Assembly: GCA_964499705.1 (NCBI GenBank)
Contig: CAZCME010000006.1
Coordinates: 124,001 to 188,000, forward strand
Reading direction: 5' to 3'
Source: an uncultured bacterium
GTDB taxonomy: Bacteria; UBA8481
DNA: 64,000 bases
Shown: piece by piece, positions 1 through 64,000 of the stretch
How positions within the stretch are numbered: the first letter of the stretch is position 1
Layout: the number at the start of each line of letters is the position of its first letter
Position numbers and translations under genes: made by a program
The notes under the pieces: model-generated
Databases searched by the model: none
What the model saw: only the letters and a program-made list of their open reading frames with translations
Told to the model about the DNA's origin: nothing

Positions 1-354
1 GACATGCATCATCTCCGTGTTCAGATCCAGCGGCGCGCCGCGCGACCGGGATGATTTTTCCAGGAGAATCAGATTCAAATCCAGAATCCGCGATTCCACT
101 CCGATGGTCTTCAACGAGGCGCTCAGGCACTGCAAGCCGCGCGGCGGGTAAGCATAGTAGCCGCGGTTGACGGCCGTCTCGGGTTTGAACGCGTCGAAAC
201 TGAATGTCGGACAATGGATAAGGGCGATGGATTTCTCCGAGGGAAAGCGCTTCTTGATGGAATCGAGATGGGTCTTGAACCGGTCGTTCTCATCCCCGCT
301 TGAACGGAAGCAATCGCCATCTAGAAGCCTCGTAGAGGTATTCACGATGATCAC
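1..354 (-). CDS. 5' part of a probable B12-binding radical SAM protein (runs off the window start)
   Basis: Manual translation from GTG at 354 (overlaps the stop of the upstream GT2 gene): VIIVNTSTRLLDGDCFRSSGDENDRFKTHLDSIKKRFPSEKSIALIHCPTFSFDAFKPETAVNRGYYAYPPRGLQCLSASLKTIGVESRILDLN. The 'YPPxGL..L.A.L...G....ILDLN' pattern is typical of the cobalamin-binding N-terminus. Confidence 0.65.
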   Translation of the reverse strand, partial: MIIVNTSTRLLDGDCFRSSGDENDRFKTHLDSIKKRFPSEKSIALIHCPTFSFDAFKPETAVNRGYYAYPPRGLQCLSASLKTIGVESRILDLNLILLEKSSRSRGAPLDLNTEMMHV

Positions 355-1073
355 ACCTTGTACAGCTTTCTTCGCAAGCTGCGAAAAAAGATCTGCGCCA
401 GGCTGTGAACAACGGAAAGCATGTTTTGAAATGAAAAGGCCTTGGTCTTGACGACGGTTCGGTGCTGCACCTTTGTCGGGACTTCCTCATAGCTCATGCC
501 TTCGTTCAATAATCGAGTCACGATCTCGGCCTGATAGGCATACCCGTATGTGTCGGCATGCCACCTCATCACGTTATACCTCTTATGCAGAACAGACCCG
601 TTGTAATATCGCAAGGAATAACCGGTGAGCGCGTTGACTATTTTCGTGTACAGGATGGAAAGCATTCGTCTCCTGGGTTCCCGTCCGTCGATTTCCAGAT
701 AGGGAAGAATCATGTCGGCCTCGCCTCTCTTTTCGAGCACGGCCACCACGTCCTCGACGAACTCCATATTGCTTCCGCCGAAGAACTTGAAGTATTTTCC
801 GCTTCCGATGAACGCGCAATCCGTGTAGTTCCGGGACAATCCCTTCCGCTGATCGTTCCGGATCAATCGCAGGGGCAACTCGGGATGCCGGCAGCAGTAT
901 TGTTCAACCAGGTCCGCCGATCGGTCGGAGGAGTGGTCGTCGACCACGATGATTTCATAGGAACATCCCGCGATGCGGACAGCGGACAGGATCGTTTCGA
1001 TGGCGCCGATGATATTCAGTTCTTCGTTCAGGCAGGGGACGAAAAACGTGACTTCGATTTCATCCAATGTCAT
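351..1073 (-). CDS. Glycosyltransferase family 2
   Basis: FFVPCLNEE, EIIVVDDHSSDRS, NDQRKGLSRNY. Start taken at MTLDEIEV (1073); the ORF track extends to 1145. Confidence 0.9.
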   Translation of the reverse strand: MTLDEIEVTFFVPCLNEELNIIGAIETILSAVRIAGCSYEIIVVDDHSSDRSADLVEQYCCRHPELPLRLIRNDQRKGLSRNYTDCAFIGSGKYFKFFGGSNMEFVEDVVAVLEKRGEADMILPYLEIDGREPRRRMLSILYTKIVNALTGYSLRYYNGSVLHKRYNVMRWHADTYGYAYQAEIVTRLLNEGMSYEEVPTKVQHRTVVKTKAFSFQNMLSVVHSLAQIFFRSLRRKLYKV

Positions 1074-1173
1074 TGTAAACTTTCTTCCATCATCGATGAT
1101 ACTGCGAGCCGTTCGATTTTCCATCGAAAAATGGCGATAGGACAAGGGCCATGGGAAAAATGAGTGGGAGAAA

Positions 1174-1683
1174 ATGATCTACCTGATTCTGGGATTTGTG
1201 TTTTTCTGCGTCTTCGTGATCTCCCATATCTTATGCGCCCGATGCGGCCTCATGAACGTGCAACTTTCCCGGTTGTTGTTCCTTTCCATTTTCTGGCTGG
1301 TCGTTTATGCGGCGATCGTGCAACTCTTCGATGTCGCCGCCGGACCCGGCATGCGAAGCGCGCCGCTCTTGTTCACGTCCCAGGCCCTTTACTTTCTCAT
1401 CTGCCTCACCTACATCGTCGAATGCAGCCTCGTGCCTTACGGAAGCCCGTCGATGAAGATCCTGGAGTGGGTAAGCCGGCAGGCGGACGCGGAAGCCACA
1501 CACGGCCAACTGAGAGAATTCCTGGCCGGAGAGAAATTGATTCAAACCCGGCTGGAAGATCTTATAGCCGGGAGCTACATTCATTTCGACGGCGCGCGCT
1601 ATCGCCTTCAACCGCGCGGTCTCCGCATAGCCCGTCTCATGAAAGCCTACCGCGGCATTCTCAGACGCGAAGCGGGGGGATAG
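1174..1683 (+). CDS. Membrane protein (about 3 TM) with a C-terminal winged-helix-like segment
   Basis: Hydrophobic N-terminal helices, then SPSMKILEWV...LIQTRLEDLIAGSYIHFDGARYRLQPRG. GGGAG SD upstream. Confidence 0.7.
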   Translation: MIYLILGFVFFCVFVISHILCARCGLMNVQLSRLLFLSIFWLVVYAAIVQLFDVAAGPGMRSAPLLFTSQALYFLICLTYIVECSLVPYGSPSMKILEWVSRQADAEATHGQLREFLAGEKLIQTRLEDLIAGSYIHFDGARYRLQPRGLRIARLMKAYRGILRREAGG

Positions 1684-1686
1684 AGG

Positions 1687-2238
1687 ATGCCGCGCCTGAT
1701 CGATCCTTTGGACGCCTATGTGCTCGGCACCGCCCTCGTCAGCTTCGGGCTCTTTCTGGCGGTCCACGTGGCGGTGTTTCGTTATGGGCGTCCTCGACGG
1801 ATCACGCCGCCGCTCATCGTTTCCTTTGCCGCGGGATTCCTCGCCGATGCGGGAGCGGCGCTCATGCTTGTCTTACACCCGACGGAAGCCTTCGCCTCTT
1901 ATTCGGAGGCTGCCCGGTGGCTGGGTGGTTCGGCCTCGCTGGCCGTGTATTCCCTCGTCACGATGCATTACCTCTCCTGGGTCTTCGGCATGGGAGAAGC
2001 GGCGATCCGCATCCGGATCCTCCTGGAGCTGGAACGAAGGCCGGAGGGGACGGCAACGCTCCAGGAGATCCATGAGGCCTACAACGACGAAACGATCCTG
2101 AAGATTCGTCTGGGCAAACTGGTCGGAGCCGGGTATCTGCAAAGGGACGGACAAACCTACCGCGTCCGCCGCAAGGCCGTGTTCCTGCAGTCGAAGATGA
2201 TAGGACTGTTGAAGGCGGCGCTGGGCCTTAATAAATAG
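1687..2238 (+). CDS. Membrane protein, paralog of 1174-1683
   Basis: Same layout; AAIRIRILLEL...ILKIRLGKLVGAGYLQRDGQTYRV aligns by eye with the upstream gene. Starts 3 nt after its stop. Confidence 0.7.
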   Translation: MPRLIDPLDAYVLGTALVSFGLFLAVHVAVFRYGRPRRITPPLIVSFAAGFLADAGAALMLVLHPTEAFASYSEAARWLGGSASLAVYSLVTMHYLSWVFGMGEAAIRIRILLELERRPEGTATLQEIHEAYNDETILKIRLGKLVGAGYLQRDGQTYRVRRKAVFLQSKMIGLLKAALGLNK

Positions 2239-2282
2239 ATAAATGGAAAAATAGATAATTCCGGATTCGGACCGGGTCCCGC

Positions 2283-2311
2283 TCGACCCTCCCCCCACTC
2301 TCCTGTATAAT
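2283..2311 (+). promoter_or_regulatory. sigma70-type promoter, probably leaderless
   Basis: TCGACC-N17-TATAAT-N6-ATG(2318). Confidence 0.6.
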
Positions 2312-2317
2312 CCGCGC

Positions 2318-2836
2318 ATGATGCGATCGGTCATCATCACGGCACAGGGATTTCAGGACGAGGAATATATCTATCCGTTCTATCGACTCGCCGAAGCCGG
2401 CTTTCATGTGGACGTGGCGACGAAGGACGACGCGCCCGCGAAGGGCAAATACGGGTTGACCGCGAAACCCAGCATCACCATGAATCAGCTCGATGCCGCG
2501 CGATTCGACCTGGTCGTTCTCCCGGGCGGCCACGAAGCGCCGGACCGCGTGCGTCAGATTCCCGAGGTGCTTTCATTTGTCCGCGCCATGAACGATTCTA
2601 AGAAGATCATCTCGTCGATCTGCCACGGGCCCTGGATCATGATTTCCGCCCGCATCGTCCGCGGCCGGAAACTCACCGCGTACGCGGCGATCCGGGACGA
2701 TCTGGAGAACGCGGGAGCGATCTACGTCGACGCGCCCGTCGTGGTGGACGGCAACTTCGTCACATCGCCGCACTACAACAACAATGGCGACTGGATGCGC
2801 GCGACCTTGAATCTCTGCGGGGTTTTGCAGATCTGA
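2318..2836 (+). CDS. pfpI: PfpI/DJ-1 family (type 1 glutamine amidotransferase-like) protease/deglycase
   Basis: GFQDEEYIYP, FDLVVLPGG, nucleophile motif SICHGPW, VVVDGNFVTS. Confidence 0.88.
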   Translation: MMRSVIITAQGFQDEEYIYPFYRLAEAGFHVDVATKDDAPAKGKYGLTAKPSITMNQLDAARFDLVVLPGGHEAPDRVRQIPEVLSFVRAMNDSKKIISSICHGPWIMISARIVRGRKLTAYAAIRDDLENAGAIYVDAPVVVDGNFVTSPHYNNNGDWMRATLNLCGVLQI

Positions 2837-2929
2837 TTTCATGGATCTCGACGACATGATCTTCGTCGCGGAACACCGCGGCGACCATCCCACGATGAAC
2901 GAGATCGATGGTTCCTGTATCATCGAGGC

Positions 2930-4810
2930 ATGAATCCGCCATCGAAACATGCGCCGAAAAGTCCTCTTTCCTCTGAATTCGATCCGCTCGCCCGGCGGCG
3001 CCTTTTTTTTCTCCTGGCTTTGGGGCTGCTTTGCTACGCGCGGTTGTATCTCATCCGGACTCCGGTCTGGGACGACAAGTGCTGGCTGTTGTCCTATTAC
3101 TCCACGTCCAGTCTCGACGAATACCTCAGCACGGGGTTCGAGCAGTTGCGCCGGATTCCGGGAGGAATACTGTCATGGCATCTGATCGGTCTTCATAAGA
3201 ATACGGATTTCTATTATCTCATTTTTCATTCGCTCAATCTCATCACGCAGATCGGCGCGCCCTTGCTCTTGTATTTCTGCATCCAGAAGCTCTTCCAGGA
3301 TTCCGGCCTCGCATTTCTGATCGCGCTGGTGGCTCTTGTCTACCCCATCGACACAACGACTCCGATCTTCAGCATGTACCCGTGGGGACTGTTGTTGAGC
3401 CTGGCTTCCCTCTATGTGATGATACGAGGGTTAACCCCGGAGATCCGGTGGTCATGGCTTTTTCTGTCATTGGCGACCGCCATGACCGCGCAAATATTCT
3501 GCGTCGAGGGGGCCGTGGCGCTGGAGCCGGCTCGCGTCATGGTGATCTGGATGATCCTGGCGTCACGCGGGGACATGCGCGGCCATACGCGACATCCTTG
3601 TCGCTCTGCGGCACGCCATGACGGCGGTCACCGCCTCCCTCCATCCATGGAGGTCGGCCGTTCGCGACATCCCTGTCGCTCTGCGGCACTCCCTCCATCC
3701 ATGGAGGTCGGGAAAATTCCGCGCTTTTTTTTGCCGATCTCCCTCATGTTCCTTCTCGGAACCCTGCCGCTCGTGGCCTACAAAATCCTCTTTCCGACAT
3801 TTGGAATCTACGAGGGAGTTTATGCTCCCCAACCGCTTTTTCTCATGAATCTGGAGATGCACGCGCAGGCAGTAGCTTCCTTCTTCTTCCTCAACTGGTT
3901 CATGTTTTCCACTTTTCTCAACGATGGCCTTCTCTCCTTTTCCACTGTGTTACTGGGAATCTGCGGCGGTCTGGCGGGGTGGATATGCGCTCGATGGTTG
4001 CTGAAATTCGAAAAGGAAGACGCCGCAAAATCGGAGATCGCGAAAACGTTTATCGAAATCTGCAGGAAGCGGAAGGTTATGTTTCTGCTGGGGCTCGTTT
4101 ATTACGCCCTGCCGGTTCTCCTGTATGAGTATGCGGGACGCGTCGTGGAATTCGGCCTTGGATCTCGCAATGGCGCTCTGCTTGTAATCGGATTTTCCAT
4201 CATCTGGGGCACGGCGCTCGACGCCATCTTGACGGCGGCGATGGCCGCGGGGCGGACGATCTGGCCGCCTCTGGTTCTTGCTCTCTTCCTGGGAACGGGC
4301 GTATTCTTCCACAATCTCAATCACGATATCTTCCTTGATGCGGAAATTTCCGCGCGTCCCTTCTGGAGAGCGCTCGTGAAGAGATTTCCCACGCTGCCGG
4401 AAAAAGCTTCCGTGCTGTTCGATGTCCGACATCCCCACAATCTCTATGATGAACCTTATCACAACGCCTACGCTCACTGTCTCGAGTTCTCTCTCAATAT
4501 CCTGTATGCGCCATCCGCGGCGCCCGCGGATTTTCGAAATTACATGGCCGGGTCCGCGATGTATTGGGAGACGACAAGGGACTTGGAGCGGGTGTTCGCG
4601 CACCGTCATCCGGGCACAGGCCGGATGTTCACGGACTCGGAGGCTGTCATCATCATCCGGTATGAGAACGGGGAGCTTCTTGTAAACCGGGAGATCCTCT
4701 CGAAGTATCCCGATGTTCCCTATCGCGAACTGCTCGATATCGATCCCCCTCCATTGCCGGACACGCCGGGTATTTATCCTCTACGGTATAAGTTGAAAGG
4801 GTATCTGTAG
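2930..4810 (+). CDS. Polytopic membrane protein, GT-C (PMT/ArnT-like) glycosyltransferase-like
   Basis: About 10-12 hydrophobic segments, an acidic WDD motif after the first TM and a soluble C-terminal domain. Contains an in-frame repeat insertion at 3588-3711. Confidence 0.6.
   Translation: MNPPSKHAPKSPLSSEFDPLARRRLFFLLALGLLCYARLYLIRTPVWDDKCWLLSYYSTSSLDEYLSTGFEQLRRIPGGILSWHLIGLHKNTDFYYLIFHSLNLITQIGAPLLLYFCIQKLFQDSGLAFLIALVALVYPIDTTTPIFSMYPWGLLLSLASLYVMIRGLTPEIRWSWLFLSLATAMTAQIFCVEGAVALEPARVMVIWMILASRGDMRGHTRHPCRSAARHDGGHRLPPSMEVGRSRHPCRSAALPPSMEVGKIPRFFLPISLMFLLGTLPLVAYKILFPTFGIYEGVYAPQPLFLMNLEMHAQAVASFFFLNWFMFSTFLNDGLLSFSTVLLGICGGLAGWICARWLLKFEKEDAAKSEIAKTFIEICRKRKVMFLLGLVYYALPVLLYEYAGRVVEFGLGSRNGALLVIGFSIIWGTALDAILTAAMAAGRTIWPPLVLALFLGTGVFFHNLNHDIFLDAEISARPFWRALVKRFPTLPEKASVLFDVRHPHNLYDEPYHNAYAHCLEFSLNILYAPSAAPADFRNYMAGSAMYWETTRDLERVFAHRHPGTGRMFTDSEAVIIIRYENGELLVNREILSKYPDVPYRELLDIDPPPLPDTPGIYPLRYKLKGYL
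3588..3711 (+). repeat. Tandem pair of palindromic REP/MITE-like units inside the CDS
   Basis: CGCGACATCC(T/C)TGTCGCTCTGCGGCAC at 3588 and 3663, each followed by TCCCTCCATCCATGGAGGTCGG. Hairpins GCGACA-TCCN-TGTCGC and CCTCCA-TCCA-TGGAGG. Confidence 0.8.
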
Positions 4811-4962
4811 TTTCAGACCACCTTTTCAAGTCGGTGTTCCGGGTACGATCCGCTCTGCCTTCACCGTTCCCGCAACACGAAGCGAAACGCGCCTCACAGG
4901 GACAGGCAAGACGGCCGAACGATAGCGGGCGCCACCATCGAGAATCCGTTTCTATAGACGGC

Positions 4963-5949
4963 TCAGGGGGACGCTCCGGCATGGAGCCGACTCATGTACT
5001 GATGAACGATCCCCGCGTATTTCCTTATCCAGGACAGCTGGATCCGATGCCTGTTATTCGCGGGGCCACGCGTGAAGATCGTGATGAGGTAGGGATTGTC
5101 CTTCATATAAACGATGCCGCATTCGTAGAACGCCCCGTGAAAGACGCCGTACTTCATGGCGGAGATCGTTCCCGACGGCAGAACCGAGCGGATTCCCTGC
5201 TGGAACTTCGTCTGCGTCAGTAGTCTCAGCGCCCTGGCGGAATGAGTCTCATTCAGATACGTCGCATTATAGAGCGCCCGGATGATGTTGCTGTACTGCT
5301 TGGCGGTCAGTTTCGTTCCCAGCTTGAAAGGATCCGTGGCGGGATTGGAAACCTGGAAGGGATTCGGCACGCCAAGATCGTCGAAGACCAGCGCGAGGTG
5401 CGAATCGGAGATGTAATAGCAGAGAGCGGAGTTGGCGCTGTTGTTCGAGTATAGAATCATCGTGTCGATCAGCGATGAAATCGTGTACTCCCCCGGTGCG
5501 AGCGGCGAATCTTGCGCGCGGGCGAAGTGGTCGTTCGGCAGCGCGGACATCTCGGGCGTCATGACGACTTTCCGCTGCAGAATACCGGGTTGCTGTTCCT
5601 CGGCCTTGAACCACGCGATCATCACACCGACCTTGATTAGGCTCGCCAGAAACGTCGGCTCGCGCTCGTTGATCCCGATGTTGACGCCGCTGTTGAGATC
5701 CTCGAGATAGATCGAAACGCTGTCCGATGTCCCGTCCGTTGCGAGCTGAGTCAGAAGATCCGACCGTAGAGTCCGGAGGTGTACGATATGGGCATGCGAA
5801 GTGCGCAGCGCAACCATGGGACTTAGGAGAGGATCGCTGGCAATTGGTTTTGGTCGCGCCGGCGTCCTCGCGGCAACATTTGTCATGATGCAAAACAGCA
5901 ACACAAGGGGCGTAAACGCCCCAGTCCACCTGCCCCTATGACACTTCAT
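4963..5949 (-). CDS. Serine hydrolase, class A beta-lactamase-like (Beta-lactamase2 family), exported
   Basis: N-terminal hydrophobic signal; SxxK (ASLIK), SxN (YSNN), KxG (MKYG), ECGIVY...PYLITIFT. Confidence 0.8.
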   Translation of the reverse strand: MKCHRGRWTGAFTPLVLLFCIMTNVAARTPARPKPIASDPLLSPMVALRTSHAHIVHLRTLRSDLLTQLATDGTSDSVSIYLEDLNSGVNIGINEREPTFLASLIKVGVMIAWFKAEEQQPGILQRKVVMTPEMSALPNDHFARAQDSPLAPGEYTISSLIDTMILYSNNSANSALCYYISDSHLALVFDDLGVPNPFQVSNPATDPFKLGTKLTAKQYSNIIRALYNATYLNETHSARALRLLTQTKFQQGIRSVLPSGTISAMKYGVFHGAFYECGIVYMKDNPYLITIFTRGPANNRHRIQLSWIRKYAGIVHQYMSRLHAGASP

Positions 5950-6060
5950 AAAAGATCACTTCGCTACTATATCAGACCTCGAAGGATTGCCAAATATGTC
6001 AATTCCAGCTCCGCAAGGAAACGCTGACAGTAGACCCGCACTCCGATTATACTATTTGAC

Positions 6061-7959
6061 GTGTCGCCGCCCGGTTCAAAACGAGCATCTGGTTTTCACT
6101 GGATGTCATTGCCGTCTTTCGTCGTTCTTGCAACCGTAATTTTCCTTGCGACGCAATTCGATCCCGCGCTCCCTGCAGGCGGCGCCGCCGGATCGTCCGC
6201 CCCCGCGCATTATTCCGCCGATTCCATCACACTCCTCTTCGATAACTTTGACGGCTCCCATCAGGGCGTTGCCGCTTCCGCAGGCATCTCCTACGAAACA
6301 GGTTATCTCTCGGGCAACGCCGTGCGATTCCCCGACACGATGTCCTTCATCCGATACAGCGAAGGATTCTGGCAACCGAACGGCGAGGATGATTTCCAGG
6401 AGTCGGGAACGATCGAGTTCTACTACCGGCCGGAGACCTTCATCTACTCGGGCGCCAGGCCCTACGGCATGCTCTTCACGATCGGCGAACGGAGCACGTT
6501 TCCGAATTTCGGCGAGCCGAACCTCTCTGTTTTCGAAGATGGACAACTCCGCTGGGAGATCGCCCGGTCTCCCACTGGCATCACATACAACACCGCCGCG
6601 GCAAACGACCCTCCGCTCTATCCCGGCCAGTGGTATCACGTGGCGGCGACGTGGAGCGGCAAGAATATTTTCCTCTACCGAAACGGAACTCTCGTGGGAA
6701 ACGGGACTTCGGATTCCTTTGTCCTCGCCGACACGTTTCTCCTCGGCGCCACCGGAGTACTGCCGTTGGCGCAAGGAATCGGTGTTCAGGCCCGATTCGA
6801 CCGGCTGAGGATATCCAACCGAGCCCGAAGCGCCGACGAGCTTCCATCCGCCATGGACGTCAGGATCGATTCTCCTGTGAATGGAGAGGATCTCACGCCG
6901 CCGTTTCCCGTCGCTTACCGCGCGTTCGAATCGGTGTATCGCTCGCGACTCGTGGACCTTGGCGTCGACACGAATTCGTCCGGTTTCGATGGAATCGTCA
7001 TGGCGCGCAACCTCCCCGAATCCGGCGTCGTCCTGACAGGCGCGGGAATTCCGGACGGCACGTTCTACGTCTATGCCATCGCTCACTCCGGCGAAGATTC
7101 CGCGTTTTTCTACACCGCGTCGCCGATCCACGTCACCGCTTCCACCCAGTACTCCATGATCACGGATCCACTGGACACGACGGCGACGGTCGCCAACGTT
7201 CCGACAACCGGCGACTCGTTCGTGCTCATTCTCCTGAATGGCGGAGGAATCACGTCCGGTTCGCTGACCGCCTCCGCCGACTCGATCGGCACAAACGCCA
7301 ACTACTCCATCGCGGCGCGCCTTCTCCAGGCGGCCGACTCCGTCCGAATCTTTATCTGGACCACCGAAACCGCGCCGTCGATACTCCTAGGCGTCCGGAG
7401 CGACACCGGCAATCTAAGCGCTACGCTTCCCGCCGGGATCCCCAATTCCGAACTCGGACGTGCGACATTCGGCGCGACGGTCGTCTCGCTCGAGTTCCTC
7501 CGTTCGAACGGCTCGATGATCGGCGATACGACTTCAACACACCTGCTTCGCGATACGTTTTCGTACTCGCTGGAGTATCAACTCTCGGCGGCCACCGCCT
7601 CTGCATATCAGTCACTCGGATTCGATTTATCCCCGGGATCGGGTTCCTTTGCGTTCTATTTTTCGGACACGTATGGATCCCCCTGGATTTGGGATTCCTC
7701 CGTCATGGTCTCCGTACTGGCGGGTTCCGGAGGCGGCATCCTCGTCCGGGTCGCCGGGATCACGCGTGATCTCCCCGGAGGCCTCGGCATGGCACCGAAT
7801 GGAGGCGTCGTTCTGAACCAGGTCGACGAGCCGGGCTTCTGTATCCTCTACCATATGGGATTGGCGGGCTGGGCGCTGGAATTCCTGCGCGCCCTGAGGG
7901 ATTTCATCATGAGCCTTGCGCTGGGAAGATGGGCGACGGAAATCTACTACACGCTATAG
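6061..7959 (+). CDS. Secreted LamG/concanavalin-like domain protein with a CFI-box-CTERM-like C-terminus
   Basis: Signal-like N-terminus; SGTIEFYYRP, GQWYHVAATWSG...LYRNG, FDRLRISNRARS (LamG_3); tail GFCIL...LEFLRALRDFIMSLALGRWATEIYYTL. Confidence 0.75.
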   Translation: MSPPGSKRASGFHWMSLPSFVVLATVIFLATQFDPALPAGGAAGSSAPAHYSADSITLLFDNFDGSHQGVAASAGISYETGYLSGNAVRFPDTMSFIRYSEGFWQPNGEDDFQESGTIEFYYRPETFIYSGARPYGMLFTIGERSTFPNFGEPNLSVFEDGQLRWEIARSPTGITYNTAAANDPPLYPGQWYHVAATWSGKNIFLYRNGTLVGNGTSDSFVLADTFLLGATGVLPLAQGIGVQARFDRLRISNRARSADELPSAMDVRIDSPVNGEDLTPPFPVAYRAFESVYRSRLVDLGVDTNSSGFDGIVMARNLPESGVVLTGAGIPDGTFYVYAIAHSGEDSAFFYTASPIHVTASTQYSMITDPLDTTATVANVPTTGDSFVLILLNGGGITSGSLTASADSIGTNANYSIAARLLQAADSVRIFIWTTETAPSILLGVRSDTGNLSATLPAGIPNSELGRATFGATVVSLEFLRSNGSMIGDTTSTHLLRDTFSYSLEYQLSAATASAYQSLGFDLSPGSGSFAFYFSDTYGSPWIWDSSVMVSVLAGSGGGILVRVAGITRDLPGGLGMAPNGGVVLNQVDEPGFCILYHMGLAGWALEFLRALRDFIMSLALGRWATEIYYTL

Positions 7960-8069
7960 TTCGATTGTCCGGTGTGTGTAAAAATTCTTACCTTTCATTT
8001 TCATAGCTAACTGTCCAAAGCCGAGTATAATTTCCACATCATGCGACAACCTCGCCGGGCAGGGGGCCG

Positions 8070-11000
8070 ATGAAAAATCGCCGTCTTGGCGCGACCTTTT
8101 TCGGCCTTATCTTCTTAACAATAGCCTTATTCCTGCATTCCGCTCCCGCGCATGCTTCCGGCGACGACCGAACGATATCCTCGATCAGGATCACCCCGGA
8201 CAATGTCTTCGACAACGATACGACAGCGCCCTACAGCGACTCCGCGATCTACATCCGGATCAACATCGCCGGCGCCAATGTTGGCGGCGACGAGGATCCG
8301 GACGGCGAAGGGGGTCAGAGGGTCGAGATCGAGAATTCCGCGACCGGTGAAATCGTCGCCCGGATCATTTCCACGGAGTCCCAGAACGTGGCCGCCGCGC
8401 TCATGTTCTGGGAAGGTCACGGCGACACCCAGCGCGCGAACGCCGATACGCTGCCCTATGGGACGTATGTCATCCGAGCCTACCAATCGATGCGCGACTT
8501 CAATTCCGGCGACATCGTTGACGTGGAATCGGTCGACGGAATCTACATCGACCGCCCCGGCGATATGCATGTCTCGTCCACCGGAATCCTCACGTGGGTC
8601 AATACGGGAACCAATCCCGGAATCGTGCAGGTGGCGTTGAACGATCCCACCCAGGACAATCCCACCTTCATCAAGAGGCTCATCCTGGACACGGCCACGA
8701 CGGGATTGGCCAACAATGACTACGCCTACGGGCTGACGGTCAATTCCCAGGGGTACATCTTTCTCTCCGACAATTACTGCACCAACACGTCGCGGACAAG
8801 AATCATCAAGTACGACACGGCCATTCCCATGACGGAGCTGGTCGATCCGAAAGGCAGGAGCTGGTACGACACGAGCGGCGGTTACATCGACGAGATTTAC
8901 GGGCTGGGGATCTGCGATCAGCCGGGTCCGTGGTTCGACACGATCTACGCCGCAACCGCGTCGGGCATCGCGGGAGGTGGAGACGGCGGCGCCGTCGAAT
9001 GCATCCTGATGCTCCGCGACACCGGCACGAAGGGCTACACCTTCCGCACGTCAAACAACACGGCCGATGACTATTACGATGTCGCGCCGATGGAGACGCA
9101 ACTCCCCAGCCAGAAATCCGATTCGTGCGTCTTCGCGATCGATTATCTGAACAACGAAATCGATTCGTTCCGGTTCACCCCCGCGGCGGACGTCATCTAC
9201 CAGGAACTCGACGCCAATGTTCCAAAAAACATGAAGGGCGGTATCTGGACCTACGGAAACTCCTTCTATTGGACGGCCTACGAGGATCTCGATTCCTTTG
9301 CCAAGCACGGCAAGAACCGGCAATCGCTCTACACGATCACCGACCCCAAGCTTGACGGCGCCGTCAGCATCTGCGTCTGGTATGACAGCACGACGAATGA
9401 CACCTTCGTCATCGTCGGCGCGCAGATCGCCAATGAAATATCCATCTGGAAAGAGGCCGCTGACGGCCTTTCCGCGACGTATGTCCGGAGCATCAGGGAA
9501 GACGATTACCGGCTCTCGGGTCCGACCGGCATCGCCACCGACTCGGCAGGCGCCGTGTATGTCGTCTCCCGTACTTCTCTCAGCGTCAAAAAGTTCGACA
9601 GGGACGGAATATTCGTTCCATTGAGCGGCGCCCCCAACGGCCGCTTCCTCCAAGGACGCGACGCGACGACCGACCTCAGCGACACGGAAGGGTTCCAAAA
9701 TCCCGGAGCCATCTGCATCGACACGGACGGATATATCTACGTCTTCGACCAGGTTTCCGGATTCAGCGGCGCGGCCGTCATCAAGCGCTTTGCGCCGGAC
9801 GGAACGCCGGACGATACGACCTGGTTCAATCTCCGCTACAGCGTTCCCGGCCTGGCTTGGAACGGCGAAATCACCATGGCCATCTTCGCCAACTCGAACA
9901 TCTTCGGCCTGTCGCGGGAGAACGACGGTCGTCTCTTCCGTGTCGGGCTCGGCAAGGACTCGACTTTCAAGAATGCCGTCACGACGCCCGCGATTGACCG
10001 CGATCTCCTTTCGCTCAGCTATGGCCCTTACTTCGACCGGACTCTCCCCAATCGCTTCTTCGCGAGCGCGCTCTATGTGTTCACGGACCAATTCCGGATT
10101 CGCGTGTACACAACCGATATTAATCAAGAGCTGGTCGGCCTTGCGGGAACGAGCGGCGAAATCACGGTGACGCAGGACTACCCTTGGGGCGGTTCACCCA
10201 ACATTCCCCAGCCGTTTCTCGTCGACAATTTCGGCCAGATCTACATGATGCCGGACGACGATAACCTCACCAGTTTCCCGCTCCGGATCTACAACGGAGC
10301 CGATTCTTTCAGTCAATTCGGCGCGAATGCGACATTCGGCTACACCTTCAATGAAGGCAGCGGAATTCTCCAACTGAGCGATCCGCGCCAGGCGGTCTGG
10401 GCCGACAACGCGGGGGTCTACCAATTGAATGGCGCGACGGGTCGATACGAGCAGAGCTTCTGGGTCAACGACAGCACGAACAACAGGCTGAGAAAACTCC
10501 TGCTGGCTTGGAACGACGTCGCGACGACGACGGTGGACATCGCCAAGTCGGAGGACTCCCCGCGCATCTCCTCCGCGACGCTCGAAGAACGAGATTCTTC
10601 GGGCGCGCTGGCGGCCTGCGCGCTGATCGACGGCATCTACTACGTCAACGCGGGCGTCTGCACGATGTCGGTCAACTTCAATCACGTCTGCGCGTACAAG
10701 TACAGCCCGGACACGCCGACCATTCAGATCAAGCCGACGGGCGGAAGCTTCACGAGAATCAACCAGGATTCCATCTTCTGGAATGGCGTCAATTTCCGCT
10801 GCACGTTCGTCGTGACAAGCGCCATGCAGGACGGCGATGTCCAGATCCGAACGGAGGATTTCTACGACACGACGTTCTCCGTCCGATACCAGGATCCGAA
10901 TCCCGACCAGACGGATTACGATCTCTCCGACTTCTTCAAGTCCTTCTACATCGACCAGACCGGGCCTTCCATGACCATGACGACACCGCCTTCGGCAGGC

Positions 11001-14000
11001 GATACGACCGCGCTCTCCACGTACAATGTGGGCGGCACGATCACGAATGAGGTGACCGGTCTCGACGCCAACATCATCTTCAGCAACTACACGGCGCTGA
11101 CGGGCGGCACCGAATTCGATTCCATTTCCACCATCGCGGACGCCTTGGACGGAACGTTTGCCGGCACGCTCGATCTCCAGTCGCCGGCGCCATCCAACAA
11201 CTACATCCAGGTCACCGCCGTCGACGTGCTCGGTAACCGCTCGGTTCTTTCGCCCCGCCGGCTCGTCATTCGCCAGAAGAACGTCGGCAACGCCGGCATC
11301 GCGCCCAACTCCGAGACGATCGTGGCGTCGCCGCGCCGTTATCTCATCACGTATTCTGCCGCTCAGGCGCTCTCCAACGACACGCTCCGGTTCACCATGC
11401 CGTCCGCATGGAGCCAGCCGCAGAAGAACAACGATCTGACCGAAGGTTATGTGACGATCCTCGAAGGGCCGAGCGCGTACACGGACTCCAGCTTCAGCAG
11501 CCAGAGCGTGACGGTGACCGGGGTGACACGGAGCATCGGGGAGAACATCCGGCTGGTGTACGGCGACTCGACGAGCGCGGGGGGCGGAGGCAACCAGACG
11601 GCATTGGCGAAATCGACGACCGACGCGCCGCTCGACGACAATTCCAACACGTTCCTCGTGGAGCTTCAGCAGGTTGGCGAGACGACATTCACGACCGTTT
11701 CGCCCGCATCCGGCCTGACGCTGACGGTGCCGCTGAGGGACTCCTCGGCGGCGATCGCCATCGTGGAAACCGGTCCGCGCGGCAATGCGGTCCTGACCGA
11801 TTCGGTCGTCATCTCCAAAGGCGCGGAGACCAAGGTGATGCAGCTCCGATTTTACAACTCCAACGTCGGCGCTCACGCCAACCGAGTCTCCTCACTGGTC
11901 ATGACGGTTGAATCGGACACAGGCGCGTCCGTCACATGGGTCAACACCGCTTCCCAGCTACGTGTGATCAATACAAACGAAGGCACGACATTCGCCACCG
12001 CGACGACGCTCCCCGCCAGTAACTCACTGACGATCAATCCAAGCGGATTCACGATTGACCAAAGCGCGACGCGGGATATGGAGTTCTGGATCACCATGTC
12101 GCCTTCAGCGACTCCCGATACCGTACGATTCTATTTGTCGTCGCTGTCGGCCATCACGATAGTCGACAGCGCATCGAGCAAGTCGCTGTCCACCGTGGAG
12201 CAGGAGACGAAATTCGTGGGGCTCAGGACGGGAGAATACGATATCATCGGCCTGGCGGCGGCCGATACGCTTTATGTCGGCGCTGACACGGACGCCCTGA
12301 CGCCGACGGACGTCTCCACGCGACAGCAGAACCGCCGGATCATGGACTTCTCGTTCCGTAACGATACGCCGTATGTCGATACGCCCGTCAATTCGATCCG
12401 CGTCGACAAGCTGATCCTGACCGTGCGGGACTCCTACGGAACCGGCATCATCCCCGCCCGAATTCTCAAGGGCATCCGTTTGCAGGACGCGACGACGAGC
12501 ACGTCGTACGGAGGCGTCGACACCCCGTCGATTCCCTACGTCGGCGATACCGTGGCGCTCCAGCTTTCGGGGCTCGTCATCAGTTCGGGCGGAACCGTCA
12601 ACACCAAGCTCCTCGTCGACATCGTCAACGACACGGTTTCACCGGACAGCTTCCGGATCTTCCTCGACAGCCCGGCCACGTCCGCGCAGGACAGCCGGAT
12701 CATCGCGAAAGATCAGATCTCGCAGTTCAGCGTCAAGATCCTCGACGAGCTCGGCGATCCCGACGACTTCAAGTTCCAGACGGCGGGCATAAAGATCATC
12801 CGCCGGGGACGAGTGAACATCGCCTACTGGACGCTCCTGCAGACGGATTCCAGTGTCGTTCCCGGCACGATCGTCGCCGGGTCGCAATTCTTCCTCGCGC
12901 TCCACTGCACCGCGACGCCGACACAGGGGCCGGTTCGCGTCATTCCGTCCGACACGGACATCAAGGTCACGAACCAGGGCAGGAACGTCACGAGCCAATT
13001 CACGTTCGACGCCTTGACGCCGGAATTCACGTTGACCGCGGGCAGCGCGGACACGATCTACTGGGGAGTCGTCCAGAACTTGGGCGACACCACCGGCACG
13101 CTCGTTTTCCAGTTCTCCGACACGGGCGGCGCCGGCTCGACAAGCGCCGACACACGGCCGCGCTTCTTCGACGCGCACGATTATGACGGCGCGGACGCGA
13201 TCCGCGCGGAGTCGTTGAACGAGACACGGACCGTGAGCGTCACGTTCACGTCCCAGTCGCTCGTCACGACGACGCACACGCTCGATACGACCTACGCCAA
13301 CGCCGCCGAGACGGCCGTCCCGATCCTCCACTTCAGCATCAAGAACAACCAGGGTACGGCGCGGCGGCTCGATTCCGTAGTCGTGGAAGCGATCTCTCCC
13401 GATTCCGCGATCAGGCTCGTCCGGCTTTATCACGACGGCAAGACGACCGACACAGGAACGCTCAAGCGATCGGATTCGCCGTACGCCATCGCGGGATTTG
13501 ATACGCTCGTTTCCACGGACACGCTCATGGTAAGCGACAGTTCCGTGATTCTCCGATGCTCCGTGACGATCGGCGCGGGGCGGACGGAATCCTTCTTCAT
13601 CGCCTTCGACTTCGACAATGTGGTGAACGACAACGACACATTCGACGCGCGGATTCCCGCAAGCGGCCTCCGTACGGTTCAGGAAGCCTTCTATCCGACA
13701 AGCCTCGTGAACTCCGCGGGCTCGGGCCGGCTGGAGGTTGTCGCGAACAGGATCACGATCACGCCGGATTCGCAGACCGTGGCCGTCGGTTCCAGCCCGA
13801 ACATCACATTGAAAGCCGTGGACGAGTACGGGAACCTCGACAACGCGATCAACTATGAAACGGGAACTCAAGGGCACAACGTCCAGGTCCAGGTCTCATG
13901 CACGGAAGTGCTCCCGCCCGGCGATTCGAGTTTCTCGATCACGGGCACGAGCGGCATGACAAGCGTGACGCCGACGCCGGCGGCCACGGGAATCTCATCG

Positions 14001-17000
14001 ATCAGCGGCCGGCTGACGAGCGGCCAGGGCCAGGTGACGATCCGCGACACCTCCGCGGAGACGGTCGCGATCACGCTTTCTTCGACACTCATCGACTCGA
14101 CCGCTGCGATCCAGTTCGCCAACCTCATCACCGTATCCGCCGTGAATCTCGCCTCCGCTGATTCCGCCAGTCCCGACTCACGCGCGTTCCAGGTCGCGAA
14201 ATTCCGCGTCGTCAACCAATCCGGCCAGAACGACGTCGTCAAGACAGTTGGCATCCGGTCTCTGAACGCGAACGACGCTCACATCAACGCCGTCATCCTC
14301 TACCGGGACGACAACGGGAATGAAGCGATCGATTCCGGAACTGATCTCACGGTGGCGACCGGGAACTTCACGTCCGGATTCGTCACGTTCGACAATCTCG
14401 ACGCGTTGCCGCTCGATATCTTCGACCAGGACTCCGAGCTCTTCATGGTCGGTTACAACGTCTCGACAACTGTGTCCGACGCCGCCCTTCTCGACGCGCA
14501 GGTCGACACAGTCGTCATCACTTCGTCGAGCGCCAACATCGCATCGACCTTGAACTCTACGCCGAATCGCCGGACGGACGTGAAGGTGATAAAGCTCTCT
14601 CTCTCTCCGACCTCGGGAACAAACGGAACAGGCGTCAGCGTCGTTGCGTCCGTGGCCGCTGTCGACACGTACGGCAACACGGATATCCATTACAACGGCG
14701 GAACGGGAATCATCTGGGATCTGACCGGAAGCGCCTTCTGGCAATCGGCTACTCTAACCGCAGGGTACACGATTGGGCCCGGCGGCGGACTTCCGGACAA
14801 CACGCAGATAAAGGGAACTCTCCAGAGCGGACAGGCGACTCTCACGTTCACAGATAACTCGGCGGAGACGCCGATTCTGACGGTCCAGACCTCCCCCGGC
14901 CTTACCGCGACGCACGATTCGGGAACCTTCGTCTTCCAGCAAGGCTACCTCGGAACCGCAATCGGCGCCGATAACATCACTGTCAATCCCGGCGACACGA
15001 ACATCGTCCTTCTGGCGTTCAATCTCTCCGCCAACGGCGTCTCTGACTCGCCCGCATCCTTCAGCTTCGTATGGGGTTCTTCGGCCGACACGCGCCAGAT
15101 CCGGAACCTCCGGCTCTTCACCGACCTCGACAACGCCGGAGGTTCGACGAGCGACGACACGTTCTCCGCGTCCGCCGACACGCGATATGCCGAGGCCGTC
15201 TCCATTGTCGGAACGACATGCACCTTCGTCGCGGTGTATACGAATGACACGAAGTATCTTGCCAGCGGCGGTAACCGTTCGTACTACCTCGTGGCCGATA
15301 TCGCCGACACCGCAATCGGCGGAGACACGCTCGACATGGAGATTCCGCAGGCTTACATCGCCACTCACACGCAGATCCCGAACGTGCCTCTTGCCGTCCG
15401 GAATTCCGCCGGCAACTGCACCGTCGCCCGTGTGCCGGACACGTTCCGCATCGGGACGATCGCGACGTCGGATCGGCAGGCTTCGGAGGATCAGACGGAG
15501 ATCGTCTCGATGACGCTGCGATTTTCCAGCCCGAGCGCGGCCGACCGGAAGTTCTACGTGGAGACCGTCGCGTTGCAGGTGGAGGGTTTGACCGGCGGGA
15601 AAGTTCCGTCATCCGTCATTCGGCGGGTCAAGTTGCGGAACCAGGGCTCGGGAACGATCTATGCCGACACGACATCGGTGCCGGCGGCCGGCGACTCGAT
15701 CGTCGTGAAGATCCCGTTCGATACGGCCAATCCCCTGGCGATCGGCGGCGCGACTCCGGAAACGGTCGTGATCGACGTCGTCCTGCAGATTGCATCCACC
15801 GTCACGAACAACGACACCTTCCGACTCCGTATCAACGGTTTCGACACGAACAGCTTCCGCGTCTTCGACCATAAGACGAACGTGCTCTCGCCGAAAGATC
15901 AGAAAGGCAACGTCTCCGGCCTCTACGGGGCGGCGGCGCCGATTCTCGGCTCGGTCGTGACCGTCCAAAAGCAGGCGCTCGTGACACAGCAGGCGATCCG
16001 GATCACGGATCCCTCCGGGAACGACATCACGTATCCCACGAGCATCACGCAGGGCGAGCAGTTCAAGGTGGAGCTCGGACTGCGGGCATCGGCGGGCCGC
16101 GCGGACGCGCAGGTGAAGTCGGCGGACACGGACCTGACGTTCTACCGTGCCAATGGCATCACGGACATTACGAACGAATTCACCATCGCGTCGCGCACGC
16201 ATTCGACGCTCACGACGATCACGGCGGGTACCGTCGACACGATCACATACACGGTCGCGCAGGGCGCGCCTTTCTCCGGCGCGAACGAGACGCTCGTCAT
16301 CAATAATTATCTCCTCTCCGATACCGGCCCCTATCTCCAGGATTACAACTCGAACGCGGACGGCGTGAAGCTTCGGATCTACGCCGTGGAGGACGCCGTC
16401 TCGACGGACGCCGTCCGGATCGATTCCACCTACGCCTCCGTCTCCGTCGTGACGCTCGCCGCCAACAACATCGCGCCCGATTCGCAGGGCACGCGCATCT
16501 TCGGATTCAAGATCACGGACGGCGGACCGCGGGACACGATGACGGGGATCCGGGTCCATCTCGCGACACCGTCCTTGGCTCCGATGATCAAATCCGTCTG
16601 GATCGCGATCGACACGAACAAGAACGGGTCCTATGACTCCGTCGCCACCGGCGGCGACACGTATTTCGGAGCCGTCCAGAACTTCCTGACGTCCGACACG
16701 GTCTTCTTCATCGACACGTTCCGGCTGTATGGTTCCGGCGATACCCGCGAGTTCTGGGTCTGCATCAACCTGGAGACCGCGGGCATCACGGATTCCGTTC
16801 AGATCCGTGTGGAGATCCCGATCGACGGCATCGGATTCCGTGGTGCATCCGCGGACCAGGACTCCATTCCGAAGACTCTTCTCACGTCGAGCGTCCTGAT
16901 GAGAACGATCATAGTGGCGACGAGGATCGTGGGTAATCCGGACTCGCAGACCATCGCGGTAGGTGCGGGCGCGACGATCACGATCACGATGGAGGACACG

Positions 17001-20000
17001 TACGGCAACCGCAATATCCGGACGACGAACTACGCGCAAGCCACGACAAGCTGCCTCATACGCGATACGTGGGGACCCATCGCGGGGGGAACGTCGTATG
17101 ACAGTAAATCCGCGCGGTGGACTTCCACAACGCTCACAAGCCAGTCGCCGGCGTCGCTGCCGACCCCGGCGGACAATTACGACACGCTCGTCACCGGCAA
17201 GCCGACCGCGGGTATCGCCACGGTGACCATGACCGATACGGCGACGGAGACCGTCGTGATCGTCTTTTCCGCAACCGGCATATCGGACATGCGCTGCACC
17301 GTGGCTTTCAACGCCGATCCGAATGTCACGGCGGTAACGCTTTCGAATCTGGGGAAAGTCTCGCCGGACTCCACCGATGCCGTGATCCTTCAGATGGACG
17401 TCGCGTATCCATTCACATTGACGACCGTCGACTCGATCTACCTCGTCTCCGAGAATACCTTCGACACTTCGATCAAGCGCCTGCGGCTCTGGGTCGACTC
17501 CAACCAGAACGGGTCCTTCTCCTCGGCGACCGACTCGAACATCGACACGGCGGCGTGGTCCGCCGGCGGCTGCTCCTTCCTCGTCAACAGGAACTGGGTC
17601 AAGCCCGCCACGATCTCCACGCAGAGATTGTTCGTCACCGCGGAGATGGAAACATCTCCGCAAAACGACAACGACTCGATCGGCTGTCGGATCGAGCGCG
17701 GAGGCATCCGACTGAATCCGCCGGCCTTCCCGAACGGCTTCTTCCCGCCGACAGGCGAGCTGGACTCGATCAATACCGATACGCAGAACCAGATCATCGA
17801 CGTGGATGCGACCCAGACGAACGGCCTCCTACAGATCCTCCACCCCGGCCAGCAGAACAAGGATATACCATTCACGTTGTCCATCAGAGCCTGCGACAAG
17901 AACGGCAACGTGGATCGCGTCTTCACGACGCTCGGTTCATCAAGCGCCAAGGATGTCACCTTCAGCGCCTCTCCGGCGGGCTTCACAATCAATTCCACAT
18001 CGATGACGGAAACCGTGCCGCTTCCGGCGTCCACGATGCGCGCGCGATTCCTGCGAGGCTTCGACACGATCACGATCACCCCGTCGCTGGCCGATACGAT
18101 CACGCTGACGGCGGATGTTCATACGCAGTATCCCGCCGACACGACCATCACGATCGTGGTGGTGGCGGGTGGATGGTCGGTCACGGCCATGTCGCTCTCG
18201 GACGGCCAGTTCGTGGCGGCCGATTCGGGACAGGTCGTTTCGCGCGTCGTGTTCAAGAACCTCGACGTTTCCACGGACACGCTCACAAGGATTGACGTCG
18301 CCGACCTCGGCAATCTCATCTGCAACACGGACGTCACGAACGTCGGGCTTTGGGCCGATAAGAACGTGAACAATACCTTCGACACGGGCACGGACACATT
18401 CCTAGGCAACACGACGTTCACCGCGACGGAGACGGCCGTCTTCGACATCGTGCGGCCGATCGGGTCGCTGAAAGCCGAGACCTATTTCATCGTTGTCTCG
18501 ATCGCCGCCGCGCCGGCCGGCTCGGCAGGCGACACGATCAACATCCGCTATGTCACGCAGACCTGCTCCACCGCTCGATTCGGCCGTATCCCGACCGCGG
18601 ATGTCACTCACACCGACAGCGTTTCGTACTCTGTGCCCTCGACCGGCAATCTCTTCGCCTACGCGCGTTCGGTCCCGGATGCCAATGCAACTTCCGGCGC
18701 CGACAATGTCCTGGTGGGCAGTTTCTTCGTCCGGAATACGCGCTCCAATGCCGACTCGATCCAGACAATCGTCGTTAAAAACGACACCGGCGCCCATCCC
18801 GACACGGGGATCCGGGTGAAGATCTTCATCGACGGAGATTCGGACGGCGTGTATGACGGTGTTGGAGTCGATACTCCGTTCGGATCGGCGGGGCTTTTCG
18901 TGAACCGCGTCTTCAGCCGGACGGATTCCGCGCGGATCGGCTTGAGCGGCGATACGGTCGGATTCCTCGTCCTCTTCGATCTTTCCGACACGTTGACCGT
19001 CGACTCGCAATACCTGCGCGTTTACATCGATACCGGCGGTTTCACGGCCTTCGTGACGAACGGATCCTCCGACACGGGCGAATCCGTTCTCCTCCGGTCG
19101 AGCGGCACCGTCAAGACGAACCTCGTCGGAACGGTCTTTCTCGGCGAGTCCGTTCTCGTCTCGGCCGGCAGCGCCGCCGCGACCGACACAGTCTTCGTCT
19201 CCGTCGCGGTCCGAGACACATTCGGTTCACCCCTGACGGGACGAGCCGTGACGTTGTATGCATACGGCTCGACGATCCTGACGACGAATCCCGTCGTCAC
19301 GGACACTCAAGGTTACGCCCAGTACGCGATCACGTCGGCGACCGCCGCGGTCATTTCCTGCACGGTGGCGATCGATACCGGTTCTCCGCCGTCGGCGAAG
19401 CCGGCCGCCACCGGTTACGCGAACTTCATCTCGCTGCTGGCCGTCGGAGACACTCAGTTCACCTCGAACACGCAGCACGCGACGATCACAGGAGTGAATC
19501 GAAAGCACCTGACGGCGCCGTCGTTCGATTCGGCGAATCCGAACAACATGGCGTACGGGTATTACGAGAACAGCAACTATCGGATCTATGGAGGAACATT
19601 CCCCGCGGCACCGGCGGCGATCGTTTCAAGCGCCGGTGTTCCCGGAATCGGGCTCGATGCCCCGGCACCGACCTGGACATCGAATCCGAAAGTCCGATAC
19701 ATCAAGGGCGTCGCTGGCGCCGTTGTGCTCTTCGGAGGCTTCTCCACCGACACCCACTTTGGATCCGAACTGTATTATCGGCAGCTTGACGGCGGCGGCG
19801 TGACGACCCGGATTTCTCCCAACGATACGCGGTCCGGTACATCCAACCTGAATTTCGACACCGACGCCGAATTCGATCAGTTCGATGTCTCCCCGTCCGG
19901 CGAGACGATCGTCTGCTCCTATACGGGACAACTCGCGTGGTGGCGCGCGGTTGGAAGCGCCTTCAATCCCGGAGCCGACTCCAGGACGTTCCAGTTCGTC

Positions 20001-21446
20001 ACGACGCTCCGGGATTCCAACATGTCGCTCTTCGGCGGATATGGCTGGAACGGAGCCTACATCCAGTATCCGTCCTGGTCGCCGGACGGAAACAGGATCG
20101 CGTTCACAGTCGTCTACCGCAACAACGGCTTCGCCGGGCCGAGCGACACCGCGGAAATCTTCGTCCTCTACAACCTGGGCGGCATCACGACAACGCCCAT
20201 TCCTTACCAGCGGTTCGGCAATGTGACGACGCTCCCTGCGACGACCAATCCCTACCTTGTCAAGGTGACAAGCGCCGATTCGATCCTCTTCGCTTGGCAG
20301 CCTCAGTGGAGCCGGGATGGGTCGGCGTTGTTCTTCAGCGGCAACAACAACTTGAATTTCGATTACGAGGTCTTCAACCAGACGGAGAATCCTCACAACG
20401 CCATCGGCGCCACGGGCGTGGACTTCAATACTTACATGGTCTACTACGACAAGGCGGCGGAGACGGTTCCGTACCGGCCGATCCTTGTGTCCCACGAGCC
20501 GAGCGTGGACGAGATCGCCGGCGAGATGTCCGCCACCGGCGAATCGCTCGCAATCATGCGCGCGCCCTCGCCGAACTACGAGGAAGTCCGGACTGTCCGG
20601 GTCGCAACGCAGGCGAACGTGACGACGTCCGGCGGGATCCTCTTCGATTCCGGCCGCGTCTCCGTCGTCATCCGGGAAAATGAGAGCTTCGGCAACGGCT
20701 TCACGATCTCCGGCCACACACCGGACACCCCGACCGCTCCCGGCAACGACTCGATCATCATTTCCGGTGTCGCCAAGCGGTTCTTCAATCCGGACACGCC
20801 GACAGCACCGGTCTACTTCCCTGAATCCGTGGTCGTTTACCTCTATTACAAGAAGCAGCACTTCACCGATACCGATCTCATCGGCTACGACGGCGACGGG
20901 GACGGTATTCCGGACCGCACGGAAAATTCCATCGGAGCGTACTACTGGAACACCGCGAACTGGGTTGCCTATCCGACCGTGCGGTTCCCGGCGGAGAACA
21001 AGATCCAGTTCTGGACGGATCACTTCTCGACGTATGCCGCCGGGCTTCCGATGGAAGCCCGCGCGATGGCGTTCGGCGGGAGCGTCAACGACGTGATCGC
21101 GTATCCGAATCCATGGCGCGCGGACGGCGCGACCGCGGGCCTGGCGTCGACGGACGAACGATACGGCATCAAGCTCACACGGATGCCGGGTCCGGATGTG
21201 CGCGTGCGGATCTACACCATTAACGGCGAGCTCGTGAACGACGCGACGGTGAACGCGGCGAACGGCACCTCGAACAATTCGTCGCTCCGGGTGACGGCCG
21301 CGATCGTCAACGACGGCACCGTCGGCGGAACCGTCTCGTGGAATCTGCGGAATCAGCGAAACCGGGAAGTGGCCTCCGGCGTCTTCTTGATCGTGCTGGA
21401 GGGCCCGGGAGGGAAAGCCGTCCGAAAAGTGGCGGTGATGCGATGA
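8070..21446 (+). CDS. Giant (4458 aa) secreted surface protein: signal peptide, FlgD-Ig-like, NHL propeller, many Ig-like repeats, PD40/TolB-like propeller, ZU5-like HFS domain, T9SS-CTD/FlgD-Ig-like C-terminus
   Basis: Signal peptide ending AHA. NHL repeats (LSGPTGIATDSAGAVYVV; FQNPGAICIDTDGYIYVFD). Recurrent DxNxNG and DxYGN motifs. YPSWSPDGNRIAF and WQPQWSRDGSALFFS. TDHFSTYA. Ends VIAYPNPW...VRIYTINGELV...WNLRNQRNREVASGVFLIVLEGPGGKAVRKVAVMR. Confidence 0.9.
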   Translation: MKNRRLGATFFGLIFLTIALFLHSAPAHASGDDRTISSIRITPDNVFDNDTTAPYSDSAIYIRINIAGANVGGDEDPDGEGGQRVEIENSATGEIVARIISTESQNVAAALMFWEGHGDTQRANADTLPYGTYVIRAYQSMRDFNSGDIVDVESVDGIYIDRPGDMHVSSTGILTWVNTGTNPGIVQVALNDPTQDNPTFIKRLILDTATTGLANNDYAYGLTVNSQGYIFLSDNYCTNTSRTRIIKYDTAIPMTELVDPKGRSWYDTSGGYIDEIYGLGICDQPGPWFDTIYAATASGIAGGGDGGAVECILMLRDTGTKGYTFRTSNNTADDYYDVAPMETQLPSQKSDSCVFAIDYLNNEIDSFRFTPAADVIYQELDANVPKNMKGGIWTYGNSFYWTAYEDLDSFAKHGKNRQSLYTITDPKLDGAVSICVWYDSTTNDTFVIVGAQIANEISIWKEAADGLSATYVRSIREDDYRLSGPTGIATDSAGAVYVVSRTSLSVKKFDRDGIFVPLSGAPNGRFLQGRDATTDLSDTEGFQNPGAICIDTDGYIYVFDQVSGFSGAAVIKRFAPDGTPDDTTWFNLRYSVPGLAWNGEITMAIFANSNIFGLSRENDGRLFRVGLGKDSTFKNAVTTPAIDRDLLSLSYGPYFDRTLPNRFFASALYVFTDQFRIRVYTTDINQELVGLAGTSGEITVTQDYPWGGSPNIPQPFLVDNFGQIYMMPDDDNLTSFPLRIYNGADSFSQFGANATFGYTFNEGSGILQLSDPRQAVWADNAGVYQLNGATGRYEQSFWVNDSTNNRLRKLLLAWNDVATTTVDIAKSEDSPRISSATLEERDSSGALAACALIDGIYYVNAGVCTMSVNFNHVCAYKYSPDTPTIQIKPTGGSFTRINQDSIFWNGVNFRCTFVVTSAMQDGDVQIRTEDFYDTTFSVRYQDPNPDQTDYDLSDFFKSFYIDQTGPSMTMTTPPSAGDTTALSTYNVGGTITNEVTGLDANIIFSNYTALTGGTEFDSISTIADALDGTFAGTLDLQSPAPSNNYIQVTAVDVLGNRSVLSPRRLVIRQKNVGNAGIAPNSETIVASPRRYLITYSAAQALSNDTLRFTMPSAWSQPQKNNDLTEGYVTILEGPSAYTDSSFSSQSVTVTGVTRSIGENIRLVYGDSTSAGGGGNQTALAKSTTDAPLDDNSNTFLVELQQVGETTFTTVSPASGLTLTVPLRDSSAAIAIVETGPRGNAVLTDSVVISKGAETKVMQLRFYNSNVGAHANRVSSLVMTVESDTGASVTWVNTASQLRVINTNEGTTFATATTLPASNSLTINPSGFTIDQSATRDMEFWITMSPSATPDTVRFYLSSLSAITIVDSASSKSLSTVEQETKFVGLRTGEYDIIGLAAADTLYVGADTDALTPTDVSTRQQNRRIMDFSFRNDTPYVDTPVNSIRVDKLILTVRDSYGTGIIPARILKGIRLQDATTSTSYGGVDTPSIPYVGDTVALQLSGLVISSGGTVNTKLLVDIVNDTVSPDSFRIFLDSPATSAQDSRIIAKDQISQFSVKILDELGDPDDFKFQTAGIKIIRRGRVNIAYWTLLQTDSSVVPGTIVAGSQFFLALHCTATPTQGPVRVIPSDTDIKVTNQGRNVTSQFTFDALTPEFTLTAGSADTIYWGVVQNLGDTTGTLVFQFSDTGGAGSTSADTRPRFFDAHDYDGADAIRAESLNETRTVSVTFTSQSLVTTTHTLDTTYANAAETAVPILHFSIKNNQGTARRLDSVVVEAISPDSAIRLVRLYHDGKTTDTGTLKRSDSPYAIAGFDTLVSTDTLMVSDSSVILRCSVTIGAGRTESFFIAFDFDNVVNDNDTFDARIPASGLRTVQEAFYPTSLVNSAGSGRLEVVANRITITPDSQTVAVGSSPNITLKAVDEYGNLDNAINYETGTQGHNVQVQVSCTEVLPPGDSSFSITGTSGMTSVTPTPAATGISSISGRLTSGQGQVTIRDTSAETVAITLSSTLIDSTAAIQFANLITVSAVNLASADSASPDSRAFQVAKFRVVNQSGQNDVVKTVGIRSLNANDAHINAVILYRDDNGNEAIDSGTDLTVATGNFTSGFVTFDNLDALPLDIFDQDSELFMVGYNVSTTVSDAALLDAQVDTVVITSSSANIASTLNSTPNRRTDVKVIKLSLSPTSGTNGTGVSVVASVAAVDTYGNTDIHYNGGTGIIWDLTGSAFWQSATLTAGYTIGPGGGLPDNTQIKGTLQSGQATLTFTDNSAETPILTVQTSPGLTATHDSGTFVFQQGYLGTAIGADNITVNPGDTNIVLLAFNLSANGVSDSPASFSFVWGSSADTRQIRNLRLFTDLDNAGGSTSDDTFSASADTRYAEAVSIVGTTCTFVAVYTNDTKYLASGGNRSYYLVADIADTAIGGDTLDMEIPQAYIATHTQIPNVPLAVRNSAGNCTVARVPDTFRIGTIATSDRQASEDQTEIVSMTLRFSSPSAADRKFYVETVALQVEGLTGGKVPSSVIRRVKLRNQGSGTIYADTTSVPAAGDSIVVKIPFDTANPLAIGGATPETVVIDVVLQIASTVTNNDTFRLRINGFDTNSFRVFDHKTNVLSPKDQKGNVSGLYGAAAPILGSVVTVQKQALVTQQAIRITDPSGNDITYPTSITQGEQFKVELGLRASAGRADAQVKSADTDLTFYRANGITDITNEFTIASRTHSTLTTITAGTVDTITYTVAQGAPFSGANETLVINNYLLSDTGPYLQDYNSNADGVKLRIYAVEDAVSTDAVRIDSTYASVSVVTLAANNIAPDSQGTRIFGFKITDGGPRDTMTGIRVHLATPSLAPMIKSVWIAIDTNKNGSYDSVATGGDTYFGAVQNFLTSDTVFFIDTFRLYGSGDTREFWVCINLETAGITDSVQIRVEIPIDGIGFRGASADQDSIPKTLLTSSVLMRTIIVATRIVGNPDSQTIAVGAGATITITMEDTYGNRNIRTTNYAQATTSCLIRDTWGPIAGGTSYDSKSARWTSTTLTSQSPASLPTPADNYDTLVTGKPTAGIATVTMTDTATETVVIVFSATGISDMRCTVAFNADPNVTAVTLSNLGKVSPDSTDAVILQMDVAYPFTLTTVDSIYLVSENTFDTSIKRLRLWVDSNQNGSFSSATDSNIDTAAWSAGGCSFLVNRNWVKPATISTQRLFVTAEMETSPQNDNDSIGCRIERGGIRLNPPAFPNGFFPPTGELDSINTDTQNQIIDVDATQTNGLLQILHPGQQNKDIPFTLSIRACDKNGNVDRVFTTLGSSSAKDVTFSASPAGFTINSTSMTETVPLPASTMRARFLRGFDTITITPSLADTITLTADVHTQYPADTTITIVVVAGGWSVTAMSLSDGQFVAADSGQVVSRVVFKNLDVSTDTLTRIDVADLGNLICNTDVTNVGLWADKNVNNTFDTGTDTFLGNTTFTATETAVFDIVRPIGSLKAETYFIVVSIAAAPAGSAGDTINIRYVTQTCSTARFGRIPTADVTHTDSVSYSVPSTGNLFAYARSVPDANATSGADNVLVGSFFVRNTRSNADSIQTIVVKNDTGAHPDTGIRVKIFIDGDSDGVYDGVGVDTPFGSAGLFVNRVFSRTDSARIGLSGDTVGFLVLFDLSDTLTVDSQYLRVYIDTGGFTAFVTNGSSDTGESVLLRSSGTVKTNLVGTVFLGESVLVSAGSAAATDTVFVSVAVRDTFGSPLTGRAVTLYAYGSTILTTNPVVTDTQGYAQYAITSATAAVISCTVAIDTGSPPSAKPAATGYANFISLLAVGDTQFTSNTQHATITGVNRKHLTAPSFDSANPNNMAYGYYENSNYRIYGGTFPAAPAAIVSSAGVPGIGLDAPAPTWTSNPKVRYIKGVAGAVVLFGGFSTDTHFGSELYYRQLDGGGVTTRISPNDTRSGTSNLNFDTDAEFDQFDVSPSGETIVCSYTGQLAWWRAVGSAFNPGADSRTFQFVTTLRDSNMSLFGGYGWNGAYIQYPSWSPDGNRIAFTVVYRNNGFAGPSDTAEIFVLYNLGGITTTPIPYQRFGNVTTLPATTNPYLVKVTSADSILFAWQPQWSRDGSALFFSGNNNLNFDYEVFNQTENPHNAIGATGVDFNTYMVYYDKAAETVPYRPILVSHEPSVDEIAGEMSATGESLAIMRAPSPNYEEVRTVRVATQANVTTSGGILFDSGRVSVVIRENESFGNGFTISGHTPDTPTAPGNDSIIISGVAKRFFNPDTPTAPVYFPESVVVYLYYKKQHFTDTDLIGYDGDGDGIPDRTENSIGAYYWNTANWVAYPTVRFPAENKIQFWTDHFSTYAAGLPMEARAMAFGGSVNDVIAYPNPWRADGATAGLASTDERYGIKLTRMPGPDVRVRIYTINGELVNDATVNAANGTSNNSSLRVTAAIVNDGTVGGTVSWNLRNQRNREVASGVFLIVLEGPGGKAVRKVAVMR

Positions 21447-21471
21447 GGAAAAACAAGCGCGAATGCGAATG

Positions 21472-21502
21472 TTGGGATTTGGGATTTGGGATTTGGGATT
21501 TG
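21472..21502 (+). repeat. Heptamer tandem repeat (TTGGGAT)x4
   Basis: Read directly; intergenic between the giant gene and the PorV-like gene. Confidence 0.95.
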
Positions 21503-21516
21503 ATTTATTCACCTTT

Positions 21517-21532
21517 GTGTAAGTTTTTACAC
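21517..21532. promoter_or_regulatory. Palindromic candidate operator GTGTAA-N4-TTACAC
   Basis: Perfect 6-bp inverted repeat upstream of the PorV-like gene. Confidence 0.4.
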
Positions 21533-21585
21533 GCGACTCGTCCGCGCTATTCCCAAGCCCCTTATGGTAAGATAGGGATGGTGTA

Positions 21586-22707
21586 ATGACCCGAACAGGC
21601 CGAAAATCAAGGATGATGCGCCGAATGCCTCCATCCTATCCTCGCGCTTCCGCAATCGCTCTGGTTCAACCTCAACATGCATGGTTCCTCTTCCTCATCG
21701 CGATGATACTCCTCTTCGCGTTCCTGCTTCCATCCCGGGCGGCCGACATCTCGTCACAGGCCGGAACGAAAACCGGAACGTTTCTGAAATTCGAACCGGG
21801 CGGACGGCAATCCGCGATGGGAGGAACCTACGCCGCGTACGGCTCCGACGTCTTCGCCCTCTGGGGCCAGCCCGCCGCGCTCGGTTCCGCTCCGCGCGCC
21901 TGGCAGGTCGGATTCCAGCACGCGGAACTTTTCCAGGGAGTCACGCAGGAATATCTCGGCATCGCCGGAGGTTTCGGAGATCGTTCGCGAGTGGGCCTCG
22001 TCGTCAACACCGTCGGCATCGACGATCTGCTTCGCACGACGGAAAACGCGGGTGGACAGTTGACCGGAACGGGCGGCACGTTCGGCGCGCGCGATCTCGC
22101 CGTGGCGTTGAACTACGGCATCCAGATGAGCGAGTACATCACATTGGGCGCCGCGGCGAAATACGTCGGCAGCGAGATCGACGATGTCCGCGCATCGGGA
22201 TTCGCGGCGGACTTCGGAGTCCAGATGCGGCTCCGTAATATCGAGGACCTGACGATCGGCGCTTCCGTCACGAATGTCGGCACGGGCCTCAAGTTCATCC
22301 GGACGCGCGACGACTTCCCGACCACATTCCGCCTCGGCGCCGCGTATCGCATCCGCTCCATGAAACTTCTCCTCGCCGCCGACGCCGTGAAGTCGCTCGA
22401 CCGGGACTTTGACGGCGGAGTCGGCGCGGAGTGGCGTCCCGTCGAGATCCTGAAGCTCCGGGTCGGTTATCGCACCCAGGGCGACGATGTCGGCGAAGGA
22501 TTGACCGCGGGCCTTGGCGTCAATCTTGCCGGCCTGGAGATCGACTACGCCTACGTTCCCTACGGTGTCCTCGGCGATGCGCACCGCGTCAGTGCGGCCT
22601 ATCTCTTCGGAGGCGGGCGAGAGAATATCGAGCCGGCCGGGAGCGCCGCTCCGGAGACACCCGAACCTGTCCGCGCGTCGCGAGTCAGGGTGTTGAAGCG
22701 CCCTTAA
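21586..22707 (+). CDS. PorV/PorQ family (UPF0164) outer-membrane beta-barrel protein
   Basis: Signal peptide, then GTKTGTFLKFEPGGRQSAMGG...FALWGQPAAL, alternating beta-strands and EIDYAYVPYGVLGDAHRVSAAYLFG. The true start may be a later Met (21613-21625). Confidence 0.85.
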   Translation: MTRTGRKSRMMRRMPPSYPRASAIALVQPQHAWFLFLIAMILLFAFLLPSRAADISSQAGTKTGTFLKFEPGGRQSAMGGTYAAYGSDVFALWGQPAALGSAPRAWQVGFQHAELFQGVTQEYLGIAGGFGDRSRVGLVVNTVGIDDLLRTTENAGGQLTGTGGTFGARDLAVALNYGIQMSEYITLGAAAKYVGSEIDDVRASGFAADFGVQMRLRNIEDLTIGASVTNVGTGLKFIRTRDDFPTTFRLGAAYRIRSMKLLLAADAVKSLDRDFDGGVGAEWRPVEILKLRVGYRTQGDDVGEGLTAGLGVNLAGLEIDYAYVPYGVLGDAHRVSAAYLFGGGRENIEPAGSAAPETPEPVRASRVRVLKRP

Positions 22708-22721
22708 CGCGTAAATCCACC

Positions 22722-22751
22722 TTGACCGGTCCTATTTTCCACTACTATAAT
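22722..22751 (+). promoter_or_regulatory. sigma70-type promoter
   Basis: TTGACC-N18-TATAAT, 14 nt before ATG 22766. Confidence 0.6.
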
Positions 22752-22765
22752 TCGACGAGTTTCAT

Positions 22766-24169
22766 ATGAAACTGCTTTTCCTACAACCCACATATTACCA
22801 CGATGCCGAGTGCAAGGACGTCTACAGCCTTGTGCCTCCCATCAGCCTTGCCGCCATGGCCTCCATTGCCCAGAAGCGCGGCCACCTCTGCCAGATCCTC
22901 GACATCATGGGCCGCGACACCCTGCTCAATAAGGCCGTCAACACGTTCTCCCCCGACATCATCTGCGTCACCTCCTTCACCACCAACTACCGCGACGCCG
23001 TCATGCTCATCAAGAGGCTCCGCAAGGAATACAACTTCGACGGCAAGATCATCTACGGCGGCGTGCACGTGACGCTCGAACCTGAAAAAAGCGTCAACCA
23101 GTGCGGCGCGGACATTCTCGTCGTCGGCGAAGGTGAAGAAACGTTCGAGGAACTCCTGGATGCCATCGAAAACAACAAGGACCTGACCCAGGTTCCGGGA
23201 CTCTGCCTTCCCGGCCACGGTCGGACCGCTCCGCGCCGCTACCTGAAAGGCCTCGACGAGCTTCCCCGTCCCGCATACGAGCTCCTCGAATCGGGCAAGA
23301 ACTCGCCCTACTCCACATCCGTCATCTTCGTCGAAGTCCATCGCGGTTGCCCTTACACCTGCTCGTACTGCTCCTCCAAATACCTGTACGGCTCGACTCT
23401 GCGGGCCCGTTCGCCCCAGAAGGTCTCGGAAGACATCCGCTACCTGAAGGAAAATCTCGGGATGAAGGAATGGGAGCCCGTCTCCGACACCTTCGTCTTC
23501 AACCTCGTCTGGCTGAAGGAATTCGCGGAGCTCGTCGGTCCTCTCGGCATGCGCCATCGCGCGAACGGAAAGTTCAACGTGATGAAGGAGGAGACGCTCG
23601 ACTATCTGAAGCAGAGCGGATGCTACCAGGTGGACTACGGCGTCGAGTCGGCCGTTCCGAAGGTCCTGAAAAACATCGACAAGTTCACGGACATGAAGGT
23701 CGCGGAGGAAGTCATCAAGATGACCGCGGACAAGGGCTTCGACGTGCACCTGTACTTCATGCTCTCGCTGCCCGGCGAAACCTACGACGACATGATGACG
23801 ACGCTGGATTTCGCCAAGCGTATGAAGCAGGCTTACGGAGCCTCCACCGAGTTCCAGATCACGCGCATCTACCCCGACACGCCTTTGAAGACGATGTGGG
23901 CGCAGGAAGTGGAGGACTGGACGGAGATCCGGCATCCGAATCTCCCCTACCCTTCGATCCCGGCGTATTACGAGCTCGATCCCGACCGCGTCTTCGAGAC
24001 ATGGAAACAGGCGTGCGCGGAGATCAAGTCGCGGACGACGCTGGAGCACCTGAAGAAGACGATCCCGGAGATGTACCGGTCCGCGCGGAGCCCTCAGCAG
24101 TTTGTCTACCAGTTCTCCAAGCGCGCCACGAGGAAAGCGCTTCAGTGGATCGAAACACGGTTGGCCTGA
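22766..24169 (+). CDS. B12-binding radical SAM protein (class B methyltransferase-like)
   Basis: PPISLAAMAS, IIYGGVHVT, VVGEGEET, HRGCPYTCSYC, YGVESA. Confidence 0.92.
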   Translation: MKLLFLQPTYYHDAECKDVYSLVPPISLAAMASIAQKRGHLCQILDIMGRDTLLNKAVNTFSPDIICVTSFTTNYRDAVMLIKRLRKEYNFDGKIIYGGVHVTLEPEKSVNQCGADILVVGEGEETFEELLDAIENNKDLTQVPGLCLPGHGRTAPRRYLKGLDELPRPAYELLESGKNSPYSTSVIFVEVHRGCPYTCSYCSSKYLYGSTLRARSPQKVSEDIRYLKENLGMKEWEPVSDTFVFNLVWLKEFAELVGPLGMRHRANGKFNVMKEETLDYLKQSGCYQVDYGVESAVPKVLKNIDKFTDMKVAEEVIKMTADKGFDVHLYFMLSLPGETYDDMMTTLDFAKRMKQAYGASTEFQITRIYPDTPLKTMWAQEVEDWTEIRHPNLPYPSIPAYYELDPDRVFETWKQACAEIKSRTTLEHLKKTIPEMYRSARSPQQFVYQFSKRATRKALQWIETRLA

Positions 24170-24170
24170 A

Positions 24171-25979
24171 GTGCAGATCGCCCCTCCCAAGGAACAACGC
24201 ATCAACATCCAGGAGCTCCTGAAGCCGCAGCCATCTCCAACGCGCGCTCCGTTTCCAAAGCCCGCGCGCGTGGCCTTCGTCCACACGCCGAACCCGATCT
24301 ACGCCGACACGCAGAACTACGGCGCCCAGTTCATGCCCGTCTGGGCCTACACTCTGGCATCGCACCTTCCTGAAAACGCCTACGACCTGCGTTTGTACGA
24401 CACGCGTCTGGAGCCGATCGAGACCGTAGCGGAAGCCGACATCTTTCTCTTTTCAGGCATCAACCAGGACTTCGGAGCGATCGTCAAGTTCCAGGAGCTC
24501 CTGAAAGGGAAATACCCCGCCGCCGTCTTCCTGATCGGAGGACCGATCTGCTGGAGCTTCCAGATGGCCGGCGACATCGACAAGCTCGGGATGTTCGACC
24601 ACATCTTCGTCGGAGACGGCGAGGACATCATCGCGCCGATTCTCGAATGCATCGCCAACGGCCAGGTCTTCGAGAAAGTGATCAACAACAAGGAACGCTT
24701 CAAGATCAATGAAGCCCGCCCCTTCTTCCGGCCGTTTCTCGATTCGACCGTCCGACGCTACTATGGGGCCGTCCTGGAAGTTTCGCGCGGCTGCCCGTTC
24801 CTCTGCGAATTCTGCGACATCCGCATTCTCCCGGACAACAACCGCGCGCACAACAAGCCCGCGAACATCATCGTCAGCGAACTGGAGCATCTGCACAGCC
24901 TGGGCGTGCGGCAGATTCTCCTGGCGTGCGACAACTTCATCGGCGACCTGAAATGGGCGGAAGAAGTCGTCGACGCGATCGTCGCATGGGAAGAGCGTTC
25001 CGGCGCCCGCCCCAGCCTCTACACGTGGCTGACGATCAATCTGAATAAATATCCCACGCTCCTGACGAAGATGCGCAGGGCCGGATTCGACATGCTCTTC
25101 ATCGGCATCGAAAGTTTCTCCTCGAATTCACTTCTCGAGACGGCAAAGGTCCAGAATACGGCATCCGACCTGACCGCGGCGTGCCGTGAAATCCAGGCGT
25201 ACGGATTCATCATCGTCGCGGGCCTCATCTTCGGCTTCGACTCCGACGGTGACGAATGTTTCGACGTGACGCTCGACGGGCTCCGCGACAGCGGTCTCAT
25301 TTCCGGCGACCCGTCTCTCCTGACCGCGCTGCCGGGGACTCCGCTCTATCGCCGCATGAAGGAATCCGGACGCCTGCGGCAGGTGCGATATGGATTGGGC
25401 GGATACAAGTATCAGACCAACATCAAATATCTGATGCCGAAGGACAAGATCATCGGCGGCTACGAATACTTCGTGAAGAAGTACAACGACGGCGCGTATC
25501 AGTATGGCCGATTGAAGACCATGTTCGACGGTTTCGAGACAGGCAAGTTCGTTCCCCTGGAAGCGACCGGTTACGGCGATCCTAAGCGTTTCGCCACGAT
25601 GGTGCTGCGGAATCCGGCCGCCATGTTCCAGCTCGCCCAGCGCCTCATCCGCTTCCTCAAGACTCCGGGTAATCTTATCTATTCGATCAAGGGATTTCTT
25701 CTGATGTTGGCCAGGCGCCGGCGCATTAAAAACGCCTATAGCTACTTTCAGTTCTGGCTCTTCGCCTGGACGAACACCGTCCTTAAGTACGCCTACCTGA
25801 CCGGCAAGGATTTCGACATCGAGTCCGTCGACGCGGGCTTCGACATGCGAAAGGTTCTGCCCGAACACTACGAGGACTCCGCCGACGAAGAGATCCCCGA
25901 CGCCAAAATCGCCGCGCAATTGCGCTTCACAACCAAGCAGCTGCGAAATCTCGTGGCCTCCAAGGCCGGAGCAAAGTAA
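24171..25979 (+). CDS. B12-binding radical SAM protein, DUF4070/HpnP-like family
   Basis: SRGCPFLCEFCDI, DNFIGD, FIGIES, GLIFGFDSD, LTALPGTPLYRRMKESGRL. GTG start at 24171 just after the upstream stop. Confidence 0.88.
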   Translation: MQIAPPKEQRINIQELLKPQPSPTRAPFPKPARVAFVHTPNPIYADTQNYGAQFMPVWAYTLASHLPENAYDLRLYDTRLEPIETVAEADIFLFSGINQDFGAIVKFQELLKGKYPAAVFLIGGPICWSFQMAGDIDKLGMFDHIFVGDGEDIIAPILECIANGQVFEKVINNKERFKINEARPFFRPFLDSTVRRYYGAVLEVSRGCPFLCEFCDIRILPDNNRAHNKPANIIVSELEHLHSLGVRQILLACDNFIGDLKWAEEVVDAIVAWEERSGARPSLYTWLTINLNKYPTLLTKMRRAGFDMLFIGIESFSSNSLLETAKVQNTASDLTAACREIQAYGFIIVAGLIFGFDSDGDECFDVTLDGLRDSGLISGDPSLLTALPGTPLYRRMKESGRLRQVRYGLGGYKYQTNIKYLMPKDKIIGGYEYFVKKYNDGAYQYGRLKTMFDGFETGKFVPLEATGYGDPKRFATMVLRNPAAMFQLAQRLIRFLKTPGNLIYSIKGFLLMLARRRRIKNAYSYFQFWLFAWTNTVLKYAYLTGKDFDIESVDAGFDMRKVLPEHYEDSADEEIPDAKIAAQLRFTTKQLRNLVASKAGAK

Positions 25980-25989
25980 GTCCGTTTTT

Positions 25990-26088
25990 TAACCACGAAG
26001 GCACAAAGACACGAAGGGAAAAATCATTTTCATTTCAGCCCACGCGTAAATCCTTATAAAACTTCGTGTCTTTGTGTCTTCGTGGTTA
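25990..26088. repeat. 27-bp inverted repeat with 45-nt spacer (MITE-like element or bidirectional terminator)
   Basis: TAACCACGAAGGCACAAAGACACGAAG (25990-26016) and CTTCGTGTCTTTGTGTCTTCGTGGTTA (26062-26088), one mismatch, between convergent genes. Confidence 0.85.
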
Positions 26089-26091
26089 GCC

Positions 26092-26754
26092 CTATCCCAA
26101 CCACATTCTTTTCAGGATGATGAACGCATGCTTCAACCGGATCTTCTTGCCTTCTTCGTTCTTGCGGGGCTTGAAGACGACGGGTTTCTCGATGATGTGC
26201 GAGCGGCGCGCCAGTTGTTCCGCGACTTCGATCTCGATCTCGTAACCCTTCGCCTTCAGGTCGATCTCCTTCCATAACGACGCTTTCGCGGCCTTGCAGC
26301 CGGTCAGGACATCCGTCAAGCGCGTGCCGTTCCTCAGGTTGAACAGGCGCGTGAAGAGCTTGTTCGCGAGGGTCATGGACGGATAGGCGCACTCCTGGTC
26401 GAGGATGAACCGCGAGCCGAACACGACCGGATTCTCGTCCGTGACCGCGTTGGCGACCGTGGCGACATCTTCCGCGGAGATCTCGTTATCGGCATCCTGG
26501 ATGATGATGACGTCGCCGCGGGCTTCGTTCACACCGAGCGAGACGGCGTTTCCCTTTCCCTGGCGGGACACTTCCTGGATCACGCGGAGCTTGGCGATGT
26601 TCTTGTCGAGGTGCTGCAGAAGTTCGTATGTGCCGTCCTCCGACAGGCCGTCCACGACGATGATTTCGCCGATTTCCTCATGATGCGCGAAGGCGTTGAT
26701 CGCCTGGTCGATCGTATTGACCTCGTTATAGGCGGGCATGACGACAGAAATCAT
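26092..26754 (-). CDS. Glycosyltransferase family 2 (DPM1-like polyprenol-phosphate glycosyltransferase)
   Basis: ISVVMPAYNE, IIVVDGLSEDGT, QGKGNAV, IIIQDAD, VFGSRF, LTDVLTGCK. Confidence 0.92.
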   Translation of the reverse strand: MISVVMPAYNEVNTIDQAINAFAHHEEIGEIIVVDGLSEDGTYELLQHLDKNIAKLRVIQEVSRQGKGNAVSLGVNEARGDVIIIQDADNEISAEDVATVANAVTDENPVVFGSRFILDQECAYPSMTLANKLFTRLFNLRNGTRLTDVLTGCKAAKASLWKEIDLKAKGYEIEIEVAEQLARRSHIIEKPVVFKPRKNEEGKKIRLKHAFIILKRMWLG

Positions 26755-26758
26755 GGGA

Positions 26759-26790
26759 GAAGTATGAAGTATGAAGTATGAAGTATGAAG
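26759..26790 (+). repeat. Heptamer tandem repeat (GAAGTAT)x4
   Basis: Read directly; abuts the GT2 start codon region. Confidence 0.95.
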
Positions 26791-26812
26791 AGGAATCGAC
26801 GCATGAGCTTAA

Positions 26813-27505
26813 CTACTCCTCGTCGTACAGCTTTTCGTAATCCGACAATTTTTCGATGGCGTTCCAATGCTCACGGATCGGGTAATCGAGGACACGCTTC
26901 CGGGACTTCACGAGCTTCATCATGAGGTCCGGCATGTCCAGATGCCTGCCGGCGGGGATGAAGACGCCGCGGATACGGGTGTTGACGATGTAGATCCCGG
27001 CGCTGATCGTCGCTGTGTACATCGGTTTCTCACGAACGTTCCTGATCCGGTGCGTCTTCTCGTCTGATTCGATCTCCCCGAAGCGCGACTGTCGCTCATG
27101 TTGAACCGTGCCGACGGTGAAGTCGGCCTTGTGTTTCCTGTGGAAGGCGAGCATCTTCCGGAAGTTGAAGTCCGTGAGGATGTCTCCGTTCATGCAGAGC
27201 AGATCCTCGCCCTCAGGGAGATCGACGAGCCCGATCGGGCCGGCCGTGCCAAGAGGTTTTTCCTCGTCGATGTATCCGATCCTGACGCCCCACTTGGAGC
27301 CGTCTCCGCAGAAGAGCTTCAGGATTTCCGACTTGTAGTTCGTGGAGACGTGGAATTGCCGGATGCCGTGCTTTTTAAGATGGCGGATGATGAGCTCGAT
27401 GATCGGCGTCTCCCCGACCGGCACGAGCGGTTTCGGAATCGCGAACGTCAGGGGCCGAAGGCGCGTCCCGAGGCCGCCGGCCAGGATCAGGGCATGAGTC
27501 CCCAT
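26813..27505 (-). CDS. Sugar-phosphate nucleotidyltransferase
   Basis: ALILAGGLGTRLRPLT..PKPLVPVG, EEKPLGTAG, MNGDILTD, EKP. Confidence 0.92.
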   Translation of the reverse strand: MGTHALILAGGLGTRLRPLTFAIPKPLVPVGETPIIELIIRHLKKHGIRQFHVSTNYKSEILKLFCGDGSKWGVRIGYIDEEKPLGTAGPIGLVDLPEGEDLLCMNGDILTDFNFRKMLAFHRKHKADFTVGTVQHERQSRFGEIESDEKTHRIRNVREKPMYTATISAGIYIVNTRIRGVFIPAGRHLDMPDLMMKLVKSRKRVLDYPIREHWNAIEKLSDYEKLYDEE

Positions 27506-27506
27506 G

Positions 27507-28499
27507 TCAGACGGAATATTCTTCCGGGTTGTACTGCGTGAGGTTCGAACGGAACCACTCCAGGGTCTTCGCGAGCCCCGCGTCGAAGTCGTATTGCGGA
27601 ACCCAGCCGAGGACTCTCTTCGCCTTGGAATTTTCGGAACAGAGCCGAGTCACTTCCGATGCCGTCGGCCGGATTCGCTGCTGGTCGGGCTCCACGTCCA
27701 GAGCGACGCCGGTCAAGGCGGAAACCTTCCGGACGATATCGGAGATCTTCACCTCGACGCCCGTCCCCAGGTTGATCTCCTCCCCGAGAGCCGCCTCACC
27801 GGCCATGCCCGCGCGGAGAAATCCGCTGGCCGTGTCGGAAACATACGTGAAATCGCGCGTGGTGTCGGTGTTGCCGAGCTTCAACTTTTTCTTCACGAGC
27901 GCCTGGACGATGATGGACGGAATGACGGCGCGCATCGACTGCCAGGGGCCGAAGGTGTTGAAGGGACGGAGGATGACGACGGGGGTCTTGAAGGAGCAGT
28001 GGAAGCTGCCCGCAAGAGCATCGCAGCCGACCTTGGTGGCCGCGTAAGGCGACTGCGCGTGCTTCGGATGTTTCTCATCCATCGGCACGTACTGCGCGGA
28101 TCCGAAGACCTCGCTCGTCGAAGTGACGACGAGCCGCTTCACATCCGGATGATCCTTCACCGCCATGAGAACATTCATGGTCCCGAGGAGATTGGTGTTG
28201 AAGACCTCGCCGGGGTGAACGTAGGAATAGGGAATGCCGACCAGGGCCGCGAGGTGGAAGACGTATTCGTGCCCGCGGACCGCCTGGTGCATCGCGGCCG
28301 CGTCCTCGATGTCGCCCCGGATGATCTTCAAGTCGGCGTTGTTTTCGAAGAGCGCCGTGTAGTCGGCGACGTTGTGGGAATTGTATCGGAGGAACGCCGT
28401 GACCTCGGCGCCTTCCGCCAGAAGCAGGCGCACCAGTTCCCGCCCGATGAAACCGCCCGCCCCGGTGACGAGAACCTTTCGTGATTTGTAGTCGGACAT
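27507..28499 (-). CDS. NAD-dependent nucleotide-sugar 4,6-dehydratase/epimerase (LegB-like)
   Basis: VTGAGGFIG, HLAALVGIPYSY, TSTSEVFG, QSPYAATK, RPFNTFGP. Confidence 0.9.
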   Translation of the reverse strand: MSDYKSRKVLVTGAGGFIGRELVRLLLAEGAEVTAFLRYNSHNVADYTALFENNADLKIIRGDIEDAAAMHQAVRGHEYVFHLAALVGIPYSYVHPGEVFNTNLLGTMNVLMAVKDHPDVKRLVVTSTSEVFGSAQYVPMDEKHPKHAQSPYAATKVGCDALAGSFHCSFKTPVVILRPFNTFGPWQSMRAVIPSIIVQALVKKKLKLGNTDTTRDFTYVSDTASGFLRAGMAGEAALGEEINLGTGVEVKISDIVRKVSALTGVALDVEPDQQRIRPTASEVTRLCSENSKAKRVLGWVPQYDFDAGLAKTLEWFRSNLTQYNPEEYSV

Positions 28500-28519
28500 T
28501 GATACTCCTCAATATCTAT

Positions 28520-28568
28520 TTTGTAATTTGTAATTTGTAATTTGCAATTTGTAATTTGTAATTTGCAA
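28520..28568 (+). repeat. Heptamer tandem repeat (TTTG[T/C]AA)x7 in an AT-rich intergenic gap
   Basis: Read directly. Confidence 0.95.
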
Positions 28569-28633
28569 TATCCTGTTTCCCTGACGTTCACGATAAAATT
28601 ACACATTAAATATTAGACATTGAATATTATATA

Positions 28634-30352
28634 TTAATCTTTTTCCCTGTCCGTCACCGCTCCCAGAGACGCCGACGTGACATTGCGCGCGTATTTCGCC
28701 AGGACGCCGCGCGTGTAGCGGGGCTTGGGAGCCTTCCAGGCCTTGAGGCGCTTCCTGATTTCCGATGCCGGGATGTCGAGATTCAGCTCGCGTTTCTCCG
28801 CGTCGATCGTGATCGGATCGCCGTTCCTGACAATCGCCAGGGGGCCGCCGAGGAAGGCTTCCGGCGTGATGTGGCCGACGACGAAGCCGTGGCTTCCGCC
28901 GGAGAAACGGCCGTCGGTGATGAGCGCCACATCCTTGCCCAGTCCCTTGCCCATGACGGCGGACGTCGGCGAGAGCATCTCGCGCATGCCGGGTCCGCCG
29001 CGCGGCCCCTCGTATCGGATCACGATGACGTCGCCCTTCACGATCGTGCCGTCGAGAATTTTTTTCAGCGCATCCTCCTCGGAGTTGAAGACGCGGGCGC
29101 GGCCGGTGAAACGGGATCCTTCCTTGCCGGAAATCTTCGCGACGGCGCCGCCGGCGGCGAGATTACCGTACAGGATGACGAGATGGCTGTTCTTCTTGAT
29201 GGGATCGGCCAGGGATCGAACCACCTGCTGGCCCGCGGGATAGGCGGAGACGCCCTGCAGGTTTTCCTTCACGGTCCTGCCTGTGACCGTCATGCAATCC
29301 CCGTGCAGCAGACCCGCGTCGAGAAGCGTTTTCATGAGCGGCGGCAGGCCCCCGATCTTCACGAGGTCCATCATCAGGTAGCGGCCGCTCGGCTTCAGAT
29401 CCGCGAGAACCGGAACGCGTTTCCCGACGCGCGTGAAATCGTCGATCGAAAGTTTCACGCCGCAGGCGTCGGCCATGGCGAGAAGATGCAGGACGGCATT
29501 CGTGGATCCTCCGAGCGCGATCACGACCGTGATGGCGTTCTCGAAGGCCTTCTTCGTCATGATATCCCGGGGCTTCACGTTCAGATCGAGGAGATGCAGG
29601 ACGGCGGCGCCGGCGTTGCGGCAATCGGCCGCCTTTTCCGGAGAAACCGCGGCCTGGGCCGAGCTGTTCGGCAGGCTCATGCCGAGCGCCTCGATCGCCG
29701 AGGCCATCGTGTTGGCGGTGTACATCCCGCCGCACGAACCCGGACCGGGAATGGCGCACTGCTCGATCGCGGAAAGTTCTCCATCATCGATGCGGTGATT
29801 CGCGTGGGATCCGACGGCTTCGAAGACGGAAACAATGTCCACGTTCTGCCCGAGAAAACATCCGGGCAGGATGGTTCCGCCGTAGACGAAGACGGACGGA
29901 CGGTTCAGGCGGGCCATGGCGATGAGGCAGCCCGGCATGTTCTTGTCGCATCCTCCGACCGCGACAAGACCGTCGAAGCCTTCGCAGCCCGCGACGGTCT
30001 CGACGGAGTCCGCGATCACTTCGCGCGAGACGAGGGAATACTTCATGCCTTCGGAGCCCATGGAGATGCCGTCGGAGATCGTGATGGTGCCGAAGATGAC
30101 GGATTTGCCTCCGGAGGCATCGACGCCGGCGGCGGCTTCGCGGGCGAGCTGATCGATGTGCATGTTGCAGGGCGTTACCATGCTCCACGTCGATACGATC
30201 CCGATCTGCGACCTGGAGAAATCCTCGGACTTGAAGCCGACGGCATGGAGCATCGCCCGGCTGGGAGCGCGGTCGACACCGTCGACGACGATGGAGGAAT
30301 ACTTCCGGTGTCCTCCCGTCGCCGGCTTCTGTTTTCCGGGTGAGGAGGCCAT
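28634..30352 (-). CDS. ilvD: Dihydroxy-acid dehydratase
   Basis: [67 protein letters not shown]. Confidence 0.98.
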
Positions 30353-30753
30353 CAGGGCAGCGTCAGTACTTGTCCCGGCTTGATGCGATTGGGATCCGTG
30401 AGCTGCCTGCGATTCGCCTGGAAAATCTTCGTGTAAGCCGAAGGGGTGCCGTAGTGCTGAGCGGCGATCGAGCCGAGCGTATCGCCTTCCTTGACCATGT
30501 AGGTGACGGCGGAGGGGGCCGCGGAGGAAGCAGCCGAAGGAGCCATCATCGCGAGAGGACGCTCCGCGCCGCCCCGCAACCGGTCGATCTCCGACTTGGC
30601 CGCTTCGAGATCGGCGCGCAGGGTGATATTCTCCCGCAGCGCCTGTTCCAGGGCCTTCCGGAGCGCTTCCATCTCTCCCGCCGAGTCCGTCTGCGCCGAC
30701 ACCATCGGCGATAAAAAGAGAGCCGTCACGGCCAATGCGATCAAACGTTTCAT
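30352..30753 (-). CDS. Secreted coiled-coil plus LysM peptidoglycan-binding protein
   Basis: Signal peptide; [18 protein letters not shown]...IFQAN...[20 protein letters not shown]. Confidence 0.9.
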
Positions 30754-30914
30754 GGTTTCGTCTCCTGAAGCTGGAATGGTGGGAATTGTATCGGGGCGGG
30801 CGGGAGCGTCAACAGGAAACAGCGGCTGCCGGGACGGCGGCGGCGGCGCTCAGGAGCGTCCGCGGAAGCGCGAAACGGAGCGACGCTCCGGGGGAGCACA
30901 TTAAACTAGTCTAG

Positions 30915-30946
30915 ACTTGACAAGTCATGACTCGTCAAGTTACATT
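30915..30946 (+). promoter_or_regulatory. Promoter overlapped by a 26-bp palindromic operator
   Basis: ACTTGACAAGTCA|TGACTCGTCAAGT (one mismatch) contains TTGACA (30917); TACATT lies 18 nt downstream. Confidence 0.65.
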
Positions 30947-31000
30947 ATGGTGTAGACGGCCGGGCTTGCGGATTCCGGCCGGCGGAAGGGAGGCTTTTCC

Positions 31001-32389
31001 ATGGCGGATTCTTTCATCGGGCGGGTCAACGAGCTGAAAGCTCTGACGGACGCCTGGGCATCCCCCGGAAGCGCGTTTCTGCCCGTCTATGGCCGGCGCC
31101 GGGTGGGCAAGAGCGAGCTTATTCTCCATTTCCTCAAGTCGCGTCCCGGTCTGTATCACCTCGGGAAACGCGCGCCGCGGGAACTGCAGATCCGGGAATT
31201 CCTGGAGGTCGCGGCGCGCGCCATGGACGATCCGCTCCTCGCGTCCCTCGCCGCGACGGACTGGAAAAGCGCCCTGCAGAATGTCCTTTCACGGTGGAAG
31301 AAGCCCCGCAAGTTCGTCCTTGTCTTCGATGAATTCCAGTGGACGGTCGAGTCGAGCCCGGAACTGCCGTCGGTCCTGCAGGAGCTGTGGGACCGCCAGT
31401 GGAAGGCTTCGGGCCAGGTCTTTCTCATTCTCTGCGGGTCCTATCTCGGCTTCATGGAACGCGAAATCCTCGGCAAGAAGAGCCCGCTCTTCGGCCGGCG
31501 CACGGGCCAGATCTTTCTCAAGCCCTTCCACTTCCGGGAGGCGGCCCTGTTTCATCCCCGTGTTTCGCTGCCCCAGAAGGCCATGACGTACTTCCTCTGC
31601 GGAGGGATTCCGCTCTATCTCGAAAACTTCTCCCGCGATCAATCGATCCTTCAGAACATCGAACGCTGCCTTCTCAACGAATTCGCGCCACTCTTTCGCG
31701 AGCCGGATTTCCTCCTGCGCGAAGAACTCCGGGACCTGGAAAAATATTACGCCATCCTGATGACGCTTTCCTCGGGTTCCAGGCCCAGCCGCGATATCGC
31801 GGCCGCGGCCGGCATCGGCGACAGGAGCCTCCCCTATTATCTCCAGAACCTCGTGGAGCTCGGCTATCTCACCCGCCACTATCCACTCATGGAAGGCGCG
31901 AAAGCCGCGCGGCATGTCCGCTATACTCTCGACGATGCGCTTCTGAAGTTCTGGTTCCGGTTCATCTATCCCCACATCAGCACCATCCTTCGAATCGGTC
32001 CCCGCGCTTCACTCACCGAAATCGTCAAGCCGGGGCTCGACGCCTACTTCGGCTCGTGCTTTGAGACGCTCTGCAGGGAAGCCCTGCCGCGTCTCTATCA
32101 CAGGGAGGGCGTCTCCAGCGCCTTCGAGGTCGGCTCCTACTGGGATAAGAACATCCAGATCGACGTGGCGGGCCTGAGAGAAGACGGCGTGGTCGATCTC
32201 GGAGCATGCAAATGGGGGAAAGTCCGCTCCCTGAAGGAGACCTCCGGAGACCTCATGCGGAAGATTCCGCGCTATCCGAACAAGTCGAACGCGACCGTCC
32301 ATCCGAGAATTTTTCTCCGCGATCCGGCGCGTTCGGCACTCCCGGACAGATCCGTCCGGCTTCATTCCCTCTCCGATCTCTACACTTGA
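31001..32389 (+). CDS. Archaeal-type AAA ATPase with wHTH and C-terminal DUF234 (PD-(D/E)xK-like) domain
   Basis: FIGRVNEL, YGRRRVGKSELI, FDEFQ, ILCGSY, SPLFGRRT, GGIPLYL, FWFRFI, QIDVAG...GACKW. Confidence 0.88.
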   Translation: MADSFIGRVNELKALTDAWASPGSAFLPVYGRRRVGKSELILHFLKSRPGLYHLGKRAPRELQIREFLEVAARAMDDPLLASLAATDWKSALQNVLSRWKKPRKFVLVFDEFQWTVESSPELPSVLQELWDRQWKASGQVFLILCGSYLGFMEREILGKKSPLFGRRTGQIFLKPFHFREAALFHPRVSLPQKAMTYFLCGGIPLYLENFSRDQSILQNIERCLLNEFAPLFREPDFLLREELRDLEKYYAILMTLSSGSRPSRDIAAAAGIGDRSLPYYLQNLVELGYLTRHYPLMEGAKAARHVRYTLDDALLKFWFRFIYPHISTILRIGPRASLTEIVKPGLDAYFGSCFETLCREALPRLYHREGVSSAFEVGSYWDKNIQIDVAGLREDGVVDLGACKWGKVRSLKETSGDLMRKIPRYPNKSNATVHPRIFLRDPARSALPDRSVRLHSLSDLYT

Positions 32390-32479
32390 TCCTTCCCGTA
32401 AGCCTTTTGTTCTGACCCATCCGGGAATCGGGCGACGACATCCTTTCCCTACGGGCCCGAATCTTGCTAAAATAGACCC

Positions 32480-33022
32480 GTGCCTCAACGCTTCTTCGAG
32501 TTCGGTCTCGTGATTTTCGCGCTCGCCGTCCTCGGTTGCGGCTCGGATTTCTTCACGGACCCCGTGCCCCCCGCGCCCGCGCCGGCCGTCACACGCGCGA
32601 GGGAAGCGGTCTTCGAGGAACGCGATGACACGGGCATGGTCCAATGGGTACTGCGTGCCGCGAAGGTGGAACAGGAATCGGGTATCGTCCGGTGCGACTC
32701 GATCCACCTGGTAGTGCCGCCGGGATCGGGCCGTGACAACCTCCGCGGGTTGACAGCCTTCGCCGCGGAAGGAACCTACGCGCATGCCGCCGACACGCCG
32801 GAGGCAACGCTTGAGAAAGGATACGAGATGACGATGCAGAACGGCTGGAGCGCCGTGGGCGACTTCGCAAGGTGGAACGGAAGCTCCATCGTGACACGCG
32901 ACTCCGTCACCCTCTCGCGTCCCGGCTCCAGGATCTACGGCCGCGACGCGGTCATCCACCCCTCGCGTAATCGCATCATCCTGCACGACGTGACCGGCTC
33001 GATCGGGGATCTGACGCTGTGA
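32480..33022 (+). CDS. lptC: LPS export protein LptC-like (possible lipoprotein)
   Basis: N-terminal anchor/lipobox-like VLGC, beta-jellyroll-like body, position directly before lptA-lptB. Confidence 0.65.
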   Translation: MPQRFFEFGLVIFALAVLGCGSDFFTDPVPPAPAPAVTRAREAVFEERDDTGMVQWVLRAAKVEQESGIVRCDSIHLVVPPGSGRDNLRGLTAFAAEGTYAHAADTPEATLEKGYEMTMQNGWSAVGDFARWNGSSIVTRDSVTLSRPGSRIYGRDAVIHPSRNRIILHDVTGSIGDLTL

Positions 33023-33498
33023 ACGGCCTCGTCGCCTTCTCGCTCTTCTTCCTCCTCCAGGCTCCCCCTTCCCCGTCCCTTGCCCGCGCCGCGGTCAAGG
33101 ATACCGAACCGCCTCGGATCGAGATCCGGCATGCTCAGACTGTGGATTACGACGGCCAGGCAAGGCTCATCCGGCTCGACGGAGCCGTCCACGTCGTGCG
33201 CCTAACAATGTCCATCAAGGCGGATCACGTCGTCATACACCTGACGGATGACGAGAAGCGGGTTCAAAGCGCCGTCGCGACGGGCCATGTCGACCTCGTG
33301 GACGGGGAACGGCGCGGACGCGCGGATCGCGCCGAATTCATCGAGGCGTCGCAGGACATCATCCTGACGGGAAATCCGAAGCTGCGGAACGGCCCGAACG
33401 AAATGGCCGCGGACTCGATCGTGTACAACCTGAATGCGCGGACCATGCGCGCCTCCGGGCGGGTCCGCGGTATTCTCGTCCCCGGCGCGACGTTTTAA
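33019..33498 (+). CDS. lptA: LPS transport periplasmic protein LptA/OstA
   Basis: GAVHVVR..IKADHV, ATGHV, GRADRAEF, IILTGNPKL, ADSIVYNL. Confidence 0.88.
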   Translation: MNGLVAFSLFFLLQAPPSPSLARAAVKDTEPPRIEIRHAQTVDYDGQARLIRLDGAVHVVRLTMSIKADHVVIHLTDDEKRVQSAVATGHVDLVDGERRGRADRAEFIEASQDIILTGNPKLRNGPNEMAADSIVYNLNARTMRASGRVRGILVPGATF

Positions 33499-33547
33499 GA
33501 AGGATGAAGTTCGCATGATTTCCGCGATGAAGATTCACGTTTTTATT

Positions 33548-33578
33548 TTCATCCTTCATCCCTCATCCTTCATCCTTC
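33548..33578 (+). repeat. Heptamer tandem repeat ([T/C]TCATCC)x4 with an inverted copy at 33501-33509
   Basis: Read directly; lies in the lptA-lptB gap. Confidence 0.9.
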
Positions 33579-33588
33579 TCATACTGCC

Positions 33589-34365
33589 ATGAGCGAAGCC
33601 GGTCTCTCGGGAAATAATCTCTGCCTCGATTACGGTTCCAAGCGCGCCGTCGATAATCTCTCCATCGCGGTCCGCCCCGGCTCCATCGTCGGCCTTCTCG
33701 GTCCCAACGGCGCGGGCAAAACCTCCACGTTCTACATGATCGTCGGGCTCATCCGCCCCCGCTCCGGGCATGTCACGCTCGACGGCGAGGAGATCACGCA
33801 CCTGCCGCTCGACAAGCGCGCGCGCAAGGGAATTGCGTATCTCCCCCAGGAGGCTTCGGCCTTCCGGGATCTCACGGTGGAGGAAAACATCCGGGCGGTC
33901 CTGGAATTTCAGCCGCTGTCGAAGACCGCCATCCGCGCGAAGACAGATGAGCTGATCGTGGAGATGGGCCTGAATAACGTCACGAAATCCCAGGCGCGCG
34001 TCCTCTCCGGTGGAGAACGCCGCCGGCTGGAAGTCGCCCGCGCGCTCGCGATCTCCCCCAAGTTCCTGCTCCTCGATGAACCCTACGCCGGCATCGATCC
34101 GAAGCAGGTGGAGGATCTCCAGACGATGATCCTGAAGTTGAAACAGAGCGGCATCGGCGTCCTCATCACGGATCACAATGTCCACGAGATGCTCGATGTG
34201 GTCGATACCGCGACGATCATCTTCCAGGGGCGCGTCCTGAAATCCGGCCAGGCGCACGATCTCGTCAACGACCCGGAAGTCCGCGAGCACTACCTGGGCG
34301 AACGATTCCGCTGGGAAGGCGAAGCGCGGCCGGCGGACGACATTCTCCCGCTGCCGGTGGACTGA
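33589..34365 (+). CDS. lptB: LPS export ABC transporter ATP-binding protein
   Basis: GLLGPNGAGKTSTFYMIVGL, YLPQEAS, LSGGERRRLEVARAL, LITDHNV, YLGERF. Confidence 0.97.
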   Translation: MSEAGLSGNNLCLDYGSKRAVDNLSIAVRPGSIVGLLGPNGAGKTSTFYMIVGLIRPRSGHVTLDGEEITHLPLDKRARKGIAYLPQEASAFRDLTVEENIRAVLEFQPLSKTAIRAKTDELIVEMGLNNVTKSQARVLSGGERRRLEVARALAISPKFLLLDEPYAGIDPKQVEDLQTMILKLKQSGIGVLITDHNVHEMLDVVDTATIIFQGRVLKSGQAHDLVNDPEVREHYLGERFRWEGEARPADDILPLPVD

Positions 34366-34367
34366 TC

Positions 34368-35963
34368 ATGCAAGGTCCCAGGCTCGAGCTCTCCCAGCGC
34401 ACCGGCCTCATGATGACGCCGATGATGCAGCAGGCCGTCGCGATTCTTCTGATGTCGACGCTGGAACTGGAACAGCACGTCGACCAGGAGCTGGAGACGA
34501 ATCCGACGCTGGAGCCGGTGGACGAGCCGGAAATATCCGCCGACGGGGAGACGCCGGAGGAACCTGCCACCGTGGAAAGCGAGACGCAGGAAAAAGCGGA
34601 AAGCGCCGCCGAAGACGACTCCGAATTCGATCTGACTCTTCCGCCCAAGACGGAGCCTCCGGTGGAGGCGCCCGAATCGGAACCGACGGGCGAACTGGAT
34701 TTCGAGAACCTCTTCTCCTCGGAGCCGCTGCCGGAATCGCACAGCGGAAGCGGCGACGGAACCGGCGAGAACATCATCGAGGCGACGACGACACAGGAGA
34801 AGCTTCTCTCCGAACATCTGCTCGAACAGCTCGCCCTGTCCACGCCGCCGCATGATATCGAGCAGGCCGCGCGGTATCTCATCTCGCGCCTGGACGAAGA
34901 CGGCTTTCTTTCGGACGATCACCCGGCGTTGTTCGGCGATACGCCCATCGGATCCGAATCCGCACCGGCGTTTCTGGCCGACGCTCCCGTCGAAACCTCC
35001 GCGCAGCCGGACCAAACGCTCGATATGGCCCTGCCTGACGGCTTGACTCCGGAGGCCCTGCGGGAAGCGCTCGAACTCATCCGGACGTTCGATCCGCCCG
35101 GTGTCGGCGCCCGGAACGCGCAGGAGTCCCTGCTGCTGCAGCTCGAACAGCTGGGCCAGTTGGACACCATCCCGTACATCATCATCCGCGATCACTTCGA
35201 CGACCTCGCCCGGAACCGGCTCCCGTCGATCGCGAAAAAATTGATGCTCGAGATTTCCGACATCACCGAGGCGCTGGAGAGCGTGAAGAAACTCGAACCC
35301 CGGCCGGGCCGGGCTTTCGGCGCATCGGACACGACCTACATCGTCCCCGACGTCGTCGTGGAGAAGATCAACGGCGAGTACATCGTCTCCCTCCGGAACG
35401 ACCGCATCCCCCAGCTCCGGATCAGCGACTACTACCGCCGTCTCTTCGAGCGCGAGAAGCGGAAGAAGGGGGAGGTCAGCGATTACCTGAAGCAGAAGCT
35501 CGAATCGGCCTACTGGCTGATCCGCTCCATCGAGCAGAGACAGAACACGATCTACCGCGTCTCAGACTCCATCGTGCGCCACCAGATCGACTTCCTGGAG
35601 TATGGGCAGAAATACCTGAAGCCGATGACGCTCCGCGTGGTCGCCGAGGACCTGGAAATCCACGAATCGACCGTCTCGCGGGTCACGACGCAGAAATACA
35701 TCCAGACTCCGCGGGGAACGTTCGAGCTGAAATATTTCTTCACATCCTCGATCGAGACCTCCAGCGGCGAGGACGCGTCCTCCCGGGCGGTGAAAACCGT
35801 CCTGCAGGAGATTCTTTCCAGTGAAGATACATCCAATCCCTTCTCCGACCAGAAACTGTCCGAGCTCCTCGCGGGCCGGGGCTACAACATCGCCCGGCGG
35901 ACCGTGACGAAGTACCGCGAGCAGTTGAACATCCGGCCGGCCAAGGAACGGATCAAGTATTGA
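34368..35963 (+). CDS. rpoN: RNA polymerase sigma-54 factor
   Basis: MTPMMQQAVAIL, FDPPGVGAR, HESTVSRVT, RpoN box ARRTVTKYRE. Confidence 0.97.
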   Translation: MQGPRLELSQRTGLMMTPMMQQAVAILLMSTLELEQHVDQELETNPTLEPVDEPEISADGETPEEPATVESETQEKAESAAEDDSEFDLTLPPKTEPPVEAPESEPTGELDFENLFSSEPLPESHSGSGDGTGENIIEATTTQEKLLSEHLLEQLALSTPPHDIEQAARYLISRLDEDGFLSDDHPALFGDTPIGSESAPAFLADAPVETSAQPDQTLDMALPDGLTPEALREALELIRTFDPPGVGARNAQESLLLQLEQLGQLDTIPYIIIRDHFDDLARNRLPSIAKKLMLEISDITEALESVKKLEPRPGRAFGASDTTYIVPDVVVEKINGEYIVSLRNDRIPQLRISDYYRRLFEREKRKKGEVSDYLKQKLESAYWLIRSIEQRQNTIYRVSDSIVRHQIDFLEYGQKYLKPMTLRVVAEDLEIHESTVSRVTTQKYIQTPRGTFELKYFFTSSIETSSGEDASSRAVKTVLQEILSSEDTSNPFSDQKLSELLAGRGYNIARRTVTKYREQLNIRPAKERIKY

Positions 35964-36049
35964 TTTACAAGAAACAGGACCGGGAATACAATATTTCGGA
36001 TGCAAACCCTTGAATTCGTACACCATCTGTTCACCAGGGACGTGATTTC

Positions 36050-37612
36050 ATGAGCATATTCACGATCGTCAATCCTCCGGGAATCAAGACTTTCTCCTCA
36101 ATCCAGATGCAGACGCCCAATCCTCCCATCGGTTCGGCGTACATCGCGGCATCCTTGAAGAAAGCCGGCATTCCTTACAAGTGCATCGACGCGGTCGGCG
36201 AAGGCATGGACATCATCACCGCCTATTCGCAGAGATCCGACATGAAGATGCAGGGGCTCACGTACGATCAGATCGTCGAGCGGATCCCGAAGGATTCCGA
36301 CATCATCGGCGTCTCCTGCATGTTCTCCACGCTCTGGCCCATCACGCGGGAACTGTCCGTCAAGATCCGCGAAAACTTCCCGAACGCCGTCCTGGTCCTG
36401 GGAAGCGAACACGGCACCGCCGTCCCTGAAAACGTGCTCCGCAACAGCGTCTTCGACATAGTCGCTCTCGGAGAAGGCGTCGAGACCGTCCTGGAAATCT
36501 GCCGGGTCGTCCGCGAAAAGCCGGGATCGAAGGACGGCTGGAACGAGATCAAGGGCATCGCCTATCTCGACGGCGCGGGCACGTTCATCGACACGGGTCT
36601 GTCGCCGCGCAAGAGAAACGTGGATGAGATTCCGTGGCCGGACTGGGAATCTTTCCCGATCCGGGAATACATCGAGCGGCACCAGATCAACGGCGCCAAC
36701 ATCGGCCGCTCCATGCCGCTCCTGGCCACCTGGGGCTGCCCGTACCAATGCACATTCTGCTCCAATCCCGGCATGTGGACGCAGAGGTGGATCCCCCGGA
36801 ATCCAAAAGACGTCGTCGACGAGATGCAGCACTATCGCGACAAGTACGGCATCCAGAACTTCGACTTCCAGGACCTGACGGCGATGATCCGGCGGAGCTG
36901 GATCATCGATTTCACGCAGGAGCTCATCGACAGGAAGCTCGGCGTCACCTGGCAGCTCCCGTCCGGGACGCGCGCCGAGGTCTTCGACGCGGAAGTCGCG
37001 CGGCGCCTGTATGCCGCGGGACTGCGCCTGCTGTCGTTCGCTCCCGAGTCCGGTTCCGAGCGCATGCTGAAGCTCATCAAGAAGCAGGTCGACCTCCCGA
37101 AGATGCTCGGCGCGATGCAGCACGCCATCGACGCCAACCTGAAGCTCTCCTGTTTCATCGTGATCGGTTTCCCGGGCGAGACGCGGGAATCGATCGCGGA
37201 GACGATGTCGCTCGTCCGGAAGATGGCTCTTCTGGGAGTACACGACATCGCCGTGACGAAGTTCGTGCCGTATCCGGGCTCTCAGCTCTTCAAGGAACTG
37301 CAGGAGTCGAAGCACATCGAGCTCGACGATCAATTCTTCATCATGCCGATGGACTTCTACACGAAGAACGCGCCGTCGTTCGTCGACGGCATGTCCAGCC
37401 GCTACCTGTACTGGACGATGATGGAGATGTTCATGAACTTCTACGCAATCTCGATGCTCCGGCGCCCCTGGCGATTCGTGGAATCGGTCGTGAACGTCAT
37501 GCAGGGCGTGGAATCGACGCGTTTCGCCAAGTGGCTGAACGACATCTTCGTCGTTCGCCACAAATGGAACAAGCAGTACCGCAAGCTTGCCGCCACTCAT
37601 CCCAAGGGCTGA
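36050..37612 (+). CDS. B12-binding radical SAM protein
   Basis: PPIGSAYIAASL, GVSCMFS, LGEGVET, TWGCPYQCTFC, FAPESGS, IGFPGET. Confidence 0.92.
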   Translation: MSIFTIVNPPGIKTFSSIQMQTPNPPIGSAYIAASLKKAGIPYKCIDAVGEGMDIITAYSQRSDMKMQGLTYDQIVERIPKDSDIIGVSCMFSTLWPITRELSVKIRENFPNAVLVLGSEHGTAVPENVLRNSVFDIVALGEGVETVLEICRVVREKPGSKDGWNEIKGIAYLDGAGTFIDTGLSPRKRNVDEIPWPDWESFPIREYIERHQINGANIGRSMPLLATWGCPYQCTFCSNPGMWTQRWIPRNPKDVVDEMQHYRDKYGIQNFDFQDLTAMIRRSWIIDFTQELIDRKLGVTWQLPSGTRAEVFDAEVARRLYAAGLRLLSFAPESGSERMLKLIKKQVDLPKMLGAMQHAIDANLKLSCFIVIGFPGETRESIAETMSLVRKMALLGVHDIAVTKFVPYPGSQLFKELQESKHIELDDQFFIMPMDFYTKNAPSFVDGMSSRYLYWTMMEMFMNFYAISMLRRPWRFVESVVNVMQGVESTRFAKWLNDIFVVRHKWNKQYRKLAATHPKG

Positions 37613-37625
37613 GTTCTCCTTCTCC

Positions 37626-38402
37626 ATGAAGATCCCGGGCTGGCTTCACCTTCCCGCCGGCCCCGCCAGCCTCGACCTCGACAGCCCCGAAGGAGTCCAG
37701 GCGCGCGCGCGCATGATCCGCGACAAGGGGCTCCTCAAGAAATTCTACGAGAACTGCTATCTGCAGTTGCGCGATGCATCGACGGATTTTCCGGCGGGAC
37801 CGAGGATCGAGATCGGCTCGGGCGGAGGCTTCATCCGCGAGGTCATCCCCGGCGTCATCGAGACCGACGTGATGGAATCGTCCCATCCCCAGGTCGTCGC
37901 ATCCGGCATGAAGATCCCCTTCCGGTCGCAATCGCTCGCCGGACTCTATTCCCTTAACGTCATCCACCATATCCCCGATCCCGACGCGTTCTTCCGCGAG
38001 TTGGTCCGCACGGTCAAACCTGGCGGCGGCATCGTCCTCGTGGAGCCCGCGAACACGCCGATGAGCTCCTTCATCTTCCGGAATTTTCATCACGAGGACT
38101 TCGACACGTCGAAGGACTGGACGCTCCCGCCCGGCGGCGGCCCGATGTCCAATGCGAACCAGGCGATCCCTTGGATCATCTTCTTCCGCGACCGGGCTCT
38201 CTTCGAGAAAAAACACCCCGAGCTGAAGATCCGCTTCGTCCGGCATCACTCCTCCCTGGGTTACATTCTCTCCGGAGGCGTCTCCATGCGGCAGTTTCTT
38301 CCCACGTCCTTTTCCGGCGCCATCAGGACGACGGAGAGCCTGATGGGGGGGCTGCACAAGCTCTTCGGTCTCTTCATGACGATCAAGCTGAAGCGGGTGT
38401 AG
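37626..38402 (+). CDS. Class I SAM-dependent methyltransferase
   Basis: IEIGSGGGF, NVIHHIPDP, VKPGGGIVLVEP. Confidence 0.85.
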   Translation: MKIPGWLHLPAGPASLDLDSPEGVQARARMIRDKGLLKKFYENCYLQLRDASTDFPAGPRIEIGSGGGFIREVIPGVIETDVMESSHPQVVASGMKIPFRSQSLAGLYSLNVIHHIPDPDAFFRELVRTVKPGGGIVLVEPANTPMSSFIFRNFHHEDFDTSKDWTLPPGGGPMSNANQAIPWIIFFRDRALFEKKHPELKIRFVRHHSSLGYILSGGVSMRQFLPTSFSGAIRTTESLMGGLHKLFGLFMTIKLKRV

Positions 38403-39612
38403 AGAGCCCCTCCTCGTCCCGGAACGTGCGCTGGATTTCCTCCACGGATTCCCGGCGATCGATCAGCACCGCCACGCAATCCCGATCCAGTTTCGATTCC
38501 GCCATGCGCTTCAACGCCGTGAAGGCCTCGTCATTGCTCCAGGCCGCCTTGTAGGGCCGGGCGCTCGTCAGGGCGTCGAAGACGTCGGCGGCGGCCACGA
38601 TCCGCGCCTCCATGGGAATCTCCTCGCCCCGCAGACCATGGGGATATCCCAGACCGTCCAGCGTCTCGTGATGATCCTCCGCGATATGCCGGAGAAGGTT
38701 GACGCCTTCGAGGTTTTCGAAGCCGAAGGAGGCCATGATGGAGTCGATGATCTCGCGCCCCCGCAGGGTATGCGTCTTCATCACTTCGAATTCCTCGGGA
38801 TTCAACCGGCCCGGTTTCAGGAGAATGAGATCGGGGATCGCGATCTTGCCGACGTCGTGCAACGGGGCGAACAGGTAGATGCGCTCGATCATCTCGTCGT
38901 CGAGCGAATACGCCTCTTTACGCGAGAGATCCTGCGCGATCAATCGCGCGAATCGCGCCATCCTTTCAAGGTGGTTGCCCGTCTCCGGATCGTGAAAATG
39001 AACCATCCGGCTCGCCGACTTGAGAGCGGCCATCATGGTTCTCACATGGATGATCTCGGAGACGACGATTTCCGCGATCAGGTGCGCGTGCACGTCCAGG
39101 CGGGCGAGAACATCCGGAGCGAAACATCCCGGCTTCTCCGAATCAAAGAAGATGAAACCGAAGTTGATTCCCCGCGAGTGGATGGGAACGGTATAGCTCG
39201 CGCGATATCCTTCCTGCCGGATCCGCCTGGTATGGAGATGCGATCCCTCGTCGAAGAGGGACAGATCATGAACGACCCGTGGCCGGCCGCGCCGCAGGAT
39301 TTCGGCCAATCCCGGCGCGTGGTCCATGAGAGCCTCGTAATGCACCAGGGGATTATCGCGTTTCAGATTGCTCGCGATGAAGGTTTTAAGAAGCCCGGCT
39401 TTTTCATCGTAAAGCGACACGGCGACCCTGGCGATGAAATCGAACTGGCGATTCAGGTCGCCATGAATGAGCGAGAGCTTCTCGTTCAGGCTGGAAGCGC
39501 GGCCCAGTCCTTCGAGCGCGTCGTCATGGTCGTACAGGTCCTCGGGTTCATGCCTTGCCGATGCGGGTGCTTGCGGGCTTTCTATTTCGGAACAATTGCC
39601 GGTCGGATCCAT
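38383..39612 (-). CDS. GAF plus HD-GYP c-di-GMP phosphodiesterase
   Basis: ETGNHLERM, LHDVGKIAIPD, HHETLDGLGYPHGL, ADVFDALTSARPYK. Confidence 0.93.
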   Translation of the reverse strand: MDPTGNCSEIESPQAPASARHEPEDLYDHDDALEGLGRASSLNEKLSLIHGDLNRQFDFIARVAVSLYDEKAGLLKTFIASNLKRDNPLVHYEALMDHAPGLAEILRRGRPRVVHDLSLFDEGSHLHTRRIRQEGYRASYTVPIHSRGINFGFIFFDSEKPGCFAPDVLARLDVHAHLIAEIVVSEIIHVRTMMAALKSASRMVHFHDPETGNHLERMARFARLIAQDLSRKEAYSLDDEMIERIYLFAPLHDVGKIAIPDLILLKPGRLNPEEFEVMKTHTLRGREIIDSIMASFGFENLEGVNLLRHIAEDHHETLDGLGYPHGLRGEEIPMEARIVAAADVFDALTSARPYKAAWSNDEAFTALKRMAESKLDRDCVAVLIDRRESVEEIQRTFRDEEGLSTPASA

Positions 39613-39696
39613 TTTTTAATTCCACGCTTGATTATAGCAAGGGGGAACTCAGGTCCGTTGTGAGGAAGTGGACACGCGGATAAAAAGCGATTGAGG

Positions 39697-41091
39697 CTAG
39701 TGTCCGGCGCCGTCCTTCAGGGCCGCCGAGACCTTCAATAGCGACTGCTTCGCGTCGCCGAAGAGCATCATGGTCTTCGGCGCGGCGTAGAGCTCATTGT
39801 CGATCCCGGCGAAGCCGGGATTCATGGACCGCTTCAGGCAGACGCAGGCGCGCGCCAGCTCGCAGTTGAAGACAGGCATGCCGTAGATGGGGCTTTTCGT
39901 GTTCGTCTTCGCGGCGGGATTGACGACGTCGTTCGCGCCGACCACGAGAACGACGTCGGTGTTGGCGAAATCGTCGTTGATCTGGTCGAGATCGTACAGC
40001 TGGTCGTACGGGACGTTGGCTTCCGCCAGGAGCACATTCATATGGCCGGGCATGCGGCCCGCGACCGGATGAATCGCGTACCGCACCTGCGCGCCGTTTT
40101 TTTCCAGGAGATTGGCGACCTCCCGGACGACGTGCTGCGCCTGCGACGTCGCCATGCCGTAACCGGGCACGACGATCACCGAGGAGGAATGCTGCAGGAT
40201 TTCCGCGACATCCTCGGGCGTGGCCTCGTTGACGGAGGCGCCGGGCGCGGCGGTTGCGAGTTGTCCCGCGACCGGCTCGCTGCCGAACGCGCCGAAGATG
40301 ACATTCGTGAAGCTCCGGTTCATCGCCTTCGACATGAGCAGCGCGAGAATGAATCCCGAGCCGCCGTCGAGCGCGCCGCAGATGATGAGGACGTTGTTGT
40401 TCAGGGCAAATCCGGACGCGGACGCCGCGAGCCCGGCGTAGGAATTGAGGAGACAGATGACGACCGGCATATCCGCGCCGCCGATCGGCAGCACGAGGAG
40501 TATTCCCAGAAGGAACGCGATCGCGGACATGATGTAGAAGAGCGTCGTCATGCTCGAATCGACGAAGATGAGACCGAGCGTCATGGCGACACCGGCGAGC
40601 ATGAGCCCGACCGTGACGAGGTTCTGGCCGGGGAACGTCAGCGGACGGCCGGGCAGGATGCCCTGGAGCTTACCGAAGGCCATGAGGCTTCCCGTGAACG
40701 TGATGGCGCCCAGGAGCACCTCGAAGCCCGTGGCCGTCATGTGGAGCTTGTCGAGATGGCCCGCATGGCGGATGTATTCGACGACGCCGACGAGCGCGAC
40801 CGCCAGGCCGCCGAAGGCGTGCGACAGAGCGATCCGTTCCGGCATCTTGGTCATGGGAATCTTCAGGCCCATCGGAACGCCGATGATGGTGCCGAGAATG
40901 AGTCCGCCGATGATCCATTCGTAGCGGATAATCTCCTCGTTCAGGAGCGTGCCAATGACCGCGATGAGCATTCCGACAGCGGCCATCGTCGTGCCGCGGC
41001 GGGCGGAATCCGGATGCGTCAGGTCGCGAAGCCCGAGGACGAAGAGGAGCGACGCGGTCAGGTACGCGAGATGGATGAGCGTGATGTTCAT
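39697..41091 (-). CDS. pntB: NAD(P) transhydrogenase subunit beta
   Basis: PIGGADMPVVI, AMNRSF, VPGYGMA, HPVAGRMPGHMNVLLAEA, GANDVVNPAA. Confidence 0.98.
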   Translation of the reverse strand: MNITLIHLAYLTASLLFVLGLRDLTHPDSARRGTTMAAVGMLIAVIGTLLNEEIIRYEWIIGGLILGTIIGVPMGLKIPMTKMPERIALSHAFGGLAVALVGVVEYIRHAGHLDKLHMTATGFEVLLGAITFTGSLMAFGKLQGILPGRPLTFPGQNLVTVGLMLAGVAMTLGLIFVDSSMTTLFYIMSAIAFLLGILLVLPIGGADMPVVICLLNSYAGLAASASGFALNNNVLIICGALDGGSGFILALLMSKAMNRSFTNVIFGAFGSEPVAGQLATAAPGASVNEATPEDVAEILQHSSSVIVVPGYGMATSQAQHVVREVANLLEKNGAQVRYAIHPVAGRMPGHMNVLLAEANVPYDQLYDLDQINDDFANTDVVLVVGANDVVNPAAKTNTKSPIYGMPVFNCELARACVCLKRSMNPGFAGIDNELYAAPKTMMLFGDAKQSLLKVSAALKDGAGH

Positions 41092-41438
41092 TTTTTGCGA
41101 CCCCCAGGGATGGGGGAAGTGTCGCGAGAGTCCACGGATGGACGGAGCGACCCGGGTTTCTTCCGGAACATCTTGAGCATCCTGTCGGTGATGAGGAATC
41201 CGCCGACCACGTTGATCGTCGCGGCCGTGACGGCGACAAAGCCGAGCGTCGTCGCGAGGTCGCCGTACTTGCCGCCGGCGGCGACAAGCGAGCCCACGAG
41301 CGATATGCCGGAGATGGCGTTCGTGAAGGACATAAGAGGAGTATGGAGGAGCGGCGGCACCTTGGAGATGACCTGGTAGCCGACGAAGACAGCGAGCATG
41401 AAAACATAGAGGCCGAAGATGAGCGTTTCAGACATCAC
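41088..41438 (-). CDS. pntAB: NAD(P) transhydrogenase subunit alpha, membrane part
   Basis: VPPLLHTPLMSFTNAISG, NVVGGFLITDRMLKMF. Confidence 0.96.
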   Translation of the reverse strand: MMSETLIFGLYVFMLAVFVGYQVISKVPPLLHTPLMSFTNAISGISLVGSLVAAGGKYGDLATTLGFVAVTAATINVVGGFLITDRMLKMFRKKPGSLRPSVDSRDTSPIPGGRKK

Positions 41439-42556
41439 TTCGCACCCAGCGCTTCCCTGACCTTGGCGTTCACGATCTCACCATCCTTCACGATCACGCA
41501 CCCGGCGGCGATCTCCTCGGCGAGATCCCACTTCCACGCGCCTTCCTTGGTCAGAAGGTGCGTCAGCAATTTCTCCATGTTGCGCGAATACAGAAGGCTC
41601 GCGTGCAACGCCATGGTGGAGGGAATATTCATGTGGCCGATGATCGTGACATCGTCGGCGATGACTTCCTCGCCCGGCTTGGTCCACTCGCAGTTGCCAC
41701 CCTGCTCCGCGGCCAGGTCGACGATGACCGAGCCCGGCTGCATCGCGCGGACCATATCGCCCGTGATGAGCGTCGGCGCCTTCTTCCCGGGAATCAGCGC
41801 CGTCGTCACGACGACGTCCGATTTCGCGATGTGCGCCGCGATGAGAGCCTTCTGCTTCTTCTGATAATCCTCGGATGTCTCCTTGGCGTAACCGCCCGAG
41901 CCGGCGCCGTCCTCCGCCGCTTCGACGGCGATGAACTTCCCGCCCAGCGATTCCACCTGCTCCTTCACCACCGCGCGGACATCGAAGACCTCGACCACGG
42001 CGCCCAGCCTGCGCGCCGTCGCGATCGCCTGGAGCCCGGCCACGCCGGCGCCGAGAATAAGGACCTTGGCCGGAGGAATCGTGCCGGCGGCGGTCATGAG
42101 CATCGGGAAAAACTTCGGCAGGCGTTCCGCCGCCATGAGGACCGCCTTATAGCCGGCGAGGTTCGCCTGGGAAGAGAGCGCGTCCATCGATTGGGCCAGG
42201 GTGGTTCGGGGAATCATGTCGACGGAGATGGCCGTCGCCTTGCGGGCCGCGAGCGCGCGGACCAGATCGTGCTGTAGAAGCGGATACAGGAAGGAGATGA
42301 GGACGGCACCGCTTTTCACGCGCGCCACTTCCGAATCCGACGGCGGCCGAACCTTGACGACGAGTTCGGCCGCCCAGGCATCGCCCTCTTCCGCTCCCGC
42401 GTTCCGATATTGCTCATCCGTGAACGACGCCAGCACGCCCGCGCCGGGTTCCACGACGAACTTGTGACCCTTCTTCGAGAGCTTGGCGACCGTCTCCGGC
42501 GCAATCCCGACGCGCGCTTCGCCGGTCGTCGACTCCCTGGGAATTCCTATAATCAT
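41435..42556 (-). CDS. pntAA: NAD(P) transhydrogenase subunit alpha, NAD-binding part
   Basis: AQSMDALSSQANLAGYKAV, GAGVAGLQA, VTTALIPGKKAP, DLAAEQGGNC. Confidence 0.97.
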   Translation of the reverse strand: MIIGIPRESTTGEARVGIAPETVAKLSKKGHKFVVEPGAGVLASFTDEQYRNAGAEEGDAWAAELVVKVRPPSDSEVARVKSGAVLISFLYPLLQHDLVRALAARKATAISVDMIPRTTLAQSMDALSSQANLAGYKAVLMAAERLPKFFPMLMTAAGTIPPAKVLILGAGVAGLQAIATARRLGAVVEVFDVRAVVKEQVESLGGKFIAVEAAEDGAGSGGYAKETSEDYQKKQKALIAAHIAKSDVVVTTALIPGKKAPTLITGDMVRAMQPGSVIVDLAAEQGGNCEWTKPGEEVIADDVTIIGHMNIPSTMALHASLLYSRNMEKLLTHLLTKEGAWKWDLAEEIAAGCVIVKDGEIVNAKVREALGAK

Positions 42557-42660
42557 CGGGGGATCATAGGCGTCCGGGAGCGACGCTGCAAGACAAGGAT
42601 GGATGATGAATCATGAAGAATGAAAGAAACGTTCGAGGCTTGATCGCACTGCTGCATCCA

Positions 42661-44577
42661 TCACAGTTCATCCACGCGGCTGTCCGCCTGCATCTTTTTT
42701 AGAAACTCTTCGATTGACATCGCTCCGAGATCGCCTTCCTTGTGCCTGCGGACCGACACCGTGCTCGCTTCCGCATCGCGCTCGCCCAGCACGAGCATGT
42801 ACGGGATCTTCATCATCTCCGCTTCGCGGATCTTCTTCCCGATCTTCTCGGACCCCGTGTCGATCTCCACGCGGTATCCGTGTCCCCGCAATCCCTCGGC
42901 GATGCCTTCTGCGTACGGAATCGACTTGTCGGTCACTGTGAGGACGCGCACCTGTATCGGAGCCAGCCACAAGGGAAACGCGCCGGCGTAATGCTCGATC
43001 AGAATCCCGATAAAACGCTCGAGCGAGCCGAGAATGGCGCGATGGAGCATGACCGGGACGTGCTTCGCGTTGTCTTCGCCCACGTATGTCGCGCCGAGCC
43101 GTTCCGGCATGGAAAAGTCGACCTGGATCGTGCCGAGCTGCCAGACGCGACCGATCGCGTCCGGCACCGAAAACTCGATCTTCGGGCCGTAGAACGCGCC
43201 TTCGCCCGGATTGATCTTGAACTCCAGGCCGATGCGATGCATCGCGTCCTCGAGCGCCTTCTCCGCCTTGTCCCACACCTCGTCCGCTCCGATCCGTTTC
43301 TCGGGACGGGTCGCGATCTTGACGATCACGTCGTGGAAACCGAAGTCGGCGTAGATCTTCTGCAGCAGCCGGACGAAGCTCTCGACCTCGGACCCGATCT
43401 GATCCTCCGTGCAGAAAATATGCGCGTCGTCCTGGACGAAGGCGCGGACGCGGAAGATGCCGTGCAGCGTGCCGGAAGGTTCGTTCCGATGACAGGAGCC
43501 GAACTCGGCGAGGCGAAGCGGGAGATCGCGGTAGGAATGGTGTGTCGCATTGAAGATGAGGATGTGGCCGGGACAGTTCATCGGCTTGACCGCATACTGG
43601 CGGTTCTCCGTCTCGGTCGTGAACATCAGCTCGCGGAACTTCTCCCAGTGGCCCGATCGTTCCCAGAGCGACCTGTCGAGAATCTGCGGGCCGCGAACCT
43701 CCTTGTATCCCGCGTCCGCGAGATGACGGCGGATATAATCCTCCAGGACGCGCCAGATCGTCCAGCCCTTCGGATGCCAGAAAACGGATCCCGGCGCCTC
43801 CTCCGCGATGTGAAAGAGATCGAGCTGTGTCGCGAGCGCGCGATGATCACGCTTCCTCGCTTCCTCGAGCCGGGCCAGGTACGCATCCAGGTCGGCCCGT
43901 GTCCGCCATGCCGTTCCGTAGATCCTCTGCAGCATCGGCCTCGTCACATCGCCGCGCCAATAGGCGCCCGCCACTTTCAAAAGCTTGAAGGCCTTGACGC
44001 AGCCGGTATCCGGAGCATGCGGGCCGCGGCAGAGATCCGTGAAGGTATCCTGAGTGTACGTGGAAAGTTCCGCATCCTTCGGCAGATCCCGGATCAGCTC
44101 CTCCTTGTACGTATCCCCCTTGAAGAACTCGAGGACGTCCTCCCGCGGCACGACGCGCCGCTGAATAGGAAATTTCCCCCTGATGATCTCCGCCATGCGC
44201 GCCTCGATCTTCTCAAGGTCTTCCGGCGTGAAGGGCTTGTCGATATCGATGTCGTAGTAGAATCCGTCGTCGATGACCGGCCCGATCGCGAAATACGGTT
44301 TTCCGCCGGGCGTGCCTCCGAAGACCTCCCGGACGGCCTGCGCCATGATGTGAGCGCAGGTGTGCCGCAGGAGAGCCAGGGCTTCCTCGTCCTTTTCGAA
44401 GACGAATTTCAACGGTCCTGATGCGTGCAGCCCGGTCTGCATGTCATAGAGCGTATCGCCGACGACTCCTCCCAGCGCGCGCTGAAACCGCGGGCCGAGC
44501 GTTTCAGCCACGCCGGCCAGCGTGACGCCGTCGGGAAATTCGCGGACGGAATCATCGGGGAACGTGAAGGCGAGCAT
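42661..44577 (-). CDS. thrS: Threonine--tRNA ligase
   Basis: RHTCAHIMAQAV, DLCRGPH, RDHR, KPMNCPGH, GEGAFYGPKIE, HRAILGSLERF. Confidence 0.99.
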   Translation of the reverse strand: MLAFTFPDDSVREFPDGVTLAGVAETLGPRFQRALGGVVGDTLYDMQTGLHASGPLKFVFEKDEEALALLRHTCAHIMAQAVREVFGGTPGGKPYFAIGPVIDDGFYYDIDIDKPFTPEDLEKIEARMAEIIRGKFPIQRRVVPREDVLEFFKGDTYKEELIRDLPKDAELSTYTQDTFTDLCRGPHAPDTGCVKAFKLLKVAGAYWRGDVTRPMLQRIYGTAWRTRADLDAYLARLEEARKRDHRALATQLDLFHIAEEAPGSVFWHPKGWTIWRVLEDYIRRHLADAGYKEVRGPQILDRSLWERSGHWEKFRELMFTTETENRQYAVKPMNCPGHILIFNATHHSYRDLPLRLAEFGSCHRNEPSGTLHGIFRVRAFVQDDAHIFCTEDQIGSEVESFVRLLQKIYADFGFHDVIVKIATRPEKRIGADEVWDKAEKALEDAMHRIGLEFKINPGEGAFYGPKIEFSVPDAIGRVWQLGTIQVDFSMPERLGATYVGEDNAKHVPVMLHRAILGSLERFIGILIEHYAGAFPLWLAPIQVRVLTVTDKSIPYAEGIAEGLRGHGYRVEIDTGSEKIGKKIREAEMMKIPYMLVLGERDAEASTVSVRRHKEGDLGAMSIEEFLKKMQADSRVDEL

Positions 44578-44583
44578 GAAAAG

Positions 44584-45873
44584 TTAGATTTCTGTTCCGT
44601 CGGGAACGATGGCGCGCCTCGGAATGATCGTGATGCCATCGCGGATGTAGTAGCACGCTCCATCGCGGTCCGGCTTGTCCGACTGCTTCCTGATCTTCAC
44701 GTTCTCGCCGATGCGCGCTCCCTTGTCGATGATCGCTCCCTCGATGATGGAGCCGGGACCGATGCCGATATCGGGCCGGCCCATCCGGATGTTCTCCTCG
44801 CGCTCGAGCCTGCCCTCCATGTCGTCGGCGCCCATCATGTACGTGTCCCGCAGGATCGCGCCTTCGCGTACGATCGATCTGTCCGACAGGACGCACCTGT
44901 TGATCTTGCAGTCCTCGTAGAAGCCGCCCTCCGAAATGAGCGATGAAATGATGGAGGCGTTCTCGATCTTGGTGGGCGGCAGGAACCGGGGGCGGGTGTA
45001 GATCGGCGCCTGCGGATCGAAGAAGGAGAACGGCGGCGGACGACGAGTGAGTTCCATGTTCACATCGTAGAACGCCTTGATCGTCCCGATATCCTCCCAG
45101 AAACCCGCGAACGGGTACGCGAACATCCTGTGCTTGGCGATATTCGCGGGAATGACTTCCTTCCCGAAATCGATCTGGCTGCGATCGTCGAGCGCCTTGC
45201 GGAGCGAGTCCGCATTGAAGAGATAGATCCCCATGTTGGCCATGTAGAGCTTGTGGGATTCAGGCTTGAAGCCGCAACGCTCGAGCGCCTTCGGATCCGC
45301 CTTCATCTGGTCCAGGAGCGCGGGTTCCTTCGGCTTCTCGACGAACTGGACGACGCGGAGCTTCTCGTCGACATGCATGAGCCCCATCGACGGCGCGATC
45401 TCGCGCGACACGGGGTGCACGCAGATCGTGACCTCCGCCTGGTTCTCCCGGTGAAACTTGATGAGCTCCCCGAAGTCCATGCGGTACAACTGGTCGCCGG
45501 AGAGAATGATGACGAGTTCCGGATCGGGCGCGAGGATGTACCGGAGGTTCTGCCGGACCGCGTCCGCGGTTCCCTGGTACCAGTCCGTGTTGTCGATCGT
45601 CTGCTCCGCCGCCATGATCGCGCAATAGCCCTCGGAGAAGCTGTCGAACCTGTAGGTGCGCTCGATGTGCCTGTGCAGCGACGCGGTGTTGAACTGCGTC
45701 AGGACGAAGATCTTGTTGATCCCGGAGTTGATGCAGTTGGAGATGGGAATATCGATCAGCCTGTAGCGCCCTCCAATCGGCACCGCGGGCTTGCATCGCC
45801 CTTGAGTCAGGGGAAAGAGCCGGACACCCTTGCCGCCGCCCATGATGACGGAGACGATCTGTTTGTAGCGCAT
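44584..45873 (-). CDS. glgC: Glucose-1-phosphate adenylyltransferase
   Basis: MGGGKGVRLFPLT..RCKPAVPIGGRYRLIDIPISNC, WYQGTADAVRQN, LSGDQLY, WEDIGT. Start at MRYKQ, supported by TTTACT-N17-TACATT-N6-ATG. Confidence 0.96.
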   Translation of the reverse strand: MRYKQIVSVIMGGGKGVRLFPLTQGRCKPAVPIGGRYRLIDIPISNCINSGINKIFVLTQFNTASLHRHIERTYRFDSFSEGYCAIMAAEQTIDNTDWYQGTADAVRQNLRYILAPDPELVIILSGDQLYRMDFGELIKFHRENQAEVTICVHPVSREIAPSMGLMHVDEKLRVVQFVEKPKEPALLDQMKADPKALERCGFKPESHKLYMANMGIYLFNADSLRKALDDRSQIDFGKEVIPANIAKHRMFAYPFAGFWEDIGTIKAFYDVNMELTRRPPPFSFFDPQAPIYTRPRFLPPTKIENASIISSLISEGGFYEDCKINRCVLSDRSIVREGAILRDTYMMGADDMEGRLEREENIRMGRPDIGIGPGSIIEGAIIDKGARIGENVKIRKQSDKPDRDGACYYIRDGITIIPRRAIVPDGTEI

Positions 45874-46148
45874 GGATAAAATGTAGAACAGGCAGGGAGA
45901 AAAGTAAAGGCGGCTCCCACGGACTAGAACTTCCCCACCCAGTGGCGGGAAATTAACAGGATGGGCAAGAGGAGCAGGTTTATTGGGTTGTAGGACGCGA
46001 TTGCGAATGCGATTTTGGCGCATGTCCAGCATTAATTCTCCTGAAGAGAGAAAAGAAAATCCCTCCCCGGGAGCAAGGGCGGACGTAACCGAGGACTGCC
46101 GGGCAAAAAGTCGATATCCGGAAGGCGCATTGCTGATATGATTTTCGC

Positions 46149-47339
46149 GTGCAAAATCGCCACACCAAACTTCCGCTCGTGAAGCTGAATCCGTCAGGCA
46201 CCCACAGGTGCCTGTACGGCCATTCGTGGATCTTCGACAACGAATTCAAGAAGCCCGACGACCTGGATCCCGGGGCCGAGGTCGACGTGGCCGATGCGAG
46301 GGGACGGTTCATCGGGCGCGGTTACTTCAACCCCGCTTCCAAGATCGCGATCCGCCTCTTCACCCGCAGTTCCCGTGCCACGCTGACCACGGATTTTTTC
46401 ATGAAGCGCATCGTCCAGGCGCGCGACGCCCGGAAGAGTTTCCTGCCGGAGGACGAACCGAGACGGATCGTCTTTTCCGAAGGCGACCGGTTGCCCGGCG
46501 TCGTCGCGGACATGTACGGCAGCGCGATCGTCGTCCAGATCCTCACGCTCGGCATGGACCTGCGACGCGAACGGATCGTGGAAGCGCTCATGAGCGTCTA
46601 TGCGCCCGACGCCATCTACGAGAGATCGGATGTCACATCGCGGTCGCGCGAGGGGCTCCCGGAGCGAAAGGGCGACCTCATCGGCAGCATTCCCGAACGG
46701 ATCGAACTTTCGACGGACGGCGTCCGCTTTGCCGTCCACCCGAAGACCGGACACAAGACGGGATGCTACCTGGATCAGCGGTTCAACCGTCGCAGGTTCG
46801 CGGAGTTCGCCGCCGGCGGGCGTGTCCTCGACGCCTTCGCCTACCAGGGGCTGTTCGGAGTCTATGCCGGCTGCGCGGGCGCGAGCGAAGTGCTGGCGAT
46901 CGAATCCTCGGATGAAGCGTGCCGCGAACTGAAGGACAACGCGGACTTGAACGGGCGGCCGGTGGAGCTGATGCGCGCCAACGTCTTCGACACGTTGAAG
47001 CTCCTGGAATCCGAAGGCCGCCGCTTCGATCTCATCTCGCTCGATCCTCCCTCCTTCACCAAGTCGATCGGCGCCTCCTCAAACGCGAAACGTGGCTACA
47101 AGGAGATCAATCTCCGCGCCATGCGGCTTCTTTCGGAGCACGGGATCCTCTTCACTTCCTCCTGCTCGTTCCATACCGACCGCGAGAGCTTCATCGATTC
47201 GCTCTCCGAGGCCGCCTGCGACTCCCGCCGCATCATGCAGCTCATCGAACTCCGCAGCGCCTCGCCGGATCATCCCGTGCGGATGGAAGTTCCCGAGACC
47301 GACTACCTGAAGTGCGCGGTGCTCCAGGCGAGGGAATAG
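46149..47339 (+). CDS. rlmI: 23S rRNA m5C1962 methyltransferase RlmI-like (PUA plus class I SAM MTase)
   Basis: GHSWIF, SEGDRLPGVVAD, GHKTGCYLDQR, FDLISLDPPSF, TSSCS, DHP...PETDYLK. Confidence 0.88.
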   Translation: MQNRHTKLPLVKLNPSGTHRCLYGHSWIFDNEFKKPDDLDPGAEVDVADARGRFIGRGYFNPASKIAIRLFTRSSRATLTTDFFMKRIVQARDARKSFLPEDEPRRIVFSEGDRLPGVVADMYGSAIVVQILTLGMDLRRERIVEALMSVYAPDAIYERSDVTSRSREGLPERKGDLIGSIPERIELSTDGVRFAVHPKTGHKTGCYLDQRFNRRRFAEFAAGGRVLDAFAYQGLFGVYAGCAGASEVLAIESSDEACRELKDNADLNGRPVELMRANVFDTLKLLESEGRRFDLISLDPPSFTKSIGASSNAKRGYKEINLRAMRLLSEHGILFTSSCSFHTDRESFIDSLSEAACDSRRIMQLIELRSASPDHPVRMEVPETDYLKCAVLQARE

Positions 47340-47421
47340 AAGAGGTTGAGGAATGACGGATGAAGCGGGCATGAGAGATATGTTCAACCAAGTCGAAGTT
47401 TGAAAAACCGGGTGCCATTTC

Positions 47422-47446
47422 CTTCATACTTCATACTTCATACTTC
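47422..47446 (+). repeat. Heptamer tandem repeat (CTTCATA)x3
   Basis: Read directly; reverse complement of the unit at 26759. Confidence 0.85.
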
Positions 47447-47478
47447 CTGCTTATCTTTCGATGTAGCGTATAGAGCTC

Positions 47479-49194
47479 ATGGCTAAACAGTTCGACTCCA
47501 TCCAGACACTTCTGAAACAGGTCCACGCGGACACGAAAGGCGTGCCCGGACCGGAGACCGGACCATCGGCCGAGGAGAAAGCCGCCGAGGAACGGGCGAA
47601 ACTCAAGACCGCGGTCGCGCGCTTCAGGGAGGATGTCCGGCGCGACAAACTCGTCATCCGGCGGCTGAGGAAATTCCGACGGGAAGGCATCTATGCCCTT
47701 CGCCCCTGGCATTGGGCGCTGATTCTCACGGTCGGCCCCGTCCTCATCGTCGGCTTCTTCTACCTTGTTCATTTCGCCTCATCCGTCACCCGATCCTCGC
47801 TCGCGATGAACGATGCCGTGAATCACATCATGGCGGGTCGCGTGGAAGCGGCGATAGAACGAATGAACCGGGCGATTTCTCTCGGGGCCGATCCAGGCGT
47901 CGTGTTCATCCGCGCCGGGAATGCCATGATGGACATGAACGAAACGGATTCCGCCGTTGAATTCTTCGATCGTGCCGCGGCACACTCCCGGCTAGCCGAC
48001 TTTTCCCTGATGGCAACCGCCTCGATCCGGGCGGCGGAAATCCTCCTTGAGCTGGGACGGCTGGACGAAGCCAACAAGCGTGTTATTCCTATTCTCGAAA
48101 TTGACCAGCGCCAGAGGGACGCCCTGATCATCCGCGGGCGCGTATTTTTCGCGCAGTCGAAATTCGAGGAAGCGGAAATCGCCTTCATCCAATCCCTGGA
48201 ACGGAGCCCGAACTCCCTCACACCCCGGTACTATCTCCGGGAAACCTATCTCAAGATGGGGCGCATCGAAGATGCCCGCGAGCAGGATGATTATCTGCTG
48301 CTGGCGCGGCAGGCCGGCGACGAAGACATCACGTCGCTCCTGGGTTATGCCGATCTGCTTGCCCGCAACGGCGATCTGCGGCGGGCCGAAGAGCTCCTCA
48401 TCGACATCACCAAGCGGCACCGGCGCACCATTCCGCAAGTGCTCGTGTCGCTCGGACGCCTCGCTATCGAGAACGCCGATGTCGTACGCGCGCAGATCTT
48501 CGCCGATTCCGCCGTCGCCATCGCTCCGGCCGCGCCGGACGGCTATATCCTGCGCGCGGAAATCCATTACGAACGCGGCCGGCTCCGCGAAGCCATCAAC
48601 GATCTCAATAAGGCGCTGACGATCGAACCATCGAACGCCAAGGCGCTTTACGACATGGGTTGCATTCTCTTTTACGACCTCGATATGAAATCTCAGGCTC
48701 TGGAGAAATTCGAGGCGAGCGTGAAGGAGGGATTCGATGGTCCGTTCGTGTGGTACAACATCGGAGCCACGCGCTATCTCACGAAGAATTTTCCCGGCGC
48801 GATCGATGCCTTTGCTTCGATGCCTCGATTCGTCGCGGCGGCGAACGACGCCAAGTGGTCGCTCTCCAACGCCTGCCTCATGGACCGCCAGGTCGACACG
48901 GCCCTGAAGATCTTCTCGGAATTGAAGATCTCCATGGAAAACAATCCCGCTCTCTCCAACAACTACGGTGTCGCGCTCGAACTCTCCGGCGACACCGTCG
49001 GCGCCCAGCGCGAATACTGGGCCGCGATCCGGGCGAGCGCGCCGAACACACCCCGCGATCCGATCGCTCTCGCCAACATCGATCGCGTTCTGCAGGGCCG
49101 CCTGATCGACGACCCGTGGAAAGTGTCACACCGCGATATTCCGCTGCGACTCCGCGGAGTCGCCTTCCCGCGAAAGCCGATGGGAGGAAGCTAG
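47479..49194 (+). CDS. Membrane-anchored tetratricopeptide repeat protein
   Basis: One TM (WALILTVGPVLIVGFFYLV) followed by many TPR-like helices, e.g. AINDLNKALTIEPSNAKALYDMG. Confidence 0.85.
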   Translation: MAKQFDSIQTLLKQVHADTKGVPGPETGPSAEEKAAEERAKLKTAVARFREDVRRDKLVIRRLRKFRREGIYALRPWHWALILTVGPVLIVGFFYLVHFASSVTRSSLAMNDAVNHIMAGRVEAAIERMNRAISLGADPGVVFIRAGNAMMDMNETDSAVEFFDRAAAHSRLADFSLMATASIRAAEILLELGRLDEANKRVIPILEIDQRQRDALIIRGRVFFAQSKFEEAEIAFIQSLERSPNSLTPRYYLRETYLKMGRIEDAREQDDYLLLARQAGDEDITSLLGYADLLARNGDLRRAEELLIDITKRHRRTIPQVLVSLGRLAIENADVVRAQIFADSAVAIAPAAPDGYILRAEIHYERGRLREAINDLNKALTIEPSNAKALYDMGCILFYDLDMKSQALEKFEASVKEGFDGPFVWYNIGATRYLTKNFPGAIDAFASMPRFVAAANDAKWSLSNACLMDRQVDTALKIFSELKISMENNPALSNNYGVALELSGDTVGAQREYWAAIRASAPNTPRDPIALANIDRVLQGRLIDDPWKVSHRDIPLRLRGVAFPRKPMGGS

Positions 49195-49236
49195 CGGTCC
49201 TTGCCGGGACCGCGCGGTTGCGGCAGACTCCATGCT

Positions 49237-49440
49237 ATGATTACTCTGACGATCAACGGGCAGCGGCGGGAGCTCGCCGACGGCACAACGCTCGCCGGGC
49301 TCATCGAGATCCTCGATCTCGCGCGACGGCGCGTTGCCGTGGAACGGAACCGCGAGATCGTGAAACAGGCGCTCTGGCCCGAGACCACTCTGGCGGACGG
49401 CGACGAACTGGAGGTACTTCACTTCGTCGGGGGAGGATGA
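49237..49440 (+). CDS. thiS: Sulfur carrier protein ThiS
   Basis: MITLTING...[10 protein letters not shown]...[16 protein letters not shown]. Confidence 0.93.
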
Positions 49441-49443
49441 CGA

Positions 49444-50448
49444 ATGAATCTGCCGGATTTCAAAGTGCGGCCTCTCACCCCATTCGAAATGGAGGCAGGC
49501 TATATATTCTTCGTCCTCTTCTTCGTGCTCCTCTTCGCCTGGATGGCGTGGGATGCGCTGAAGAGGAAAGTCGACCGGCGTCGGCAGCTGCTGCATTTGG
49601 TGTCGGAACACGCCGCGAAGACGGAACTCACGCATGAAGAAGCGGAACTCCTCGAGAGGATAACGCTGGCTGAGGGCATCTTCCCCGGCCTCCGTACATT
49701 CGAACGCGAAGTCGATCTCCTGCTTCAACAAGGCGAATCGGCCGACACGATTCATCGGCTCCGCTTCAAGCTCGGTTTCAACATCCCCAAGTCCGGCCAC
49801 AGGCTTTTCTCCACCCGAGAATGCGAACCGGGGCAGGATGTCACCATTTCCATCGGCAGCCACGTCTGGAAGGGCAGCATCTTCACCGTGGACGAACGCT
49901 TCCTCACGCTGCGGATTCCGGATGACGCCGCGCGGACGCTCGTGAAGCCGGGCGCGGAGATTAAAGTGGGCTTCTGGCGTAATTTCGACGCGCATTACCA
50001 TTTCCGCACGAACGTGAGGGAGCAGGAAACACATCCACTCGCGCTGATTCACATCGATCATCCGCAGTCCATGGACCGCCGGCAGGATCGGGAATCCTTC
50101 CGGGCGGAAATTCACTGGGAGGCGAAAGTTGTGAAGGTAAACCGTGTGTTCGGAAACAGCGGCCCAGGAACCGCGATCCCCTCAGGCGATCCGCTCTCCG
50201 TCACCGTCGTGGACCTGTCGGAAGGAGGAGCCCGTTTTCTGCCGATACCTGGCATTCGCGAGGATGACGAGCTTATCGTCTCCATCCCGATGGCCGATCG
50301 GGCTCACCCGCTTCGGGCGCCGGCCCGCGTCATTTCAGCGGGGAAGGACGACATACGATGCCGATTCGAGAATCTCAGCATGCACGAGAAAGATGAAATT
50401 CACAGGCAGATCCTGAAGCTCACGACGCAAGGACACGCTCTTCCATGA
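49444..50448 (+). CDS. Membrane-anchored YcgR-like PilZ-domain protein
   Basis: N-terminal TM; RRQDRESFR and DLSEGG c-di-GMP-binding motifs. Confidence 0.85.
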   Translation: MNLPDFKVRPLTPFEMEAGYIFFVLFFVLLFAWMAWDALKRKVDRRRQLLHLVSEHAAKTELTHEEAELLERITLAEGIFPGLRTFEREVDLLLQQGESADTIHRLRFKLGFNIPKSGHRLFSTRECEPGQDVTISIGSHVWKGSIFTVDERFLTLRIPDDAARTLVKPGAEIKVGFWRNFDAHYHFRTNVREQETHPLALIHIDHPQSMDRRQDRESFRAEIHWEAKVVKVNRVFGNSGPGTAIPSGDPLSVTVVDLSEGGARFLPIPGIREDDELIVSIPMADRAHPLRAPARVISAGKDDIRCRFENLSMHEKDEIHRQILKLTTQGHALP

Positions 50449-51649
50449 CCGGGCCATGCGCGCGGTATTCGCGGATCCACGGCATGAGTTCCTGGGAGGG
50501 CATGGGGCGGGCAAAGTAGAATCCCTGCACTTCATCGCACTCCATCCGCACCACCAGCTCCAGCTCCTCGCGCGTTTCCACTCCCTCGGCGATCACCCGG
50601 AGTCCCAGCTTGCGCGCCATGGAAATGGTCGATTCGAGCATCACGTGGATGCTCCGCTCGTTGACGGCGCCGGTGACATACGCCTGGTCGATCTTCAATT
50701 CCGTGAAAGGAAATCTCCTCAGTTGTTCCAAGGTCGAGTTGCCTGTGCCGTAATCGTCGATCGAGAGGCCGAAGCCCTTCAGTCGAAAGCGCGTCAGAAC
50801 TTCCAGCGCGTCCGCCAGGTGCACGATGCCGCGACTCTCCGTGATCTCCAGGATGATCGACTCGGTGGAGAGGCCCTCCTGCAGGGCGATCTCCTCCACC
50901 CTGTCGGGCAGGAGAACATCCGAGAGGAGGTCGACGGAGATATTGACGGCGATCCGATGGTCGCAGCCCGAGCGGATCCAGTCGGCGGATTGGGCCAGGG
51001 ACACGCGCAGCACCTTCTCGGTCAGCTCGCTCACCAGCCCTTCCTCCTCCGCCAGCGGCACGAAGAATTCGGGACTGATGAAACCGAGATCGGGATGTTT
51101 CCAGCGCGCCAGCACCTCAATGCCCTTGATGCTTCCATTCTCCGTGGATACCTGCGGCTGGTAGTACAGGAACGTCTCCGCGTTCTGAATCGCCCTGGCA
51201 AGATCATGCGACCGAAGCGAACACGGCGGAAGCTTTTTCCGCCGCGTCTCGCGGGAATGAGCCTTGTTCAGGAGGTGCCGGAGTTCCTCCACCTTCAGTG
51301 GTTTTTCGAGCGCGCCCAGGATATTCAACTCGCGGGCACGCGCCAGGCTTTCCGCCGCTGACAGGATCCGGCTGTCGAGCGCGCTTGTCAGAATGATGCC
51401 CGCCTGGTGATCCTCCTCCTTGATGAACCGGAGAAATTCCGCACCATCCATGTTGGGCATCCTGAGATCGACGAGGATGAGATTGACGGGCTCGCCTCCC
51501 GCAAGGGAATCGCGGATGATGTGAAGCGCTTCCTCGCCATCCGAGGCAGTCCGGACGTCCACGAGCCCCATGTTCCGGAGGAGCGTCGCGGCATATTCGC
51601 ATTGCAGAGGATGATCTTCGACGACGAGCGCATGCCATGTCTTATCCAT
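50420..51649 (-). CDS. Response regulator receiver plus EAL phosphodiesterase
   Basis: LVVEDH, VDLRMPNMDG, EKP; YYQPQV, EVLARW, LEITES, IDDYGTG, ELKIDQ, AEGVET, QGFYFARP. Start at MDKTW. Confidence 0.93.
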   Translation of the reverse strand: MDKTWHALVVEDHPLQCEYAATLLRNMGLVDVRTASDGEEALHIIRDSLAGGEPVNLILVDLRMPNMDGAEFLRFIKEEDHQAGIILTSALDSRILSAAESLARARELNILGALEKPLKVEELRHLLNKAHSRETRRKKLPPCSLRSHDLARAIQNAETFLYYQPQVSTENGSIKGIEVLARWKHPDLGFISPEFFVPLAEEEGLVSELTEKVLRVSLAQSADWIRSGCDHRIAVNISVDLLSDVLLPDRVEEIALQEGLSTESIILEITESRGIVHLADALEVLTRFRLKGFGLSIDDYGTGNSTLEQLRRFPFTELKIDQAYVTGAVNERSIHVMLESTISMARKLGLRVIAEGVETREELELVVRMECDEVQGFYFARPMPSQELMPWIREYRAHGPVMEERVLAS

Positions 51650-54245
51650 GAGCGTCACGCAGTTCGCCCTGGATCCGGGCGATGAGTTGTTCCTCGCCTT
51701 CCTCGAAGCGGCTGAGGAGCGAAACCACGACCGATTTATTTCCCGCTCGCGCAGCGATCTCGATGTCCCGGCAGACGGTGGACAGGTTCTCCGCGCCCAC
51801 GGTCGCCGACGCGCCCTTGATACGGTGCGCCGTTTCCCTCGCCGCGGCCATGTCACTGCGGGTCGCCGCGTCCTCCAGGGCCACCCGGTCCTGCACATTC
51901 GTCTCCAGGAATCTCCGCAGGATATGCCTGATCATGGAGACGTCCCCTCCCAGCTGATGCTGCAATACGCTCGTGTCGAGCACATGTTCGTCCGCTTCCA
52001 TCGTCTTCCTCCCCGCTGCGTGTTTTCCGAGAATCTCCAGGAGCTGTTCCTTGTGAAACGGCTTCGACAGGAAATCATCCATGCCGGCCGCGAGGCAATC
52101 GTCCTTCACTCCACCGACGGCGCTTGCGGTCAGCGCGATGATGGGTATGCGCACGGATCGGTCCTTCTCGGAGGCGCGAATCAGCCGGGTCGCCTCGTAA
52201 CCGTCCATCTCCGGCATCTGGCAATCCATGAGAATGAGGTCGAATGTCCCGTCGCGGGCCGCTTCGACGGTCTCCCTTCCGTTCTTCGCCGTCGTCACCC
52301 TGCAGCCCAGACCGGAGAGCATGGCTTCGGCCATCATGAGGTTGACGGGGTGATCGTCCGCCACGAGGACTCGAAGGCCGGCAAGTATTCCAGAGCGTAG
52401 CGCATCTCCCGCGCGTGCCCGGATCGGCGCGGGAATCTCTTCCGCCGCCGGCTCGTCCTCGACCGCCTGTGGAAGTGGAAGCGTCACCGTGAAAACGGAT
52501 CCCCTGCCCGGCTCGCTCTCGACCTCGATCGTGCCGCCCATCATCTCGATCAGCTGCCGGCAGATCGAAAGCCCCAGGCCCGTACCCTGGAAACGCCGGG
52601 CGGAGGACGTATCGACCTGGACGAATCTTTCGAAGATCAGGTCGCGCGCCTCCCGCGACATCCCGATTCCCGAGTCGGATACGCGAAGCACCAGCGGAGC
52701 TGAAGCTCCGGCCGACGGCATGAGCTCCACGTTCACCCGGACCTGCCCCTTGTCGGTGAACTTGATGGCGTTTCCGACGAGGTTGATGAGGATCTGCCGG
52801 ACGCGCGTCGCATCGCCCACGAAGGAGCGCGGCGTGCCCGCCGCGTGGCTCACGATGAGCTCGATCCCCTTCGCTTTCGCCCGGGACGCCATCAATTCAC
52901 CGGTCTGGTCCACCAGCTCCTTCATGTCGAACGCGGCGCTCTGCAGCGTCAGTTTCCCGGCCTCAAGACGGGATATATCCAGAATATCGTTAATGATGGT
53001 CAGGAGCGATTCGGAAGAGGACGCGATCGTCGCAGCGTAATGCCGCTGCTTGTCCGTCAGCTCGGTCTCCATCAGGAGCTCCGTCATGCCGATCACGCCG
53101 TTCATCGGCGTCCGGATCTCATGACTCATCATCGCGAGAAACTCGCTCTTCGCCTTGTTCGCCGCTTCCGCGGTCCTCATCGCCTCCTTCACCACATCCA
53201 TGGCCTTTCGCTGGCGCAGCCAGAGCCAGGAAGCGAAGACAGAGAGGAGCGTGAACAGCAGGACGATCGGCACGATGCTGCGCGAAAGAAGCATCAGGGA
53301 TACATGGCGGATGGAAACGAGGATCGGCAGGGGCAGGTGGTGCACGAGGATGAGGCGGTCCGGAAAATCGAGCGAGGAGGATCCCGGATTCAAGGGAAGG
53401 CTCAGGAAGGAAAACAAACCCTCCTCATTCTCGAAGTCGCCCGCCGTATCGCGCGATACGCGCGCCCACGCCAGCGGAAAGCGTTCCGAAAACGCGATGG
53501 CAAGGCGCGACGGAGCGAGAAATCCGCGGCCGTCGTCAGGCGTGATAATCCTCCCCTCCTGGTCGACGAACATGCTCCGCCCCATCGTCGGCGCCATGAT
53601 CGGCTCCCCGCCGTGCCCCGTTTTTCCGTGAAGGCCGCCGCGATAATCCAGGATGACGATACCGCGCCGCATACCGCGGCGGTCCAGGATGGGCGCCGCG
53701 CACCGCAATGCAAAGCACGTGTCCGCCACGCCCGGCTCCGTTGTCGTATCGGGCAGCCATGGCAGGAGGATCGTGCCGTCCTGTTCCATCTTCTTCGCCA
53801 ACGCGCGATTCCAGGAGTCCTCCGCGGCATCACGTTTCGCCCCGGCGACGACAATCGCGCCGGTTTCCGGAGAGACTACTTTCAGAAGCTCCCTGCCGTT
53901 GAGATCCAGGATGCGGATGGATCCGTAACCGGTCTTCTGACGGCAATAGGTGATCGCCTGTTCCACGAGCTCTTCCCGTTCCGCTTTTCCTGGGTGTTCC
54001 GCATAGGCCGTCACGGCGGGATCCCGCGCAAGGAGCCGGAGATCCGCCCGGATGTTGTCGAAGACGGAGAACATGGCGCGGGCATTGAGAGTGATATTCT
54101 CCGTCGCGTTCAATCGGAGTAGATCCAGGTACGCCCAGTGCTGGGTCCAGTACAGGGGCGTCGCAACGAGCAGAACCACGGCCAGGAGCGGTGCCAGGAA
54201 CGCCAGGATGAGTTTTATCATCCGGGTCGAATCTCCCGATTTCAT
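51642..54245 (-). CDS. Hybrid sensor histidine kinase (periplasmic Cache-like, HisKA, HATPase, REC, Hpt)
   Basis: Two TMs; FLAMMSHEIRTPMNG, NLVGNAIKFT, DSGIGM, GTGLGL, LMDCQMPEMDG, AHRIKGAS. Confidence 0.95.
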   Translation of the reverse strand: MKSGDSTRMIKLILAFLAPLLAVVLLVATPLYWTQHWAYLDLLRLNATENITLNARAMFSVFDNIRADLRLLARDPAVTAYAEHPGKAEREELVEQAITYCRQKTGYGSIRILDLNGRELLKVVSPETGAIVVAGAKRDAAEDSWNRALAKKMEQDGTILLPWLPDTTTEPGVADTCFALRCAAPILDRRGMRRGIVILDYRGGLHGKTGHGGEPIMAPTMGRSMFVDQEGRIITPDDGRGFLAPSRLAIAFSERFPLAWARVSRDTAGDFENEEGLFSFLSLPLNPGSSSLDFPDRLILVHHLPLPILVSIRHVSLMLLSRSIVPIVLLFTLLSVFASWLWLRQRKAMDVVKEAMRTAEAANKAKSEFLAMMSHEIRTPMNGVIGMTELLMETELTDKQRHYAATIASSSESLLTIINDILDISRLEAGKLTLQSAAFDMKELVDQTGELMASRAKAKGIELIVSHAAGTPRSFVGDATRVRQILINLVGNAIKFTDKGQVRVNVELMPSAGASAPLVLRVSDSGIGMSREARDLIFERFVQVDTSSARRFQGTGLGLSICRQLIEMMGGTIEVESEPGRGSVFTVTLPLPQAVEDEPAAEEIPAPIRARAGDALRSGILAGLRVLVADDHPVNLMMAEAMLSGLGCRVTTAKNGRETVEAARDGTFDLILMDCQMPEMDGYEATRLIRASEKDRSVRIPIIALTASAVGGVKDDCLAAGMDDFLSKPFHKEQLLEILGKHAAGRKTMEADEHVLDTSVLQHQLGGDVSMIRHILRRFLETNVQDRVALEDAATRSDMAAARETAHRIKGASATVGAENLSTVCRDIEIAARAGNKSVVVSLLSRFEEGEEQLIARIQGELRDAHG

Positions 54246-54535
54246 CTCATCCCCGCGCAAGGTGCTCCCCCGGCTTCTCGTGCCCGTCGGCGAACGAAGC
54301 GGTTTCCATTCCGCTTCATCCGCATTACTCCCGGAAACTTTCCCGTTGTTAAATCATGATGATCGGCAACTCAGGAAACCGTGATATGGAAGACAGCCCG
54401 GATCATACGCCGGCATTTATCCACGAGCTCCGCCGGGCGTAAGATCCGTCACATCACAATACAAACGGTTGCTTCTATACTTTCTTAGGCGCATTCAACA
54501 GCAGGACAGACGCGCGAGAACTTGGGAGGGCGGCG

Positions 54536-55054
54536 ATGCTGGACGAAACCATGAAGAGCCCCATTACAACCGAGCAGATGCTGGTGGTGACGATGCGGGA
54601 GCTGATCGAAGGGACGCTTTTCCACAACGAGAATGTTCGCCTGAGCGACGCGTTGAACGCGGAAGCACGGCAGTTCAGCCGTTATATCACGTTGAAGGAC
54701 GCCGCGGTCTTCAGTCTTTCGACGGGCCGGGAGATCATGAAAACCGCCTTCATCATGGTGGCACATGACCACATCATATATATGACACCCAAAGGATGTG
54801 TTCAGGCGGCCACGATGCAGTTGCAGCCTAATTCCGCGCAACCGGAAATTCAGAAAGGAGTAGCGGCCGCGGTCGCCGCGTCCACGGCGACGCCTGCCGC
54901 GACGTCATCGCCGCAGGACAAACAGCCGGGCCCCGAATTCTCGGCGGACGGAAAGACGATTCATCCTCTCTCTCACCAGGCGATTCTCGAGACGCTGGCC
55001 GCGATTCGCGGGCAGACCCGGCACGCGACCGACGATGCACCCGTCCCGCGCTGA
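54536..55054 (+). CDS. Hypothetical protein, DUF6812-like N-terminal domain with a low-complexity tail
   Basis: GGGAGG SD; LIEGTLF...VRLSDALN...YITLKDAAV...FIMVAHDHIIYM pattern. Confidence 0.6.
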   Translation: MLDETMKSPITTEQMLVVTMRELIEGTLFHNENVRLSDALNAEARQFSRYITLKDAAVFSLSTGREIMKTAFIMVAHDHIIYMTPKGCVQAATMQLQPNSAQPEIQKGVAAAVAASTATPAATSSPQDKQPGPEFSADGKTIHPLSHQAILETLAAIRGQTRHATDDAPVPR

Positions 55055-55541
55055 TATTCCGGCGCACTCAACGAAAGCCGGCACGGACCGGAAAATCATT
55101 CCCGGCGATAAGCCGGTCGAAGCAGGCGCAACGCCACACAGGCGCGATCCGCGCTATGTCGAACAAAGAGCCGAACTTTCCGACTGGATCCAGGTGAAGC
55201 TCGTGCGCCAGTTCGGCGCGCCGATCCAGCTGAGCGGCGTCCTGATGGACCTGACGCCTCGTGCCGTGAAGGTCGGTTTTCCCGACGAGTCGATCCCCTG
55301 CGAGAGTTTCTCGGTGGGCGCTCGATTACTGGTGACGTTCCGATTTCGCAACCTGACCGCCACGACCGCGACCGCGACGATCAGCCGCGTCGACCGCATG
55401 GAGAACGGATTGAGCCTCGTCCTGTTCTTCGATTTTCTCCGGGAATCGGACCGGGCATCGCTCCTGGAAATCTGCGAATCGAGTCAAACGCGCGAAGTGC
55501 CGCTCAGCCCGGGGATTCCTCGCGCAGGAATTTCATCGTAA
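55035..55541 (+). CDS. PilZ-like domain protein (degenerate motifs, start uncertain)
   Basis: RRDPR and DLTPRAV approximate RxxxR / DxSxxG, followed by a beta-barrel-like pattern. Confidence 0.55.
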   Translation: MHPSRADIPAHSTKAGTDRKIIPGDKPVEAGATPHRRDPRYVEQRAELSDWIQVKLVRQFGAPIQLSGVLMDLTPRAVKVGFPDESIPCESFSVGARLLVTFRFRNLTATTATATISRVDRMENGLSLVLFFDFLRESDRASLLEICESSQTREVPLSPGIPRAGISS

Positions 55542-57591
55542 ACCGGTTCAATCCGTTGCTGAAATCATAGGAGACGTAATCGATCGCGGACCGCGCCGGT
55601 GCGGAAGCCTCGTCGATCCTCCCGACACCCGGCTCGTCCTCGCTTTCGGCCGGTTCCTGCTGCGGCGTCCCCGCAAGAGAACCGGCAGCGCCAAGCGCGA
55701 CGGGATCAAAGGCAGTCCCCGGGTAGTTCAGCGTGATGTCGAACGATTCGGGCGTGGCCCGTATCTCAGTGTCGAGCGTATAAGTGGTGTCCTGGGCGGC
55801 GAGACTGAGGAGGATACCCGAGACCGCGTTCGCCAGGACAGCTTCGGTTTCCAGCACCCTTTCCGCGGGAAAGCTCCATCCGCTCAGCACGCCCATGATC
55901 CAGGCCGAGACATAACTCAGGCGGTCCGGATTGGCCGAGAAGACCTGCCGGGCGATCAGGGCCTGGCGTTCCGCGTCAAAGGAGGGGACCGAGCGCGTCG
56001 CGACGAGTGGAGAGTCCGGATTAAGGGATGAGCTTTTTCTCCGGCGGAACAACTGATACGGAAAGGGAATTCCTTCCTGGTCGAACTTGAAGACAAACGA
56101 CGGAGGAATGTTCGTCGTCTTGAATTCCCCGATGATTCGTCCCGTTTCGTCACGACCGAAGGGTTCGAACCAGAACAACTGCCGCAGGACGATCTCACCC
56201 TCCCGGAATCCCTCCACCTCCGTGATCTCGGAAATTCTCCGGCTGCCGTCGGCGAAGCGCTTCAGATGCACGATGAGATTGACGGCGGAGGCGATCTGGC
56301 GCCGGATGGCGACGGCGGGAATCTCCACGCCTGCCATGAGGCACATGGTTTCCATGCGCTGCAGGAGTTCGCGGGCGGAGTTGGCGTGCGCCGTGGACAT
56401 GGAGCCGTCGTGGCCCGTGTTCATGGCCTGGAGCATGTCGAGCGTTTCGCCGCCGCGACACTCGCCGATGATGATCCGGTCGGGACGCATCCGAAGGGAA
56501 CACTTCACGAGATCTCTTATGCTGATCCCGGTCGACGCGCTCGACGACGTCGCCGTCCTCGTTTCCAGCCGGACGACATGCGGGTAATTTTCCTTCACCT
56601 TCAGCTCCGCCGCATCCTCGATCGTCACGATTCTCTGCGCGGGCTGAATGAGAGACGAGAGGAGATTCAGGAGCGTCGTCTTGCCCGTGCTGGTTCCTCC
56701 CGCGACCACGATGTTGAGCCGGGCACGGACGCAATCGCGCAAAAAATCCGCCATGACGCGCGTCATCGCTCCGGAGGTGATCATATCCTCCACATGCAGG
56801 GATTCCTTCTTGAACTTGCGAATCGTGACGGAAGCGCCGTCCAGGGAGACCGGCGGGATGATGACATGGACGCGCGAGCCGTCGGGCAGCCGGGCGTCCA
56901 CATACGGGTGTGCCAGGTCGATCTGGCGCCCCATCCGGTTGGCGATGCGGCAGACGATCTGCATGAGATGATCCGCGTCGTAGAAGCGGATATTGGAACG
57001 TTCCAGGTGCCCGGCTCTCTCCACGAAGATCTGCCGGGGTCCGTTGACCATCACTTCGCTCACCGCCGGATCGCTCAACAGGGATGTGATCGGCCCGAAG
57101 TCAAGAATCTCATCCATCATCCAGTGCACGAGGTCGGCGCGCCGGGCGCTCGTCATGGTGGCCGATTCGCTCTCGAGCTTTTTCATGAGCAGGGATTCGA
57201 GCTGAGTCTTGACAAACTCGCGAGCCTCGGCCTCGCTCATCCGCGAAATGCTTTCCGCCTCATGGCAATGCGAAAACGTCTTGATGATCTGCATGCCGAG
57301 ATCATGAAAGGACTGTTCCTTGGAATCCGGCGGAGCTTCGTCGGAGTCGATCGCTTCCTGCAAAAGAATTTCCGCGGGCGCGACTTCCGCGTCCGCCTTC
57401 ACGGGATTCGCGTCATCGACTTTCTCCACGGATGAAGGCGCGCGATCCAACAAATTTCGCTCGACCGTAATCGGCTCGACCGGCACAGCCGGAATTTTCT
57501 CGCGCGTCAGAGGCACGCTATGGACAAAAAGTGTCCGAGGAATATTACGGGGTGCCGGCCGGCCCCCCTGCCCCGCTTCGACGATATTCAA
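55504..57591 (-). CDS. cpaF: CpaF/TadA family secretion ATPase with N-terminal extension and a C-terminal RsbW-like domain
   Basis: FGPITSLLSDPAVSEVMVNG, VDARLPDGSRV, GGTSTGKTTLLN, IEDAAEL, LRMRPDRIIIGECRGGE, AMNTGHDGS. TTG start with GGGAG SD. Confidence 0.9.
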   Translation of the reverse strand: MNIVEAGQGGRPAPRNIPRTLFVHSVPLTREKIPAVPVEPITVERNLLDRAPSSVEKVDDANPVKADAEVAPAEILLQEAIDSDEAPPDSKEQSFHDLGMQIIKTFSHCHEAESISRMSEAEAREFVKTQLESLLMKKLESESATMTSARRADLVHWMMDEILDFGPITSLLSDPAVSEVMVNGPRQIFVERAGHLERSNIRFYDADHLMQIVCRIANRMGRQIDLAHPYVDARLPDGSRVHVIIPPVSLDGASVTIRKFKKESLHVEDMITSGAMTRVMADFLRDCVRARLNIVVAGGTSTGKTTLLNLLSSLIQPAQRIVTIEDAAELKVKENYPHVVRLETRTATSSSASTGISIRDLVKCSLRMRPDRIIIGECRGGETLDMLQAMNTGHDGSMSTAHANSARELLQRMETMCLMAGVEIPAVAIRRQIASAVNLIVHLKRFADGSRRISEITEVEGFREGEIVLRQLFWFEPFGRDETGRIIGEFKTTNIPPSFVFKFDQEGIPFPYQLFRRRKSSSLNPDSPLVATRSVPSFDAERQALIARQVFSANPDRLSYVSAWIMGVLSGWSFPAERVLETEAVLANAVSGILLSLAAQDTTYTLDTEIRATPESFDITLNYPGTAFDPVALGAAGSLAGTPQQEPAESEDEPGVGRIDEASAPARSAIDYVSYDFSNGLNRFTMKFLREESPG

Positions 57592-57703
57592 TGTGGTTCT
57601 CCCTCACCATTAATCATGGTGAAGATGAGCGCGATAAGCCGTGATATGCGATACAGAACGGTCGGATCGATGGGAACCGAAGTATGACGGAGCGATTCAG
57701 CAA

Positions 57704-57918
57704 AACCCGTTGGAGGCGAGGGGACTTGACCTTCGTCTCGGCGCATCCGGCGCCGCTCCTCAGGCAGGGGCGCTCTCTTCGCCCTCCCTCATCGGTCGGG
57801 CTCCCGCATCCTGCGGGAGCGCCCGTTCAAGTCCCCGCATCGTTCTCGGACGCGGGGAACCAAATCGAGGATCATGATATTCCAAAGTCATCAACCCGTT
57901 GGAGGCGAGGGGACTTGA
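57704..57918. mobile_element. 189-bp tRNA-anchored mini-element bounded by 26-bp direct repeats of the tRNA-Ala 3' end
   Basis: AACCCGTTGGAGGCGAGGGGACTTGA at 57704-57729 and 57893-57918. Internal inverted copy TTCAAGTCCCC near 57826 and GC-rich hairpins. Confidence 0.65.
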
Positions 57919-57972
57919 ACCCCTGACCCCCACAATGCCATTGTGGTGCTCTTCCAGCTGAGCTACGCCCCC
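57900..57972 (-). tRNA. tRNA-Ala(GGC)
   Basis: GGGGGCGTAGCTCAGCTGGAAGAGCACCACAATGGCATTGTGGGGGTCAGGGGTTCAAGTCCCCTCGCCTCCA. G3:U70 pair, anticodon GGC, CCA not encoded. Confidence 0.97.
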
Positions 57973-58078
57973 GGGTTGTTGCGGGTGAAAATCATAGTTC
58001 CGCGATGACGCCAAAGCAAGGCGAATTCAGGTGAACGCCACATTGCATTCCCCTCGGACAAGCTCCTATAATCCGCTC

Positions 58079-59161
58079 ATGTCCGATAAAGTGGAATCGT
58101 CCCCGGGCCCGCAGGGTCTCCCGCCGGAAAAACTCGAGATCATCAGGGAACTCAATACCGCATTCTCGGGCGACCGCGAGCTCATCAAGAATTATCTCCA
58201 GAAATTCGGCTTTTCCAAGGTCGTCGCGCCCAATATCAGGATCATCCGGAGAGAAGCTCAGGAACGAAACGAGCTTTTCGAGAAGGTGAAGAACGGGAGC
58301 ATTTCCGTCGCGGCCCGTCCTGCCGCCGAGGAACGAGCGGCGAAACGACCGGCTAAAAAGGAGGAGGGCGATCATGCGGAACGGAGCCCTTACTACCAGT
58401 CGGATGTGTCCTGCGCGTTCTGTGACACGCATTTTTCCGCCGCCATATTCCGATCCAAATCGCTCATCCTCGATTTTCTGTACAAGGATCCGCAGTATCC
58501 CCTGATGGTCCCCAGCGCCAAAGGGACCGTGAAGGGCTACAAGCTGGAGGATCCGCTCCTGCGGAACATCATCGTCTGCCCGGGCTGCCTGTATGCGAGC
58601 TCCATCATGGGCAATTTCGTGCACGACGCGGGCGCCGGGCCGAAGACCATGAAGAGCCGTGTGCCCGACCGGAAATTCGCGGCGCTGAAGGAAGCGATGA
58701 TGAACGGCGTCGAGGACCGGCGGAAAGCGATCTCGGCGGAATTCGCCGCGGCCGACGCCTGGGGCGAAACGCGGGGGGTGGAACAGGCGATCGCCTCATT
58801 CCTCCTGGCGGCCCAGAGCGCCCGGGTTATGGCCGAATTCGACGCGCTGGGGCATTACCAGGCCGGCGAGGCGCTCCTCTGCGCGGCGCGGCTGTACTCC
58901 GAGTTGGACCGGTCCGACGAGGAATTCGACATGTTCCGGCAGGTGATTCCGATCTTCGAAAAGTTCTACCAGATCGGCTCCGTTTCGGCGACGCCGCTGT
59001 ACCTCATCAGCGTCCTCAGCTACCACCTCGGCGATTACGACACGACACGGACCTGGCTCGGCCGCATGATCAGCATGCGGCATAAACTGGAGGGCTTCAG
59101 CAAGTACAAGCGCTACGGCGAAAATCTGAAGGACAAGATCAAGGACCACGGCGAAGGCTGA
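58079..59161 (+). CDS. DUF2225-like protein (two CxxC pairs plus TPR-like helices)
   Basis: VSCAFCDTHF, IIVCPGCLYAS, helical C-terminus. Start supported by TTGCAT-N18-TATAAT-N6-ATG. Confidence 0.75.
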   Translation: MSDKVESSPGPQGLPPEKLEIIRELNTAFSGDRELIKNYLQKFGFSKVVAPNIRIIRREAQERNELFEKVKNGSISVAARPAAEERAAKRPAKKEEGDHAERSPYYQSDVSCAFCDTHFSAAIFRSKSLILDFLYKDPQYPLMVPSAKGTVKGYKLEDPLLRNIIVCPGCLYASSIMGNFVHDAGAGPKTMKSRVPDRKFAALKEAMMNGVEDRRKAISAEFAAADAWGETRGVEQAIASFLLAAQSARVMAEFDALGHYQAGEALLCAARLYSELDRSDEEFDMFRQVIPIFEKFYQIGSVSATPLYLISVLSYHLGDYDTTRTWLGRMISMRHKLEGFSKYKRYGENLKDKIKDHGEG

Positions 59162-60419
59162 GCAGGGCTTCCGCCGCGTTCTTTCCGCTCCGCGCGGCGC
59201 CTTCCATCGTGGATGGCCAGCCCGTATCCGTCCACTCCCCCGCCAGGAAGATCCTCTCCCGATCCGTCACGGCCTTCGGCCGTTCCAGCCCGATCGAGGG
59301 CAGGAACGTCGCCTGCGGCATCTTCGTCACTGTATGATTCAGTAATCCGCATTCCCTCGCGCGGGGAAAAATGTCCTCCAGATCTTCGATCGTTTCCTCG
59401 AAGATACGCTTGGGTGGATGCGCGATCGAGGCGGTGGCGGCGGAGCGGACCGCCGTGATCGATTGCGAGCCGTCCGGGTGAGGTCGGGCGTAGAACCAAT
59501 GCGTCGGCTTTCCGATCACGCAGATATTCTCCACATCCATGGCGGGCGCGTCGTATTTCAGGCGCACTCCCACGATCGGTTCCGCGATGAATTCCCCCGG
59601 AACTTCGATACCTTCCGGCAGGCTCCACGGAGGACACGAGGAGATCACGGCCGCATGGTCATGTTTTCGGCCCGCGACTGTGACGCTCCAGCCATCCCCG
59701 GACACCGCCGATACCGGAGAACGGAACTTCACTTCGATCCCGGAAAACCGGCCGGAGACGGGCGCGATCATCGCAGAGAGCGGCAGCGTCGGAACGCCGA
59801 GGGCGAAGTTACCGGCGTCCTCCAGGAGCGCTTCCTTAATGAAGAACCACGCCTCCGAGGCCGCGATCCTTTCGAGCGCCGCATTGATCGCGCTCACGAT
59901 GAGCGGCTCCCAGATCCGATGGAGCGCCTTCCCCCGCTGCCCTTCCTCCTCCATCCACCGCGCGGCGGATATGAGTTTCAGGCGCGGTGGCATGATCGAG
60001 GAGAGGGCGATGCCGGCCACGAAGCGCGCCGTGCCGTACAGCTCTTCCGGCGGAACCAGGCTTCCGCCGACAAGCGACGGAGCGAGATGAAGCGGAGCGG
60101 GAAGAGAATCGGCGGCGGAGATCGTGTGCCGGTTTCCCCATTCATCCACGAAGAGGATCTTCTTCTGCCACCGGACGTGTTCGAGCGTTCCCAGCTTCCG
60201 GTACAATTCGATGAGCTCCGTGCAGCACCCCATGAGGATGTGCTGCCCGCAATCGATCTCCTCCCCGGACTTATTATCCACGAATGAGGAGGCCCGTCCG
60301 CCCATGCGGGCGCTCTTTTCATAGATCGTGGACGTGACGCCCGCATCCGCAAGCCGTACGGCCGCCGCGACTCCGGCTATGCCTCCGCCGATGATGGCGA
60401 CGCTTTCCGATCCGCTCAC
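59139..60419 (-). CDS. hpnE: Hydroxysqualene dehydroxylase HpnE-like FAD oxidoreductase
   Basis: IIGGGIAGVAAA, GGRASSF, IDCGQHILMGC, LPAPLHL, FLAGEWTDTGWPSTMEGAARSG. Confidence 0.85.
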   Translation of the reverse strand: MSGSESVAIIGGGIAGVAAAVRLADAGVTSTIYEKSARMGGRASSFVDNKSGEEIDCGQHILMGCCTELIELYRKLGTLEHVRWQKKILFVDEWGNRHTISAADSLPAPLHLAPSLVGGSLVPPEELYGTARFVAGIALSSIMPPRLKLISAARWMEEEGQRGKALHRIWEPLIVSAINAALERIAASEAWFFIKEALLEDAGNFALGVPTLPLSAMIAPVSGRFSGIEVKFRSPVSAVSGDGWSVTVAGRKHDHAAVISSCPPWSLPEGIEVPGEFIAEPIVGVRLKYDAPAMDVENICVIGKPTHWFYARPHPDGSQSITAVRSAATASIAHPPKRIFEETIEDLEDIFPRARECGLLNHTVTKMPQATFLPSIGLERPKAVTDRERIFLAGEWTDTGWPSTMEGAARSGKNAAEALLSLRRGP

Positions 60420-61303
60420 AAGCCCACCGACGTCGCGAGGACGATCATGATTTTCCGCGGAGTCGAAACGCGGGGACGGCGGGACCAGACATCGAAGTCC
60501 TGCTTCCGCACTTCATCCAGGATCGCCCCGTAGATCCTGCTCATCGCGCGCATCGTCTTTCTCTGACCGGGCTCCAGGAATTCATACAACCCTTCCGATT
60601 TCGCATAGAAGCCCGCGGCACGATCCGCGTAATCCTTCAGGAGTGCCTTCGTCTCCGGCGTCGCGCGGCCGGCCGCCAGCATGGACTCCGTGACGCCGTG
60701 TCGAACCAGATCCTCCTCCGCCATGTAGATGCGATCGCGCCGAAGATCCTCCGCCACATCGCGGATGATATTCGTCAGCTGGAACGCATACCCGAGACTG
60801 GTCATCGAGTCCTTCGCGCCCGCGGTCCGGACTCCGAAGATCGCCAGCATGAGATATCCCACCGTGACAGCCACCTTCCGGCAATACCGGAGCGTGTCGT
60901 CCGAGGACCGGTATCGCCGGATCGAGAGATCGTCCTCGCATCCTTCCACCAGGAGATACATCTCGTCGTGGGGCATGCGGCTGCGCGTGGCGGCGGCGGC
61001 CATGGCGCGGAGAATGGGGAGATGCGACCGGCCGGACTCCAGCGCGGATCGCAGATCGTCCTTCCATTCCAGAAGGATCCGGCGACGCTCCGGAATCGCG
61101 CGGCTCTCCTCATCGACGATATCGTCCGTCATGCGCGCGAAGGCATACAGCGCGGAGAGGTCCTGCCGCTGGGGCAGGCTCAGGAACCGGAATCCCCAGT
61201 GAAAATTCCTTCCCTCGCGGCGCGCCACATCTTCGCACATCCGGAAATCGCTTTCCGAAACCGGGCAGGCCCCGCCCTTATCCGATGGAATATCCGCGCT
61301 CAT
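60416..61303 (-). CDS. hpnD: Squalene/phytoene synthase family (HpnD-like)
   Basis: NFHWGFRFL, LYAFARMTDDIVD, YCRKVAVTVG, FQLTNIIRDVAED..RDRIY. Confidence 0.8.
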   Translation of the reverse strand: MSADIPSDKGGACPVSESDFRMCEDVARREGRNFHWGFRFLSLPQRQDLSALYAFARMTDDIVDEESRAIPERRRILLEWKDDLRSALESGRSHLPILRAMAAAATRSRMPHDEMYLLVEGCEDDLSIRRYRSSDDTLRYCRKVAVTVGYLMLAIFGVRTAGAKDSMTSLGYAFQLTNIIRDVAEDLRRDRIYMAEEDLVRHGVTESMLAAGRATPETKALLKDYADRAAGFYAKSEGLYEFLEPGQRKTMRAMSRIYGAILDEVRKQDFDVWSRRPRVSTPRKIMIVLATSVGL

Positions 61304-61358
61304 CTTGATTTCCAAGGCATCATATCTTAGAGTGAGTTGATCGCAATAAGAGGAGCCG

Positions 61359-61727
61359 ATGCCCGCGCGCATATTGATCGTCGACGACGAACTGAACATC
61401 AGACGCCTTTACGAGGAGGAATTCCGCGACGAGGGGTACGACGTCGAGACGGTCGCCAGCGGCGAAGAGGCGCTGGCGAGCATCAGGGCACGGCGGCCCG
61501 ACCTCGTCACGCTCGATATCAAGATGACCGGCATGGACGGCCTGGAGGTGCTGGCGAAGATCCGCGAAGTCGATCTCGAGCTGCCGATCATCCTCTGCAC
61601 CGCTTACGGGTCCTACAGGCAGGATTTCGGCACATGGGGTTCGGATCATCTCGTCACCAAATCCGCCGACCTCGAGGAATTGAAACGCGAAGTCCGTCGC
61701 CTCCTGAAGATGCAGAATAAGCTCTGA
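61359..61727 (+). CDS. Single-domain response regulator
   Basis: ILIVDDE, PDLVTLDIKM, ILCTAY, VTKS; AGGAG SD. Confidence 0.93.
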   Translation: MPARILIVDDELNIRRLYEEEFRDEGYDVETVASGEEALASIRARRPDLVTLDIKMTGMDGLEVLAKIREVDLELPIILCTAYGSYRQDFGTWGSDHLVTKSADLEELKREVRRLLKMQNKL

Positions 61728-61736
61728 CGCTCCGCA

Positions 61737-62762
61737 TTGTCGATTCTCAGGCGTGATCCCGTCACGGGCCGGTGGACCATTCTTTCACCGGATCGCTCGC
61801 TCGTTCCCCCGCACCGTGACGCCCCCCCGCATCCGCAGGACCAGAAGGCGCTGCGATTCTGCCCCTTCTGCCCCGGGCATGAGGAAAGCACTCCCCCGGC
61901 CATCCTGACGCGCACGAATCCCGGCCCGGCGGGCGCCCCATCGCGCGGCTGGGCGCTGCGGGTCGTTCCGAACCGCTTCCCCGTGCTCGATCCGACAGCC
62001 CGGCCCGATCCCTCGACGGTCGGAATCTACGACAAGCTCGGGGGATTCGGCATCCACGAAGTCATCATCGAGTCGCCTGATCACTCCGCGGATTTTCCAT
62101 CCTACCCGGTCGCGCAGGCCGAGCATGTTCTCGCGGCGTGGCATGATCGCCTGATCGCCCTGGCCCGTGACACGCGAATCCGCTCCATCATGCTCTTCCG
62201 GAACCACGGCCCTGAAGCCGGCGCCTCGCTGGAACATCCGCACAGCCAGATCATCGCCCTTCCGATCGTCCCCAAGCTACTGATGCAGGAAATATCCTGC
62301 TCGCTTCAATATTCGCAATGGAAGGAACGCTGCGTCTTCTGCGACATGATCCACGAGGAGGAGATGCAGGGTATCCGGACCGTGGCCGATACGACTCACT
62401 TCACGGCTTTCACGCCGTATGCGTCGCGATTTCCTTATGAAATGTGGATCATGCCCAAAAAGCACCAGGCTCATTTTCACGCGGCCGTGGACGCGGAGAT
62501 CAAGGATCTCGCGCACCTCCTGCGAGATCTCCTCATCAGGCTCACGATGGTTCTCGACCGTCCTTCCTACAACATCATCCTGCATACATCTCCGTGCCAG
62601 GAAGGGGAGCTGAGCCATTACCACTGGCACATCGAGATCATGCCGCGGATCACCAAGATCGCCGGGTTCGAATGGGGCACGGGATTTTACCTGAATCCGG
62701 TCATGCCTGAAACCGCGGCCGCCGACCTGAACGCGGCAGGGGCCGGGACCGACCGGGAATGA
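61737..62762 (+). CDS. galT: Galactose-1-phosphate uridylyltransferase (GalT family)
   Basis: LRRDPVTGRW, CPFCPG, VVPNRFP, HEVIIES, GASLEHPHSQ, AGFEWGTG. Confidence 0.95.
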   Translation: MSILRRDPVTGRWTILSPDRSLVPPHRDAPPHPQDQKALRFCPFCPGHEESTPPAILTRTNPGPAGAPSRGWALRVVPNRFPVLDPTARPDPSTVGIYDKLGGFGIHEVIIESPDHSADFPSYPVAQAEHVLAAWHDRLIALARDTRIRSIMLFRNHGPEAGASLEHPHSQIIALPIVPKLLMQEISCSLQYSQWKERCVFCDMIHEEEMQGIRTVADTTHFTAFTPYASRFPYEMWIMPKKHQAHFHAAVDAEIKDLAHLLRDLLIRLTMVLDRPSYNIILHTSPCQEGELSHYHWHIEIMPRITKIAGFEWGTGFYLNPVMPETAAADLNAAGAGTDRE

Positions 62763-62904
62763 AGCGCCCCATTCGGCCGAGGCGTGAAAAATCCCTTAGC
62801 CATTTGATTTCACCCGTCCTAGAATCGACTTCGAAGGCTCTCAATACCCGACGGAGGAACACATGGGCGGACCAGACGTGATACGACAGGATTCGATCTC
62901 GACA

Positions 62905-63375
62905 ATGAAGAAGCCAGCACAATCGCGCGCCGCGAGCATGGCGTTCATCGCGGCTGCGTTCATCATCACCGCGTGCCAGAATCCCCTGATGGCGAAGAAC
63001 GATCCCAACATGATTCCCGAGGCGAAACACCCCGACTGGAAAGTACTGCGCATGCTCGTCGCGGAATACGAAGCGTCCCGCTCCGAAATCGAGGGACGGA
63101 GCGCGATCGTCGTCCAGTCGAAATTCCGGGATCTCCTGGGAAACCACGGCAGCGATCGGATCGGCGACGAAGCGCTCTACTATGTCGGGCGTATGTACTA
63201 CGATGTCCGGGCGTACCACGACGCGCGCGTCACATTCATGCGGCACAGGGAGAAGTTTCCCGATTCCGAATTCGCTCCGACGATCCAGTCGCTCGAACAG
63301 GAGATGCAGCGGAGCGACGCCGAGTACAAGCGCTGGCTGGACGAGAACCGCACCACTTCCACGATCAGCAAGTAA
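62905..63375 (+). CDS. Lipoprotein with TPR/BamD-CpoB-like repeats
   Basis: Lipobox ITAC; DEALYYVGRMYY...FPDSEFA. Confidence 0.75.
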   Translation: MKKPAQSRAASMAFIAAAFIITACQNPLMAKNDPNMIPEAKHPDWKVLRMLVAEYEASRSEIEGRSAIVVQSKFRDLLGNHGSDRIGDEALYYVGRMYYDVRAYHDARVTFMRHREKFPDSEFAPTIQSLEQEMQRSDAEYKRWLDENRTTSTISK

Positions 63376-63378
63376 TCC

Positions 63379-64000
63379 TTGTCCTTCCGTAAACCCTCGG
63401 TCCTCGGCCAGGCGATCCAGGAGAACCACGGCGTCTTCCTGGACCGGACCGGCGCGGAAGATTCCCCGATCACGTTCGAGGAAACGAGACGCACCGCCGC
63501 CAGGATCTGTTCCTACGTCCGGAAGCGGGGCGTGACGCGCGGCGACACGGTCGCCGTCGCCATGTCGAATTCCGCTCCGGTCGCGATCATCTGGTTCGGC
63601 CTGCTGACAGAAGGGATCTCCGTCGTTCCCCTCAATCCCGTCCTTCCGGACGAGGAGATCGCATACATCCTCCGCATGTCCGAAGCCAAACTCATTTTCG
63701 CCGACAAGCCGTTCATGCCGAAAGCGCAGCGCTGGGCGGAGGAAATCGGGTCGCGCATCGAGGCGGTCGCCGCGGACGATGAACCATGGTCGGAGTATAC
63801 CGAAGCGGAGCCGCACTACGTGGATCCCGAGGATATCGCCGTCATCTTCTTCACGTCCGGCACGACCGGCCGCCCCAAGGGCGCGATGCTCTCGCACCGC
63901 GCCCTCATCGAGAACGCGATCGGTTGCGCCAAGTCGTACGGACTCGACTCATCGGCGGCATTCGCCTGCCCCATCCCGATCTTCCACGCCTTCGCGGCGA
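63379..64000 (+). CDS. 5' part of an AMP-binding enzyme (long-chain acyl-CoA ligase-like); runs off the window end
   Basis: Manual translation: GVTRGDTVAVAMSNS, VVPLNP, VIFFTSGTTGRPKGAMLSH, PIFHAF. Confidence 0.9.
   Translation, partial: MSFRKPSVLGQAIQENHGVFLDRTGAEDSPITFEETRRTAARICSYVRKRGVTRGDTVAVAMSNSAPVAIIWFGLLTEGISVVPLNPVLPDEEIAYILRMSEAKLIFADKPFMPKAQRWAEEIGSRIEAVAADDEPWSEYTEAEPHYVDPEDIAVIFFTSGTTGRPKGAMLSHRALIENAIGCAKSYGLDSSAAFACPIPIFHAFAA

Follow-up and report, generated by a model that had tools for sequence, protein, structure and literature searches.

A giant secreted protein with a type-A C-terminal tail and an adjacent PorV/PorQ-family barrel: a candidate private surface-display pair in a lineage labelled Hydrogenedentota

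The surface display of a giant secreted protein may depend on an outer-membrane barrel encoded directly behind it in a lineage labelled Hydrogenedentota, not Bacteroidota. In a stretch of 64,000 nt (the window), we delineate a cassette of three genes and favour, at a probability of roughly 0.6, a reading in which the giant protein would pass out through a SprA-like pore and would be held by its private barrel via an uncleaved C-terminal domain (CTD, or tail). The features on which this reading draws are as follows.

6061..7959, plus strand: gene 1 of the cassette, a LamG/ConA-like protein of 632 aa, secreted or membrane-anchored (Pfam Laminin_G_3, E 2.3e-14)
8070..21446, plus strand: the giant cargo gene, a single open frame of 4458 aa, probably encoding a surface protein
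8070..8156, plus strand: Sec-type signal peptide, cargo residues 1-29 (MKNRR, a hydrophobic stretch, AHA-S), read from the translation
19173..19385, plus strand: bacterial Ig-like domain Big_1, cargo residues 3702-3772 (Pfam PF02369, E 4.5e-8, 33.5 bits, narrowly missing the cut-off of 34.9)
21084..21443, plus strand: type-A, PorZ/PorU-like CTD covering cargo residues 4339-4458; it carries 20 inserted residues in common with the paralogue on contig C7
21474..21503, no strand assigned: tandem repeat of TTGGGAT, four copies, within the 139 nt separating the cargo gene from the barrel gene, read from the sequence
21586..22707, plus strand: outer-membrane barrel of the PorV/PorQ family with 14 strands, whose longest ORF gives 373 aa and whose family match covers 21772-22602

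The conserved unit is these three genes, LamG-like, cargo and barrel. The sole full-length relative of the 632-aa LamG-like protein in the genome (49% identity) lies directly upstream of a cargo paralogue on C7; this paralogue (4238 aa) is 51% identical to the cargo over nearly its full length, and the barrel is kept there too, among other neighbours. The preliminary description of the window had reported the exported 4458-aa protein with its type-A CTD and a PorV/PorQ-type barrel next on the same strand, and both identifications hold.

The association of cargo and barrel extends well beyond the window. Across the 4.67-Mb genome, 21 of 25 PorV-family matches lie 69-326 nt downstream of a tail-bearing gene on the same strand, and since only 34 tail-bearing genes are present, this adjacency is not due to chance. 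Twelve of the 21 paired tails were recovered independently by a curated TIGR04183 search, and the proteins of these approximately 21 pairs are mostly 1,000 to 11,500 residues long. Synteny in relatives had been put forward earlier as a check, and in four relatives 48 of 65 PorV-family matches are paired; among loci from many other phyla, the same holds for 37 of the 76 that were testable. All of the genomes are bins from metagenomes, with a completeness of 86-96%. Pairing is not obligatory, because 13 of the 34 tail-bearing proteins have no downstream barrel and four barrels have no cargo. Scanning 13 ORFs downstream of eight of these 13 barrel-less tail genes yielded no PorV- or PorP-family barrel, and in one relative (G003) the closest barrel orthologue (67% identical) is not preceded by a cargo gene. 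Tails and barrels have also diverged in step: their identity matrices correlate at r = 0.80, a value reached by none of 5000 label permutations, and nearest neighbours agree for 15 of 21 pairs, with tail and barrel up to 85-88% identical while the passengers are 34-40% identical. Such correlated divergence can also come from duplication of whole cassettes, without co-adaptation.

The cargo carries at its C-terminal end the motifs VIAYPNPW, IYTINGELV, VASGVFLIVL and KVAVMR, quoted in the preliminary description. Its last 120 aa pass TIGR04183 at the borderline (23.1 bits against a cut-off of 23) and match the tail part of the PorZ model NF052228 at E 4.6e-10, whereas Pfam Por_Secre_tail responds weakly to the cargo (E 0.04) and the type-B tail model TIGR04131 gives nothing at E <= 1. 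When the tails of the genome were aligned, TIGR04183 (E <= 0.01) and the PorZ tail were matched by 11 of 11, and FlgD models were touched by four; the top-scoring models were the tails of PorZ (11/11) and PorU (7/11), which are described as the two T9SS proteins with retained tails (PMC10947112; PMC10202324, as far as these accounts go). The predicted CTD structure is all-beta (pLDDT 77), and a fold search placed PorZ 5m11 at rank 1 (E 3.8e-3, TMq 0.55) and PorU 6za2 at rank 3 (E 8.5e-3, TMq 0.50), with FlgD also among the top three (E > 0.001); these fold matches are weak, none reaching E <= 0.001. By sequence, the tails of this genome are assigned to the type-A CTD family.

The barrel passes the PorV/PorQ family model NF033709 (153.2 bits, cut-off 90) and falls below both equivalog cut-offs, scoring best as PorQ (NF033711, 95.9 bits, cut-off 220) and lower as PorV (NF033710, 56.2 bits, cut-off 250). 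As neither equivalog cut-off is reached, it represents a separate branch of the PorV/PorQ family. A profile of the barrel retrieved the solved Flavobacterium johnsoniae PorV from the PDB (6h3i_F, E 1.1e-22); its model has 14 strands (pLDDT 84), and the top Foldseek matches are the PorV chains 8gl6_F (TMq 0.83) and 6h3i_F (TMq 0.80). A hairpin was sought at the junction between cargo and barrel, where only the TTGGGAT repeat was found.

Modelling of the complex, which had been recommended at the outset, supports the pairing. The tail and barrel of the window score 0.81, against 0.01 for the best of three controls; among solved complexes 116 of 157 attain this mark, as do 2 of 215 mismatched pairs, counts that are only roughly valid here because our own alignments were used. 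Contact agreement among the runs is at least 99%, partner pLDDT is at least 77, and the modelled contacts involve the conserved tail stretches YPNP, SGV and the C-terminal KVAVMR. Since a solved counterpart exists, PorV with the RemA tail (8gl6), the pass may reflect mere likeness to it.

A genome-wide HMM search, also proposed earlier, was applied to the export machinery as well. A single SprA-like homologue of 2150 aa lies elsewhere in the genome (TIGR04189, E 4.1e-46, 156.9 bits, below the cut-off of 200), compared with about 2700-2790 bits for SprA of the control genomes. The gene is present in all five lineage genomes, encoding about 2,100-2,250 aa with 53-62% mutual identity, and in each it stands beside lptFG; a related-locus search with this protein returned no relatives. 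A 248-aa ORF following the SprA-like gene lacks conservation among relatives and probably does not represent a gene. GldL and GldN were detected in none of the five lineage genomes versus three of three controls, and GldM likewise in none of the five, with the controls positive. The GldM model is positive in only seven of 31 genomes of a Bacteroidota-type phylum, and the GldL model is silent also in three genomes (G006-G008) despite SprA scores above 1000 bits there, so that absence of the motor is unproven. In G000, GldK gave one partial match of 34 bits against a cut-off of 350. The Pfam GldM_1st model PF12081 had no match in the five genomes searched, a result that is uninformative as there was no positive control. 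PorP/SprF (TIGR03519) was sought in three genomes and found in neither G001 nor G002, while in G000 its one 21-bit match fell on a PorV-family gene; the controls hold 10 and 6 copies. The models behind the apparent lack of a sortase and a motor may be too narrow. With these findings, the earlier suggestion of a T9SS-related but divergent export route is supported.

Our data suggest a model whereby the giant protein would be exported by Sec, as its signal peptide predicts, and would then cross the outer membrane via the single divergent SprA-like translocon. The barrel encoded downstream would then bind the predicted Ig-like CTD with its lateral face and extracellular loops, a step that the complex model supports, and the tail would probably never be cut, because no PorU-type sortase is detectable; the barrel would thereby serve as a permanent non-covalent membrane anchor. 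The preliminary description had spoken of a dedicated cargo-shuttle pair. Dedication is supported by the adjacency, the in-step divergence and the complex model; for the word shuttle we would substitute anchor, which is more apt if the sortase is absent.

That the barrel is after all a transient shuttle seems unlikely to us, though it is the strongest of the alternatives. On this view, a sortase-like enzyme that escaped detection would cut the tail and join the cargo by a covalent bond to LPS or a surface glycan, the mode known from Porphyromonas, and the acceptor would be made by the glycosyltransferase, NDP-sugar and radical-SAM genes nearby. According to the account in PMC10202324, such processing is the norm for the type-A CTD family, and the position of the SprA-like gene beside lptFG and the possible narrowness of the T9SS models fit this reading, as do the sugar genes flanking the pair, which are listed here with their neighbours.

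351-1145 and 26092-26754: GT2 genes
2930-4810: multi-pass membrane protein with at least six hydrophobic segments and no family match
22766-24169 and 24102-25979: B12/radical-SAM genes
26813-27505: nucleotidyl transferase
27507-28499: NDP-sugar dehydratase/epimerase

These genes had led to the description of the window as a glycosylation locus. The GT2, radical-SAM and NDP-sugar flanks are indeed present, and so is the multi-pass membrane gene that had been called GT-C-like, a family assignment that found no match. Even so, they do not belong to the unit: in the paralogous cassette on C7, the LamG-like gene, cargo and barrel recur among different neighbours, which are TerC and a GDSL lipase on one flank and mreBC with an M23 peptidase on the other. 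Glycosylation and radical-SAM genes are therefore rejected as components of the system. Also against a shuttle, the PorU model NF033707 matched by its tail part alone (model positions from about 955) in all five lineage genomes, as opposed to full-length matches in two of three controls (1374-1397 bits) and a partial match in the third. A search of G000 for Peptidase_C25 (PF01364) found none, although this search had no positive control and is uninformative by itself. Moreover, hand-over to a sortase needs one shuttle, and 21 private barrels exist.

Less probable still is that the barrel itself exports its neighbour, in the manner of two-partner or autotransporter-like systems and independently of the SprA-like protein. 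The strict order of cargo then barrel, often with overlapping stop and start codons, and the undetected motor and ring genes would suit such a device. However, the fold is a 14-strand FadL/PorV-type barrel, a type in which cargo is bound by the loops and of which no member is known to conduct proteins as a pore; the SprA-like giant barrel is kept in five of five genomes, and 13 tail-bearing proteins manage without a barrel of their own. Finally, we give very little credence to the adjacency having some other reason, for example that the barrel is a BamG-like subunit for assembly, or a channel of FadL type for hydrophobic molecules, and is merely co-transcribed with surface proteins: TodX/FadL channels and Bacteroidota BAM-complex chains (9hiv_F, 9n2d_B, 9hjm_F) are among the barrel fold matches and NF033709 is positive also in Bacteroides thetaiotaomicron, which is not known to have a T9SS, but PorV itself is the best match in both fold and sequence, the upstream partner always has the same kind of tail whatever its passenger, and the complex model passes its controls.

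The anchoring that we favour resembles known arrangements, and the earlier word undescribed was too strong, given that cognate PorV-like barrels holding uncleaved tails have already been proposed, namely PorQ for PorZ and PorP/SprF for type-B cargo (PMC10202324; PMC12618676, to the extent that these accounts cover them). The closest likeness is to the attachment complex of Porphyromonas gingivalis, in which, as these accounts describe it, PorQ holds PorZ and PorV holds PorU via uncleaved tails (PMC10947112; PMC10202324). Common to both systems would be a PorV/PorQ-family barrel that retains a surface protein via its uncleaved tail. The partners here, in contrast, are varied, huge cargo proteins rather than components of the secretion machine. 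A genome carries about 21 such pairs, against two in that complex, with each barrel gene next to its cargo gene, and the PorU sortase, the PorZ body and PorKLMN are undetected. A second likeness is to type-B CTD cargo, exemplified by SprB-SprF of F. johnsoniae, where every cargo gene is followed at once by that of a dedicated PorP/SprF-like barrel, in many pairs, and secretion and targeting require this barrel (PMC12618676; PMC9143113, within what these sources relate). The barrel gene directly behind the cargo gene and the many pairs per genome are shared, whereas here a PorV/PorQ barrel accompanies a type-A tail. With the canonical type-A T9SS (SprA/Sov, PorV, PorU, PorLM and PorKN), the system shares the Sec signal and a predicted Ig-like tail at the C-terminus, along with a divergent homologue of SprA and a barrel of the PorV family that is modelled to bind the tail. 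The canonical system is presented as a Bacteroidota machine in which all type-A tails use a single PorV shuttle and a sortase (PMC12618676, so far as that account extends). In the present lineage, by contrast, most tails come with a barrel of their own, neither motor nor ring nor sortase is detected, and the SprA-like protein scores below its cut-off.

A lineage labelled as lying outside Bacteroidota would hold some 21 private barrels for as many giant proteins, with motor and sortase not found. If the anchoring model is true, PorQ-PorZ anchoring would be a general modular mount for very large proteins on an outer membrane and not a detail of one machine, and the succession of a tail-bearing and a PorV-family gene would offer a simple rule by which to find the surface proteome in many uncultured phyla. 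The model further prompts one to ask how a SprA-like pore is energised when PorLM is missing. Tentatively, and with less than even odds, we entertain a minimal relative of the T9SS in the Hydrogenedentota-labelled bacteria and, by related loci, in Elusimicrobiota, Calditrichota, Eisenbacteria and others, which would combine a SprA-like pore with many private PorV/PorQ-type barrels, dispense with PorLM, PorKN and the sortase, mount proteins as long as 11,500 residues on the surface by non-covalent anchoring of tail to barrel, and could be ancestral to the Bacteroidota machine.

The cargo has a single hydrophobic segment at its N-terminus (residues 4-22), and the N-terminus of the LamG-like protein is likewise hydrophobic (residues 11-29). 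A PDB sequence search with the cargo found no match, self-BLAST revealed no internal repeats at E 1e-3, and a regular expression for DxDxDG-type loops retrieved only a handful. In a Pfam scan, the cargo showed Big_1 and PD40 alone, each slightly below its own cut-off, and the protein Atlas offered, as a weak lead only, an NHL-propeller-like N-terminal part (score 0.83, below the 0.9 line). The passenger probably serves as an adhesin or as a scaffold for binding, made up in part of propeller and Ig-like regions.

The giant cargo gene of the window and the gene of its outer-membrane barrel stand on one strand with a LamG-like gene (window, G000:C6:124001-188000; the G000 assembly, that of the source genome, has 4.67 Mb in 45 contigs and is 96% complete):

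6061-7959, + strand, LamG/ConA-like protein of 632 aa (Pfam domain, E 2.3e-14)
8070-21446, + strand, giant cargo of 4458 aa (open reading frame)
21586-22707, + strand, PorV/PorQ-family barrel of 373 aa (NF033709)

The cargo starts with a Sec-type signal, as read off the translation, and its sole hydrophobic segment is residues 4-22. Its only Pfam matches were Big_1 and PD40, both near the cut-off; no match was found among PDB sequences, and no internal repeats were detectable by BLAST. The last 120 residues, which form the tail (C-terminal domain, CTD), reached 23.1 bits against the T9SS type-A tail model TIGR04183 (cut-off 23) and E 4.6e-10 against the tail region of PorZ; modelled alone (pLDDT 77), the tail had PorZ, FlgD and PorU as its closest folds, at only E 4e-3 to 9e-3. 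The barrel scored 153.2 bits against the PorV/PorQ family NF033709 (cut-off 90), a profile search gave E 1.1e-22 with the solved PorV of F. johnsoniae, and its AlphaFold model (14 strands, pLDDT 84) was nearest to the PorV chains 8gl6_F and 6h3i_F. It fell below the equivalog cut-offs of both PorV and PorQ, with the higher score for PorQ. Among named sequences, the one closest to these barrels (69% identity) is labelled Candidatus Hydrogenedentota, a phylum of the FCB group in the NCBI taxonomy. The gap between cargo and barrel holds four copies of the heptamer TTGGGAT (21474-21503).

The dedicated cargo-barrel pair put forward in the preliminary description is real, and the adjacency recurs in G000, in its four relatives and in other phyla. 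NF033709 matched 25 places in G000, 22 of them above the cut-off, and 21 of the 25 have, as the nearest large ORF upstream on the same strand, one that stops 69-326 nt before the match and carries a homologous tail; motifs common to the paired tails are YPNP, TGI, W-D-RN, ASGVY and GK-A-I-R. An HMM from the 21 paired tails found 34 G000 proteins with a C-terminal tail and one internal match, a count that is partly circular. Searched independently, the curated TIGR04183 matched 25 places (12 of the 21 paired tails and 13 unpaired ones), and 11 of 11 G000 tails matched it when scanned individually. Giant tail-bearing proteins thus take up much of the genome's coding capacity: 25 ORFs on contigs C1-C33 exceed 3000 aa, and the largest, C22:44568-79160, has 11,530 aa. 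Thirteen tail-bearing proteins have no downstream barrel, and none was present among 13 ORFs scanned behind 8 of these 13 genes; four barrels have no cargo upstream. One of these barrels (L002, C1:285932-286768) shares 84% identity with the paired barrel L005 at C1:5270 and may act as partner for tail-bearing proteins that lack a private one.

The pair belongs to a lineage-wide, multi-phylum pattern. Within the lineage set of five genomes, G000 included, the four relatives hold 14-21 PorV-family matches and 16-22 tails each (tail profile A1, from 11 tails). By coordinates, a same-strand tail match lies at most 1300 nt upstream of 48 of their 65 barrel matches (12/16, 10/14, 15/21 and 11/14 per relative), and at most 270 nt upstream in 45 of the 48; the count leaves out one row that is the second piece of one frame. 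The window's own pair is found on a short contig of G004, where the C-terminal part of the cargo is 39-42% and the barrel 62% identical, and an orthologue of the window barrel (67% identity) stands in G003 without an upstream cargo gene. A cross-phylum scan, with one genome per species and five closely related barrels as queries, returned 80 loci labelled Elusimicrobiota, Latescibacterota, Krumholzibacteriota, Eisenbacteria, Calditrichota, KSB1, Gemmatimonadetes, Ignavibacteriales, Rhodothermales and others. The DNA upstream was long enough in 76 of these loci, and in 37 of the 76 an ORF whose end lies 72-418 nt upstream bears a tail matched by the G000 tail HMM (E <= 0.01). Positive loci form the majority in Elusimicrobia, Calditrichia and Eisenbacteria, and almost all those of Latescibacterota were negative. 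PorV-family copies number 8-26 in eleven cross-phylum genomes versus 2-5 in three Bacteroidota-type controls, a comparison that is no survey because the eleven were picked for matching.

Tail and barrel also vary together. Pairwise identities among 21 barrels and 21 tails were correlated (r = 0.80; 0 of 5000 permutations as high), and the nearest neighbour was the same for tail and barrel in 15 of 21. The passengers, that is, the remainder of the cargo proteins, are mostly related too in sister cassettes, so whole cassettes were duplicated; tail and barrel are nevertheless far more conserved than passengers (for example, 85-88% versus 34-40% identity). This comparison shows tail and barrel as a unit of inheritance, constrained more strongly than the passenger, short of proving co-adaptation. 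Modelling of the CTD-barrel complex, proposed in the preliminary description, gave a score of 0.81 for the window barrel with its own tail versus 0.01 for the best of three controls, although this pass may reflect likeness rather than the pair's own binding, because a tail-bound PorV is already solved (8gl6). Among solved complexes, 116 of 157 attained such a score, and among mismatched pairs 2 of 215; these benchmarks hold only roughly because our own alignments served as input. The runs share at least 99% of contacts, with a partner pLDDT of at least 77, and the predicted contacts take in conserved tail motifs and the barrel loop at residues 83-106.

T9SS components in the five lineage genomes and in three controls (G038, G028 and G023, taken from a search of a Bacteroidota-type phylum)
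SprA-like: lineage 5/5, 156.9 bits in G000 (cut-off 200); controls about 2700-2790 bits
GldL: lineage 0/5; controls 3/3
GldM: lineage 0/5; controls ring
GldN: lineage 0/5; controls 3/3
PorU: lineage 5/5, tail part only; controls 2 full-length, 1 partial
GldK (G000 the only genome searched): a single partial match of 34 bits
PorP/SprF (G000, G001, G002 and two controls searched): a 21-bit match to a PorV-family gene of G000, with G001 and G002 negative; controls 10 and 6 copies

The proposal of a T9SS-related but divergent route stood in part: the SprA-like gene in all five genomes speaks for the relation, and the missing GldL, GldM and GldN matches, with PorU matched in its tail part only, speak for divergence, but the HMMs may overlook divergent forms. 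The GldM model matched only 7 of 31 genomes of the Bacteroidota-type phylum, and the GldL model was silent in genomes G006-G008 despite SprA scores above 1000 bits there; all genomes are bins, 86-96% complete. The SprA-like genes of the lineage, a single one per genome, are 53-62% identical over full length, and in 5 of 5 genomes they adjoin divergently transcribed lptF-lptG (L019, G000:C5:196001-215000; L118-L121), a conserved association of the translocon with genes of LPS export.

The best-supported reading, to which we assign a probability of roughly 0.6, is that the private barrel would be receptor and anchor of the tail, acting downstream of the SprA-like pore. The system is of a known kind: the window pair resembles PorQ-PorZ in family and SprF-SprB in gene logic, but is set apart by its scale and taxon, and apparently has neither motor nor sortase. 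In passages of one paper, T9SS is called exclusive to Bacteroidota, all type-A tails use PorV, and type-B cargo often has its cognate PorP/SprF gene directly downstream (PMC12618676). Passages of another state that PorZ and PorU retain their tails, held by PorQ and PorV, respectively, and propose that PorQ collects PorZ from Sov (PMC10947112); a review, in the passage concerned, offers the hypothesis that tails are shielded from cleavage by cognate PorV-like barrels (PMC10202324). T9SSs are described as possible in other FCB phyla in a passage listing six, Hydrogenedentota not among them (PMC11285876). Literature searches for type IX secretion with Hydrogenedentes, T9SS with Hydrogenedentota and type IX secretion with Latescibacter found nothing in the collection covered; the examined passages on T9SS in papers mentioning Elusimicrobi do not tie it to that phylum, and the cargo-barrel arrangement is undescribed in the examined passages on PorV-like, PorQ-like, PorV homolog or PorV paralog proteins.

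Contig C7 encodes the single paralogue of the window cargo, a 4238-aa protein (51% identity across nearly full length) whose tail and barrel are 79% and 63% identical to those of the window. A 638-aa LamG-like gene directly upstream of the C7 cargo is 49% identical to that at 6061-7959, for which no further full-length relatives were found in G000. The C7 cassette is flanked by GDSL lipase and TerC genes on one side and by mreBC and an M23 peptidase gene on the other; because the LamG-like gene is kept and the other neighbours differ, the unit consists of LamG-like gene, cargo and barrel. The surrounding glycosylation locus accordingly drops out of the proposed system, the GT2, NDP-sugar and B12/radical-SAM genes of the window not being shown as members.

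Two consecutive radical-SAM genes (22766-25979, with a 68-nt overlap) follow the barrel, the first with a Pfam B12-binding domain, the second with a DUF4070 domain and weak NCBIfam matches to B12/radical-SAM families; their best matches are RiPP and lipid methylase-type families, also weak. The flank also holds, at 31001-32389, a gene for an ATPase that has the domains ATPase_2 and DUF234 and is of a type described as mainly archaeal. Within a multi-pass membrane protein gene (2930-4810), an in-frame duplication at 3580-3711 comprises a 38-nt unit and a 23-nt unit, each present twice; the core of the 23-nt unit is palindromic. The peptide encoded in repeat by the duplicated stretch is HPCRSAA...PPSMEVG, and an ORF on contig C2 has a similar stretch of 34 residues; a small repeat element may have inserted here into coding sequence.
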